Shown here: positions 1 through 32,000 of the stretch, in pieces
Position numbering within the stretch: position 1 is the first letter of the stretch
Layout: each line of letters opens with the position of its first letter
Source: an uncultured bacterium
Lineage (GTDB): Bacteria > Patescibacteriota > Gracilibacteria > UBA1369 > PNNO01
Length of the DNA stretch: 32,000 nucleotides
Direction: 5' to 3'
Assembly (NCBI GenBank): GCA_963704705.1
Contig: OY969931.1
Coordinates: forward strand, 570,001-602,000
Position numbers and translations under genes: made by a program
Notes under the pieces: generated by a model
The model's database searches: none
Seen by the model: only the letters and a program-made list of their open reading frames with translations
Told to the model about the DNA's origin: nothing

Positions 1-1
1 T

Positions 2-85
2 ATCCAATATGATCAGGATCGTGATGTTGAAACAATGACAACTTATACCGGACCTGTAACTGAAACTTACGACAGGCAAAGCTAA
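2..85 (+). CDS. 3-prime end of a CDS truncated by the window edge (27 codons, ...TYTGPVTETYDRQS stop)
   Basis: Frame 2 is open from the window edge to TAA at 83-85. Too short to assign a function. Confidence 0.25.
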   Translation: MQYDQDRDVETMTTYTGPVTETYDRQS

Positions 86-95
86 TTAAAATCTA

Positions 96-605
96 TTATC
101 TTGATTGTTTTCTGTGTGGAAGTACTTTATTTAGTACGCAATTTTGTAAATCTTTTTCGCAATTTCTCACCTTAACAACACTATCCCTTACTTCGCCAGT
201 TAAGTGAAAAGGAAACATCTTACTCATAAAGCTATTTTTTGGAGCAGGAATTTTACCCTGAGCAACACTTGCACATTCATGCCGTGTTTCTTCACATATA
301 GAAAGTGCGGTTTGCGCATCAGGATTATTAAGTATTCGTGGTAAAGGAGCGCTAACATATTCAACAAGAGTGGGTATTTTATTTTGTTTTGGTTTTTCAA
401 CAGTATTAAAGTTGCTCTTTATTATGCCACCGGTATTTTGTCTTGTTTCAGCTATTTTGTGTTCAACTTCAGCAATTAAACGCCCTCTATTTGAATATGC
501 TGTGCTTGCTGTCATTAAGCCCAAAGCTGTTAAAGCTGATATTACAACAGCCGGTCCTATTGCTTTTTCTTTTAGATCAGATAATTTATCTTTGAAATTT
601 TCCAT
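96..605 (-). CDS. hypothetical membrane-anchored protein (169 aa)
   Basis: ATG start and TAA stop. One N-terminal hydrophobic helix (GPAVVISALTALGLMTASTAY). No recognisable domain. Confidence 0.55.
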   Translation of the reverse strand: MENFKDKLSDLKEKAIGPAVVISALTALGLMTASTAYSNRGRLIAEVEHKIAETRQNTGGIIKSNFNTVEKPKQNKIPTLVEYVSAPLPRILNNPDAQTALSICEETRHECASVAQGKIPAPKNSFMSKMFPFHLTGEVRDSVVKVRNCEKDLQNCVLNKVLPHRKQSR

Positions 606-728
606 AATTAATAAGTTACGAGATTATATTATAAGCATTAATCGTATCTTTGTCAACAAATGCAGGTAGTAGCATTGCCAAGCATGCATATTCATGGTAT
701 AATTTAAACATATTCATAAAACAAAAAT

Positions 729-1004
729 ATGCACAAAACAAAAACATTGCAATTCAATTATAAAGTATTATTGATTGCAGCAAGTATCCTTATTTTACTT
801 GCACTTGCTTTTTGGGGATATGCCCAAAACAGGGACCAATTGCATAATGCCCCTTTGAGTCAATTATCAAAATTAGAAAACATTAAAGATGGTCCTAGAT
901 TTGTACCACCAAATGAACCAGTTGAAAATATTAATAATAAAGTTAGAACTCTAGAACCAATAAAAATTGATGAAAAGGTGCAGTATAGTATCAAATCAAG
1001 GTAA
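729..1004 (+). CDS. small N-terminally anchored hypothetical protein (91 aa)
   Basis: ATG start. TM helix VLLIAASILILLALAFWGY. Ends 2 nt before the next gene, which suggests an operon with the Wzy-like gene. Confidence 0.5.
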   Translation: MHKTKTLQFNYKVLLIAASILILLALAFWGYAQNRDQLHNAPLSQLSKLENIKDGPRFVPPNEPVENINNKVRTLEPIKIDEKVQYSIKSR

Positions 1005-1006
1005 TT

Positions 1007-2149
1007 ATGCTGAATAAATTGAAAAGGCTTCTATTTTTGAGCCTTATCATAATAACACCGTTCTTATTCAATCCATTTAACGGCGATATTGAGCTAATAA
1101 AGGTAATATTTTTATGTTCAATGATATTTGTTTTGCTTCTTTATGCAATATTTTTCATACAAAAGAGACTGAAATTTAATAAAAAAGGGAAAATAATTGT
1201 ATTTTCAATTCTGGGATTTATTTTATTTGCTTTAATATCAACATTTTCAAATGATTTTCTTACTTCAATTTATGGTCAATACGGACGTTATTTTGGGTTC
1301 TTGCCATGGTTTAGTTGTATTATGCTGGCATTTGTTGCACCTTTTTATATAGAAGGCAAGAATTTTCTTGAAAAGCTTATAAAAGTGCTAATCTGGGTTG
1401 GTTTTGTTAGTGCTTTAAGTGCAATATTGCTTTCTTTTTTGGATATAGGAGCTGTTTTCGAAGGAAGATTGTCAGGATTTACCGGGAATCCAAATGTATT
1501 GGGTAAATTGTTGCTGATTACGATTATTTTGAATTTTATATATCTCGCCCATTTAAAAAAAGACACTAAATGGCTATATATAATAACTTTGATAATTCAA
1601 TTGGGCGTATTTATAATGACTGGAAATAGGGGAGCATGGCTTGCACTAGGTATTATTTTATTGATTCTATTACTTCGAAATCCTAAAAAATATATTAGAT
1701 ATGCCACAATCGGGTTAATTAGCGCAGTTCCATTTGTTTTAGTAATTTTTACCCGAATAATTGATACGATATCTATTTCCACAAGACTCGAAATCTACGA
1801 AAAAGCCATATCAAAGCTTTTTGAAGGGGGGTTGTTCGGATATGGATTTGATTTTGACCCTAATATGTTGATTCCAAATGAAACGTATACTTATAGTGTT
1901 GATAGGGCCCATCAGTTATTTTTGGATGTTGGTTTGAATGTTGGAATTCCCGGATTAATATTTTTTATAATTTTTAGTGTTTACGCGATTTATATTTTAT
2001 TAAAGGGAAAAAACCAATACTATAATGCATTTGGATTTGCCCTGTTAGCTTTATTTATATCCCTTCAATTCAGTTATTTTACTTCAATATCACTTCTGCT
2101 GTATTTTTTATGTATCGGTATTGCCCTTAAAACTGGTGTGAGTGATTAG
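1007..2149 (+). CDS. O-antigen ligase / Wzy-type polymerase family polytopic membrane protein
   Basis: 380 aa with many TM helices. The motif MTGNRGAWLALGIILLILL followed by a loop region is typical of the Wzy_C / O-antigen ligase family, recognised from memory. Confidence 0.7.
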   Translation: MLNKLKRLLFLSLIIITPFLFNPFNGDIELIKVIFLCSMIFVLLLYAIFFIQKRLKFNKKGKIIVFSILGFILFALISTFSNDFLTSIYGQYGRYFGFLPWFSCIMLAFVAPFYIEGKNFLEKLIKVLIWVGFVSALSAILLSFLDIGAVFEGRLSGFTGNPNVLGKLLLITIILNFIYLAHLKKDTKWLYIITLIIQLGVFIMTGNRGAWLALGIILLILLLRNPKKYIRYATIGLISAVPFVLVIFTRIIDTISISTRLEIYEKAISKLFEGGLFGYGFDFDPNMLIPNETYTYSVDRAHQLFLDVGLNVGIPGLIFFIIFSVYAIYILLKGKNQYYNAFGFALLALFISLQFSYFTSISLLLYFLCIGIALKTGVSD

Positions 2150-2195
2150 CCTTTATTCAACCAATTATGACATTTTTAAAAAAGCCCTAATATTT

Positions 2196-3797
2196 TTATT
2201 CGAATCGAAAACTATTACCCATATCTTCATCAAAAGTATTTGTCCCATCAAAGAATGTTACATCTTGTCCAACATCCCAATGTACTGCTTTTTCTTTTGA
2301 GGGGGAATAATAGGTATATGCCACCCAATTTATAAAACAGCCTACCCCGGCATCACCATAATTTAATACAGGAATGAAGACCCCGTCCTCTTCAGCAGGT
2401 TGAAGGCTTACCACAGTGCATTCTGGAAGATAAACGTCTTTGATAAACTGGTCAAGTTCAGAATTGTTTTGAATTTGGCTAAATACAATTTTCCATGCAG
2501 GACTTCGATTTTCATCTAACTGTAACAAAGAAAGCGAATTTGTAACTTCTTCGCATTGAGTATTATACGTTTCTTCAGTTGAGATATAGACGGCATTATT
2601 CGCGCTATCTGTGAATACTTTGACAGGTGAAGTAGTGGTGTTATTCTGATCCGCAAAACATCCTGCTGAATTTGTAACAACTTTTGGGATTTTAATTGAA
2701 AAACCAAAGTCGTTGTTTGTATATAAGTTCCAAGTAGAATCGACTGATGTCATTGTTTCATTAGAAACATTAGGAACTCTAAAAGTCAATAACATCCTAT
2801 TAATTAAAAACATAGCTTCGGTTGAAGGTTCTCCTGCTCCAAGTGTATAACCTTCGGCAAGTTCATAACATTGGCCAGCAAGTGGGCCTTCGCATTGCAT
2901 CATTGGTAAATTTATTGCCAATATTTCATCATTTGGTCCTTTCATTTGAATTGTTGGATAGTCTGAAACAGCGCCTCCCGGAGTTTCATAATACATATCG
3001 CTGGTTACTTCCCATCCGTCAGTCATCATGAATGAAACACCTGAAGTAGGACTAACATAAAAATTAAGTGGTTCTGGAGTATCGCCTTCTTCATATACAG
3101 TTAACGAATTATCTTTAATTGTTTTCATTCTATAAAGCATTTCTGCAACTTCTTTTCGGGTCATAGATCCTGCTGGATCATAATATCTATCTACTCCTGC
3201 AGAACTGTCAGGATTTGCATTTTCAACAACATGACCTGTTCCAACTAAGTTACGAAGCCATACATATGTAAAGTAATCTCCGTACCACTGATTATAATCA
3301 ATATCAAGCACACTATTTAATTTTATTGTTGCACCTGCATACATACCATCATTTGGAAGTGTTCCGTTATTAAATTCAAGTGAGGCCATTTTAATTGCTT
3401 CAACCCTATTAACACATTGACTAGGTTTAAATGTTCCGTCCGGATAACCTACTACTGTCCCATCCTGAAGCGCTTTATTTACATAAGGCCAATACCACTC
3501 AGAAGTTGAAGTGTCACTGAAATAATTGTCATAATAATTAGAACCAGCAGCGGAATCAGTTGTTATGATGTCTTTTTTTGAAGTAAGATACATCATTTTA
3601 AGAAATTCAGCCCTGTTTACACACTGATCAGGCTTAAAAGTCCCATCAGGATATCCCTGAATCACACCATTATCCGACATCCATGTTATTGCCGTTTCAT
3701 AATCTGTTGTTTGGTCAACATCAGAAAATGCTGCATTTGCTACCTGGCTCATTAATAATGTTAATATTAAGCCAGGAATCAGAATGAGTTTTTTCAT
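2196..3797 (-). CDS. secreted SLH-domain cell-surface protein (S-layer-associated)
   Basis: Signal peptide MKKLILIPGLILTLLMSQVANA. Two tandem SLH-type repeats (FSDVDQTTDYETAITWMSDNGVIQGYPDGTFKPDQCVNRAEFLKMM and FSDTSTSEWYWPYVNKALQDGTVVGYPDGTFKPSQCVNRVEAIKM). The C-terminal roughly 350 aa are unassigned. Confidence 0.85.
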   Translation of the reverse strand: MKKLILIPGLILTLLMSQVANAAFSDVDQTTDYETAITWMSDNGVIQGYPDGTFKPDQCVNRAEFLKMMYLTSKKDIITTDSAAGSNYYDNYFSDTSTSEWYWPYVNKALQDGTVVGYPDGTFKPSQCVNRVEAIKMASLEFNNGTLPNDGMYAGATIKLNSVLDIDYNQWYGDYFTYVWLRNLVGTGHVVENANPDSSAGVDRYYDPAGSMTRKEVAEMLYRMKTIKDNSLTVYEEGDTPEPLNFYVSPTSGVSFMMTDGWEVTSDMYYETPGGAVSDYPTIQMKGPNDEILAINLPMMQCEGPLAGQCYELAEGYTLGAGEPSTEAMFLINRMLLTFRVPNVSNETMTSVDSTWNLYTNNDFGFSIKIPKVVTNSAGCFADQNNTTTSPVKVFTDSANNAVYISTEETYNTQCEEVTNSLSLLQLDENRSPAWKIVFSQIQNNSELDQFIKDVYLPECTVVSLQPAEEDGVFIPVLNYGDAGVGCFINWVAYTYYSPSKEKAVHWDVGQDVTFFDGTNTFDEDMGNSFRFE

Positions 3798-4092
3798 ATT
3801 TTAAGGTTAGTTATTAAAACCAAGGTATACAATAACACATTTTGTAATAAAAGTTGCGGTTTAATTGTAAAAAGTTCGAACAACGAACCATCAGTATATT
3901 TCAAAAATTTTTGCTCGAACCGATTTAAGCCCTTCAAATAAACCAAAACAGCGCCCAAAATTTCTGGGGTGCGTTACTTAACGCGTTCCGAACTCAGCAT
4001 TTTGAAGCTGTAATGAGTTTTAATAAACAGATATCACAGCTGAAAGAGGTATTAGCTCAACATTGTTTTTAATTTATCGTTAATTTTACATT

Positions 4093-4338
4093 ATGAAAAC
4101 ACCAAAAAGTAAAGTATTCAGAACTATCGAAGAATTAGATATGTATTTGCAAAATAATGAAAGGGCGAATGGATATTTGTCTTTAGAAGTTACATCGCAA
4201 GTATTAGGTGGAAGAATGCTTTGTAGCTTATTAAATTCCAAAAGAATACATCCAGTTGAAGTAGTAAACGAATATGGTAGAAAAGAAGCTGTTTTCAGGA
4301 ATAGCGAAGTAAAAAATATTGCTTTAAAAATGTTTTAA
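4093..4338 (+). CDS. small DNA-binding protein, excisionase/MerR-like HTH (tentative)
   Basis: 81 aa. The segment YLSLEVTSQVLGGRMLCSLLNSKRIHPVEV...GRKEAVFRNSEVKNI resembles the HTH_17/excisionase layout. First gene inside the putative element. Similarity judged by eye only. Confidence 0.4.
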   Translation: MKTPKSKVFRTIEELDMYLQNNERANGYLSLEVTSQVLGGRMLCSLLNSKRIHPVEVVNEYGRKEAVFRNSEVKNIALKMF

Positions 4339-4461
4339 TTTTTCGTCGAGCGCTTGCGCGAGACAAGTTTGCAGGAAGCTGATTTTAGTTTGAAGTTGGG
4401 GCTTTTGTTGGGATTAAGTAATTATATTGTAGATTAAGTTCTTTTCACATATACTTAATTT

Positions 4462-4599
4462 GCGCAACATAGGCTATAGACACGAAGTTTTCGCCGTTCA
4501 TCCATCCACAATTGTGGTAGAGATGGGCGGCCAGAACTTCACAATTGGGAACTTCGTGTTCTCGGTCTGTGTTGCGCACTGGCCGTCCTTTTTTATTTT
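4462..4599. repeat. 116-nt imperfect extended hairpin followed by a T-tract (candidate single-strand origin or structured RNA)
   Basis: 4462-4489 pairs with 4550-4577: 28 positions, 3 central mismatches, a few G-T pairs. Inner stem 4494-4502 pairs with 4522-4530. Apical palindrome CCACAATTGTGG at 4506-4517. An alternative stem forms between 4525-4534 and 4579-4588, followed by TTTTTTATTTT at 4589-4599. Confidence 0.5.
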
Positions 4600-4614
4600 G
4601 TAACCAATGTAATT

Positions 4615-5361
4615 ATGAAAAGACTGCTTACAATGTTAATTTTGCTTGTATTAGTACTATTTACTGGCTGCGGCAACGAGATATCTGAAACAGCCGATAA
4701 TACTAGTGAATTACCAAAAGCTCAAAAAGAAACAAAAAAAGACGATTTTACTTTCACTAATAAAATTCCGGCAGAGGGATTAACTGAAAAACTGGATACT
4801 TTGGATACCAAAGAAATACACACTGGTACCAGCTTTGCGATTATGGTGTACCCTTTTGACATTGTTTCTGCTTTTATGTCTAATCTACCAGATTATTATA
4901 ATAAACGTTATTCAGACGCGAAGATCGCACAAAAATATAAAAGTCTGAAACAAGAGCCATATATTCGTAATAAAATTTCTTTTGTAGTAGGATTGGCGCA
5001 TATAGGAGGTTATAACGATTCGAGCAGTATTTCTATTGATAATAACTTTTATGAGTATTTTTTCTTAGAAAATGAAAATGGCGAATACGTTCAGGCATAT
5101 TCTCAGGAATTTGTAGAGTTTAACAGCATGATGCCTGAAATAGACTGGCTAAACCCGAATTTAGTGGTATATGTTTCATTTCCAGAAGACGAAGTAGAAC
5201 AACTAATGCAAGAAGCATCTAAGCTCTATATAACTTTCGACGGTTTGGATATTTTGCCAGAAAACCGCATTGAATTGAGGTATCCTTTTATTAATTACTA
5301 TTTAGAGGCTTTTCCAGAGTTGGAAAGCATGGTTGAAGAAATGGAAGCCTATAAGCCTTAA
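4615..5361 (+). CDS. lipoprotein, unknown function (248 aa)
   Basis: Signal peptide with lipobox MKRLLTMLILLVLVLFTGC. No recognisable domain. Confidence 0.7.
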   Translation: MKRLLTMLILLVLVLFTGCGNEISETADNTSELPKAQKETKKDDFTFTNKIPAEGLTEKLDTLDTKEIHTGTSFAIMVYPFDIVSAFMSNLPDYYNKRYSDAKIAQKYKSLKQEPYIRNKISFVVGLAHIGGYNDSSSISIDNNFYEYFFLENENGEYVQAYSQEFVEFNSMMPEIDWLNPNLVVYVSFPEDEVEQLMQEASKLYITFDGLDILPENRIELRYPFINYYLEAFPELESMVEEMEAYKP

Positions 5362-5364
5362 TTG

Positions 5365-6252
5365 TTAACTTGGAAAAAAAGATTGAATCCAGCTCCAGAT
5401 ACTCGTTAGATTCGTCCATGCTAGTGAGTAATCTATTGCTAACAGTGATATTATAACTATTATTCCAGCTATAATTTTATGTTTCCATGCAGATTTAAGT
5501 ATTTTGAAAATTAGTAATATAAGCTGCCAGAGCCACCAAAATGGATTGATCCAATTCCATGTGTTTTGAGGAATACGGAATGGTTGGGTCTTTTTTATTT
5601 CAAGTTGCCTAGTGAATTTATCTATTAGTTTTATAAAACGTTTGATTGAATCACACGTGTCAATGACACTTTGTCCTACTCCTAAATAATAAATGTGAGC
5701 TGGGGTACAACTCCCTTGCATTAATGCTTCTTGGTCACGGCTAACTAATGTGGTAGGAATCATGTTTTCTATAAAATGATCTCTTCCTTTTCCGAATTTA
5801 AATTCTTCTATATTTGAGCGTAATTCTTTTTCAGCACCCATGCCATCTAAATTTAATGATGAAAGCATGATACTTATTTCATGCAATGATTCTTCAGCTT
5901 TTTCTCTAATTGCAGCTTCTTCTTTTTCTAAGTTATCTATGGAAAAATTAGTTGAAATATTACTTTCGATTTTGCTTTTAACTTCTTCAGCATCCTTTTC
6001 CTCCCAACCATCTGGAATTCCATTGATTCCTCCCCATTGACCACTGAATTTTTCTTCATGTTTTGGGATGTCGAAATTTTTGAAATAGAGTAGTCCATGA
6101 TATCCAACGAATGATTGGCTCCAAGATTTACCAACTTTATTACAGGATTCAATGAGTTCATTGCTCTTCTCTTTTAGTACTGTACATGATTGAGAACAAT
6201 CTTTTTTCAGTTCTTCTGCGACTTTTTTGATTTGTTCTAATTTTTTTTTCAT
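5365..6252 (-). CDS. hypothetical protein with soluble N-terminal domain and two C-terminal Trp-rich TM helices (third gene of the OLD operon)
   Basis: ATG start and TAA stop, 36 nt downstream of the preceding gene. C-terminal helices INPFWWLWQLILLIFKILKSAW and IIAGIIVIISLLAIDYSLAW. Confidence 0.65.
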   Translation of the reverse strand: MKKKLEQIKKVAEELKKDCSQSCTVLKEKSNELIESCNKVGKSWSQSFVGYHGLLYFKNFDIPKHEEKFSGQWGGINGIPDGWEEKDAEEVKSKIESNISTNFSIDNLEKEEAAIREKAEESLHEISIMLSSLNLDGMGAEKELRSNIEEFKFGKGRDHFIENMIPTTLVSRDQEALMQGSCTPAHIYYLGVGQSVIDTCDSIKRFIKLIDKFTRQLEIKKTQPFRIPQNTWNWINPFWWLWQLILLIFKILKSAWKHKIIAGIIVIISLLAIDYSLAWTNLTSIWSWIQSFFPS

Positions 6253-6288
6253 ATGTTTAGTTGTAGATGTGTATACTAACTACCGCAA

Positions 6289-7389
6289 TTATGCATAGAC
6301 CGACTCCCTTTTAAAACTGTAAGCTCTGCCCGTAATATATCGTAATATCAGAAATGGAAAAACAATATGATTATTTTCTAAAAATCGTCTTACCATTATA
6401 AACAACTCTGGATCAGACATTTCAAGCTCCAGCCAGCCACTAGGTGTATATCTTGCAATTGAACCAAGAAGAAAAACTAAATAAAACCTAATTTCAACAT
6501 CTCTTTGTTTTGGCACATTTGTTGCACCAAAGCCAAGTGCATATTGTGTGCCATAAATATCCTCAGTAGTGCTAATTATTTCATCACAAAGTGGTTTGTC
6601 TTCTGCAGAAAAGTCTGTAAATTTATTATTGCAGGCGGCAACAGTATAAAAATTATTTTTTTCAGGAAAAATTTCATCCATACGCTTATAAATGTCTTCA
6701 AATCCTGGGATTGTAGATACATCTTTTATTGGATTACAATAATGATAATGTCCTGATTTTGTATGTGCTCCAGTGGATGAAAAGCCTGTTATACATCTAA
6801 ATACATGTGGTGCTTTTTTGAGTATGCTGTAGCATTCTTTTCTTAATTCTGGCAGAAAGCGCAAGTATTCTTTTAATGGAGGTAGCTCATCTGGAAGAGC
6901 TGTTGAGTAAAAAAGGCTATGCAAATCTTGAGATATCCCCCCTTTTCCATTTTTGCAATAAAAGTTTCTTAATTCCTCTGATTCTTGTTTCTTATAACCA
7001 TGATAATTTGTTGGAGTTATACCAAAAAATAACAGCATCGCTTTTATTAGTAGTTCACACACATACATGTGCGTAATAATCGTATTTTGTGGTGAAGTAT
7101 CAATACAGGTATAGTCGTAATTTCGTGCAGTTTTTATAATATTGATTATTTCTTGAGTGACTGATGCATTTCTGTTTTCTTTTTTAGAATAGTATTCTAT
7201 ATGGTCATATATCCAGCTTCTTAAATCTGGGACTGGATGTAACAGAACATTCCAGTTAGAATGACCTCCCGTGCCTTCAGGGCAATAACTGGGTTGTATT
7301 ACATATGGTGGTCTGTCTTCAGTTTTAAATTGTTGCAACTTATTTAAATTATTTATCAAGAACTTTAAAAGTCTCGTCAAGCAACTCAA
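6289..7389 (-). CDS. Cys/His-rich hypothetical protein (about 349-366 aa), partner of the OLD nuclease
   Basis: Long ORF with no ATG in its first 107 codons. In-frame TTG candidates at 7389, 7380, 7359 and 7338, so the start either overlaps the OLD stop (7349) or lies 10 nt after it. The C-terminal LLGSIARYTPSGWLEL...RRFLENNH loosely recalls YaaC-like or HEPN-type (R-x5-H) tails. That is a weak, unverified impression. Confidence 0.6.
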   Translation of the reverse strand: MSCLTRLLKFLINNLNKLQQFKTEDRPPYVIQPSYCPEGTGGHSNWNVLLHPVPDLRSWIYDHIEYYSKKENRNASVTQEIINIIKTARNYDYTCIDTSPQNTIITHMYVCELLIKAMLLFFGITPTNYHGYKKQESEELRNFYCKNGKGGISQDLHSLFYSTALPDELPPLKEYLRFLPELRKECYSILKKAPHVFRCITGFSSTGAHTKSGHYHYCNPIKDVSTIPGFEDIYKRMDEIFPEKNNFYTVAACNNKFTDFSAEDKPLCDEIISTTEDIYGTQYALGFGATNVPKQRDVEIRFYLVFLLGSIARYTPSGWLELEMSDPELFIMVRRFLENNHIVFPFLILRYITGRAYSFKRESVYA

Positions 7390-9178
7390 ACAGCTTATTA
7401 ATGTTATCCATTGATTCTTGAGACAATTTGATGTTATCAGTTTCTACCGATTGTAAGAATAACCTCGCAAGCAGAACTTTATCCATCTTCTTTTGTTTCA
7501 CATATTCACTGTTTGAACCCGAATACTCTTTTTCTTCTTTTATAACAAATTTTTTAAAGTCTTCTGCAGAGAAAATATCCTCTATTGTTCCTTCTTTTTC
7601 TAATACAGACAGTATTAATTTTTTAGAAACCAGCCAAGTTTTTGTAAGGTTTTTCACTCCATCCTTTTTACCTTGGTCTTTATCATATAAATATACAACT
7701 TTACAGCCCCATCCATGAAGAACTGTGCCTACAAATGGCATATTCCCAGCACCACCGCCAAATATGAAATTTATGTCATTGTTGTTAACTAATTTTTTAA
7801 ATGCCTGTAAGTAAAAAATGTCAGATTGCCCTTCAACAACAACATTATTAAGCTTATCCAAATTAGTAATTCCAGAACTTAATTCTAGCCCTATAGCAGT
7901 CAGTATAGGTGTTAAAGTTTCTTTATCAGCTAAGGCATGTATTTTATTTATTATTTCTGTGCCTTTCTTTTTATGCCTTGTTATTAGCCTTATGCGATTA
8001 AGTTTGTCAGCTTCAAGAAGATATGGCGAATGTGTGGAAAATATAAGTTGTGCTTCTTTTGATGAATCTTCAAGCTTTTCCAATATATCTTTCTGTGCTT
8101 TAGCATGTAAAAATAAACCAGGTTCATCGATCAGGATAATATTTGGAAGCGATTCCTTTGCACGTGCCGTTATTTTTATATAAAACGCTAAATGCCATTG
8201 CCGACCTTTACTTCTTAAGCTTGGTTCATAAGGATAATTGTCTTCTTCAATCCAAAAAAGTAGGGAATCTGAATCCCAGTCAACACTAAGATTGGATACA
8301 TCTTGAGTCCAGAATTTTTTATAATCGTCATTTAAATTGATATTTATATCAGTTTTATGTTTATGCTTAGTCCTGTCCTCGCTGCTTTTAATAGTTTCGA
8401 TGTTCAGATCACTAATTACTGAAAGGTCTTGAACCCATTCATTATCCTCAAGTTCAGCAAACGGTACCTTATTTGGGAAAATGTCATCAAATGAATTAAA
8501 AAATATAAAATACGGAATGTATTTTTCTTTTAGAACTTCAATAAACTTGTCTTCAATATCTTTGAGATTGTTAAGTTTTTCAGCTTTATTTATCAAATTT
8601 TGTAAATAAGTCGAAAACTGAGTTCTTTCCTTCTCAACTTCAATTTGTTCAAGATTTGGATTGGTTGTATCCCTAAATGTTTCTAATTCGCTTTTAAAAG
8701 TATCAATTTTATCTGAAGCAGTAGGTAAATCACCGCCGAGCTGAGCATATTTTTGATGTATCTTGTGCAAATAATCAAGTAACTTCTTCATTTCTTTTTC
8801 AATTTCATCTTTATTAGTTAAATCCAGTCTTTTTCGTGATTCTTCAGCAATTTTATATTTGTCAGGATACTCCTTAATAATTTCGATTTCCATCGAATCT
8901 AAGCTCTTATTTAATTCTATTTTGTTCAAAATATCAGTAAGAGTAGATTTGCTGATTTCAAATGTTACTGAAATTGAAGGTTTATTATTAGTGTTTTTTA
9001 TTGGGATTGCCTCTTTTCGTATTGTTTTATCAGCATCAAAATCTTCCAAGGCTTCAAGTACTGATGTTTTTCCAGATTCATTTTTTCCAGCAAGAATTGT
9101 TATGTTATCTGTCAGGTAGCAGTCGCCACTATCTATAATGGATCTGAAGTTTTTAATTCTAAATTTAATTAACTTCAT
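7349..9178 (-). CDS. OLD-family (overcoming lysogenization defect) ATP-dependent nuclease: ABC-type ATPase + Toprim
   Basis: Walker A GKNESGKT (aa 31-38), Walker B IILIDEPGLFLH and STHSPYLL. The C-terminal Toprim has VVVEGQSDIFYL and VVYLYDKDQG acidic motifs. At 609 aa it is close to P2 Old and GajA in size. Confidence 0.85.
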   Translation of the reverse strand: MKLIKFRIKNFRSIIDSGDCYLTDNITILAGKNESGKTSVLEALEDFDADKTIRKEAIPIKNTNNKPSISVTFEISKSTLTDILNKIELNKSLDSMEIEIIKEYPDKYKIAEESRKRLDLTNKDEIEKEMKKLLDYLHKIHQKYAQLGGDLPTASDKIDTFKSELETFRDTTNPNLEQIEVEKERTQFSTYLQNLINKAEKLNNLKDIEDKFIEVLKEKYIPYFIFFNSFDDIFPNKVPFAELEDNEWVQDLSVISDLNIETIKSSEDRTKHKHKTDININLNDDYKKFWTQDVSNLSVDWDSDSLLFWIEEDNYPYEPSLRSKGRQWHLAFYIKITARAKESLPNIILIDEPGLFLHAKAQKDILEKLEDSSKEAQLIFSTHSPYLLEADKLNRIRLITRHKKKGTEIINKIHALADKETLTPILTAIGLELSSGITNLDKLNNVVVEGQSDIFYLQAFKKLVNNNDINFIFGGGAGNMPFVGTVLHGWGCKVVYLYDKDQGKKDGVKNLTKTWLVSKKLILSVLEKEGTIEDIFSAEDFKKFVIKEEKEYSGSNSEYVKQKKMDKVLLARLFLQSVETDNIKLSQESMDNINKLFELLDETFKVLDK

Positions 9179-9212
9179 TACGTTTTTTGTTATTTACAAT
9201 TTTAGCTTGTGT

Positions 9213-9241
9213 ATTATGCCTTTTTTTGTCTTTTTATTCAA
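9213..9241 (-). promoter_or_regulatory. sigma70-like promoter for the OLD operon (TTGAAT-17-CATAAT on the minus strand)
   Basis: The minus strand reads TTGAAT (9241-9236), a 17-nt spacer, then CATAAT (9218-9213), about 35 nt upstream of the OLD ATG. Confidence 0.4.
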
Positions 9242-9245
9242 TAAA

Positions 9246-9274
9246 TTGTATATTTGTAACGTTAAAAATGTAAT
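9246..9274 (+). promoter_or_regulatory. sigma70-like promoter TTGTAT-17-TGTAAT, implying a near-leaderless mRNA for the 251-aa gene
   Basis: The hexamers are readable with 17-nt spacing. The -10 ends 9 nt before the ATG at 9284. Confidence 0.35.
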
Positions 9275-9283
9275 GAATCCTGT

Positions 9284-10039
9284 ATGCGACTGAAAATTTC
9301 ACCCATTGAAGCCTTAAAAAAAATAGATAAGTTAGTTAAGAGCGGAGCCCAAATCCTTAATTATATTCGTGGTGATGCTTGGGATTTTCATAAAAATCAT
9401 ATACTGACACAGGGTGTATATTTAGATGAGGAAGACCATAATTTAAAGCCTAAGCCCTTAAATACAGAAGAAACAGAGCTATATGCTAGTAAGTATGACA
9501 AATGGGTTAAAAGCTGCAAAGAAGAGCTAGAATTAATATTTTTAGACTATACTCCTATTTATAAGTTTATTAATGCTTTTGATGATTCGGAAATTCAGGT
9601 TGGTCAGCAAGATAGACCGTATTTACTTTGGGAACGAAATATAGAAGCTAAATTAGAGGTTTTAAGCTCATTTTTCGACGGTTTAAACAGTTTTGTGCGT
9701 TCACCACTTTCTTACCTCTCAGACAGGGCACAGATTTGTTTTTATGACTTAATTTGCCAGTTAACTCCAGATACAAACGAATCAATGTTATGCAATTACA
9801 TGTTTAAAGAGTTATCAGTTGGTGAGAGTGTTGATTTTGTTAAAATTTATGCGGAAATCAAAGGTGAAGATGTTGAATTGCAACCTGAATGGCCTAATAC
9901 CTGGAAGAAGACAGTTGATACCGCTTATAATGAAATTAACCGTAAAACTAACAAATCTTTTGGATTTTCAATATTCGAGAAGAAAAAAAACATGCTTTTT
10001 ATTAAATTACCTTCCAGATTAATTTCCAGCTTTAAGTAA
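9284..10039 (+). CDS. hypothetical protein (251 aa), element-borne
   Basis: ATG start, TAA stop and coding-like composition. No domain recognised. Confidence 0.6.
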   Translation: MRLKISPIEALKKIDKLVKSGAQILNYIRGDAWDFHKNHILTQGVYLDEEDHNLKPKPLNTEETELYASKYDKWVKSCKEELELIFLDYTPIYKFINAFDDSEIQVGQQDRPYLLWERNIEAKLEVLSSFFDGLNSFVRSPLSYLSDRAQICFYDLICQLTPDTNESMLCNYMFKELSVGESVDFVKIYAEIKGEDVELQPEWPNTWKKTVDTAYNEINRKTNKSFGFSIFEKKKNMLFIKLPSRLISSFK

Positions 10040-10083
10040 ATTCATTTTAAATTAGACCAAAAACCTTCCCAGTCAGCGCAGGT

Positions 10084-10224
10084 GCTTGTTCGCTTATATT
10101 TTAGGCGCACTTGAAAAAACTTTATTTATGAATGCGAACAAGCCATACGAAAATTTGATTGGGAAAAATATCTCTGACACCGAAAAGGAAGAGATAGCTT
10201 GTTCGCTTACAGATTTTTTTCAAG
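10084..10224. repeat. iteron-like repeat set upstream of the SpoVG-like and Rep genes
   Basis: GCTTGTTCGCTTA occurs at 10084-10096 and 10197-10209. Its 10-nt core is inverted (GCGAACAAGC) at 10134-10143. CTTGAAAAAA at 10110-10119 is inverted as TTTTTTCAAG at 10215-10224. Confidence 0.6.
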
Positions 10225-10271
10225 TCTTGATCGAAATTGACCAGGATAACAAGAAGAATAATGAAGCATAA
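10128..10271 (+). CDS. possible small acidic protein (47 aa from ATG 10128; the track ORF starts at TTG 10086)
   Basis: Short ORF that overlaps the repeat set and so may be spurious. Its stop overlaps the start of the SpoVG-like gene. Confidence 0.25.
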   Translation: MNANKPYENLIGKNISDTEKEEIACSLTDFFQVLIEIDQDNKKNNEA

Positions 10272-10572
10272 GATAACCGAAGTTCAGATTCAAATTGTAA
10301 AGCCAAAAGATGGTCTTATTGGTTTTGCCAGCATTGTGCTGGATGAAGAATTGTACATAGGTTCTATTGGCATTCATAAGAAATTGAATACTGACGGATT
10401 TAGGCTCACTTATCCAACAAAAGCGTTATCAAACGGTCAGCAAATTCATATTGTTCATCCAGTAAATAAGCGGCTTTCAAAACTTATTGAAAAAGCTGTT
10501 TTTACTAAATTAAAAGAAGTAATGCGAAGTGTTTATGATAGACACAGTAGTTTTAACAATACCGATTATTAA
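10261..10572 (+). CDS. SpoVG-like nucleic-acid-binding protein
   Basis: From the internal ATG: MKHKITEVQIQIVKPKDGLIGFASIVLDEELYIGSIGIHKK...FRLTYPTK...IHIVHPVNKRLSKLIEKAV. This follows the SpoVG pattern (V.D.R.. + KA.ASIT.D..F.V..I.V.... + HPI), recalled from the B. subtilis SpoVG sequence. Confidence 0.65.
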   Translation: MKHKITEVQIQIVKPKDGLIGFASIVLDEELYIGSIGIHKKLNTDGFRLTYPTKALSNGQQIHIVHPVNKRLSKLIEKAVFTKLKEVMRSVYDRHSSFNNTDY

Positions 10573-11689
10573 AGGAATGATTACGCAAGGTGAATTGTTT
10601 TATCCACATTTAGAGGTCTTTAAAGATCATAACGTCATAAAGCAGAAAAGTTATATGAAATCTGTACAAAATCCTAGTAAAAGAGATGTAAAAGAAGGTA
10701 ATTATAAGCCACGGTTGACCGTATTTTGTAGACCTGTGTATCCGCGTGGCAGAGAATTTAATTTAAGAATTGAATTTTCAGCTCCTAAATTACTATTTGG
10801 TAATAATTTTGATGAACTTGAAGAGGCTGATTTTCAGGAAGTCTTACGAAAATTACAGACTAAATTACATGAGATGGGCGTGAGTATTTCGTTAAGACGA
10901 CTTTCTTCAGCGCCGGTAAGCGCTATTCATTATTCTAAAAATATTGTTTTAGATGATTATACTTCTGTATCTATGATTACTAACCAGCTCAAGAAAGTGG
11001 ATGTGAAGACTATAATAGATACAGAACAGAGGGAATATAGGAATGAAGGGCATTTGTTAAGGTTTCATGCAAACTCTTATGAATTAGTCTTTTACGATAA
11101 AATAAAAGATTTACAGCAGGCAAAAATAAGCGATAAAAGAGCAGTTGAAAAAGATAGTATTTATCAAATGTGTTTATTTGATGAGCTTAAGTCTATTAAA
11201 CCTTTCGAAGTTTTAAGAATGGAAGCGAGGTTAAATAAACGGCAGAAAATAAGGTCTGTTTTTAAAAATATTGGTTTATCTTACCATATGGATATTACTT
11301 TTAAAGAAGTCTTTAAAAAGAAAATTGCACAGGACGTTTTACTATATTTTTGGGAACAAATGGATAAAGGTATAAAGTTTTTTTCTGTAGATATGAGTAG
11401 CATTGCGGATATTTTTTCAGAAATTAAACGTTTACGTCCTTCATTTTCAACAAACAAGATTCTTCAACTTATAGGAGCTTTACTATACATACAAGAAAGT
11501 GGCGTAAGGCAATTTAGGGCGGATTTAGGGCTAGTAGGTACTAAAGCTTCTGTTTGGTATCGCTTACAAAATGATTTAAAAGTCACAAATAGCATGAGAA
11601 CAGATTCTCACTATAAAAGACTTCTTAAAATACCTGAAGCATTGAAATTGTTTCTTCCTTTAAAATTGGCTTCATATTCAGTAAAATAA
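10535..11689 (+). CDS. rolling-circle replication initiator, filamentous-phage gpII / CRI family
   Basis: MIDTVVLTIP matches M13 gpII MIDMLVLRLP. LRIEFSAPKLLFGNNF matches VEIKASPAKVLQGHNVF. ELVFYDK matches LVAYLKH. VLRMEARLNKR matches LVRFEARIKTR. The track ORF begins at GTG 10529, but ATG 10535 fits the family N-terminus. Confidence 0.8.
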   Translation: MIDTVVLTIPIIKGMITQGELFYPHLEVFKDHNVIKQKSYMKSVQNPSKRDVKEGNYKPRLTVFCRPVYPRGREFNLRIEFSAPKLLFGNNFDELEEADFQEVLRKLQTKLHEMGVSISLRRLSSAPVSAIHYSKNIVLDDYTSVSMITNQLKKVDVKTIIDTEQREYRNEGHLLRFHANSYELVFYDKIKDLQQAKISDKRAVEKDSIYQMCLFDELKSIKPFEVLRMEARLNKRQKIRSVFKNIGLSYHMDITFKEVFKKKIAQDVLLYFWEQMDKGIKFFSVDMSSIADIFSEIKRLRPSFSTNKILQLIGALLYIQESGVRQFRADLGLVGTKASVWYRLQNDLKVTNSMRTDSHYKRLLKIPEALKLFLPLKLASYSVK

Positions 11690-11708
11690 CAATATAACCC
11701 ATTTAATT

Positions 11709-13187
11709 ATGAAAGCTATTACATTAGCCAGGGTCTCAGATAAGGAACAAGAAGACAGAGATTCCTTACCTGCACAAGCTGATAACTTTATTAAGTATTG
11801 TGATAGGCACGAATTAGTCATCATTAAACAATTTGAGCTTGTAGAGTCATCAACCCGTGGGAACAGAACAAAATTTAATGAAGTTATAGAATTCATTAAA
11901 AAACAACCAGAAACAGTGGCGCTCGTGGTCGATAGGGTCGACAGGCTCCAAAGAGGATTCAAAGAGACTGTAATATTTGATGAATTGATGCAAAAAGGTA
12001 AAGTCGTACTCCATTTTATCAGGGAAAATTTAATAATTAGTGAAAATTCCAAAGGTCCTGATATTATAAGATGGGATTATGCTGTAATGGCAGCTAAAAC
12101 ATACATTCTTCAATTGCGTGATAATGTTAACTCTACAAAACAATTCAAATTATCGAGAGGGGAGTGTGTAACTCAAGCTCCAACGGGGTATTTAAATGTT
12201 ACTGACCCTGCTACAGAAAGAAACACTGTTGTTATAGATAAAGATCGTGCGCCATTTGTTAAAAAGACATTTGAACTTTATTCAACAGGATTGTATTCAT
12301 ATGAAAGCCTTGCTGTAAAACTTGCTGAAGAAGGTTTTACTAATAAGAGAGGTAATTCAATATCAAAAAACTCTATTGGTTTGATTCTTCAAAATAAGTT
12401 TTATTATGGAATTATCGTACATAAGGCAGGTAATAATACCGAATATCCCCATAATTACCCCAAAATTATTACTAAAGGACTTTATGATGATTGTATGGAA
12501 GTTGCAAAAGCACGACAAAAAACACCGACTAAATACATATTAAAACCTTATGCTTTTAGAGGCTTAATAAGATGTGCTCATTGTGGTTGTACGATTTCAT
12601 TTGAAACACATAAAGGTAAATATGTTTATAGTCGTTGTAACAAATCAAAAGGGAATTGCCCTGCAGGATATGTACGTGAAGAAATTTTGTTGTCACAAGT
12701 ATCAGAACTGCTAAAAAAGTTAGCAATTCCTAATGATGTGCTAGTAGATTTAAAGCTTAGATTGCAGAAGTCTAGTGAAGCTGAAATTCAATATCATAAA
12801 CACTCTATCGCAACTTTAAGACGTGAATATGATCAAATTCAACAGAAGTTGCATAACTTACTTGATTTATGTATTGCTGGGAGTATTACTAAGAGTCAAT
12901 ATGACGAAAAAGCTAGTGAACTGAAACAAATACAATACAACATTGATATGAAATTAAAAGAACACACAAAGGCAGATGAAGAGTTTGGAATTACGGTTTC
13001 TTATCTTATGGAACTCGCATCTAAAGCATATAAGTTGTTTGAAAGTTCGAAAGTAGAACAAAAACATAGAATTTTAAAATTATTACTTTCGAAAATTACT
13101 TTAGAGGGTGAAAAGCTTTATTTTAAAGTAAAAAGTCCCTTCGAGGCTATAATAAATGCTAAAGAACGTTGTTTTTGGGGTGAGTGA
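11709..13187 (+). CDS. large serine recombinase (integrase)
   Basis: The N-terminal resolvase domain has the catalytic-Ser motif ITLARVSDKEQ (S10) and VVDRVDRLQR. There is a recombinase domain, a zinc ribbon CAHCGC...SRCNKSKGNCP and a C-terminal coiled coil. The last 12 nt overlap tRNA-His on the opposite strand. Confidence 0.9.
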   Translation: MKAITLARVSDKEQEDRDSLPAQADNFIKYCDRHELVIIKQFELVESSTRGNRTKFNEVIEFIKKQPETVALVVDRVDRLQRGFKETVIFDELMQKGKVVLHFIRENLIISENSKGPDIIRWDYAVMAAKTYILQLRDNVNSTKQFKLSRGECVTQAPTGYLNVTDPATERNTVVIDKDRAPFVKKTFELYSTGLYSYESLAVKLAEEGFTNKRGNSISKNSIGLILQNKFYYGIIVHKAGNNTEYPHNYPKIITKGLYDDCMEVAKARQKTPTKYILKPYAFRGLIRCAHCGCTISFETHKGKYVYSRCNKSKGNCPAGYVREEILLSQVSELLKKLAIPNDVLVDLKLRLQKSSEAEIQYHKHSIATLRREYDQIQQKLHNLLDLCIAGSITKSQYDEKASELKQIQYNIDMKLKEHTKADEEFGITVSYLMELASKAYKLFESSKVEQKHRILKLLLSKITLEGEKLYFKVKSPFEAIINAKERCFWGE

Positions 13188-13253
13188 TGGGGCTCGAACC
13201 CACGACCCTCGGGACCACAACCCGATGCTCTAACCAACTGAGCTACACTCACC
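13176..13253 (-). tRNA. tRNA-His (anticodon GTG) with encoded G-1 and CCA
   Basis: The minus strand folds as a cloverleaf. G-1, then acceptor GTGAGTG/CACTCAC. D arm GCTC-AGTTGGTTA-GAGC. Anticodon arm TCGGG-TTGTGGT-CCCGA. Variable loop GGGTC. T arm GTGGG-TTCGAGC-CCCAT. Discriminator C, then CCA. Confidence 0.9.
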
Positions 13254-13282
13254 ATACTATTGGCGCAATTTACGCAAAGGTT

Positions 13283-13311
13283 ATTTTATATATAACCGCA
13301 CTTAAAGGCAA
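13283..13311 (-). promoter_or_regulatory. sigma70-like promoter for tRNA-His (TTGCCT-17-TAAAAT on the minus strand)
   Basis: The hexamers are readable with 17-nt spacing, about 30 nt upstream of the tRNA 5-prime end. Confidence 0.45.
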
Positions 13312-13320
13312 GATTTAAAA

Positions 13321-13374
13321 TTCCCCCCGGGGGGAAGGGTAGTCCAAAGTGGGACCGGTCCCATGCCCGGGCAT
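13321..13374. repeat. three GC-rich perfect palindromes within 54 nt
   Basis: TTCCCCCCGGGGGGAA (13321-13336), GGGACCGGTCCC (13351-13362) and ATGCCCGGGCAT (13363-13374). The last two are directly abutting. Confidence 0.9.
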
Positions 13375-13421
13375 AGTATACCTATTACATATCAATATTT
13401 ACTGTTCGTCAAGTGCGCGAT

Positions 13422-13570
13422 GCGTACTGACTCATCCGATTCGCGTTTCGCAAGCTCGCGCTCGTATCAGCTAGTTTAAACACGCATAGCGTACTGACTC
13501 AACCTGTTCAATCAGTCGCTTACGCTTCTTCTTACTTCGTCGTACTTAACCATCCGATTCGTGCTTCGCA
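13422..13570. repeat. duplicated 31-nt module, second copy split by a roughly 50-nt insert
   Basis: Copy 1 (13422-13452) is contiguous: GCGTACTGACTCATCCGATTCGCGTTTCGCA. Copy 2 has GCGTACTGACTCA at 13489-13501 and CATCCGATTCGTGCTTCGCA at 13551-13570, with both halves meeting the insert at a CA dinucleotide. Confidence 0.8.
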
Positions 13571-13608
13571 CTCATACGCATGTTTAAGCATCACAGCTTG
13601 ATTCAGCA

Positions 13609-13647
13609 CAAAAAAAACACCCCCCGCTTGGGGGAGTGTTTCTTTTT
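13609..13647. terminator. bidirectional Rho-independent terminator
   Basis: The stem ACACCCCCC-GCTT-GGGGGAGTGT is flanked by an A8 run on the left and TTCTTTTT on the right. On the minus strand it gives a stem followed by T8, 75 nt after the metallopeptidase stop. Confidence 0.8.
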
Positions 13648-13722
13648 AGCATTAGGAGTACCAACGCCCTAGAAAAGCCTCGATATCCTAAACTAATTTA
13701 TGTCTTAAACGGTTAAGACCGT

Positions 13723-14607
13723 TTAAAGTGTAGCTATTTTCCTGCCTTCAGAGCGCAGGAACGTCTCGTAATCGTAATTAAGGAGAGTTGAATCGTAGTT
13801 TCTAACTTGTTTATCACCTTCGGTATAATGATCGTAATTGAACTCCTGACCGTTAAACACAAAATATTTCATGTAAATGTATTTTCTCCTTAAAGTTTTA
13901 TCGTACTGGGCCATATCTTTGAACTGCTGACCATGTAAAACATAATAGTTGTACGTTTCAGCAAAGTCTTCAAATGGATCTGTCATTGCATAACCTGTCA
14001 CAAAATTCGTTTTATCCGAACCTTCTTTTAAAGTTGATTCGTTCTGCCAGCTTATCCTGTAAAATCTTAATGATCGGTCATTTTCATAAACAGGAATGTT
14101 GCCGTCCATAAATTCACTTTTACCGGTCAGTATATCGCCGGTTTCCAAACCCGTATCAACTATATGTCCCATTTCGTGGACAAGTACTGAAACAAGTTCT
14201 CTATCGGTTACATCTGAACAACGTAATATAATGGTAGATCCTCCGCCAAGCCCTCGGCGTCCTTCAGCAAAATATAAAGTAAGGTGCTGAAGATGCTCTC
14301 GGTGTTCTTCTGGTAACGATGTTAACGTCTGATACACGAGAGCCTTGCAATGATTCAAAGAACTGGTTGTACTTCGATCTTCTGAACTGTATGAAGATCC
14401 GGGATAAAGCCTTAAACCGAGCGAATCCAACTGACTCGCATATTGATCCTCAATCGAAGCAGCATGACTAGTATACTCATTTGCATTATTTCCATCAACA
14501 CTTTCTTTAAAATCATATTGATTAAATGCTGATATATTTTGAAAATTGATGGCAAAGAACAAGAATAGTGCGCAAATCCGTATGTAATAAGATATTTTTC
14601 GTCCCAT
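13723..14607 (-). CDS. secreted zinc metallopeptidase (HEMGH ... EDFAE)
   Basis: N-terminal signal-like helix ICALFLFFAINFQNISA. HExxH motif in VLVHEMGHIVD and a downstream DPFEDFAETY that could supply the third ligand (gluzincin-like layout). Confidence 0.75.
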   Translation of the reverse strand: MGRKISYYIRICALFLFFAINFQNISAFNQYDFKESVDGNNANEYTSHAASIEDQYASQLDSLGLRLYPGSSYSSEDRSTTSSLNHCKALVYQTLTSLPEEHREHLQHLTLYFAEGRRGLGGGSTIILRCSDVTDRELVSVLVHEMGHIVDTGLETGDILTGKSEFMDGNIPVYENDRSLRFYRISWQNESTLKEGSDKTNFVTGYAMTDPFEDFAETYNYYVLHGQQFKDMAQYDKTLRRKYIYMKYFVFNGQEFNYDHYTEGDKQVRNYDSTLLNYDYETFLRSEGRKIATL

Positions 14608-14635
14608 AAAAACAAAAGTTTAACAAAAGGACGAA

Positions 14636-14664
14636 ATCATATCAAGATATTGACATAATGTCAA
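14636..14664 (-). promoter_or_regulatory. sigma70-like promoter for the metallopeptidase gene (TTGACA-17-TATGAT) with a palindrome over the -35
   Basis: The minus strand has TTGACA (14664-14659), 17 nt, then TATGAT (14641-14636). The -35 lies inside the 15-nt palindrome TTGACATAATGTCAA (14650-14664). Confidence 0.5.
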
Positions 14665-14685
14665 GCTTTATATATCGTTTTGGTT

Positions 14686-17565
14686 TTATTTTGCCTGGTA
14701 AGAAGCGATTTCTTTGTTTGTGGAATTCGTTTTAGAAGGGTCGGTAAGGTAATCTAAAAGTACTTTTTCATATTGAATTAAAACATTTGAGTCAAATTGT
14801 GAAGAATTTGCATTAAAATTCCCAATAGCTCCTGTAGTTTTATTTATTTTAAATAAGACAATAACTTTATCATATAATACGCTATCAATATTTTTGATTG
14901 TTTTTAAAGCCTCCAAATCACCATAACAGGCCTGAATCAATGCTGTGCCAACATCTGATGTTAATTGTTTTTGTAAATAATCTTTGTTTTTAAAATTGCT
15001 AATTGCATTTTGAGCATCAACTACAGCATAAGTTCGTAATCTAACCTTATCAGCAATATCGAATTTATATTTTATTATTGGCAATGAACCTGAACTCTGT
15101 TTTAATGCATCGCGCATTTCAGATGTTGTAAATTTATGAGAAGCCAGATATCTAACAAGACCTGCCTTGCTCATGCCTGAATTAATGAATTTCAAACTAT
15201 AAAATTCCAGTATTTTATCTATCAAATCTGTTTGAGATTTTTTAAGTCCGAAATTATTCAAGAAGCTTTCATAAGCGCCTGAATAAGGTTTTTCTTGAAC
15301 GCCAACTTTAGTTCTTCCTACTTTAATTTCTCTTTGACCTTTTTTAGTTGTAACAAGCGAAATAAAATCTGATTTAGTTAATCTGTCACCGGATTTCATT
15401 GGTTTTTCACTCATTTGCTCAATCATATCGCCTTCCGGCCATTCTTTGCCTGATCTTAATTTATATTCGACTGAACCCGGTAGAGCCATTCTCAAAAACA
15501 TCACATAATGTAATGGTTTATTTTTACCAGTAACAAATCGCTGGCTTCCAAAATTAAAAGTATTTGAAGGAGCCATAAACGTTCCGTGAACCGGCTGAAT
15601 AAATTCATGAAGCCTGTCTTTAATTGAAGCATATTTCGGATCTTTTCTGAGTTCTCTTAAAGCCTGTTCATAAGAATTTTGGATAGCTGCTATTTTTGCC
15701 TGTTCAGAACCAGTGAAAGTTGATGCATCAACAGTTACTCTTGAACTCATAAACATTATATTTGTTGAAGTATTTGTCCATTGATGAGTTGCTTTTCTTG
15801 GATTTTTAGAATATCTGTGTTCATAAAGTTTCATATAGTCCCCGGTGTATGCTCCAAATCTATTTTCGTTTATAAAATTTGATAAAGGTTTTGTTTCAGG
15901 CATTATGCTTGATGATATTCTTTTAATATGATTATCTTTGATCTTTTCTTCAGGGTATTTACCTGGATTATTAGCTTGTTCTTTCCAGTCATAAGGATGA
16001 CCAGTTAGCATCCACCACTTCTTTGTTTGTTTTTTATCGTGATCTTCCCATTTAGTTTCAATTTCTCTTGCGAATATCAGTTCAACTTTACCGTCTTTAC
16101 CAAATTTCCATGCAAGTTCCTGATTCATTAGGATTGCGGTAATAATCATTCCATAACTAGGCTCAACAAATTTCTTTCCTTTATTTTTCGCTTCCATTTT
16201 CGCTTCATTAATAGAACGCATGACATCAGCCATGCTGCTGTTTGAAGCTTTAAGTTTTCTATCAACCAATCTTAACGAAACGTACATATCGTGTTTGCTC
16301 ATTTCATTTTCAGCAACTCCGCCAACAGGTAATTCCTTCATGTTATCCGGTATCGGATGGGTGTCGTATCGTTCTTTTTGCTGCAAATAAAGCTTTGCAA
16401 GATATGCAAATTTGTAATCTCCCATATAACCGATTGAACTTGAAAGTAGTTCAGCTTCATGTTTATTGCAATTGAAAGATTCTTTTAATAAATCTCTCTT
16501 CCCTGATCTGTCTTCTACATGAGAATTAAACCAGTCTGAAGCTTTTTTGCCTGTAAATGCTTTTGTTGTTGTATTAATAGCTAAATATCCGATACCAACC
16601 ATTCCCGCTTTTTTAAGGATGTCACGTAGTTTTGTAACTTCTTCATTATTTGAATTCAAAAACCATGCAGCGCCTATTAAAGTAGTTGCGATTGCAATTG
16701 CACGTTCTTTACCATCCATTCCGGCAAAATTTTCTCTTATACCCTGGATTTTTGTTGCGATCCATTTTTCAGCGCTTTTTGCGTATTCAACGGGTTGTGA
16801 GAATATTGTTTCTTTATTTTTTTGTACCAATTCAACTGTTCTGACACGTTTTTCCATTGTAGTTCTATATAAATGGTACTCCTTATAACCTTTATCAATT
16901 TTTGAACGAAGTAGGGGAGTAAGCGCAGTTTCTTTAATTATTGTTGATCTTTTAATTTTTTCATCAAGTGTAGATTCACTCGCGCTGAAAATATCATTTA
17001 GATAATCATCTATGATTTTTTGTTCAAGTTTAGCTTTGTTTGTTTTTCTGTAATCACTTATATATTGGAATACTTTTTGCGCCCTTGCTTTAAAATCCGG
17101 ATCATTTGCAATACTTTGATGAACAATATCAGGATTTTTTAAATTTTGTTCAAATTCAGCCTGAGTTAGAGCTGAAAAAAGCGTTTCATATTTCGGCGCT
17201 CCAACATTAAGTGCTAATTGAAGGTCACCTGCTTTTCTTTCCAACTGAGTAAATAAAAGTTTGTTCTGCTGATTGCTCTGAACATCGGTTTTAGCTTGTT
17301 CATATGAATATTGCGATATTGCAGATGTTTTAAGATCAGCTTCAAGTTTCTGCATACTCTCAAGAAATTTCTTTGCATTTGCCGGGATTTTATCCGGACT
17401 TTTTCTTAATGGTTGAATAAGATCAACGTATTTCTTATCCTTGAAATCTTCAACAGTTTTAATATCAGGATAAGTTTCACGAAAAGTCTGCGTAGATCTA
17501 ACAATATCCCTGCTTTCCACAGATGCTCTTGGACTGGTTGTTGGTGAGGTTCTTCCTCCTGCCAT
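14686..17565 (-). CDS. large hypothetical membrane protein (959 aa), last gene of the giant operon
   Basis: ATG start and TAA stop. Two central hydrophobic helices (AIAIATTLIGAAWFL and MVGIGYLAINTTT). No signal peptide and no domain recognised. Confidence 0.75.
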   Translation of the reverse strand: MAGGRTSPTTSPRASVESRDIVRSTQTFRETYPDIKTVEDFKDKKYVDLIQPLRKSPDKIPANAKKFLESMQKLEADLKTSAISQYSYEQAKTDVQSNQQNKLLFTQLERKAGDLQLALNVGAPKYETLFSALTQAEFEQNLKNPDIVHQSIANDPDFKARAQKVFQYISDYRKTNKAKLEQKIIDDYLNDIFSASESTLDEKIKRSTIIKETALTPLLRSKIDKGYKEYHLYRTTMEKRVRTVELVQKNKETIFSQPVEYAKSAEKWIATKIQGIRENFAGMDGKERAIAIATTLIGAAWFLNSNNEEVTKLRDILKKAGMVGIGYLAINTTTKAFTGKKASDWFNSHVEDRSGKRDLLKESFNCNKHEAELLSSSIGYMGDYKFAYLAKLYLQQKERYDTHPIPDNMKELPVGGVAENEMSKHDMYVSLRLVDRKLKASNSSMADVMRSINEAKMEAKNKGKKFVEPSYGMIITAILMNQELAWKFGKDGKVELIFAREIETKWEDHDKKQTKKWWMLTGHPYDWKEQANNPGKYPEEKIKDNHIKRISSSIMPETKPLSNFINENRFGAYTGDYMKLYEHRYSKNPRKATHQWTNTSTNIMFMSSRVTVDASTFTGSEQAKIAAIQNSYEQALRELRKDPKYASIKDRLHEFIQPVHGTFMAPSNTFNFGSQRFVTGKNKPLHYVMFLRMALPGSVEYKLRSGKEWPEGDMIEQMSEKPMKSGDRLTKSDFISLVTTKKGQREIKVGRTKVGVQEKPYSGAYESFLNNFGLKKSQTDLIDKILEFYSLKFINSGMSKAGLVRYLASHKFTTSEMRDALKQSSGSLPIIKYKFDIADKVRLRTYAVVDAQNAISNFKNKDYLQKQLTSDVGTALIQACYGDLEALKTIKNIDSVLYDKVIVLFKINKTTGAIGNFNANSSQFDSNVLIQYEKVLLDYLTDPSKTNSTNKEIASYQAK

Positions 17566-17624
17566 GTTAGTTTTTGTTTAATTTATCTTTATATTATACC
17601 CTAAAATTAGTATTTTTTGAAGGG

Positions 17625-17798
17625 CTAATCAGTTAAAGTGTCTTCTTCAATCTCCTGAAGTGCATTAATTAAAATACCAAAGCATTCACTCTCTTCTTTT
17701 TGAATTTGCTCTTCTAGCTCTTTTCGCTTAGCAATAAGCTTGTCGAGCTCATTCATGGTTGATTTGATTTGTGTAATTATTTCTTCTTTTTTTGACAT
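17625..17798 (-). CDS. unlisted 57-aa coiled-coil ORF (MSKKEEIITQIKSTMNELDKLIAKRKELEEQIQKEESECFGILINALQEIEEDTLTD)
   Basis: It falls below the ORF-track size cutoff. Its ATG (17798-17796) directly follows the TAA of the 775-aa gene (17801-17799), reading TAAATG. It fills an otherwise empty 233-nt gap. Confidence 0.5.
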   Translation of the reverse strand: MSKKEEIITQIKSTMNELDKLIAKRKELEEQIQKEESECFGILINALQEIEEDTLTD

Positions 17799-20126
17799 TT
17801 AAGGCAGGTCGTTAATAGCAGATTGTAGTTCGATCATTATTTTATTCAGATCAGTATAATGTTTGTTGAATTCTTTTTCGTATCCATTTTTTACTGCATA
17901 TTGATAATTTTGCTGGCTGAATATAATTAAAATGATATTTTTATAGGCATCTAAATCTTGCTGTAATAAATCTTTTGAAGCTCTATATTTTTTTATATCA
18001 ATTTTTAAAGCTTTTAATAATTTTTTTAGTTTTTTAACCTTTTCATTAAGACTCCTTAATGTAGTAACAACTTGTTCACGTTGATCTCTAAAAAGTAATT
18101 TTTTTACCCTATCACGTTCAGTAATGGCTCTTTCAGGTGCAACTGCTCCAGCAAATCCTTCTGCCGGAGGAGGAGTCGGAGGTTCATCACCGCCGCCCGG
18201 AGGAGCGGGAGGAGTAGGAGGAGGAGTCGGAGGTTCATCACCGCCACCCGGAGGGGTGGGAGTAGTAGGAGGAGGAGTCGGAGGTTCATCACCGCCACCC
18301 GGAGGGGTGGGAGGAGTAGGAGGAGGAGTCGGAGGTTCATCACCGCCGCCCGGAGGAGTAGGAGGAGGAGTCGGAGGTTCATCACCGCCACCCGGAGGGG
18401 TGGGAGGAGTAGGAGGAGGAGTCGGAGGTTCATCACCGCCCTTGTTTGCACCTAATACATATATTTCTGCATTTCCACCCTCAGAAGTTGTTTCACTTGT
18501 ATTCCCTTGTGAGGAACTTGTAATTTTTCCTGTTTCAGCAGTGCCGCCAGCACCGCCTTCAGTTGTGATAGCGCCGGTTTCAGCAGTACCGCCTTCGCCT
18601 CCTGCACCACCTTTAATATCACTAATATTTATACCTTCTGTTTTGCCACCTTCAGCAGTACCACCTGCACCACCTTTAACATCACTTATATTTACTCCTT
18701 CTGTTTTCCCACCTTCGCCCGTAGAAGTAATAGCGCCGGTCTCAGCAGTTCCGCCTTCACCACCTGCACCACCTTTAACATCACTTATATTTACTCCTTC
18801 TGTTTTCCCACCTTCGCCCGTAGAAGTAATAGCGCCTGTCTCAGCTGTACCACCTTCACCACCGGCACCACCTTGTCCACCTGCAGATGTATTTGAGATC
18901 TGACCCGTTTCAGCAGCGCCACCTTTAATATCGCTAATATTTACGCCTTCTGTTTTGCCACCCATACCACCTTTTATGTCACTAACACTAATCGTTGAAC
19001 CTTCACTTTTACCGCCCATCCCGCCTTTTACATCACTAACACTAATTGTTGAACCTTCACTTTTACCGCCCATACCGCCTTTTACATCGGTAACAGTAGC
19101 GCCTTCACTTTTACCACCCATACCGCCTTTTACATCACTTACTGTTGCACCTTCGGATCTTGAACTTACGGTTCCGGTTTCAGCTTTACCGCCGGCTCCG
19201 CCTTCTGAAGTAGATTTAACATCGCCTGTTTGAGCACTTGAATCTGCATTTATTGTACCTGTTTCAGCAGCACCACCTTTACCCCCTTCAGCTTTTACAT
19301 CACCGGTTTTTTGAGTTATATCACTAACTGATGCCCCACGGCTATCACCACCTTCTGCTTTAGCAGATCCACCATAAGCATTTACATTTACTGTTGTTGA
19401 TCCTTTTACTTGTCCCATTAAATTCATCAAATTTTCATCTACGATAACAGCTTTGCGGGGACTCCCACCTTCTTCTTTCTTATCTTTCTTTTTAGATTTT
19501 TCTACTTTTTTCTCAGGCTTTTTTTCTTTTTTTCCACCAATAATAGGAATATCTCCACTTTCTTCACCTTCTTCTTTTCCACCTCTTTTATCTGTGATTT
19601 TGATTGGTTTAGGTACTTCAACAGGTTTCTCCTCTTTTATTTCAGGCATATTAACAGCTCTGTTATCTGATGCACCTCCATATTTTCCTGATTCATAAGT
19701 ACCTTTAAAATTTTTACCAATATCTCTACCTTTTCCAGCTCTTTCAACTTTTATATTTTCTTCAGCTTGTCGTTCTCTATCAGGATTAAATTCAGGTTCT
19801 CCTGCAATTTGTTCTGTTCTTGCTTGTTCATCTCTTTTTTGAGGTTCTTCAGTTGGTTCTGCATATCTGATTTCATCAGTTCTTTCTCTATTTATTTCAT
19901 CAGTTCTAAATCTTCGTTTATCAGTTGTTTTATCAACTTTTTCTTTAACCTCCTTTTTTATTTCTTCAGCTTCAGGAAGCATAGCGGCTCTTTTCTCAGT
20001 TTTTTTAAAGCCTTTTTCTGCAGCAGCTTTTTCCTTTTCTTCCTCTTCTTTGGGATCAACTGCAAAATTTATGAATTTTGAATATTTCCAGGATAAATTT
20101 TGGAAATGTTTAAATAATTTTTTCAT
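17799..20126 (-). CDS. highly repetitive, low-complexity protein (775 aa): K/E-rich N-terminus, Gly-rich repeats, Pro-rich repeats, C-terminal coiled coil
   Basis: ATG start and TAA stop. Repeats of the type SDVKGGMGGKSEG and GGAGGEGGTAETGAITSTGEGGKTEGVNISDVK, then six GGGDEPPTPPPTPPTPP units. No signal peptide. Confidence 0.8.
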   Translation of the reverse strand: MKKLFKHFQNLSWKYSKFINFAVDPKEEEEKEKAAAEKGFKKTEKRAAMLPEAEEIKKEVKEKVDKTTDKRRFRTDEINRERTDEIRYAEPTEEPQKRDEQARTEQIAGEPEFNPDRERQAEENIKVERAGKGRDIGKNFKGTYESGKYGGASDNRAVNMPEIKEEKPVEVPKPIKITDKRGGKEEGEESGDIPIIGGKKEKKPEKKVEKSKKKDKKEEGGSPRKAVIVDENLMNLMGQVKGSTTVNVNAYGGSAKAEGGDSRGASVSDITQKTGDVKAEGGKGGAAETGTINADSSAQTGDVKSTSEGGAGGKAETGTVSSRSEGATVSDVKGGMGGKSEGATVTDVKGGMGGKSEGSTISVSDVKGGMGGKSEGSTISVSDIKGGMGGKTEGVNISDIKGGAAETGQISNTSAGGQGGAGGEGGTAETGAITSTGEGGKTEGVNISDVKGGAGGEGGTAETGAITSTGEGGKTEGVNISDVKGGAGGTAEGGKTEGINISDIKGGAGGEGGTAETGAITTEGGAGGTAETGKITSSSQGNTSETTSEGGNAEIYVLGANKGGDEPPTPPPTPPTPPGGGDEPPTPPPTPPGGGDEPPTPPPTPPTPPGGGDEPPTPPPTTPTPPGGGDEPPTPPPTPPAPPGGGDEPPTPPPAEGFAGAVAPERAITERDRVKKLLFRDQREQVVTTLRSLNEKVKKLKKLLKALKIDIKKYRASKDLLQQDLDAYKNIILIIFSQQNYQYAVKNGYEKEFNKHYTDLNKIMIELQSAINDLP
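18169..18440. repeat. in-frame tandem repeat, six units of 51 nt (one of 42 nt), encoding GGGDEPPTPPPTPP(TPP)
   Basis: The unit anchor GGAGGAGTCGGAGGTTCATCACCGCC starts at 18169, 18220, 18271, 18322, 18364 and 18415. Confidence 0.95.
18455..19380. repeat. degenerate Gly-rich coding repeats, including two near-identical 99-nt units
   Basis: The units 18671-18769 and 18770-18868 share their first 67 nt exactly and differ at about 5 positions after that. Shorter 54-60-nt units encoding ...SDVKGGMGGKSEG... lie at about 18950-19150. Confidence 0.85.
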
Positions 20127-20146
20127 TTTTATATGTGTTATTTATA

Positions 20147-21142
20147 TTAGGTAGTATGATATGGCACAGGAGTAACCTCTTTTCTTTCATTTAGGAGTCC
20201 TGGTACACTTTCGTGGCCAAGATATTTTTCAAATAAAAATATCCATCTTTTTGATTTATATTTGATAATTTTTTCTTTTATTTTCTGAAGTTTAAGTTCA
20301 CAATCATTTATCCTTTCTGTAATTTTACTTCTTTCTTCCGAATGTTCCGGTGCGGTTTTATTAAAATCATTTAATCTTTTTATCTCAGCCTGTTTTGATT
20401 GTAATAATGCGCTTACCCGTCCGCCCCATTTTTGCTCGATTTTTCTTCTTTCTATTTGAAGTAATCTTCTTATTTCTGTAACTGTGTCATTATAAAATTT
20501 ATTGTCTTTATTCATTTCTGTTAAAAGACCTGTTCTATCTTTTACCATTTCAGAAATATCGCGTCTGGTTCGGCTGATTTCGCCTCTAAGCCTTTGCTCT
20601 TCAGCTTGATCTTCTTCTCCATGATATTCCATTTCAAGTTCCTCCAATCTTGCCCTGAATGCTTCTATCTCGCGGTTGATGGAATCCAATTCGCTATACA
20701 TATCCAACAAGCGATTTAATCTGTCTTCAAATTTTTTGTATCTTTTTCTGTAATTTGTTCTTAAAGTTAGTGCAAGGACAATATCACTAAACAATATTGG
20801 TCTATTTCTTCTGTCATATAAACTTGGATCAATCTCTGCCTCTATTTCCGTATAAAAATTACGCTCTCCATCATCAATCGCACTATCTGCTTCTTCAGCT
20901 ATTTTAGCTTTAACAGCTTGATAAAACTCACCTGCGGTTTTGCCCTGCTTCGCTGCTCTATCCAAAAATGTTTTAAAAGTAGCAAAGAATTGTCGTTCTT
21001 CAGGATTTGTTAATGGGCCTCTATCAGGTTCAGAAAAATATCCAAGGATATCTTCCTGCCACCTTGCCATTGCTGCAGCATCGGTGACTTTTTCGTCCCA
21101 CTCAATTTGGAATAGCTCTTTGTCTTCTGAATTTTCAGCCAT
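20147..21142 (-). CDS. hypothetical coiled-coil protein (331 aa)
   Basis: ATG start and TAA stop, 20 nt upstream of the 775-aa gene. The central heptad-like R/E/K-rich region suggests a coiled coil. Confidence 0.75.
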   Translation of the reverse strand: MAENSEDKELFQIEWDEKVTDAAAMARWQEDILGYFSEPDRGPLTNPEERQFFATFKTFLDRAAKQGKTAGEFYQAVKAKIAEEADSAIDDGERNFYTEIEAEIDPSLYDRRNRPILFSDIVLALTLRTNYRKRYKKFEDRLNRLLDMYSELDSINREIEAFRARLEELEMEYHGEEDQAEEQRLRGEISRTRRDISEMVKDRTGLLTEMNKDNKFYNDTVTEIRRLLQIERRKIEQKWGGRVSALLQSKQAEIKRLNDFNKTAPEHSEERSKITERINDCELKLQKIKEKIIKYKSKRWIFLFEKYLGHESVPGLLNERKEVTPVPYHTT

Positions 21143-21144
21143 AA

Positions 21145-21516
21145 TTATTTGTTATTTTGTTTTTGTTTTTTCTTTTCAAGAACCTCATCAAGTCTTTCCG
21201 CGTCATAAGTAAGTTCATCAACAAGGTCATTTATATTTTTCAACATAACTTCATTAAGTGCGGGAATTTCATCAACAATTGCATAAATGATCTCGTAATC
21301 ACTCATGTCAGGATTCGCAGTTCTGATCATTTCAAAAGTTTTGATATCATCGTCAGTCATAGCATGCATGATTGATAAAAGAATCCTGTTACCTAATGTT
21401 CTTAGAAGTTCTTTTTCAATTTTAGCTTTTATATCAGGCTCGGAGTCGTTTAGTTTAAGCTTTTCCATGACATGATCTATAAAAGCCTGATAAGTGAAGT
21501 TTTCTGATGTAAACAT
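21145..21516 (-). CDS. small acidic helical hypothetical protein (123 aa)
   Basis: ATG start and TAA stop, 2 nt from the next gene. No domain recognised. Confidence 0.7.
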   Translation of the reverse strand: MFTSENFTYQAFIDHVMEKLKLNDSEPDIKAKIEKELLRTLGNRILLSIMHAMTDDDIKTFEMIRTANPDMSDYEIIYAIVDEIPALNEVMLKNINDLVDELTYDAERLDEVLEKKKQKQNNK

Positions 21517-21539
21517 ATTTATTTTTGTTAATTTTTATT

Positions 21540-24323
21540 TTAAGCGGCGCGTTTGGCATAAGATTTTTCGATACTACTCTGAACCTTAGTATCTATTTCT
21601 CTGGCCGGCCATGTTAGAATGCTTCTTGCCAGACCCCAAACCGAACCAACAACATTACCCGGTAGTTTTGCAAATGCTTTCCAATCCATTTTTTCAGCTT
21701 CTTTTGCCTTATCGTATGTTTCACCTTTAAATAATTTCATGTAAGTTTTAAATGCCTTATATCCTCCGTAACCAACACCTGCCATTGCCCAGAATGGCCA
21801 TGTATGTGGTCCATATTTCAAAAAGCCTTTACCACCTGTTTTGGCTGCTCTTAACATACGAATTGATAAAGATCTGCGTCTTGCGTTTGCTCCAAGTCTT
21901 TCCAGTTCTTCTCTTTTTTCAAGTTTGGATAAATTACCTGGTAGTTGATCAACAGCTTCATTAAATGTTTTATTTTGTTCAGAAAATAACAACTGTCTTT
22001 TGTACAATGCATGATGAGCTTGCACGCCATTTTTAATTGCATTATCCATCTGAACACTTGATTCAGTGTCAGTTTCGAGTTTTTTCAACACGAGTTTTGC
22101 TCTGTCTGTATCAGGATTAATTGTTTCATCATCCTCAACTTCTTTTAAGAAATTTTCAGTTTGAATTTGGGATTCCAAAAGAGACAGTATGTGAATCATA
22201 TTTTCAATCATAGGTGCTTCTTCGGCCCTAACAGTATAAGTTTTGCCCGGAACAATACGTTTTCCCATCGGAGCAATAAGATTTTCAAGTTTTGTTAAAT
22301 CAATTGTTTTTCTACCTACTTTTCGTAATTTGTTAATTAATCCTTTATCTGTTGGAACTTCTATTCCCTTAATAAATTCAGCAAGTTTCATCTGCATTTC
22401 TCTTAGTTTTTGCGGTGAAACCTTGCCCATTCTTTGCATTGCTTTAATAAAATCAGATCTGGTTGAAAAAACAGTAATATCATGGAACAAAGCCAAATCC
22501 GGATCCGTATCAACAACATGCTCCAATACATCTTTTGCAGATAAAATCGGCAACCAGTCACTCGGTAAAATTGTGCCGGCTATATTTCGCATTCTTTGAA
22601 CAAGAGGGCTTGATTGATCCACAATTCTTTTATTTGTAGCTCCATAAATTTCCAAATGTCTCGTTTTTGTAATAATCATATTTGTCGCATATAAAGCCTT
22701 TTGAGGTAATCCGGTTTCTTCTGTTACACCTTTAAGCTTTAAATCACGTTCAATAAGTTTGTATAAAAGACCCCGCGAATCCATTTTCTCGGTCTTGCCC
22801 TGAGACTGTTGTGCTGCTTTTAATTCATTGTCTACATCTGCTTTTGTTGATTGAGCCATTTTTCGAAGTTCATCTAATGCGTTTTGTACGTTGAAATCTG
22901 AGTAATAATTATTAAATTCATCTAAAAATAAATTTATTTCAGTTGGTTGAGAAGGTTTATTTGTTAACATTGGATTAGTTAGTATATTTAACCCTCCAGT
23001 CCCTGTTACTGCTAAAATATTAGCTATTTGTGCATTATACGGAGTTGTACCTTGATATTTTCTTATAAATTCTTTTAAATTCCACACATTATTAATAATT
23101 TCCCTTTGTATTTCTCCTGCTTTTTGTTGAGCTTTTTGTATATCAACATTATATTTTTCAATTCTTGCCGAAATTTCAGGTGTTGGCGGTCTTCCCGAAA
23201 TAGCAGTTAATGCTGCAGTAATACGTGTTATAGTTTCATTTTCGGATATAAGCTCATTGTATTTAGTGCCGAATGAAGTAAGTACATCACTAATTGCAGT
23301 AAGATTATTTTTCCATTCTGCTTCCCTTTCTTTTAATTGATCTAATCTGTTTCCTCGCCCTGATATACTCCTTACAAATTCTCTTAAAGCAGGGCCTTCT
23401 TCTGCGTCATCAATTCCAGCTTCCAAATACGCAAGCATCGCTTTCGCTTCAAGAGAAGTATGAACATTTTCAAGTTGTTTTGGAGTTAGTATATCCTGGA
23501 GCATTTGTTCCATTGTATTGTTACGCACTCTTTCCTTTGCTTGTTTTTGTTGTTCAAGTAATTGTTGATACATGTTTGGATTTCCAGTACTTAAAGCCTC
23601 AATACTACCAAAACCCAAAGGAATAATATTTGCATTTACCCAATTTGTGAAAGCCTCATCCCGCAATGCCAAAGTCATCGCCTCATTATCAAGCCATGTT
23701 TTTAATCTTTGGGGATTGAATCTGTCGGCACTTACTTTTGCTTCTTCTTCATGAATTACACGTTTTAATTCTGAATGTCTGAATTTTAGATGTATTAATT
23801 CGCGTGCTCCTGCTTGTCTTGAGAAATTAGCCCAAACATTAGCTCTTTCAAGTTTTTTCTTGATTGTAATAAAATCATCAGTATTCCATCTAACCACTAC
23901 GGTTTCGTGGGTTGGAACACCATTTGGTCCAACCGCAACATCAAATTCATTAACTGGATTTGCAGCACCCATATTAATTGCATTTCCTCTTGAATCAACA
24001 AATGCACCGCCACCAATTGCACCGATTGCTTGTATTTGCCAATTAAGATCTCTGAGCATCCCTAGGTAATTTCTACCGCGTACGTGTTCATAGGTAAAAA
24101 AATCACGCGCTACCTCGCGCTCAGCCCATTCCCGTCTGAATAAACCAAATCCCAAATAATTCGCTATTCGATATCTCCATGTTTGCGGACCGCCGCCTCT
24201 TCTTCTTACTTCTTCATCAACTATGTGTTTGTAGTATTGAGGCGCATAATGCCTAATGTAATCCAGTCTGCTGCGAACTCTTCTATCAATAATTTCTGTT
24301 CTATTCAAAGGCCCGTTCATCAT
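21540..24323 (-). CDS. large hypothetical protein (927 aa or longer), first gene of the giant operon
   Basis: The first ATG is at 24323, but the frame stays open to 24596 with coding-like sequence. C-terminal hydrophobic or amphipathic segment WPFWAMAGVGYGGY. No domain recognised. Confidence 0.75.
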   Translation of the reverse strand: MMNGPLNRTEIIDRRVRSRLDYIRHYAPQYYKHIVDEEVRRRGGGPQTWRYRIANYLGFGLFRREWAEREVARDFFTYEHVRGRNYLGMLRDLNWQIQAIGAIGGGAFVDSRGNAINMGAANPVNEFDVAVGPNGVPTHETVVVRWNTDDFITIKKKLERANVWANFSRQAGARELIHLKFRHSELKRVIHEEEAKVSADRFNPQRLKTWLDNEAMTLALRDEAFTNWVNANIIPLGFGSIEALSTGNPNMYQQLLEQQKQAKERVRNNTMEQMLQDILTPKQLENVHTSLEAKAMLAYLEAGIDDAEEGPALREFVRSISGRGNRLDQLKEREAEWKNNLTAISDVLTSFGTKYNELISENETITRITAALTAISGRPPTPEISARIEKYNVDIQKAQQKAGEIQREIINNVWNLKEFIRKYQGTTPYNAQIANILAVTGTGGLNILTNPMLTNKPSQPTEINLFLDEFNNYYSDFNVQNALDELRKMAQSTKADVDNELKAAQQSQGKTEKMDSRGLLYKLIERDLKLKGVTEETGLPQKALYATNMIITKTRHLEIYGATNKRIVDQSSPLVQRMRNIAGTILPSDWLPILSAKDVLEHVVDTDPDLALFHDITVFSTRSDFIKAMQRMGKVSPQKLREMQMKLAEFIKGIEVPTDKGLINKLRKVGRKTIDLTKLENLIAPMGKRIVPGKTYTVRAEEAPMIENMIHILSLLESQIQTENFLKEVEDDETINPDTDRAKLVLKKLETDTESSVQMDNAIKNGVQAHHALYKRQLLFSEQNKTFNEAVDQLPGNLSKLEKREELERLGANARRRSLSIRMLRAAKTGGKGFLKYGPHTWPFWAMAGVGYGGYKAFKTYMKLFKGETYDKAKEAEKMDWKAFAKLPGNVVGSVWGLARSILTWPAREIDTKVQSSIEKSYAKRAA

Positions 24324-24665
24324 CTGATTTCTAACGCCGTAAATAACTTCTTCCGGATTATTGCCCGCGTAAGGTATTTGATCCGGATTGTATCTTTGAT
24401 CAAATCTGTTAATTATACTTTCAGCCTCAAGCTGGCCTGTTTCTGTTGGAGTAGGCTGTACCCAATCATCTTCAGGCTCAGTAGTTATATAAACAAATTT
24501 TGACTCAAAAAGATTTGAATCAAAAAATTTGTTAAATTTGTTTTGTTTTAAATATTTTTTATTTATTTTTGTTTTTCTTAAATTTATCCTTATATTTTAC
24601 CAAAATTTGCGTAAAATTACAAGTTAAGGTAGCATAATGCGCGTTAGTTTTTTAATCTTATATTC

Positions 24666-25910
24666 ATGGATGTTAATGTAAAAAAATTACCAAAGGCAGA
24701 AGTTGAGTTAGTTGTTGAGCTAAATCAAGCGGAATTTCAAAAAGATATTGATGATGCTGCCAAAGAATTATCAAAAGAAGTTAAAATTTCAGGTTTTAGA
24801 CCGGGAAATGTTCCATTCGATGTGCTTTCTCAGCATGTAGGCAAAGAAATGATTATCAATCATGCGCTTGATCACGCTATTCCGAGAATTCTTACTGAAG
24901 TTATAAAAAATGAAAAACTTGAGATTATTGCAAGGCCAAAAGTTGAAGTTTTAAGTACTGATCCTGTTAAAATTAAAGCAATAGCTCCAGTTTATCCTGA
25001 GGTTAATATTGATGGTTACGATAAAGTTAAGATTAAAGCAAAAGAAGTAAAATTGGGCGATAAAGAAGTTAATGAGGCAATTGAAAGAGTAAAAAAGCAA
25101 TTTGTTGAATGGAAGGAAGTTTTAAGAGCAATTGAAAAAGGGGATAAAGTGGAAATTGATTTTGAAGGTTTTGATGAAGGCGGAGCACCACTTGAAGGAA
25201 CCGAAAGTAAAAATCACCCTTTGATCATTGGTGAAAAAATGATGGTTGCTGGTTTTGAAGATAATTTAATCGGCATGAAAACAGGTGAAGAAAAAGATTT
25301 TGAGCTGACTTTTCCAAAGGATTATCACAAAAAGAGTTTTCAGAATAAGAAAGTTAAGTTTCATGTAAAAGTTAATAAAGTTGAAAAAGCCGAGTATCCT
25401 GAATTAAATGAAGAATTTATTGAAAAAATTACAGGAACTAAAAAACCAGTTGATGAATTCAAAAAAGACGTTGAAAGAGATTTAAAAGAATACAAAGAGC
25501 AGGAAGCAAGAAAGGATCAGGAAGAAGAACTTCTGAAAAAGTTTCTCGAAGTTTCTAAAGTTGAATTTTCAGATATTCTAGTGGATGAAGAAGTTGATTA
25601 TATGCTTAGAGACATGCGGCAAAGTATGCAGCAAAGGGGAGTGAAGTTTGAAGATTATTTAACTCACATGAAAAAAACTGAAGATGATTTAAGAGCAGAA
25701 ATGAAGAAAGAAGCAGAAAAAAGAATTACATTAAGATTTGCTCTGCACGAAATTATGAATAAGGAAAAAATCGAAGTACCTGAAGAAAAGATAAAAGAGC
25801 AAATGGAGAAAATTCCTAATCTGCCAAAAGAGCATGAATCTCAGGCTAGAGGCCAAATTACGAATTCTCTCAAAATAGAACAGTTATTTGACAGATTTAT
25901 TGTCAAATAA
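24666..25910 (+). CDS. tig: trigger factor
   Basis: The N-terminus MDVNVKKLPKAEVELVVEL...ISGFRPGNVP carries the ribosome-binding GFRxGxxP signature. A central FKBP-like region (GDKVEIDFEGF...) is followed by a long helical C-terminus. Confidence 0.9.
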   Translation: MDVNVKKLPKAEVELVVELNQAEFQKDIDDAAKELSKEVKISGFRPGNVPFDVLSQHVGKEMIINHALDHAIPRILTEVIKNEKLEIIARPKVEVLSTDPVKIKAIAPVYPEVNIDGYDKVKIKAKEVKLGDKEVNEAIERVKKQFVEWKEVLRAIEKGDKVEIDFEGFDEGGAPLEGTESKNHPLIIGEKMMVAGFEDNLIGMKTGEEKDFELTFPKDYHKKSFQNKKVKFHVKVNKVEKAEYPELNEEFIEKITGTKKPVDEFKKDVERDLKEYKEQEARKDQEEELLKKFLEVSKVEFSDILVDEEVDYMLRDMRQSMQQRGVKFEDYLTHMKKTEDDLRAEMKKEAEKRITLRFALHEIMNKEKIEVPEEKIKEQMEKIPNLPKEHESQARGQITNSLKIEQLFDRFIVK

Positions 25911-25940
25911 TATAATCATTAAAGAACTTTATCAAAAATC

Positions 25941-26189
25941 ATGAGAAATTTACGCACATTCTTTTTATCAGGTTCAATAGTACTTTTAATAATAGTACTC
26001 ATTGTTGCCTTTCAGAATATTCAGGCACAGTGTAATTTTATTACAATCTTTTTCTTTTCGATTGAAGCTAATACATCTCCCACTATAATGATTCTGGTTG
26101 TATCTTTGATTGGAATAATCACAGGAGGATTCTTAATGGGATTGATTATGAGCTTCCTTGTTAAAGATGAAGAAGAAGACTCATTTTAG
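25941..26189 (+). CDS. small two-TM membrane protein (LapA/DUF1049-like, tentative)
   Basis: 82 aa, two hydrophobic helices and an acidic tail. Confidence 0.55.
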   Translation: MRNLRTFFLSGSIVLLIIVLIVAFQNIQAQCNFITIFFFSIEANTSPTIMILVVSLIGIITGGFLMGLIMSFLVKDEEEDSF

Positions 26190-26225
26190 ATTTCTGAATA
26201 CAAATTTTATTCATGCATATTTATT

Positions 26226-26257
26226 TGTTGTATATTCTTATTTATACAACATTTTTT
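26226..26257 (+). terminator. weak AT-rich Rho-independent terminator
   Basis: Stem 26226-26234 pairs with 26243-26251 (TGTTGTATA / TATACAACA), with an 8-nt loop, followed by TTTTTT at 26252-26257. Confidence 0.4.
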
Positions 26258-26288
26258 AAATATGCCAACTGTAAATTGATAAAAAAAC

Positions 26289-26328
26289 TTGTACATAAAA
26301 TACAGTAGTGTATAAATAATGTGTACAA
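26289..26328 (+). promoter_or_regulatory. promoter TTGTAC-16-TATAAA bracketed by the inverted repeat TTGTACA / TGTACAA (possible autoregulatory operator)
   Basis: -35 at 26289-26294 and -10 at 26311-16. Inverted-repeat arms at 26289-26295 and 26322-26328. Lies upstream of the wHTH gene. Confidence 0.4.
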
Positions 26329-26361
26329 ATTTTCTAGGCTTTTTATTAAATTTAGGGCAAA

Positions 26362-26922
26362 ATGTTAAAACATTTATTTACTTCGAACACTCGAATTAAA
26401 TTACTTACGCTATTCTTACTTAACCCCGAGGAAGAGTACTTCATCAGGGAATTAACGCGTAAGCTCAACGAGCAAATTAATTCGGTAAGACGCGAGTTGG
26501 ATAACTTAAAAAAACTCGGGCTTTTAAAAAGCAAAGTTAAAAATAGAAAAAAGTATTATATAGTGAATAAAAATTTTGTAGCTTTTCATGATTTAAGAAA
26601 TATCATTATAAAAGCAATGAGCGGCAAGGATGATCTTGTTAAAAAAATTACAAAATTAGGTGAGGTTGAATTTTTGGCACTTCTTGGAATCTTTGTTGAT
26701 AAAGCTTCTCCTGTAGATTTATTAATTGTAGGAAATATTGATAAACAAAAAGTTCAGGATTTATTAAACAGCGAAATCGAAACCGAAAAACCTATAAGAT
26801 TTAGTATTTTAAGCCGTGATGATTTCCTTTATAGAATAAAGTGTAAAGATCAATTCATTCAGGGTATTTTGTATGATCCGGATAATATTATTGCCGTGAA
26901 TAAATTAGAGAAGAATATGTAA
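26362..26922 (+). CDS. winged-helix (ArsR-like) transcriptional regulator with an uncharacterised C-terminal domain
   Basis: The N-terminus TRIKLLTLFLLNPEEEYFIRELTRKLNEQINSVRRELDNLKKLGLL has the wHTH layout. Confidence 0.65.
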   Translation: MLKHLFTSNTRIKLLTLFLLNPEEEYFIRELTRKLNEQINSVRRELDNLKKLGLLKSKVKNRKKYYIVNKNFVAFHDLRNIIIKAMSGKDDLVKKITKLGEVEFLALLGIFVDKASPVDLLIVGNIDKQKVQDLLNSEIETEKPIRFSILSRDDFLYRIKCKDQFIQGILYDPDNIIAVNKLEKNM

Positions 26923-26931
26923 AGAATTCTC

Positions 26932-26960
26932 TTGATTTATAGCATATGTCAAAGTATAAT
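26932..26960 (+). promoter_or_regulatory. near-consensus sigma70 promoter TTGATT-17-TATAAT upstream of rplS
   Basis: TTGATT at 26932-26937 and TATAAT at 26955-26960, with exact 17-nt spacing. Confidence 0.6.
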
Positions 26961-26988
26961 CCATGCGCTATCTTAATAAATTTTAGAC

Positions 26989-27516
26989 ATGAATATGCAA
27001 ATAATTCAATCAGTTCAGAAGAAATTTCAAAAACAGGTTCCTATATTTAAAGCAGGAGCTACAGTTCGTGTTCACCAGAAAATCAAAGAAGGTGGAAAAG
27101 AACGTGTTCAGATTTTTGAAGGTCTTGTAATTGCTGTTAATTCAGGAAGCGGACCTGATAAAACCTTCACTGTTCGTAAAATGGTTGGGAACTTTGGTGT
27201 TGAAAAGATATTCCCGCTTTATTCTAAAAACATTACTAAAATCCAGGTTACAAAATCATCTAATGTAAGACGTTCAAAATTATATTACATGAGAAAACGT
27301 TCAGGTAAATCTGCGAGATTAAAAGAAACTCAATTAACAGAAAAAGATGTATTGATGGAACAGGTCGAAGCGCCAGCAGAGACCTCTGGCAACAACGAAG
27401 CGAGTGAAGCAGCAAGTGAAGCTGTAGCTGAAGAAACTGCAGTTGAAGAGGCTGCACCGGAAGCAGTAGAAGAAGTAGCCGAAGCTGAAGAGCCAAAAGA
27501 GAAATCTGCCGAATAA
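26989..27516 (+). CDS. rplS: 50S ribosomal protein L19 with a roughly 55-aa acidic C-terminal extension
   Basis: [31 protein letters not shown]...FTVRK...[10 protein letters not shown]...I.V...[10 protein letters not shown] is the L19 core. The tail is [49 protein letters not shown]. Confidence 0.9.
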
Positions 27517-27531
27517 CATAATGTTTTAATT

Positions 27532-28143
27532 ATGAGATCCCATCCTTTGGAATTAAAGTTTGCAAAGGAGGGGATTTTTGATATAGCTGGATTAGATGAG
27601 GCAGGCAGAGGACCTTGGGCCGGGCCTTTAGTGGCTTCGGCTGTTATTTTCCCAAATAAATTCAGGATTGCGGGTATTAATGATTCAAAACAATTAACTG
27701 GGCTTCGACGTATTGTTTTGTTTGCTCAAATTATAAAAAAATGTGATGTTGGAGTCGGAATTGTGTCATCAAAATATATAGACAAACATGGATTGACAAA
27801 AGCTTTAAATATGGCATACCAAAAAGCGATCAAGAGGTTGTCTAGACAGCCAAAATATGTTCTTGTAGATGGTATTGGTAAGTATGATTTTGATATTGAT
27901 TATGAAACAATAAAAAAGGGAGATACAAAAGTTCGTGTTATTGCTGCAGCTTCGATTGTTGCAAAAGTTGTGCGAGACACAATTATGGATTCATATTCAT
28001 TAAAATATCCCAAATATGGATTTGATAAACATAAAGGTTATGGAACAAGACAACATCATCAAAATTTGCTAAAGTACGGTGTGTGCGAATTGCACAGGCA
28101 AAGTTTTGCACCAATAAAAGCTATTCAAAATGAATCAAAATAG
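27532..28143 (+). CDS. rnhB: ribonuclease HII
   Basis: IAGLDEAGRGPWAGPLVASAV (active-site DE), INDSKQL, and AASIVAKVVRD followed by GYG. Confidence 0.9.
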   Translation: MRSHPLELKFAKEGIFDIAGLDEAGRGPWAGPLVASAVIFPNKFRIAGINDSKQLTGLRRIVLFAQIIKKCDVGVGIVSSKYIDKHGLTKALNMAYQKAIKRLSRQPKYVLVDGIGKYDFDIDYETIKKGDTKVRVIAAASIVAKVVRDTIMDSYSLKYPKYGFDKHKGYGTRQHHQNLLKYGVCELHRQSFAPIKAIQNESK

Positions 28144-29185
28144 TCAAAATATAGTTGTTTGCGGCCATTATGGCTCAACAAATATTGGTGATGAGGCAAT
28201 TGGTCTTTCAATTATCCAAAGCTTAAAAAAGACCAATCCCAGTTCAAATATAATTTTTTTAAGCTATAATCCTGCAAATACTAAGCAATATTTAGGTGTA
28301 AAAAGCGAATATTTGCTTCCGCTTGGCTTTAGATCCTTATTAAAAGGCAGGTTATTTAAAACACTTAAAGTAATTAAAAACTGCGATAAGTTTATCTTAG
28401 GTGGAGGCGGGCTCTTTACTGATGAAAAATTATTTGCTGTTTTTTTATGGGGATTGCATGCTTTTTGCGCTTACAAATACAAAAAACCTGTAATTATGCT
28501 TGGCCAGAGTGTTGGTCCTTTAAATACCGGAGTAGGGAAGTGGATTATAAAGAAATGTTTTAAAAAAGCCACTGAAATTAATGTCCGGGATACTGAATCA
28601 AAGCAACTCTTAATAAATTTAGGGATAAAAAAAGAAATTAAAGTATCTCCTGATCTTGTTTTTAATTTAGAAATTACAGAAAAATCTAATGTTGAGAATT
28701 TGAATAAAAAAGTTGAACAAATGGGGTTGAAAGGTTATTTTATCGTGTCTTTGCGTCCTTGGCCAAAAAATACAAAAATTTTGTATAAAAAAATTAATCA
28801 CCTTCTGAATTCAATTGTTGAAAAATATAAGTTGCTACCTGTATTTATACCGTTCCAATCACTGCATCAAAATGACGAAGGATTGATGCACAAAATTGTT
28901 GAACAAAGCAAGGTGAAATACCCTATTTTGATACAAAAGTTTGATCAAGATATTTTTAGGGTATTATCTCTAATAAAAAATGCTGAATTTACATTGGGTA
29001 TGAGATTACATTCTTTGATTTTTTCAATTATCCAAAATGTACCAATCATTGCTTTATCATATTCTCCAAAAATAAAAAATATGCTTAAAGATCAGGGTTT
29101 ATCTGAATTTATTGTTGAACTTGATGACCCAGATAAAATATTAAGTTTGGTTGATAAAATTATGATTAAAAATAAAAATAATTAA
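28130..29185 (+). CDS. polysaccharide pyruvyl transferase family protein (CsaB-like)
   Basis: The N-terminus VVCGHYGSTNIGDEAIGLSII, then ILGGGGLFTD and MRLHSLIF, fit the PS_pyruv_trans layout. Overlaps rnhB by 14 nt. Confidence 0.75.
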   Translation: MNQNSQNIVVCGHYGSTNIGDEAIGLSIIQSLKKTNPSSNIIFLSYNPANTKQYLGVKSEYLLPLGFRSLLKGRLFKTLKVIKNCDKFILGGGGLFTDEKLFAVFLWGLHAFCAYKYKKPVIMLGQSVGPLNTGVGKWIIKKCFKKATEINVRDTESKQLLINLGIKKEIKVSPDLVFNLEITEKSNVENLNKKVEQMGLKGYFIVSLRPWPKNTKILYKKINHLLNSIVEKYKLLPVFIPFQSLHQNDEGLMHKIVEQSKVKYPILIQKFDQDIFRVLSLIKNAEFTLGMRLHSLIFSIIQNVPIIALSYSPKIKNMLKDQGLSEFIVELDDPDKILSLVDKIMIKNKNN

Positions 29186-29276
29186 ATTCAAACTTTTTTT
29201 GTAATGAAAGCCAATTTTTAAGATTTTCTTTAATAGCTGGCTTGTTATATCTATATATGTATATTAACAAAAGATG

Positions 29277-29305
29277 TTGACAAGTTAGCAAGTATATTAT
29301 ATACT
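29277..29305 (+). promoter_or_regulatory. orphan sigma70-like promoter TTGACA-17-TATACT
   Basis: TTGACA at 29277-29282 and TATACT at 29300-29305. No ORF longer than 14 codons follows. Confidence 0.5.
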
Positions 29306-29311
29306 TCTCCC

Positions 29312-29440
29312 TAATTATTCTTGGTATGATGTATAGTTTTACGCTTTTAAAAGCGCCAATTCAATACTAATGGCGTCCCGGTTATCCGGGTCTCTTTGGT
29401 GAATTGGTGACTTAAAAGCTTTGCTCGTACGCGAGGATAA
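29312..29440 (+). ncRNA. candidate small structured RNA (unassigned family) downstream of the orphan promoter
   Basis: Consecutive hairpins: CGCTTTTAAAAGCG (29342-29355), CGCCA...TGGCG (29354-58 / 29371-75), CCCGG-TTAT-CCGGG (29377-29390) and CTCG-TACG-CGAG (29424-29435). No terminator was seen and the 3-prime end is unknown. Confidence 0.3.
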
Positions 29441-29712
29441 TTATGTACTTTGACAATTAGTTGCGGATAATAACTAATAAAACAAATCTAAAAATATTTT
29501 CAAAACAACCAAGAATAACCCGGTTTTTCCGGTATATATAAACCAACCTGCCCTAAGATACTGTGAGCCTGCAAAAGAGGAAATGAAAGCGCAGTCAAAA
29601 GAAGTCAAATGGGCACAACCTTCAACCCTCAACGTCAGAAATCACAACGACAGAAGCTACAGGCTTCTTGCCACACAGCAGCCGGACTTTAAGGCCGGCA
29701 GGAGGAATCGAG

Positions 29713-30861
29713 ATGGACAGACTCAATCGTTTGGTGCTCTGTATGGGCGCCGCCTTCATGGTCTTCGTGATGGCCATTCCCATGGCCAACGCGCAGGCCG
29801 ATCCCGACAACGATCCGGTCGCGGTGTGTGACATCGCGGCGGGACCCGGTGGGCTCAGGGTATTCCCCTGGGCGCCCGGCGATAAGGAGCTGGCAGTGCG
29901 CCTCGAGTACGCGGAATTGCGTACGCTCTTTATCTACAAGGAGTGTGGGGGGAAGGACGACATCCCCGTGGTCAAGATCGAGGGGACCAATTACATCACG
30001 ACCAAAACCAGATGGGAGGACGAGAACGACCCCAAGGTCGTCTACAGCGGTCATCGGATCTTTATGCTCGCGCAGCGAAAGCGCGACATCAACAATGGCC
30101 GCGGGTTCCCGATGACGATCACGACGAGTCAGAAGACCTTCCACCTGCGGATCTTCGTCATCCCGAGCGTTTCCATGGCCGGTCAGGCCGATCGCAATGC
30201 TCGGGTCATCAACGAATGGAACAAGAGCCAGGCTTTGCTGGCCAAGCGTGTGGTCGCAAACGAGAAGCGAAGCATCAATGCCCGAAGGGCTGATGTGGAG
30301 CTCTCGCTTTACGGCTTCTTCGCCGGCGAGACTCCGGGACATCCGGGTGGTGGTATGGGCATCTCGTCCAACATCATCCTTGGCAAGTTCGCGAAGGACG
30401 TGGTGCAGCTCGGCTTGAGCCCGCACATCTCTTTCATGCGCTACCAGCTCCAGATCGAGGGGCTTCCCCCTGACGGAGCGCTGAACCGCGACATGAACTC
30501 GACTGAATGGGACTTTGGTCTCAGTTTTCTCCTTCGTATCCAGCCCTTCAAGTACTTGTACTTCGATGGGAAACTGGGCTTCTCCCTGCGTGTCGTTGAC
30601 AACAGCGACGCCATGACCTGGCAGGAGGACTACCCCACCTACCAGATCTACGGGATCAACGGCAGCACCGCCAAGATGGCGGTGCTCAACTGGAGCATCG
30701 GTATCTACTTCCCGGTAGCACGGAACTTCGCTTTCGGAGTGTCCTACATGGGCACCGTATCCCTGACGAAGCAGGCCTGTGTGCTCAGTGCAACCACTGA
30801 CCACAACATGTGCAATTCCTTCAACCACAGCGGCGCGGTCGAAATCCGCGCACGCTTCTAG
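29713..30861 (+). CDS. secreted protein, probable outer-membrane beta-barrel (GC-rich segment)
   Basis: SD GGAGG lies 7 nt before ATG 29713. Signal peptide MDRLNRLVLCMGAAFMVFVMAIPMANAQA. The C-terminal ...GAVEIRARF ends in an aromatic residue as in OMP beta-signals. The track start at 29668 is probably too far upstream. Confidence 0.6.
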   Translation: MDRLNRLVLCMGAAFMVFVMAIPMANAQADPDNDPVAVCDIAAGPGGLRVFPWAPGDKELAVRLEYAELRTLFIYKECGGKDDIPVVKIEGTNYITTKTRWEDENDPKVVYSGHRIFMLAQRKRDINNGRGFPMTITTSQKTFHLRIFVIPSVSMAGQADRNARVINEWNKSQALLAKRVVANEKRSINARRADVELSLYGFFAGETPGHPGGGMGISSNIILGKFAKDVVQLGLSPHISFMRYQLQIEGLPPDGALNRDMNSTEWDFGLSFLLRIQPFKYLYFDGKLGFSLRVVDNSDAMTWQEDYPTYQIYGINGSTAKMAVLNWSIGIYFPVARNFAFGVSYMGTVSLTKQACVLSATTDHNMCNSFNHSGAVEIRARF

Positions 30862-30886
30862 AACACGAACGAGAGGAGAAGAGACC

Positions 30887-32000
30887 ATGAAACGTAACTG
30901 TATCATGGCCCTGGCCACGGCATTGATCGTGGCCACGGGCTGCAACCCAAGCGGTCTGGAGCATCAGTGCTTCGAGGGGAGCTGCGGACAGGACAGCGGC
31001 GTCGTGGTTCAACCCGACGCCAACGTCAACAACAACAACGACGGCTCGACGGTGCACCCCGACACCGGAGTGATCGTGCCCCACTGCGGGGACAATCACT
31101 GCGATCCGGGGGAGACCGCCAACGACTGCCCTCAGGACTGCGAATCAGTCTGTGGGAACGGCGTGATCGAACCCAACGAGCAGTGCGACGACGGCAACTC
31201 CGATCCCGGCGATGGCTGCAGCCCGTCCTGCGAGGACGAGTATTGTGGCGACGGGATCATCCAGGTGGAACTGGATGAGGAGTGCGACGACGGCAACACG
31301 GCCTCCGGCGACGGCTGCGACACCAACTGTATCCTCGAGTACTGCGGCGACGGCGTGATTCAGATCACGCTGGGCGAGCAGTGCGACGACGGCAACGTCG
31401 TCTCCAACGACGGGTGCAGCGCTACCTGCCAGGTGGAGCAGCCGCTTTGCGGCAATCACACCCTGAATCCCGGCGAGGAATGCGACGACGGCAACACGGC
31501 CTCCGGCGACGGATGCAGCGCAAGCTGTATCCGTGAGTTCTGCGGCGACGGTGTGCTACAAGTCAGCCTCGGCGAGGAGTGCGATGATGGCAACATCATC
31601 AACGGAGACACCTGCAACGCCAGCTGCCAGGTCGAATTCTGCGGCGATAACATCGCTCAGGTCGGCCTCGGTGAGGAATGCGACGACGGCAACAACGTCG
31701 ACGGAGACGGGTGCGATTCCAACTGCTTGCTCGAGACGCCGACCCTTTGCGGGGACGGCAATCTCGACCTCGGTGAGCAGTGTGACGACGGCAACACGAC
31801 CCCCGGCGACGGCTGCACTGCCTTCTGTCAGCTCGAGTTCTGCGGTGACGGTGTCACCCAGATCGGCCTGGGAGAGCAGTGCGACGACGCCAACATCGTG
31901 TCCGGCGACGGCTGCAGCGCCACCTGCCAGGTGGAGAGCTGCGGCGACGGCATCATCCAGGTCGGCCTGGGAGAGCAGTGCGACGATGGGAATCTGATTC
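30887..32000 (+). CDS. lipoprotein with 10 or more Myxococcus-type cysteine-rich repeats (C-G-D/N-G-x5-7-G-E-x-C-D-D-G-N-x4-D-G-C-x3-C), truncated by the window end
   Basis: SD GAGAGGAG is followed by ATG 30887 in frame 2, which stays open to the window end and so is absent from the ORF track. Lipobox [19 protein letters not shown]. Repeats such as [33 protein letters not shown]. Confidence 0.85.

Follow-up and report, generated by a model that had tools for sequence, protein, structure and literature searches.

Phage-type serine integrases such as those of Listeria A118/LI, phiC31, Bxb1 and TP901-1 have the same domain order as the recombinase described in this work, with an N-terminal catalytic domain (NTD) bearing Ser10, a recombinase domain (RD), and a Cys4 zinc ribbon plus coiled coil. 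Like the element analysed here, they use a short common core and a distal motif located 5 bp farther from the centre in attP, and this shift of the ZD motif between attP and attB has been documented for A118/LI and other integrases (PMC3783163). Our element differs from these systems in that its target is the CCA end of a tRNA gene and not a protein-coding gene, in that its attP lies in the last codons of the integrase, so that the enzyme has one C-terminus when integrated and another when free, and in that it appears to be a small plasmid-like replicon and not a tailed phage. In the myxophage Mx8 (IntP/IntX) and in the SSV1-type systems the integrase gene also spans attP and is altered or split upon integration, and Mx8 targets a tRNA gene as well; these integrases, however, are tyrosine recombinases, unlike the enzyme of the window. 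The pSAM2-type AICEs of actinomycetes are small (about 10 kb) and integrate into tRNA genes, as outlined in a review (PMC2440964). They share these two features with the window element, but AICEs have tyrosine integrases, long tRNA-derived repeats and an FtsK-like transfer gene, whereas the window element, which lacks a transfer gene, has a serine recombinase and a core of 7 bp. After excision, AICE circles are replicated by a rolling-circle Rep. The gpII/G2P initiators of filamentous phages (PF05144 Phage_CRI, e.g. M13 gene II) appear to have three motifs and the fold in common with the Rep of the window; in contrast to those phages, the element has neither the gene X/gene V arrangement nor virion genes, and the protein that accompanies its Rep is SpoVG-like.

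Our results show that in the window, the 32,000-nt stretch of DNA that was analysed, a 9,211-bp block (3972-13182) is an insertion, which a congener (genome G001) lacks at the same junction. Its features are as follows.

3965-3971, + strand: attL common core TGGGGTG, left insertion boundary; one core copy marks this junction in the empty G001 site
3972-4072, + strand: P' (element-side) attachment arm, with CGAAC at 3989-3993, positions 25-29 from the T of TGG
4093-4338, + strand: 81-aa ORF adjoining attL, without family match; by its position, a candidate accessory or directionality factor
4461-4578, no strand assigned: extended imperfect hairpin in the sole sizeable non-coding gap, candidate single-strand origin
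4615-5361, + strand: predicted lipoprotein (248 aa), cargo; signal peptide ending in LFTGC, no family match
5365-6252, - strand: 295-aa protein with a hydrophobic C-terminus, cargo; no family, third gene of the OLD operon
6289-7389, - strand: YaaC-like protein (PF14175, E = 1.1e-11), cargo; overlaps the OLD gene
7349-9178, - strand: OLD-family ATPase-TOPRIM nuclease (PADLOC Old, 3.6e-26; AAA_15, AAA_21, OLD-like TOPRIM), defence-type cargo
9284-10039, + strand: 251-aa backbone gene with no assigned function, conserved in position upstream of the replication genes
10084-10225, no strand assigned: repeat cluster (GCTTGTTCGC three times, plus ACTTGAAAAAA / TTTTTTCAAGT), candidate operator or double-strand origin
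10086-10271, + strand: small conserved ORF (~50-61 aa) that immediately precedes and overlaps the SpoVG-like gene
10237-10572, + strand: SpoVG-like nucleic-acid-binding protein (PF04026, E = 3.2e-10); overlaps the Rep start
10529-11689, + strand: Rep, distantly related to filamentous-phage gpII/G2P by homologues, fold and motifs
11709-13187, + strand: large serine recombinase (492 aa) with Resolvase, Recombinase and Zn_ribbon_recom domains, Ser10 in RVS and a coiled coil
13176-13182, + strand: attR common core TGGGGTG, right insertion boundary
13176-13252, - strand: tRNA-His(GTG), the target gene, intact after insertion, with the T-loop CGAAC at 20-24 from the CCA end

The exact boundaries are established by the empty site. 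At locus L011 of G001 the orthologues of the O-antigen-ligase and SLH genes are 71% and 65% identical at the amino acid level, and after the SLH gene the sequence continues as aaaccaaaacagcgcttaaatctac-TGGGGTG-agtgatggg, that is, directly into tRNA-His, with the insert absent. When the window flanks are joined at one copy of the core, they align colinearly to this locus (281 of 337 columns identical) and the junction is free of gaps. The original prediction had placed the element ends at the TGGGGTG copies at 3965 and 13176 and had called for an empty site in relatives, and both points were borne out in this same-genus genome; the match of 10 out of 11 nt that it reported when the T-run is included (tttcTGGGGTG versus ttttTGGGGTG) is also present. 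The core corresponds, in complement, to the discriminator base, the last three acceptor-stem bases and the CCA of tRNA-His. The repeat is real but non-significant by itself, because the window contains exactly two copies against a chance expectation of 1.43, and two or more were found in 47 of 100 shuffles; it is the empty site, together with the family-wide evidence, that validates TGGGGTG as the boundary. Nine related tRNA-His loci were compared, and none contained a counterpart of the element ORFs.

The terminal gene codes, by its sequence, for a complete, bona fide large serine recombinase, as had been proposed. Its resolvase-type catalytic domain (PF00239) covers residues 4-109, with R8-V9-S10 invariant across three aligned homologues and six free forms, and is followed by PF07508 (residues 179-264) and PF13408 (residues 283-335), where the four zinc-ribbon cysteines (C289, C292, C310 and C317) are invariant among the aligned homologues. 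In the AF2 model of the recombinase of a circular relative (L059), the predicted NTD, alpha-E, RD and ZD can be recognized, and long paired helices (340-443), corresponding to the coiled coil, are inserted into a beta-rich ZD. The stop codon (13185-13187) falls within the 3' end of tRNA-His, the terminal codons (GE and the stop) are read from the tRNA sequence, and the last conserved codon, that of Trp490 (TGG, 13176-13178), is the tRNA CCA. There is one tRNA-His gene in the whole genome, and CCA is genomically encoded in all 35 tRNA/tmRNA genes of this host. This register with tRNA genes holds throughout the recombinase family, as judged from sequence comparison: among 102 related loci, 65 have a recombinase ORF that enters an antisense tRNA at its 3' end, and the in-frame TGG of the conserved last Trp is the tRNA CCA in 55 of these 65. 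Ten tRNA identities are targeted (Asn, Gln, His, Arg, Gly, Asp, Leu, Val, Glu and Met), and the common core, of 7 bp in the window, measures 6-10 bp in the relatives. The association of a serine recombinase with a tRNA gene had been considered unusual, which is correct with respect to the literature but not within this recombinase family, where it is the rule. We found no published description of this family of CCA-end-targeting elements of CPR bacteria.

Free circular relatives of the element exist. Eight related loci show an attP form instead of a tRNA junction, and in one of these, L059, a 45-nt terminal overlap indicates an 8.09-kb circle that carries the large serine recombinase (LSR), two genes of 236 and 61 aa, SpoVG, Rep and restriction enzymes. 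From these free forms, the circular contig included, it follows that attP is located inside the recombinase gene. In the excised circle of the window element, the 101 nt of 3972-4072 would lengthen the recombinase by 33 residues (ALLNAFRTQHFEAVMSFNKQISQLKEVLAQHCF, then a stop); the integrated recombinase does not have this tail, which the free forms encode. CGAAC is found at the same register in the free-form and attL arms of relatives, and comparison of the arms shows that this tRNA T-loop motif lies 5 bp farther out in the P' arm (25-29) than in the B' arm, i.e. the tRNA (20-24). The core with CGAAC at offset 25 upstream occurs in 7 of 34 integrated loci, and any other offset between 10 and 39 in at most one. 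When 19 P' arms and 37 B' arms were compared as PWMs, the peak lay at a shift of +5 (0.405; elsewhere 0.314 at most), a value inflated by the 7 P' arms that were chosen by the CGAAC-at-25 pattern, the remaining 12 not having been so chosen. Downstream of the tRNA, the B arm on the host side showed no conserved motif. No second, inverted attP-like copy was found in the element: TGG-N21-CGAAC matched attL alone when both strands were searched, and the inverted repeats include no such copy.

Regarding replication, the Rep had been assigned to the gpII/CRI type, and this assignment stands at the superfamily level, but not as a direct family match of the window protein, for which the Pfam, NCBIfam and PHROG models gave no match at a cut-off as permissive as E<=10. 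PF05144 matches 2 of 27 Rep homologues, one of which (P0024, 42% identical) exceeds the gathering score (24.9 versus 21.7 bits). The AlphaFold model of Rep (pLDDT 85.6) gave six Foldseek matches in BFVD at probability 1.0 (TM 0.36-0.51), one of them annotated as 'Replication-associated protein G2P [Inoviridae sp.]' and the other five unnamed viral proteins; in the PDB, Foldseek gave no match. With hhalign, three motifs were aligned to M13 gpII (P = 0.024), namely EFSxPKLLFGNNF/EIKASPAKVLQGHNVFG, FY189DK/AY197LK and LRMEARL/VRFEARI, Tyr197 being the catalytic residue of M13 gpII, while the same comparison with I2-2 gpII gave nothing. The invariant residues of Rep include Y189-D-K, E82, H134 and R230-x-E-x-R, with Y189 conserved in all 27 homologues. 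Taken from sequence and model, the relationship to gpII/CRI would be a remote one, at superfamily distance only. The element is sporadic, with Rep carried by 2 of 41 related genomes and by no congener, and tblastn searches of phage and plasmid collections gave no matches; its homologues number more than 1,600 in general metagenomes, versus just one among 2.9 million IMG/VR viral contigs.

The order of the backbone genes (a ~250-aa gene, a ~55-aa ORF, SpoVG-like, Rep and recombinase) is common to the window, L019, L020 and circular L059. The 251-aa backbone protein is 41% identical to the product of the same-position gene in L019, the motif PYEKL...FF.LLIEID of the small ORF is conserved in four elements, and the SpoVG-like gene occupies the equivalent position in L019, L020 and L059. 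The origins are candidate assignments. The 4461-4578 hairpin, whose inverted repeat is I6, folds as DNA at -29.9 kcal/mol (z = -5.4), and none of 200 shuffles folded as well. The copies of GCTTGTTCGC are two direct and one inverted, and these 'iterons' may not be origin repeats, because two of the three lie within the small conserved ORF. The sole ATPase of the element is the OLD-family protein. Neither a Zot-like/pI morphogenesis ATPase nor coat genes were detected among the element ORFs or in the 8.1-kb circle of L059, in agreement with the original prediction, which had also preferred a plasmid-like replicon to a prophage. Since morphogenesis genes are missing and Rep is nearly absent from IMG/VR, a plasmid-like integrative replicon is the better fit, and this part of the prediction is supported.

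Could the element be read in other ways? The chance-level frequency of the 7-mer would be in keeping with a coincidental match whose true ends lie elsewhere, for example those of an island of the tyrosine-integrase type with a longer repeat derived from the tRNA, but this is scarcely credible: the G001 empty site stops exactly at the predicted junctions, the element has no tyrosine recombinase, and the register of the P' arm is common to the relatives. Other boundaries are refuted by that empty site and the colinear alignment of the flanks. A filamentous prophage of the inovirus type, or what decay has left of one, in which the morphogenesis ATPase and coat genes are lost or unrecognisable, would account for a gpII/G2P-like Rep and for a size in the 5-10 kb range of inoviruses, and Roux et al. 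2019 (PMC6813254) report that inoviruses occur in the Candidate Phyla Radiation and that the integration genes of inoviruses include serine recombinases. We regard it as very unlikely, given that Zot/pI-like ATPases and coat-like small genes are missing from the window element as well as from the complete circle of L059, that every sizeable ORF is assigned to the backbone or to defence/restriction cargo, that the element is so tightly packed that extra small genes would not fit, and that a single relative of Rep appears in the viral contigs against the many in metagenomes.

Rolling-circle initiators and relaxases share the same nicking-joining chemistry, and Rep_trans-type proteins have been proposed to mobilise integrative mobilisable elements of Firmicutes. 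The gpII-like protein could in the same way serve transfer, as a relaxase-like nickase mobilising an excised circle that does not replicate autonomously, a reading favoured by the superfamily-level assignment of Rep and by the lack of transfer genes in the element. It is, however, unlikely, as the same backbone is found in a relative assembled as a free circle of 8.1 kb, several other contigs are in the attP form, both of which suggest extrachromosomal maintenance, and the element has a strong hairpin of the kind typical of single-strand origins; moreover, these ultra-small bacteria are not known to have conjugation machinery that the element could exploit. Comparably improbable is an immobilised relic, inserted once by the recombinase and retained for a useful OLD-type defence cargo after excision was lost. 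It would be consistent with the fact that the exact attP junction of the window element was not found in IMG/VR, that family searches of the element ORFs recognised no recombination directionality factor, and that the integrated recombinase is without the 33-residue tail of the free forms. Against it, the backbone genes are all intact with invariant catalytic residues, both copies of the TGGGGTG core are perfect, and none of the four congeners searched has the element, an absence indicative of recent acquisition.

We return to the plasmid-like reading, and propose, with somewhat better than even confidence in the scheme as a whole, that the window holds the integrated copy of a small plasmid-like element able to exist as a circle. 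The recombinase would act on attP, in its own last codons, and on the 3' end of the only tRNA-His gene that the host has; recombination would regenerate this gene exactly because attP and attB share the 7-bp core. The target would most likely be recognised through the universal tRNA T-loop sequence, (T)TCGAAC, and the zinc-ribbon domain may tell attP from attB by the 5-bp outward shift of the motif. The window copy probably still excises, and the excised circle would be copied by rolling-circle replication, with the gpII-like Rep as initiator through a catalytic Tyr189, the co-transcribed SpoVG-like DNA/RNA-binding protein probably assisting it, and the 4461-4578 hairpin as a candidate for the single-strand origin. 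What remains of the element would be cargo (the OLD-family nuclease operon, the lipoprotein and genes without assigned function), with a putative role in defence. Our analysis confirms the precise insertion, in the last seven bases of tRNA-His, of a 9.2-kb element with defence-type genes that probably moves as a circle.

Our results show that the serine integrase of this family of CPR elements targets the CCA ends of tRNA genes, and that the 9.2-kb block beside tRNA-His belongs to this family, which is widespread in these bacteria and consists of integrative plasmid-like elements that probably replicate by rolling circle. The copy in the window is apparently intact. Its features are the following.

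Features of the element and its target, in window positions
13176-13252, minus strand: tRNA-His(GTG), called by ARAGORN and Rfam, the sole tRNA in the window
11709-13187, plus strand: recombinase of 492 aa with Resolvase, Recombinase and Zn_ribbon_recom domains, directly 3΄ of tRNA-His
10529-11689, plus strand: Rep, 386 aa
10084-10209: three copies of the repeat GCTTGTTCGC, two of them inside a conserved small ORF
4461-4578: hairpin folding far better than shuffles (z = -5.4)
Cargo: an operon of three genes, for an OLD-family ATPase-TOPRIM nuclease, a YaaC-like protein and a 295-aa protein of no recognised family
Cargo: a lipoprotein
Cargo: an 81-aa ORF

The limits of the insertion were obtained from the 3΄ side of tRNA-His in nine relatives, which was searched with the window's proteins. 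In G001, a genome of the same genus, the counterparts of the window's O-antigen-ligase-like gene (71% identity) and SLH gene (65%) run directly into tRNA-His, with the junction sequence ...aaaccaaaacagcgcttaaatctac-TGGGGTG-agtgatggg. The window flanks joined at one core copy are colinear with this locus (281 of 337 columns identical) and the junction is free of gaps, so the insertion comprises 9,211 bp, from 3972 to 13182 or, equivalently, from 3965 to 13175. The empty site that the original prediction had anticipated is therefore present, it agrees with the boundaries placed at the two copies of TGGGGTG, and the overall interpretation as an integrative plasmid-like element at tRNA-His proved essentially right and the finding real. 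TGGGGTG is the complement of the last seven bases of tRNA-His, including the CCA, and occurs in the window only at 13176 and 3965, a number of copies that is not significant alone (1.43 expected). None of the other relatives among the nine loci carries element genes at tRNA-His, and the synteny of this tRNA and the peptidase-like gene beyond it is kept throughout the family. Since tRNA-His is single-copy in the window's own genome, the insertion has to leave the gene preserved, and it does so. The same genome encodes the CCA in 35 of its 35 tRNA and tmRNA genes; the overlap between Trp codon and CCA seen in this integrase family requires that the CCA be encoded in the genome.

The recombinase matches PHROG 95 'integrase' (E = 3e-65), with a weaker likeness to XisF and CcrB, and its stop codon falls within the tRNA-His gene. 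In the elements of the closest Rep homologues the gene order is identical and the recombinase ORFs likewise reach into an antisense tRNA. In an alignment of three recombinases the last conserved residue is Trp490, and all residues beyond it are encoded by tRNA sequence. Of 41 related genomes, 11 contain relatives of the recombinase. Species genomes supplied 29 loci for a wider survey and metagenomes 80; the tally below covers 102 loci. The named hosts of the genome-derived loci are Peregrinibacteria, Gracilibacteria, Saccharibacteria, Parcubacteria and Berkelbacteria, together with a few MAGs labelled otherwise.

Recombinase loci and the tRNA genes that they target
3΄ end of a minus-strand tRNA entered by the recombinase ORF: 65 of 102 loci
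tRNA CCA is an in-frame TGG codon of the recombinase: 55 of those 65
No tRNA called at the end of the recombinase ORF: 22 of 102 loci
Locus partial or cut by contig ends: 15 of 102 loci
Target tRNA-Asn: 38 of 65
Target tRNA-Gln: 7 of 65
Target tRNA-Arg: 5 of 65
Target tRNA-His: 4 of 65
Target tRNA-Gly: 4 of 65
Target tRNA-Asp: 2 of 65
Target tRNA-Leu: 2 of 65
Target tRNA-Val, tRNA-Glu and tRNA-Met: 1 of 65 each

At eight of the loci lacking a tRNA, the sequence after the TGG of the recombinase is not that of a tRNA. One of these eight, L059, is a complete contig of 8,135 bp whose ends overlap by 45 nt, which indicates a circle of ~8.09 kb. Besides the recombinase, Rep and a SpoVG-like protein, it encodes two restriction enzymes (an Mrr-like endonuclease and a Type ISP restriction-modification enzyme), a 236-aa protein and a 61-aa ORF, and no morphogenesis or coat genes were found in it. 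From the free-form loci, this circle among them, it follows that the family exists as free circles, with attP within the last codons of the recombinase. In the free forms the recombinase ORF goes on for 20-35 codons beyond the Trp, and in the predicted free form of the window element it would be extended by ALLNAFRTQHFEAVMSFNKQISQLKEVLAQHCF. The exact attP junction predicted for this element was absent from IMG/VR. An AF2 model of the L059 recombinase, built on an alignment of six sequences only, predicts the expected serine-integrase architecture and no confident structured tail (pLDDT <50). At three other loci (L023 2406-2450, L062 2210-2255 and L086 1696-1740) the sequence after the recombinase TGG resembles the T-arm of a tRNA and has CGAAC at offset 20, yet ARAGORN calls no tRNA there; these could be truncated tRNA 3΄ halves, attP sites with a longer tRNA fragment, or remnants of tandem insertions.

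How may one integrase family use so many tRNA genes? Counting from the T of TGG, the T-loop motif CGAAC lies at positions 20-24 in every tRNA arm (B΄), and at 25-29 in element arms (P΄), both in free forms and in the attL sites of integrated copies. When each of 34 integrated recombinases was searched upstream for its own 6-nt core followed by CGAAC, seven loci had the motif at offset 25, and at most one at any other offset from 10 to 39. A comparison of position weight matrices from 19 P΄ arms (seven picked by a CGAAC filter, the other twelve without it) and 37 B΄ arms reached its maximum at a shift of +5 (0.405; ≤0.314 elsewhere). In the window the motif stands at 3989-3993, and TGG-N21-CGAAC has no second match on either strand; the element has no additional, inverted attP. 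We found no conserved motif in the host-side B arm, and inspection of the P and B arms by eye revealed no mirror symmetry of CGAAC in these left half-sites. Rutherford et al. 2013 (PMC3783163) showed for A118/LI and other serine integrases that the motif of the zinc-ribbon domain is 5 bp further from the centre in attP than it is in attB. The simplest reading of the arm sequences is that the zinc ribbon of this recombinase family recognises the T-loop box, which would explain its general use of tRNA genes, while the common core of 6-10 bp (CCA, discriminator and acceptor end) would choose which tRNA is used. In L025, a Gracilibacteria element, the tRNA-Arg 3΄ end is directly repeated over 20 nt (3416-3435 and 11465-11484), against the usual core of 6-10 nt.

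The tail of the free-form recombinase bears on the same motif. Its Arg is encoded by CGA in every arm that keeps CGAAC (19 arms listed); since DNA so rich in AT would be expected to use AGA for Arg, the constant CGA suggests a constraint on the motif at the DNA level. Synonymous variation in the adjacent Leu and Val codons points to a possible further constraint, on the tail as protein. We tentatively put forward, as a possibility that we consider rather doubtful in its full form, a generalist family of tRNA-gene integrases in which the zinc ribbon reads the universal T-loop box TTCGAAC, the core of 6-7 bp alone sets the tRNA, and the C-terminal ~33 residues are a possible switch. With such an enzyme, a few base changes in its own last codons would suffice for retargeting between tRNAs. 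Since attP is part of the recombinase gene, these ~33 residues are confined to the free circle, and they could be a built-in switch between the integration-competent and the integrated state.

Regarding replication, searches of Pfam, NCBIfam, PHROGs and PADLOC gave no match to Rep, even when the thresholds were permissive, and most of its >1,600 metagenomic homologues lack an annotation. Its invariant residues include Y189-D190-K191, E82, H134 and R230/E232/R234. PF05144 ('Replication-associated protein G2P N-terminal') was matched by 2 of 27 Rep homologues, one of which (42% identity) exceeds the gathering score. The AF2 model of Rep (pLDDT 85.6) matched six viral models at probability 1.0, one of them annotated as Inoviridae G2P; in the PDB, Foldseek returned nothing significant with this model, and a profile search of the sequences gave noise only. 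Aligned with M13 gpII by hhalign (P = 0.024), the family profile pairs EFSAPKLLFGNNF with EIKASPAKVLQGHNVFG, FYDK with AYLK and LRMEARL with VRFEARI, and places Y189 on M13 Tyr197, which we take to be the catalytic residue of gpII. The gpII of I2-2 and the ORF301 of Pf3 gave no match by hhalign. The gpII-type Rep of the original prediction can thus be retained, with moderate confidence, as a distant rolling-circle initiator of this type, on account of the homologue above the PF05144 gathering score, the viral G2P model and the M13 motifs, but not as a direct family match.

A relationship to gpII raises the possibility of a filamentous prophage, and inoviruses are reported from CPR, with serine recombinases among the inovirus integration genes (Roux et al. 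2019, PMC6813254). Notwithstanding this report, both the gene content and the database distribution of Rep argue against it: IMG/VR holds a single relative of Rep, and tblastn found none in phage and plasmid collections. Together with the L059 circle, devoid of morphogenesis and coat genes, these data favour the plasmid-like element originally proposed. Among 41 related genomes Rep is present in two, none of the window's genus.

The window, L059 and two other relatives, L019 and L020, share one backbone order: a ~250-aa gene (236-366 aa across the four), a ~55-aa ORF, a SpoVG-like gene, Rep and the recombinase. The hairpin lies in the only sizeable non-coding gap of the element, which makes it a reasonable candidate for a single-strand origin. 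The reading of 10084-10225 as clean intergenic iterons is weakened by the two repeat copies within the small ORF. The cargo differs: L059 carries Mrr (23-898) and Type ISP (2562-5729) enzymes and L020 a Type III-like ResIII and methylase (1635-5891). With the OLD operon here and restriction systems in its relatives, the family looks like a vehicle for genes of defence.

Outside the element, a GC-rich non-coding block (13321-13608) adjoins tRNA-His, and stretches of ~45-57 nt from ~13490-13590 are repeated many times across the genome and its relatives (82-94% identity), in what looks like a dispersed family of short repeats. The region 18000-19500, with the in-frame tandem repeats noted originally, is a GC-rich (45-50%) part of a 775-aa ORF. 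At 29500-32000 the G+C content rises to 57-64%, against ~33% genome-wide, with no match to Rfam families; foreign DNA and an unusual gene are both possible explanations.

A full-text literature search returned no published description of serine integrases at tRNA genes in this arrangement, in CPR or elsewhere, although a negative search of this kind does not prove that none exists. Large DNA cargo is inserted mainly with serine integrases, and most descriptions give protein-coding genes as their natural targets. Here, a large natural family at CCA ends appears to read an invariant T-loop box and a short variable core, which would amount to a simple and testable rule of target choice, and it would supply enzymes whose sites are already present in nearly every genome with an encoded CCA. 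In the ultra-small CPR bacteria, where the mobile elements characterised so far are very few, replicative, integrative circles of 5-11 kb are seemingly a common route for the exchange of OLD nucleases, restriction systems and other defence genes.

Follow-up and report, generated by a model that had tools for sequence, protein, structure and literature searches.

An OLD-family nuclease, a YaaC-family protein and a putative sensor-effector protein form a probable islet of independent defence genes in a Gracilibacteria genome

The window analyzed here, a 32,000-nt stretch of DNA from an uncultured Gracilibacteria bacterium, carries on its minus strand three genes of the same direction, which encode an OLD-family nuclease (OLD) and two further proteins, P2 and P3 (Table 1). 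The ORF map contains all three where the first-pass annotation had placed them, and their spacing is as it described: the OLD stop codon TAA occupies positions 7351-7349, the TTG at 7338 begins P2 10 nt further on, and 36 nt separate the P2 stop codon from the P3 ATG. A terminator scan detected no terminator-like site separating the three genes and no signal above shuffled sequences. The three genes are probably co-transcribed here. The intergenic region upstream of OLD contains two sigma-70-like sites that match 9 of 12 consensus positions (9241-9213 and 9274-9245), the first of which had been called a readable promoter. Such a match is not evidence of a promoter because it is no more frequent than in shuffles; 17 were found in the region against 20.2 expected, none of them above chance.

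Table 1. Features of the three-gene locus and of the putative integrative element, in window coordinates.
Feature	Position	Strand	Length and basis
OLD-family nuclease gene	7349-9178	-	609 aa; ORF map
P2, YaaC-family	6289-7338	-	349 aa from TTG 7338; most likely start, from homologue N-termini
P2, alternative start at first TTG	6289-7389	-	366 aa; overlaps OLD 3' end
P3, whole gene	5365-6252	-	295 aa; ORF map
P3, N-terminal conserved domain	5578-6252	-	residues 1-225; alignments, AF2
P3, predicted C-terminal effector slot plus stop codon	5365-5577	-	residues 226-295; hydropathy, AF2 helices
Divergent intergenic region upstream of OLD	9179-9283		105 nt; presumed promoter region of the three genes; ORF map
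Large serine recombinase	11709-13187	+	492 aa; Pfam Resolvase, Recombinase, Zn_ribbon_recom
tRNA-His (GTG), likely integration target	13176-13252	-	ARAGORN; Rfam tRNA 66.3 bits

The window also encodes a large serine recombinase, and the stop end of its gene overlaps the 3' end of a tRNA-His gene by 12 nt. The proposal that the three genes reside in an integrative element is plausible to the extent that the recombinase abuts tRNA-His, but the second boundary of the element was not found. Direct repeats (att) of the tRNA-His 3' end were not detected, a null result that is uninformative because this type of recombinase requires no more than a very short stretch of identity at the core. The only backbone common to the window and the loci that carry homologues of its genes consists of serine recombinases, which are 23-26% identical. 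An apparent P3-SLH synteny with one such locus, L066, was rejected, as the similarity is at the domain level only.

OLD joins an N-terminal ABC-type ATPase to a C-terminal Toprim domain in one ORF. The motifs quoted in the first-pass annotation are all present, in the ATPase (Walker A GKNESGKT with K37, Walker B ILIDEP with D351/E352, and STHSP) and in the Toprim domain (VVVEGQSD with E449 and YLYDKDQG with D499/D501), and the PADLOC model Old matches residues 338-519 (E=3.6e-26); this is a complete OLD-family protein, as claimed. The PADLOC models AriA, PtuA, GajA and AbiLi match as well, on the ATPase part. Pfam AAA_15 (66.5 bits) and AAA_21 (54.5 bits) score above threshold, and OLD-like_TOPRIM, at 18.1 bits, falls under its cutoff of 23.2. 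The motifs align with their equivalents in the solved Thermus OLD, 6p74, and in PtuA, 8ee4. E449 aligns with the Toprim glutamate of 6p74, to which the window protein is only distantly related (E=5.5e-7, a local match).

OLD classes are set by genomic context, Class 1 comprising lone genes with no conserved partner gene, in the scheme outlined in PMC10568477. Judged by context, which defines the class, the window OLD is of the Class 1 type: six relatives (30-63% identity) share no partner. Like the Class 1 proteins P2 Old, Thermus scotoductus 6p74 and that of Vibrio cholerae, it has no conserved helicase, reverse transcriptase (RT) or split-Toprim partner and lies on a putative mobile element; it differs in that an unrelated gene follows at 10 nt. 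It shares its ATPase and Toprim chemistry with Gabija (GajA/GajB), the retron-associated OLD (Class 3), PARIS (AriA/AriB) and AbiL. As the first-pass annotation recognized, it nonetheless fits neither Gabija, retrons nor PARIS. Neither P2 nor P3 is the UvrD-like helicase of Gabija (Class 2): PADLOC returns nothing for them at E<=1, and Pfam finds no helicase domain in either. The scanned neighbouring proteins contain no RT domain of the kind found with Class 3, and an Rfam search of the whole window at gathering score returned the tRNA alone and no retron ncRNA. Finally, the ATPase and Toprim domains that PARIS (Class 4) and AbiL split between two genes are fused here.

P2 had been described as unrecognizable. 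It in fact matches the Pfam family YaaC, PF14175, at 45.2 bits (gathering cutoff 27; E=1.1e-11), nearly end to end, over profile positions 22-307 of 307. Translation from TTG 7338 begins MQQFKTEDRPP, which fits the N-termini of all homologues (MKQF, MEQF or MQQF) and makes 349 aa the most likely length of P2. We found 15 members (clusters) of its subfamily, 14 of which carry a precomputed Pfam YaaC assignment. The AF2 model of P2 scores highly (pLDDT 91, pTM 0.92); a Foldseek search of the PDB with this model gave no match, and a PDB sequence search with the family profile returned noise only. P2 has no Walker A or helicase features, as previously reported, and we rejected the idea that it is a divergent GajB/UvrD helicase, given its YaaC membership and the lack of a helicase match in PADLOC and Pfam. 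A HEPN assignment was likewise rejected. The C-terminal RFLENNH had been compared to the R-x5-H motif of HEPN domains, but the R and the H both vary among the 15 members, in which F319 and N323 are the sole invariant residues of the motif; hhalign gave a probability of 0.15% against the Ymh-HEPN profile, the single HEPN family compared, and the empty Foldseek search counts against the assignment as well.

P2 is thus like the YaaC family in its profile match, and its subfamily differs in being rare (15 clusters) and mobile. Relatives at 45-72% identity lie beside integrases or adjoin RelA/SpoT or RNase T/NUDIX genes, and one is the final gene of an HsdR-HsdM-HsdS operon (type I restriction-modification, R-M). 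Annotated P2 relatives in plasmids and phages were not found. B. subtilis YaaC, the founding member, is not known to act in defence. A literature search for links between defence and YaaC, PF14175 or TIGR02391 yielded nothing beyond the 2013 HEPN survey (Anantharaman et al., PMC3710099).

P3 is predicted to have two parts. Its N-domain of ~225 aa is modelled as an alpha+beta fold with a three-helix stalk and a small head, with AF2 pLDDT >90 across most of residues 1-225; the head bears the motifs SWSxS..G.HG, EWGGI.GIP.GW and (S/T)RD..A..QG. Searches of Pfam, PADLOC, NCBIfam, PHROGs and the PDB gave no match to this putative sensor or regulatory domain, and a PDB sequence search with the P3 family profile gave noise only. 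The first-pass annotation had noted that P3 ends in Trp-rich membrane helices, and hydropathy agrees, with one strong transmembrane (TM) segment at residues 255-273 (mean Kyte-Doolittle 1.87) preceded by a weaker Trp-rich hydrophobic helix at 234-252 (1.39) and followed by an amphipathic tail. AF2 places C-terminal helices at 237-255, 261-272 and 275-292, with low confidence. We predict from these features that the C-terminus is a membrane-disrupting effector.

The P3 family is large, its profile recovering 1,019 clusters (50% identity) at E<=1e-3, and its effectors are swapped. We scanned 99 cluster representatives and a closer set of 24 relatives. The C-terminal parts of the 99 contain a DpnII-MboI restriction endonuclease (REase) domain in 19, Ymh-HEPN in 8 and PNP_UDP_1 in 2; a CAP12/Pycsar-type TIR occurs in 13 and another TIR in 4 more, while 32 have at least one C-terminal TM segment. 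The closer set adds one DUF4145 match. The REase, TIR, HEPN and PNP domains occupy the position that the TM helices hold in P3. The N-domain had no match of any kind in the 123 members scanned against Pfam, among whose models AbiTii and AbiJ_NTD3-5 would be expected, and PADLOC gave none in P3 or the 24 relatives. Pairs of genes in which N-domain and effector are split were not found in a BLAST-based Rosetta-stone test, nor were annotated N-domain relatives in plasmids and phages. The 83 neighbours of P3-family genes belong to mixed Pfam families, including R-M enzymes, resolvases and housekeeping proteins.

This architecture resembles two groups of known systems. Ymh is presented in PMC3710099 as a HEPN family of R-M operons and Abi-like fusions. 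The P3 family shares with the AbiJ-NTD/AbiTii and Ymh-HEPN fusions an architecture in which a conserved non-catalytic N-domain carries swappable toxic C-domains, and the C-domains of the AbiJ-NTD/AbiTii fusions, often in or by R-M operons, include Ymh/DUF4145 HEPN, REase and TIR, whereas the TM and PNP variants are not among the fusions set out in that source's account (PMC3710099). The P3 N-domain is also longer (~225 aa) than AbiTii/AbiJ-NTD and has its own motifs. With CBASS and Pycsar effectors (Cap15, PycTM, PycTIR, Cap4), the P3 family has in common 2-TM, CAP12/Pycsar-type TIR and REase effectors. CBASS and Pycsar effectors contain a nucleotide-sensing domain and require an adjacent cyclase. 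No cyclase or other partner recurs beside P3-family genes, in contrast, and the effector of P3 is C-terminal. A ranking of the Pfam families of the 83 neighbours has no cyclase or nucleotidyltransferase in its top 25, and no cyclase or nucleotide-sensing domain is among the scanned window proteins. The P3 family has the appearance of a hitherto undescribed immune family of single genes, with a role in defence that we infer.

The three genes had been proposed to form one defence module. Close relatives, although a small sample of 3 to 6 per gene, show that OLD, P2 and P3 are distributed independently. Neither YaaC nor P3 relatives accompany any of the six OLD relatives (30-63% identity); those at 58-63% identity, found in Gammaproteobacteria, Flavobacteria and Nanoarchaeota MAGs, are preceded by HNH or Mrr genes or are solitary, and the plasmid relatives, at 30-40%, are solitary. 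Of 6 P2-subfamily contexts (45-72% identity), none contains an OLD or P3 relative. For the P3 family, 46 metagenome loci and 6 others that carry its genes contain no YaaC relative and have an OLD-family gene only in L007/L013, distant from the window OLD (24-34% identity over local segments); among the roughly 40 contexts of the family, a distant OLD is thus present in one and P2 in none. A one-module reading is not supported, because P2 and P3 are not consistently linked to OLD homologues in other genomes. We put a probability of roughly 0.6 on the locus being a defence islet, in which three independent single-gene conflict modules are cargo of the serine-recombinase element by tRNA-His. The three genes could still be functionally coupled in this single lineage, since the 10- and 36-nt gaps, the shared strand and the lack of terminator-like sites fit an operon.

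As parts of such an islet, all three genes would serve in defence. By analogy with characterized Class 1 OLDs, the ABC ATPase of OLD would regulate a two-metal Toprim nuclease, which would nick or degrade invader DNA, and a Class 1 OLD is treated in PMC12392090 as a single gene able to defend alone. The P2 subfamily, at a type I R-M end and beside integrases, occupies the genomic niches of accessory abortive-infection genes. P3 would be a self-contained sensor-effector. Its N-domain could detect an infection cue or ligand, upon which the helical stalk or oligomerization would release the C-terminal membrane helices; these, once freed, would depolarize or permeabilize the membrane and so abort the infection.

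Alternatively, the genes may serve the mobile element, through addiction, stabilization or competition with rival elements, instead of host anti-phage defence. OLD might keep out competing phages or plasmids in the manner of P2 Old, portrayed in PMC10568477 as a prophage gene directed against another phage, and P3 might act as a membrane toxin that penalizes loss of the element. All three gene families occur beside integrases or recombinases. However, the 83 neighbours include no antitoxin-like partner for P3 or its relatives, and genes of the P3 family and the YaaC subfamily are also found away from recombinases, in chromosomal R-M operons and a suf operon. We regard this as a minor possibility, and one that overlaps with defence in practice.

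It is unlikely that the locus encodes a true lineage-specific multi-gene OLD system, in which OLD senses and P3, alone or together with the YaaC protein, is a recruited membrane effector, making a new OLD context class. The tight same-direction packing would suit such a system, as would the resemblance of the P3 family to an effector module with a receiver domain. In L007/L013, a TM-type P3 homologue directly follows a distant OLD-family gene, a second and independent adjacency, and together with the window this places OLD upstream in 2 of the 5 TM-type contexts that have upstream information, above casual expectation (the L066 and L067 contigs start about 85 nt ahead of the P3 homologue). However, L009 carries a P3 homologue like that of L007, each about 40% identical to the window P3, and shares with it downstream genes of 244 aa and 127 aa (86% and 71% identity), yet has no OLD. 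Every close OLD relative is without P3 and YaaC, about 40 P3-family contexts are without any ABC ATPase partner, and YaaC relatives are never beside OLD in 6 contexts. We consider it improbable that OLD and the P3 family work together in certain lineages and so form a new OLD context class, with the window array and the L007 pair as independent instances. If they did, OLD would be a sensor of DNA ends or phage proteins, and the P3 N-domain would receive the signal and set free an effector, be it membrane helices, TIR, REase or HEPN. A toxin-immunity pair, in which the YaaC-like P2 neutralizes the membrane toxin P3 with OLD uninvolved, is very improbable, as only the 36-nt gap and shared strand favour it, and P3 is found in 0 of 6 P2-subfamily contexts and YaaC in 0 of about 40 P3-family contexts.

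The reading of the locus as an islet of independent modules bears on each of its parts. Since the three-gene OLD set is not conserved, effort on it as a new system can be spared. The mobile YaaC subfamily in R-M and integrase contexts offers a first functional lead for the long-uncharacterized YaaC family, and its predicted fold, of high confidence, is without a solved relative. In the P3 family, a single N-domain is joined across ~1,000 clusters to the classic effectors of cell suicide, which are TM helices, TIR, REase, HEPN and nucleoside phosphorylase. What this domain senses, once found, would define a new pattern-recognition module for bacterial immunity.

We favor a reading in which OLD, P2 and P3, the first, second and third genes of this array, are modules independent of one another and do not make up a single system (probability about 0.6-0.65), and we hold it about equally probable that they are related to defence at all. 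The three ORFs lie on the minus strand with the spacing that the first-pass annotation described. The OLD stop codon is a TAA at 7351-7349 (-). P2 is most likely 349 aa long and starts 10 nt past this stop, because translation from the candidate TTG yields MQQFKTEDRPP, which agrees with the N-termini of all homologues. The P2 stop and the P3 start are 36 nt apart, and a scan for terminator-like sites between the three genes found none. The promoter proposed at 9213-9241 does not stand out from chance: it is only a 9/12 match to consensus, and 17 such matches were observed versus 20.2 expected in shuffles.

Features of the window and their positions
Feature	Position	Strand	Description
OLD	7349-9178	-	609 aa
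P2 (YaaC-like)		-	6289-7338, most likely 349 aa, with candidate start TTG 7338
P3	5365-6252	-	295 aa
SpoVG-like protein	10237-10572		element gene between 251-aa and 386-aa proteins
Large serine recombinase	11709-13187		overlaps tRNA-His 3' end by 12 nt
tRNA-His	13176-13252		3' end overlapped by recombinase
775-aa ORF	17799-20126	-	contains tandem repeats; no Pfam match
ORF with Cys-rich repeats	31533-31997	+	runs past window end

The array had been placed inside an integrative element. The overlap of the recombinase gene with tRNA-His supports such an element, although its other end was searched for and not located. The 251-aa and 386-aa element proteins (9284-11689) have no Pfam or PHROG match, and the element backbone seems uncharacterised, since the genes of 9284-11689 have no homologue in any comparison locus. 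A role of the three genes in serving the element itself would overlap with defence; we regard it as unlikely. Elsewhere in the window, tandem repeats with periods of 42-99 nt (18166-19154) lie where GC is locally higher (49.5%), and the adjoining ORFs of 959, 927 and 331 aa have no significant Pfam match. At 29668-30945 a pair of long ORFs, one on each strand, overlaps, and neither has a Pfam match. GC reaches 58-64% at 31178-31986 (more widely 30000-32000) versus about 32% for the genome; here, eight copies of a 99-nt tandem repeat encode Cys-rich units (EQCDDxN...GDGC...C...CGDG). Foreign DNA, or a join made during assembly, could explain this high-GC region.

Every OLD motif listed in the first-pass annotation is present, both in the ATPase (Walker A GKNESGKT, K37; Walker B ILIDEP, D351/E352; STHSP) and in the Toprim domain (VVVEGQSD, E449; YDKDQG, D499/D501). 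The Old model of PADLOC-DB (2023 release) matches the protein at E=3.6e-26, followed by the AriA, PtuA, AbiLi and GajA models. Pfam AAA_15 and AAA_21 score above their thresholds, and OLD-like_TOPRIM reaches 18.1 bits, under its threshold of 23.2. A phmmer search of PDB sequences matched PtuA (8ee4) and a Thermus OLD of Class 1 (6p74), in whose alignments the ATPase motifs and the Toprim Glu line up. Genomic context sets the published OLD classes: Class 1 genes stand singly, those of Class 2 occur with a helicase resembling UvrD, those of Class 3 go with retrons, and PARIS is a split form (PMC10568477). Like Class 1 OLDs, the window OLD is without a conserved partner, and the features of Class 2, Class 3 and PARIS are absent. 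It fits the Class 1 definition and none of the other three. The gene is a further representative of an already known kind. Single-gene Class 1 OLDs are reported as defending alone (PMC12392090 and a 2026 ybjD report).

We examined linkage from all three sides, with few close relatives per gene, and saw no conserved linkage to OLD; the three-gene system put forward in the first-pass annotation is therefore unsupported. The phyletic distributions of the three genes are independent. Among 185,579 species-representative genomes, OLD has only three close relatives (58-63% identity), in gammaproteobacterial, flavobacterial and nanoarchaeal MAGs, and tblastn found no P2 or P3 relative in any of the three. 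The gammaproteobacterial gene is preceded by a 203-aa HNH endonuclease and followed by an ABC transporter, with a serine recombinase nearby; the flavobacterial gene follows an Mrr restriction enzyme; the nanoarchaeal gene stands alone on a short contig. More distant relatives are solitary on a Lactococcus plasmid (40% identity) and on two B. thuringiensis plasmids (30-32%). The HNH gene lies on the same strand as OLD with a 7-nt gap (L058, 5367-7812), as does the 296-aa Mrr gene with a 23-nt gap (L057, 283-3035). These arrangements could reflect a variable pairing of a nuclease with OLD, or no more than defence-island packing.

The view from P3 was similar. Across 25 word-search homologues, 46 metagenome loci and one viral contig, an OLD-family gene adjoins a P3 homologue only in L007/L013, which are one and the same contig and contain no YaaC gene. 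This OLD is distant from ours (24-34% identity over local segments) and lies directly upstream of P3. A true OLD system specific to this lineage would account for the tight gene spacing and for this second adjacency, which makes 2 of the 5 contexts with upstream information for TM-type P3 (homologues with C-terminal transmembrane segments); we nevertheless judge it quite unlikely. The P3 homologues of L007 and L009 are similar to each other and about 40% identical to ours. Both (L007, 5065-9002; L009, 6328-8812) are TM-type and precede two conserved genes, one of 244 aa (86% identity) and one of 127 aa (71%), whereas upstream L007 carries the 626-aa OLD-family gene and L009 carries 113-aa and 140-aa genes, with no OLD. 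The two elements are related, also carry Macro-domain genes, and look like a cargo-swap hotspot.

Pfam annotation of 83 immediate P3-family neighbours gave a heterogeneous set (N6_Mtase, Eco57I, ResIII, R.HinP1I, TdeIII, resolvases and housekeeping genes), in which SMC_N-type ATPases occur just twice, as the L007 OLD and as a SufC. In L008 (5434-8796), a 301-aa TM-type homologue sits between SufB-like and SufD-like genes on the same strand. These flanks are two SUFBD-core genes of the suf Fe-S cluster operon, an unusual housekeeping site for a putative toxic gene. Two independent contigs (L066, 1-970; L067, 1-961) both start 82-88 nt upstream of a TM-type homologue, which may mean that a variable or repeated junction immediately before such genes interrupts assembly.

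P2, previously called unrecognisable, belongs to the YaaC family (PF14175), scoring 45.2 bits where the cutoff is 27. Its subfamily is small (15 clusters), and none of the six distinct contexts examined (45-72% identity to P2) holds an OLD or P3 relative. A P2-P3 toxin-immunity pair is very improbable, as co-occurrence is completely absent. The relatives lie beside a tyrosine integrase, downstream of an acetyltransferase, upstream of RelA/SpoT, with an integrase fragment on one side and RNase T/NUDIX genes on the other, or flanked by integrases and IS1595. In L062 (2105-8071), a relative 49% identical to P2 closes a type I R-M operon as its fourth gene (HsdR-HsdM-HsdS-YaaC), with a 4-nt overlap with hsdS, a position in which Ymh-HEPN and further Abi-like accessory genes are known to occur. 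The subfamily's contexts are a modest new lead. The suggested HEPN-like tail is not borne out, with the R and H of RFLENNH varying among the 15 members; profile-profile comparison with Ymh-HEPN domains gave a probability of 0.15%. AlphaFold2 confidently predicts a bundle of helices that carries an alpha/beta insertion (pLDDT 91, pTM 0.92, from only 15 sequences), for which Foldseek found no significant PDB match (best E about 1), and the YaaC fold appears to be without a solved representative. The invariant polar residues H113, H140, H199, D252, K277, E282 and R284 suggest, speculatively, an enzyme or metal site.

P3 was said to end in two Trp-rich transmembrane helices; one segment (255-273) is strongly hydrophobic, but the Trp-rich helix before it (234-252) is weaker. 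The N-terminal domain of about 225 aa is conserved (invariant W44, S45, S47, H52, W73, G74, P80, W83, R172 and D173) and confidently predicted to form a small head on a stalk of three helices. It matched no solved structure and no model in PADLOC, NCBIfam, PHROGs or Pfam; Pfam gave no hit of any kind, and its AbiTii and AbiJ_NTD3-5 models would be among those without a match. When 1.84 billion cluster representatives were searched exhaustively with the family profile, 1,019 proteins matched at E<=1e-3, of which 576 reached E<=1e-10. The family swaps effectors. A scan covered 99 representatives with a length of 270 aa or more: after the N-terminal domain, 19 have a DpnII-MboI REase, 13 a CAP12/Pycsar-type TIR, 4 more another TIR, 8 a Ymh-HEPN and 2 a PNP_UDP_1 phosphorylase, and 32 have at least one transmembrane segment there; a closer set of 24 relatives added a DUF4145 match.

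If the genes are independent modules, they could be co-transcribed from the 9179-9283 region and yet act separately. As Class 1 OLDs do, the OLD protein would use its ATPase to gate a Toprim nuclease that acts on invading DNA, and P2 may be an accessory conflict gene. The P3 N-terminal domain would sense an infection cue and signal, via the stalk or oligomerisation, to C-terminal helices that damage the membrane.

While the three-gene system is downgraded as a headline, the P3 family is a by-product that merits further attention. Its constant domain with a swappable toxic domain, lack of a recurrent partner and frequent R-M or recombinase neighbours give P3 the signature of a putative self-contained abortive-infection protein. 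Its architecture parallels that of the fusions with AbiJ-NTD, AbiTii and Ymh reported by Anantharaman et al. (2013, PMC3710099). As far as the libraries and literature searches show, the family is a sensor-effector Abi variant that had not been described.

Follow-up and report, generated by a model that had tools for sequence, protein, structure and literature searches.

A conserved block of giant orphan proteins with a replaceable fibrous cassette beside tig in the Peregrinibacteria–Gracilibacteria branch

The window (the whole stretch of 32,000 nucleotides that was analysed) contains six co-directional minus-strand ORFs, g1 to g6, at 14686–24323, which encode 927, 123, 331, 775, 57, and 959 aa and are separated, from g1 to g6, by 23, 2, 20, 0, and 59 nt. 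The tig gene (24666–25910) lies divergently beside them, and a metallopeptidase gene, g7, follows g6 (Table 1). Gene sizes, spacing, and the divergent tig thus agree with the initial annotation of this DNA. For selection estimates, the relative L010, with 88% nucleotide identity, was used as the reference. The dN/dS ratio (omega) against L010 is 0.16 for g1, 0.11 for g2, 0.07 for g6, and 0.25 for g7, compared with 0.06 for tig. Because the values for g1, g2, and g6 are only 0.07–0.16, the possibility that these are chance ORFs is out, and the purifying selection on the conserved core matches in strength that on tig. Together with the synteny in all related loci, selection against L010 shows that g1–g6 are real genes, far beyond chance. 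An N-terminal hydrophobic segment was found in g7 and in none of g1–g6; neither a signal peptide nor a lipobox or prepilin-like N-terminus was detected in the six proteins across the orthologs examined, as had been noted earlier for signal peptides in the window.

Table 1. Coordinates of the genes and features of the block in the window
Feature	Position	Strand	Basis
Intrinsic-terminator-like hairpin and T-run downstream of g7	13620..13635	(-)	TCCCCCAAGCGGGGGG then TGTTTTTTTT
g7, 294-aa secreted/anchored zinc metallopeptidase	13723..14607	(-)	HEMGH motif, Peptidase_Mx match
g7 promoter-like site TTGACA-17-TATGAT, TG upstream	14636..14664	(-)	11/12 consensus positions
g6, 959-aa giant orphan	14686..17565	(-)	Family of 21 full-length members
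g6 conserved hydrophobic pair, RAIAIATTLIGAAWFL - NSNNEEVTKLRDILKK - AGMVGIGYLAINTTTKAF	16555..16704	(-)	Translation
g5–g6 gap promoter-like site TTCAAA-17-TATAAT	17593..17621	(-)	TATAAT box conserved in L010
g5, 57-aa helical protein	17625..17798	(-)	Start abuts g4 stop codon
Middle cassette (g3, g4, g5)	17631..21144	(-)	No nucleotide similarity to L010, flanks 88% identical
g4, 775-aa fibrous repeat protein	17799..20126	(-)	Sequence; tandem repeats
g3, 331-aa coiled-coil protein	20147..21142	(-)	Heptad segment at residues 117-182
g2, 123-aa helical protein, DUF5663	21145..21516	(-)	PF18908 profile match
Tract near-identical to L010 (g1 3' third and g2), adjoining the cassette	21226..22525	(-)	Sliding identity
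g1, giant orphan, ~1008-1017 aa	21540..24593	(-)	ATG-delimited ORF 21540-24323 = 927 aa
g1 C-terminal hydrophobic segment pair, aromatic/Gly-rich (GPHTWPFWAMAGVGYGGY ... LPGNVVGSVWGLARSILTW)	21609..21812	(-)	Translation

The first gene runs on for approximately 80–90 codons upstream of the annotated ATG, its canonical start codon having been lost, and the operon boundary at 24323 proposed earlier falls about 250 nt short. The g1 frame is open up to 24596, and the 91 extra codons upstream of the ATG (24324–24596) contain no in-frame ATG, GTG, or TTG. This extension is homologous to the N-termini of orthologs (66% identity to P0004, E=1e-52), and its omega against L010 (0.079) indicates purifying selection. 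The ancestral start position holds ATG in L004, AGG in the window, and TAG in L010; therefore, the true start is non-canonical and falls within 24593–24564. Seven close homologs of g1 were found among 5.8 billion proteins, and 52 homologs by an exhaustive profile search. No match was obtained for g1 in Pfam, NCBIfam, PHROGs, PADLOC, PDB sequences, Foldseek-PDB, or phage and plasmid collections; two members of its family match T3SSipB weakly (E=0.012, under the curated cut-off), and SmhB appears in the Foldseek comparison with PDB at E=1.9 and TM 0.18. A candidate Walker A motif, AQQSQGKT, was dismissed as it is not conserved. The AF2 model of g1 is mostly helical (pLDDT 72, pTM 0.63). Its C-terminal hydrophobic pair, which includes the WPFWAMAG segment, has few invariant positions overall, with KYxP and Gly positions conserved; the 19-residue Kyte-Doolittle maxima fall within 0.8–1.1 and the AF2 pLDDT is below 50. 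The pair is a possible candidate for a membrane-association element.

The g6 family consists of 21 full-length members of 860–1107 aa. In g6, an N-terminal helical domain is followed by a long helix, the conserved hydrophobic pair, and, at the C-terminus, an alpha/beta region with many invariant charged and aromatic residues. Its omega against L010 is 0.066, and the AF2 model (pLDDT 72) contains good domains at residues 23–247 and 360–959. Searches of Pfam, NCBIfam, PHROGs, PADLOC, PDB sequences, Foldseek-PDB, BFVD, and phage and plasmid collections gave no match, except for a weak one of the g6 profile to MakB (6w1w, 6t8d; E=0.009) at residues 193–303, directly upstream of the hydrophobic pair. 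In four diverged orthologs, 15 columns of the pair are invariant (W301, F302, L303, N304, E308, K312, R314, D315, K318, K319, G324, G326, N331, T332, and K335); in the 22-sequence family alignment N304, K312, K319, N331, and K335 are still invariant, and conservation is at least 90% at F302, L303, E308, R314, and G326. The pair is also kept in Gracilibacteria, where the place of g6 is taken by a shorter homolog of 555 aa. Its hydropathy maxima are 0.99 and 0.78 (19-residue Kyte-Doolittle), with AF2 pLDDT below 50. The transmembrane helices of g6 and the membrane segment of g1 proposed in the initial annotation are thus conserved, yet their hydropathy is too weak for them to be called transmembrane.

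The absence of any recognisable domain, claimed earlier, does not hold for g2, which matches DUF5663 (PF18908; E=4.8e-5, 24.3 bits, barely over the gathering cut-off of 23.7) and aligns end to end, at profile positions 2–83 of 84. Several g2 orthologs bear a precomputed PF18908 assignment. Membership in this family gives no clue to the mechanism of g2, and no mention of DUF5663 was found in the searched literature. The family counts 42 members, and g2, a conserved component of the core, is present in all loci, including Gracilibacteria. With its L010 counterpart it shares 99% identity, and its dS of 0.029 stands against 0.5–0.8 in neighbouring genes. The g2 gene lies in the tract at 21226–22525, in which identity to L010 is 0.93–1.00 (0.86 in one 100-nt window), while elsewhere in the comparison it is mostly 0.63–0.93. 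This tract is a footprint left by recent recombination.

The genes between g2 and g6 behave differently from the core. Against L010, one breakpoint follows immediately on the stop codon of g2 and the other falls at that of the last cassette gene, with no nucleotide similarity in between. In other loci the position is occupied by one coiled-coil gene of 589–1102 aa, by smaller genes, or by nothing, and at least two cassette types exist. The cassette, of zero to three fibrous-protein genes, is exchanged through recombination exactly at gene boundaries, even between 88%-identical genomes. That g3–g5 form a cassette which can be replaced, and are not fixed components, had been overlooked in the initial annotation. 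Cassette proteins are composed of coiled coils, collagen-like G-x-y, PA/PT-rich, and Gly-rich repeats and keep across loci just short terminal motifs, YKSKxPIFLFER..IKSIP at the C-terminus of g3 and [KRN]YSK at the N-terminus of g4. Full-length homologs of g3 (25–30% identity) are encoded in L001, L003, L008, and L018, and its own conserved C-terminal peptide reads YKSKxWIFLFEKYLGxxSVPxL. Database matches of g3 are only weak and of the coiled-coil type (SMC, JetC, and LmuB, E=1.8e-5 to 2e-3); alpha-xenorhabdolysin A is reached at E=0.39. The g4 protein has a KYSKF motif at its N-terminus and a coiled coil at its C-terminus, and it also contains a K/E-rich region, Gly-rich repeats, and (GGGDEPPTPPPTPP)n repeats. 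The extreme repetitiveness ascribed to it was confirmed by tandem repeats at 18166–18440, 18660–18874, and 18946–19154, with units of 51/93, 99, and 54 nt, and the coiled-coil character ascribed to the middle of g1, g3, and the g4 C-terminus by heptad segments and long helices in the AF2 model. The positional equivalents of g4 have the [KRN]YSK motif alone in common, their bodies being PA-rich, collagen-like, or coiled coil. Homologs of g5 (45–64 aa, 36–73% identity) occur in seven loci, and g5 is missing wherever the cassette is missing or of the L010 type.

The g7 protein has its HEMGH motif at residue 144, and the Peptidase_Mx profile aligns around it (Peptidase_Mx/Mx1, PF15887 and PF15890); this alignment covers only about 40 residues, and the score (E=8.7e-6, 25.8 bits) is just under the gathering cut-off of 27. 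Orthologs of g7 carry weak precomputed Mx matches. In all ten related loci whose contig continues past g6, g7 comes after it, and in comparison with L004 it is 82% identical, g1 and g6 being at about 55%. The peptidase was previously regarded as secreted and separately promoted. Both features are supported, by the N-terminal hydrophobic segment and by a near-consensus promoter of its own, the best promoter-like site in the region; its placement outside the block is not, as g7 is co-inherited with the block and belongs to it, a point that had been missed. The earlier remark that no internal promoter was noted has to be revised as well, considering the promoter-like site in the g5–g6 gap, where the TAGGGTATAATAT stretch, directly past the cassette breakpoint, is identical in L010. 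The hairpin and T-run 3' of g7 probably mark the end of the transcription unit; no comparable terminator-like site was seen on the minus strand between g1 and g7.

The order tig (divergent), g1, g2, variable middle, g6, metallopeptidase recurs wherever the contig of a related locus reaches across the position, in Peregrinibacteria loci and one Gracilibacteria locus (common to L001–L010, L018, and L019). L006 contains g1, g2, g6, and the peptidase only and thereby defines the minimal conserved core: g1 (~1010 aa), g2 (~120 aa), g6 (~960 aa), and the secreted HExxH metallopeptidase. The Gracilibacteria locus contains g1, g2, and the short g6 with its hydrophobic pair. Wherever a contig spans both positions, g1 and g6 are found together. 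For the long g6 form, 185,579 species genomes were scanned with exact peptide patterns, to which divergent relatives are invisible; the seven loci returned are all from Peregrinibacteria, Peribacteria, or unclassified Patescibacteria/bacterium records, and the source names of relatives are limited to Peregrinibacteria, Patescibacteria, and Gracilibacteria. The description of the operon as conserved and lineage-specific is therefore strongly supported by synteny in all related loci, purifying selection, the origin of the scan loci, and the lack of matches in phage, plasmid, and viral collections. A match to known families, a broken gene order, and a lack of purifying selection were each looked for, and none was found. 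Envelope-related genes are located nearby, namely those for a CsaB-type pyruvyl transferase, SLH and DUF4215 proteins, and peptidases.

The initial annotation, confirmed in part as an observation, is partly supported in its interpretation also. A membrane scaffold, cytoskeletal assembly, or cell-cell structure remains what would be the most economical reading of the anatomy. Since g1–g6 lack signal peptides in all orthologs, they are presumably made and assembled in the cytoplasm. The short Gly/aromatic-rich hydrophobic helix pairs of g1 and g6 would probably be hairpins or monotopic wedges that tether both proteins to the cytoplasmic membrane, with g2 as a small adaptor, and the conserved terminal peptides of the cassette proteins would dock exchangeable fibres onto the g1/g6 platform. 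The outcome would be a membrane-anchored scaffold bearing a variable rod or fibre module. We hold this reading, possibly serving envelope architecture or host contact, with somewhat less than even confidence. No homology was found linking g1–g6 to membrane, filament, or cell contact. The hydrophobic pairs, being below standard transmembrane hydropathy and modelled without confidence by AF2, could instead be buried core helices, and the C-terminal 600 residues of g6, confidently modelled as alpha/beta with invariant charges, could equally be an enzyme. Proteins exposed at the surface or in phage fibres show cassette turnover, PT linkers, and collagen-like repeats more typically than cytoplasmic proteins do, and such traits sit badly with the absence of export signals. 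The steady adjacency of g7, which has its own promoter, is no proof of joint action with the core.

A comparison can be made with the Mycoplasma terminal organelle proteins (HMW1, HMW2, HMW3, P65, P41, and P24), which are encoded in lineage-specific, domain-poor operons of a reduced-genome, host-attached bacterium, contain very long coiled coils, acidic/proline-rich repeats, and small helical partners, and are assembled without signal peptides in the cytoplasm at the membrane. The g1–g6 operon would share these traits. In Pfam, no match to the EAGR-box or another Mycoplasma family was obtained, and no sequence relationship was found. The organisms are unrelated, the core here consists of two giant non-coiled-coil proteins and a peptidase, and some genomes do without the fibrous part.

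The same mix of Pro-rich, repeat, and coiled-coil proteins, resembling Mycoplasma HMW/P65-type proteins, would also suit a purely cytoplasmic cytoskeletal or chromosome-organising assembly, in the manner of crescentin, FilP, Scy, or the Mycoplasma organelle, with coiled-coil cassette proteins as filaments or rods, g1 and g6 as soluble organisers, and the hydrophobic pairs as ordinary core helices. We judge this unlikely. No segment reaches transmembrane hydropathy, signal peptides are lacking, the operon is located among housekeeping genes, and g3, the g4 C-terminus, and the 589–1102-aa versions of the relatives are long heptad-repeat rods. The SMC, JetC, and LmuB matches of g3 are, however, confined to generic coiled-coil regions, and the block encodes no SMC head, hinge, or conserved Walker A motif. 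Because L006 lacks the cassette, the filament-like part can be dispensed with, unlike g1, g2, and g6; the rods are exchangeable accessories outside the conserved core, and an internal cytoskeleton would not usually have a whole cassette replaced between near-identical strains. Moreover, g6 is most strongly conserved, in Gracilibacteria too, at the hydrophobic pair and its polar loop, which suggests a specific role and argues against generic packing of core helices.

Cassette exchange between close relatives, with the flanking recombination tract, the collagen-like, PT-rich, and Gly-rich composition, and the envelope and S-layer related neighbourhood could alternatively point to a surface fibril or adhesin, in which g3–g5, perhaps with g1 and g6, reach the outside by an unrecognised export route and diversify under selection by hosts or phages. 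Large surface proteins that vary from strain to strain are a known trait of the lineage (PMC4736985). Nevertheless, we find this rather unlikely: the export signals sought in the six proteins are absent from all orthologs examined, the block encodes neither a secretion ATPase nor a channel, and the exported proteins known from the lineage are Cys-rich (PMC4736985), whereas g1 has no cysteine and g6 two.

Absent Sec signals are also a property of T3SS translocators and ClyA, and a third reading, which appears quite unlikely, takes g1, g6, and perhaps g3 as giant analogues of alpha-helical pore formers or translocators (ClyA/Mak/Smh, SipB/IpaB). The hydrophobic hairpin, hidden between long helices when soluble, would later insert into a host membrane, the CPR cell being an episymbiont or a predator, variable fibres would fix host specificity, and the metallopeptidase would process components or clear the way. 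The ClyA-family tripartite alpha-PFTs (MakA/B/E, SmhABC, Nhe/Hbl) and SipB/IpaB consist of helices only, long ones on either side of a short hydrophobic hairpin, and are encoded in multi-component operons; here, too, long helices are followed by a weakly hydrophobic, Gly-rich hairpin of low AF2 confidence and by more helices. The MakB match of g6, the T3SSipB match of the g1 family, and the alpha-xenorhabdolysin A match of g3 agree with this, and Vampirococcus, a sister-clade organism, is a contact-dependent predator (PMC8080830). All these matches, however, score under curated cut-offs and involve helices or coiled coils, where spurious matches arise easily, and Foldseek finds none of the Mak, Smh, or ClyA structures significantly similar (best E=0.83 for g6, with Mak and Smh structures included; just SmhB for g1). 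The proteins are about three times larger than known alpha-PFTs, with a further alpha/beta region of 600 residues in g6; neither a T3SS nor another export system is linked to the locus, and tig-level purifying selection at a core-genome position suits housekeeping better than a toxin.

That the block is mobile-element, prophage, or defence-island cargo, or a row of unrelated genes without common function, is largely refuted and highly improbable: although a tRNA-His overlapped by a large serine recombinase and AAA_15 and YaaC-like genes lie immediately downstream, the same place in L006 holds a recombinase and a type III R-M system, and some weak PHROG and PADLOC coiled-coil matches exist, the latter are not significant, the island lies beyond the tRNA and is missing from L010 while the operon stays collinear, the neighbours tig, L19, and RNase HII are constant across Peregrinibacteria and the one Gracilibacteria locus, g1 and g6 co-occur throughout, and phage, plasmid, and IMG/VR collections and BFVD folds gave no match.

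CPR bacteria are tiny and host-dependent. The locus is best explained as a structural module that is passed on vertically and confined to their Peregrinibacteria–Gracilibacteria branch. The envelope-related neighbours and the turnover of the cassette suggest that the proposed membrane-associated scaffold may have a role in the cell envelope, for instance in shaping it or in organising a contact or attachment site with the host cell.

All six co-directional minus-strand ORFs reported between 14686 and 24323 in the initial annotation (927, 123, 331, 775, 57 and 959 aa; g1 to g6 in transcription order) were recovered, with intergenic gaps of 23, 2, 20, 0 and 59 nt. The gene set stands; the upper coordinate of the operon is about 250 nt too low, owing to an extension of g1. 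The next gene (g7) fits the earlier description of a separately promoted secreted metallopeptidase: it is preceded by its own sigma-70-like site (TTGACA-17-TATGAT), the best in the region, begins with a hydrophobic segment and carries a conserved HEMGH motif, its match to Peptidase_Mx (PF15887) scoring 25.8 bits vs the gathering cut-off of 27. As had been claimed, g1-g6 have no signal peptides, nor any other export signals. The 30-nt leaders of g2, g3, g4 and g6 are A-rich (e.g., AAAAATAAAT-ATG and AAAAACTAAC-ATG), and no Shine-Dalgarno sequence is recognisable for any gene of the operon. The g4 stop and g5 start codons are contiguous (TAA ATG), an arrangement suggestive of coupled, Shine-Dalgarno-independent initiation.

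Coordinates of the operon, its flanking genes and other features of the window
Feature	Position	Strand	Remarks
Wzy_C (O-antigen ligase-like) protein	1007-2149		left end of window
SLH-domain protein, 533 aa	2196-3797		left end of window
YaaC-like protein	6289-7389
AAA_15/AbiEii-type ATPase	7349-9178
251-aa ORF	9284-10039		in putative island
Large serine recombinase	11709-13187	plus	overlaps tRNA-His 3' end
tRNA-His	13176-13252	minus
G+C-rich hairpin, then T-run	13635-13620		3' of g7
g7, 294 aa	downstream of g6		N-terminal hydrophobic segment, HEMGH, weak Peptidase_Mx match
g6 hydrophobic pair	16555-16704	minus
g1 hydrophobic pair	21609-21812	minus	near g1 C-terminus
Open g1 frame 5' of annotated ATG	24324-24596	minus
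In-frame ATA of g1	24566-24564	minus
tig (trigger factor)	24666-25910		divergent from g1
Small gene, 82 aa	25941-26189		between tig and L19
Small gene, 186 aa	26362-26922		between tig and L19
CsaB-type pyruvyl transferase	28130-29185
High-GC block	29668-32000
397-aa protein	within 29668-32000		signal peptide, OMP-like C-terminus (...EIRARF)
Lipoprotein-like protein	after the 397-aa protein		nine DUF4215 Cys-rich repeats (E=4.5e-52); extends past window end

Orthologs of g1 carry about 85 additional N-terminal residues, and in the window the frame is open well upstream of the annotated ATG. The 91 upstream codons align with the N-terminus of the ortholog P0004 at 66% identity (E=1e-52), and comparison with the closest related locus, L010 (collinear, 88% nucleotide identity), gives an omega of 0.079 at a dS of 0.83 over 86 codons compared, which shows that the extension is translated. 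At the start position L004, another related locus, has ATG, the window AGG and L010 TAG; ATG, GTG and TTG are absent from the g1 frame between the lost start codon and the annotated ATG, and an in-frame ATA common to the window, L004 and L010 is the sole shared start candidate. Since the ancestral ATG is lost and the extension is evidently translated, initiation of g1 must be non-canonical, making this gene a small, clean candidate case for such initiation in CPR bacteria.

Against L010, dN/dS (NG86) is 0.16 for g1, 0.11 for g2 and 0.07 for g6, vs 0.25 for g7 and 0.06 for tig; the low values indicate that g1, g2 and g6 are real genes under purifying selection, the absence of which had been named as a refuting outcome. 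Seven close homologs of g1 were found among 5.8 billion proteins, and when 1.84 billion representatives were searched exhaustively with a profile the number rose to 52, with a distant tier of similar-length proteins that includes a Gracilibacteria cluster. The g2 family has 42 members and the g6 family 21, all full length (860-1107 aa). Gene order, proposed earlier as a check, is identical in all readable loci: tig is followed divergently by g1, g2, a variable middle, g6 and an Mx-type peptidase. The flank beyond tig (two small genes, L19, RNase HII and the pyruvyl transferase, in this order) recurs wherever contigs extend far enough, and every relative, Gracilibacteria included, has genes of equal size (79-84 aa and 172-200 aa) in the interval from tig to L19; the 186-aa protein shows a weak HVO_A0114-like match. 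A Gracilibacteria contig (L009) has the matching layout, with proteins of 1038, 117, 118, 555 and 287 aa, of which the 117-aa protein can be aligned to g2 and the 555-aa protein matches the hydrophobic-pair region of g6 nearly motif for motif. Exact peptide patterns of the long g6, a search blind to divergent relatives, retrieved seven loci from 185,579 species genomes, all in Peregrinibacteria, Peribacteria or unclassified Patescibacteria/bacterium records. The block was unmatched by tblastn in phage and plasmid collections, IMG/VR held no g6 relative, a BFVD fold search with g6 gave a best E of 0.2, and no g1-g6 match in PHROGs was better than E=0.0087. The shared synteny and these empty searches mark the block as an old, vertically inherited locus of the CPR branch rather than island cargo. 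In L018 four additional genes without Pfam matches (4017-6870; 289, 337, 152 and 89 aa) lie between tig and g1; this junction can thus be interrupted, whereas the order from g1 to the peptidase stays intact in all loci read.

What varies among the loci is the middle part. In L006 it is empty, so g1-g2-g6-peptidase constitutes the minimal core. The window, L001, L003 and L008 have g3, g4 and g5; L018 has g3 and g4 without g5; L020 and L021 have g3 and g4, with g5 also in L021 and the L020 contig stopping within g4. A single coiled-coil protein of 1038-1102 aa accompanies g5 in L004 and L007, one coiled-coil protein of 589 aa fills the position in L010, and L019 has small proteins of 175, 254 and 45 aa. 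Between the window and L010, nucleotide similarity is lost directly past the g2 stop codon and returns at precisely the stop codon that closes the last cassette gene, and the 59 nt 5' of g6 are kept, TATAAT box included. The adjoining 1.3 kb or so (approximately 22525-21226, comprising the 3' third of g1 and the whole of g2) shares 93-100% identity with L010, apart from one 100-nt window at 0.86, vs mostly 63-93% in the rest of the compared region. This explains the anomalous dS of g2 (0.03 vs 0.5-0.8 in adjacent genes), and the sequence pattern identifies 21226-22525 as a recent homologous-recombination tract that ends exactly at the cassette boundary. The g3 proteins are a true family: matches span the full length at 25-30% identity, and conservation peaks in a C-terminal peptide, YKSKxPIFLFERxxGIKSIPxL (YKSKRWIFLFEKYLGHESVPGLL in the window); a metagenome scan with g3 added only two loci, both short. 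At the g4 position, all that the proteins have in common is an N-terminal [KRN]YSK[FLN] motif (LSWKYSKFINFAV in the window), and their bodies differ: Gly-rich with (GGGDEPPTPPPTPP)n repeats in the window, PA-rich in L001, collagen-like with GKDGIDG repeats in L003, and coiled coil in the other loci. The comparison thus shows four conserved core genes and a fibrous cassette that can be exchanged but whose terminal peptides are conserved.

The statement that no domain is recognisable holds for g1, g4 and g6 in all family libraries and fails for g2, which matches DUF5663 (PF18908) with 24.3 bits vs a gathering cut-off of 23.7 (E=4.8e-5, profile positions 2-83 of 84); the same family is precomputed on orthologs including P0091, P0093 and P0097. 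Beyond this, Pfam, NCBIfam, PHROGs and PADLOC gave only sub-threshold coiled-coil-type matches for the six proteins, and those of g3 and g5 are coiled-coil noise. No recurrent Pfam family emerged when 22 g6 and 19 g1 family members were queried individually, and nine distant g1 relatives gave nothing. Single-sequence queries found no match among PDB sequences; in profile searches g6 reached the toxin component MakB (E=0.009) and g1 coiled-coil noise. AF2 models built from family alignments are usable at domain level. That of g6 (pLDDT 72) is confident over 23-247 (helical) and 360-959 (alpha/beta), and that of g1 (pLDDT 72, pTM 0.63) over 100-910, mostly helical with a long helical hairpin. 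The Foldseek comparison suggested earlier, run with both models against the PDB, gave nothing below E=0.05, and query TM-scores were at most 0.1. The two proteins are not paralogs (hhalign probability 1.3%), and a Walker A-like AQQSQGKT in g1 is unconserved in orthologs. Each has one pair of short Gly- and aromatic-rich hydrophobic helices, strongly conserved in g6 and with few invariant positions in g1. Maxima over 19 residues on the Kyte-Doolittle scale (0.99 and 0.78 in g6, 0.81-1.09 in g1, up to 1.38 in some orthologs) lie under the usual transmembrane range, and AF2 is unconfident at the pairs. Of the membrane segments read initially, the conserved hydrophobic pairs are therefore upheld, and the transmembrane helices are retained as candidates only.

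Comparison with known systems yielded one membership, DUF5663 for g2. In composition and logic the locus comes closest to the Mycoplasma terminal-organelle cytoskeleton and to bacterial coiled-coil-rich proteins, in local architecture to ClyA-family and SipB-type hairpin proteins. g6 and g1 show no significant sequence similarity to ClyA/Mak/Smh toxins: the best g6 match among 177,635 PDB sequences, MakB, scores 17.4 bits and covers a helical stretch only, and the Pfam ClyA, Hbl and XaxA families are unmatched by all 22 g6 and 19 g1 members. The type III secretion translocator SipB/IpaB (PF16535) reaches 16.4 bits in g1 vs a cut-off of 31, over a 43-residue coiled-coil stretch, and is matched in two of 19 g1 members; with type III secretion genes found neither in the window nor in the related loci, g1 does not belong to this family. 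In PADLOC only g3 has matches below E=0.01 (JetC 1.8e-5, at 277-454 of 1097; LmuB 2.9e-4), all on coiled-coil positions, and g1, g4 and g6 have none; g3 contains no Walker A motif and, lacking ATPase head and hinge, is not an SMC/JetC/LmuB protein. Judged by these comparisons and by the empty phage, plasmid and viral searches, the locus is not a prophage, a phage-derived element or a defence system. DUF5663 and this locus are unmentioned in the searchable literature, including work on large Peregrinibacteria/Gracilibacteria proteins; the giant or Cys-rich surface proteins in papers on Peribacteria and Vampirococcus are different and signal-bearing (PMC4736985; PMC8080830). The core was rated as outside every known kind of system, with the caveat that hypothetical genes in conserved blocks are a frequent feature of CPR genomes.

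The gene neighbourhood is envelope-related. The Wzy_C protein, the SLH protein and the CsaB-type transferase together suggest that this organism has an SLH/pyruvylated-polymer anchoring system. At the right end the GC content rises to 58-64%, vs about 33% for the genome. An assembly chimera was ruled out, as relatives, the Gracilibacteria locus included, have genes of 55-62% GC at the corresponding position; the block is a conserved compositional anomaly. Its genes probably correspond to the strain-variable Cys-rich surface proteins described in Peribacteria (PMC4736985). On the other side, beyond tRNA-His, lies an island with the serine recombinase, the AAA_15 ATPase and the YaaC-like protein. 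It is missing in L010, whose homology stops at tRNA-His, and in L006 the equivalent position is taken by a serine recombinase and a type III restriction-modification system. The stretch at approximately 6289-13252 looks like an integration hot spot with defence-like cargo. The MACPF (perforin-like) match of the 251-aa island ORF (E=0.027, below cut-off, about 30 residues) is probably noise.

The reading we favour, which is plausible though tentative, is that g1 and g6, by way of their hydrophobic pairs, would build a platform associated with the membrane, with g2 as an adaptor, and that the cassette proteins, docking by their terminal motifs, would add a variable rod or fibre, the assembly serving envelope architecture or a host-contact site. 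A purely cytoplasmic cytoskeleton is unlikely. Cassette turnover and the collagen-like and PT repeats would suit a surface fibril exported by some unrecognised route; however, export signals are wholly absent, and such a fibril is quite unlikely. Still less probable is a pore-forming or translocator-like system, to which the MakB match, just upstream of the g6 hairpin, and the SipB and XaxA hints point, while the fold search does not. A mobile element or chance adjacency is essentially refuted by the synteny and the empty phage, plasmid and IMG/VR searches.

The membrane platform with its docked fibre also has a bolder form, quite speculative at present: a novel Peregrinibacteria-Gracilibacteria apparatus in which two orphan-fold giants, anchored by their Gly/aromatic-rich helical hairpins, would build a contact or attachment site. 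Cassettes swapped between strains, whether coiled coil, collagen-like or PT-rich, would attach to it via the short conserved docking peptides and adjust host specificity. At its most far-reaching, this reading would have the hairpins insert into the membrane of the host and make a Sec-independent conduit for feeding or attachment.

A large part of bacterial diversity belongs to the CPR bacteria, which are thought to be host-attached and in which about every second gene lacks an assignable function. To our knowledge, their attachment structures are known solely for a few cultured Saccharibacteria. The locus described here takes up about 10 kb of a 1.37-Mb genome, its proteins have been held in place since before the split of Peregrinibacteria and Gracilibacteria under selection as strong as that on trigger factor, and the relatives of two of its core proteins are undetectable in sequence or fold. 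A conserved platform with a swappable fibre offers a concrete candidate, open to testing, for an envelope or host-contact structure specific to the lineage, and the cassette type is a ready marker of strain-level variation. If the complex is merely an internal scaffold or enzyme complex, g1 and g6 would still represent two new, clade-defining protein families.
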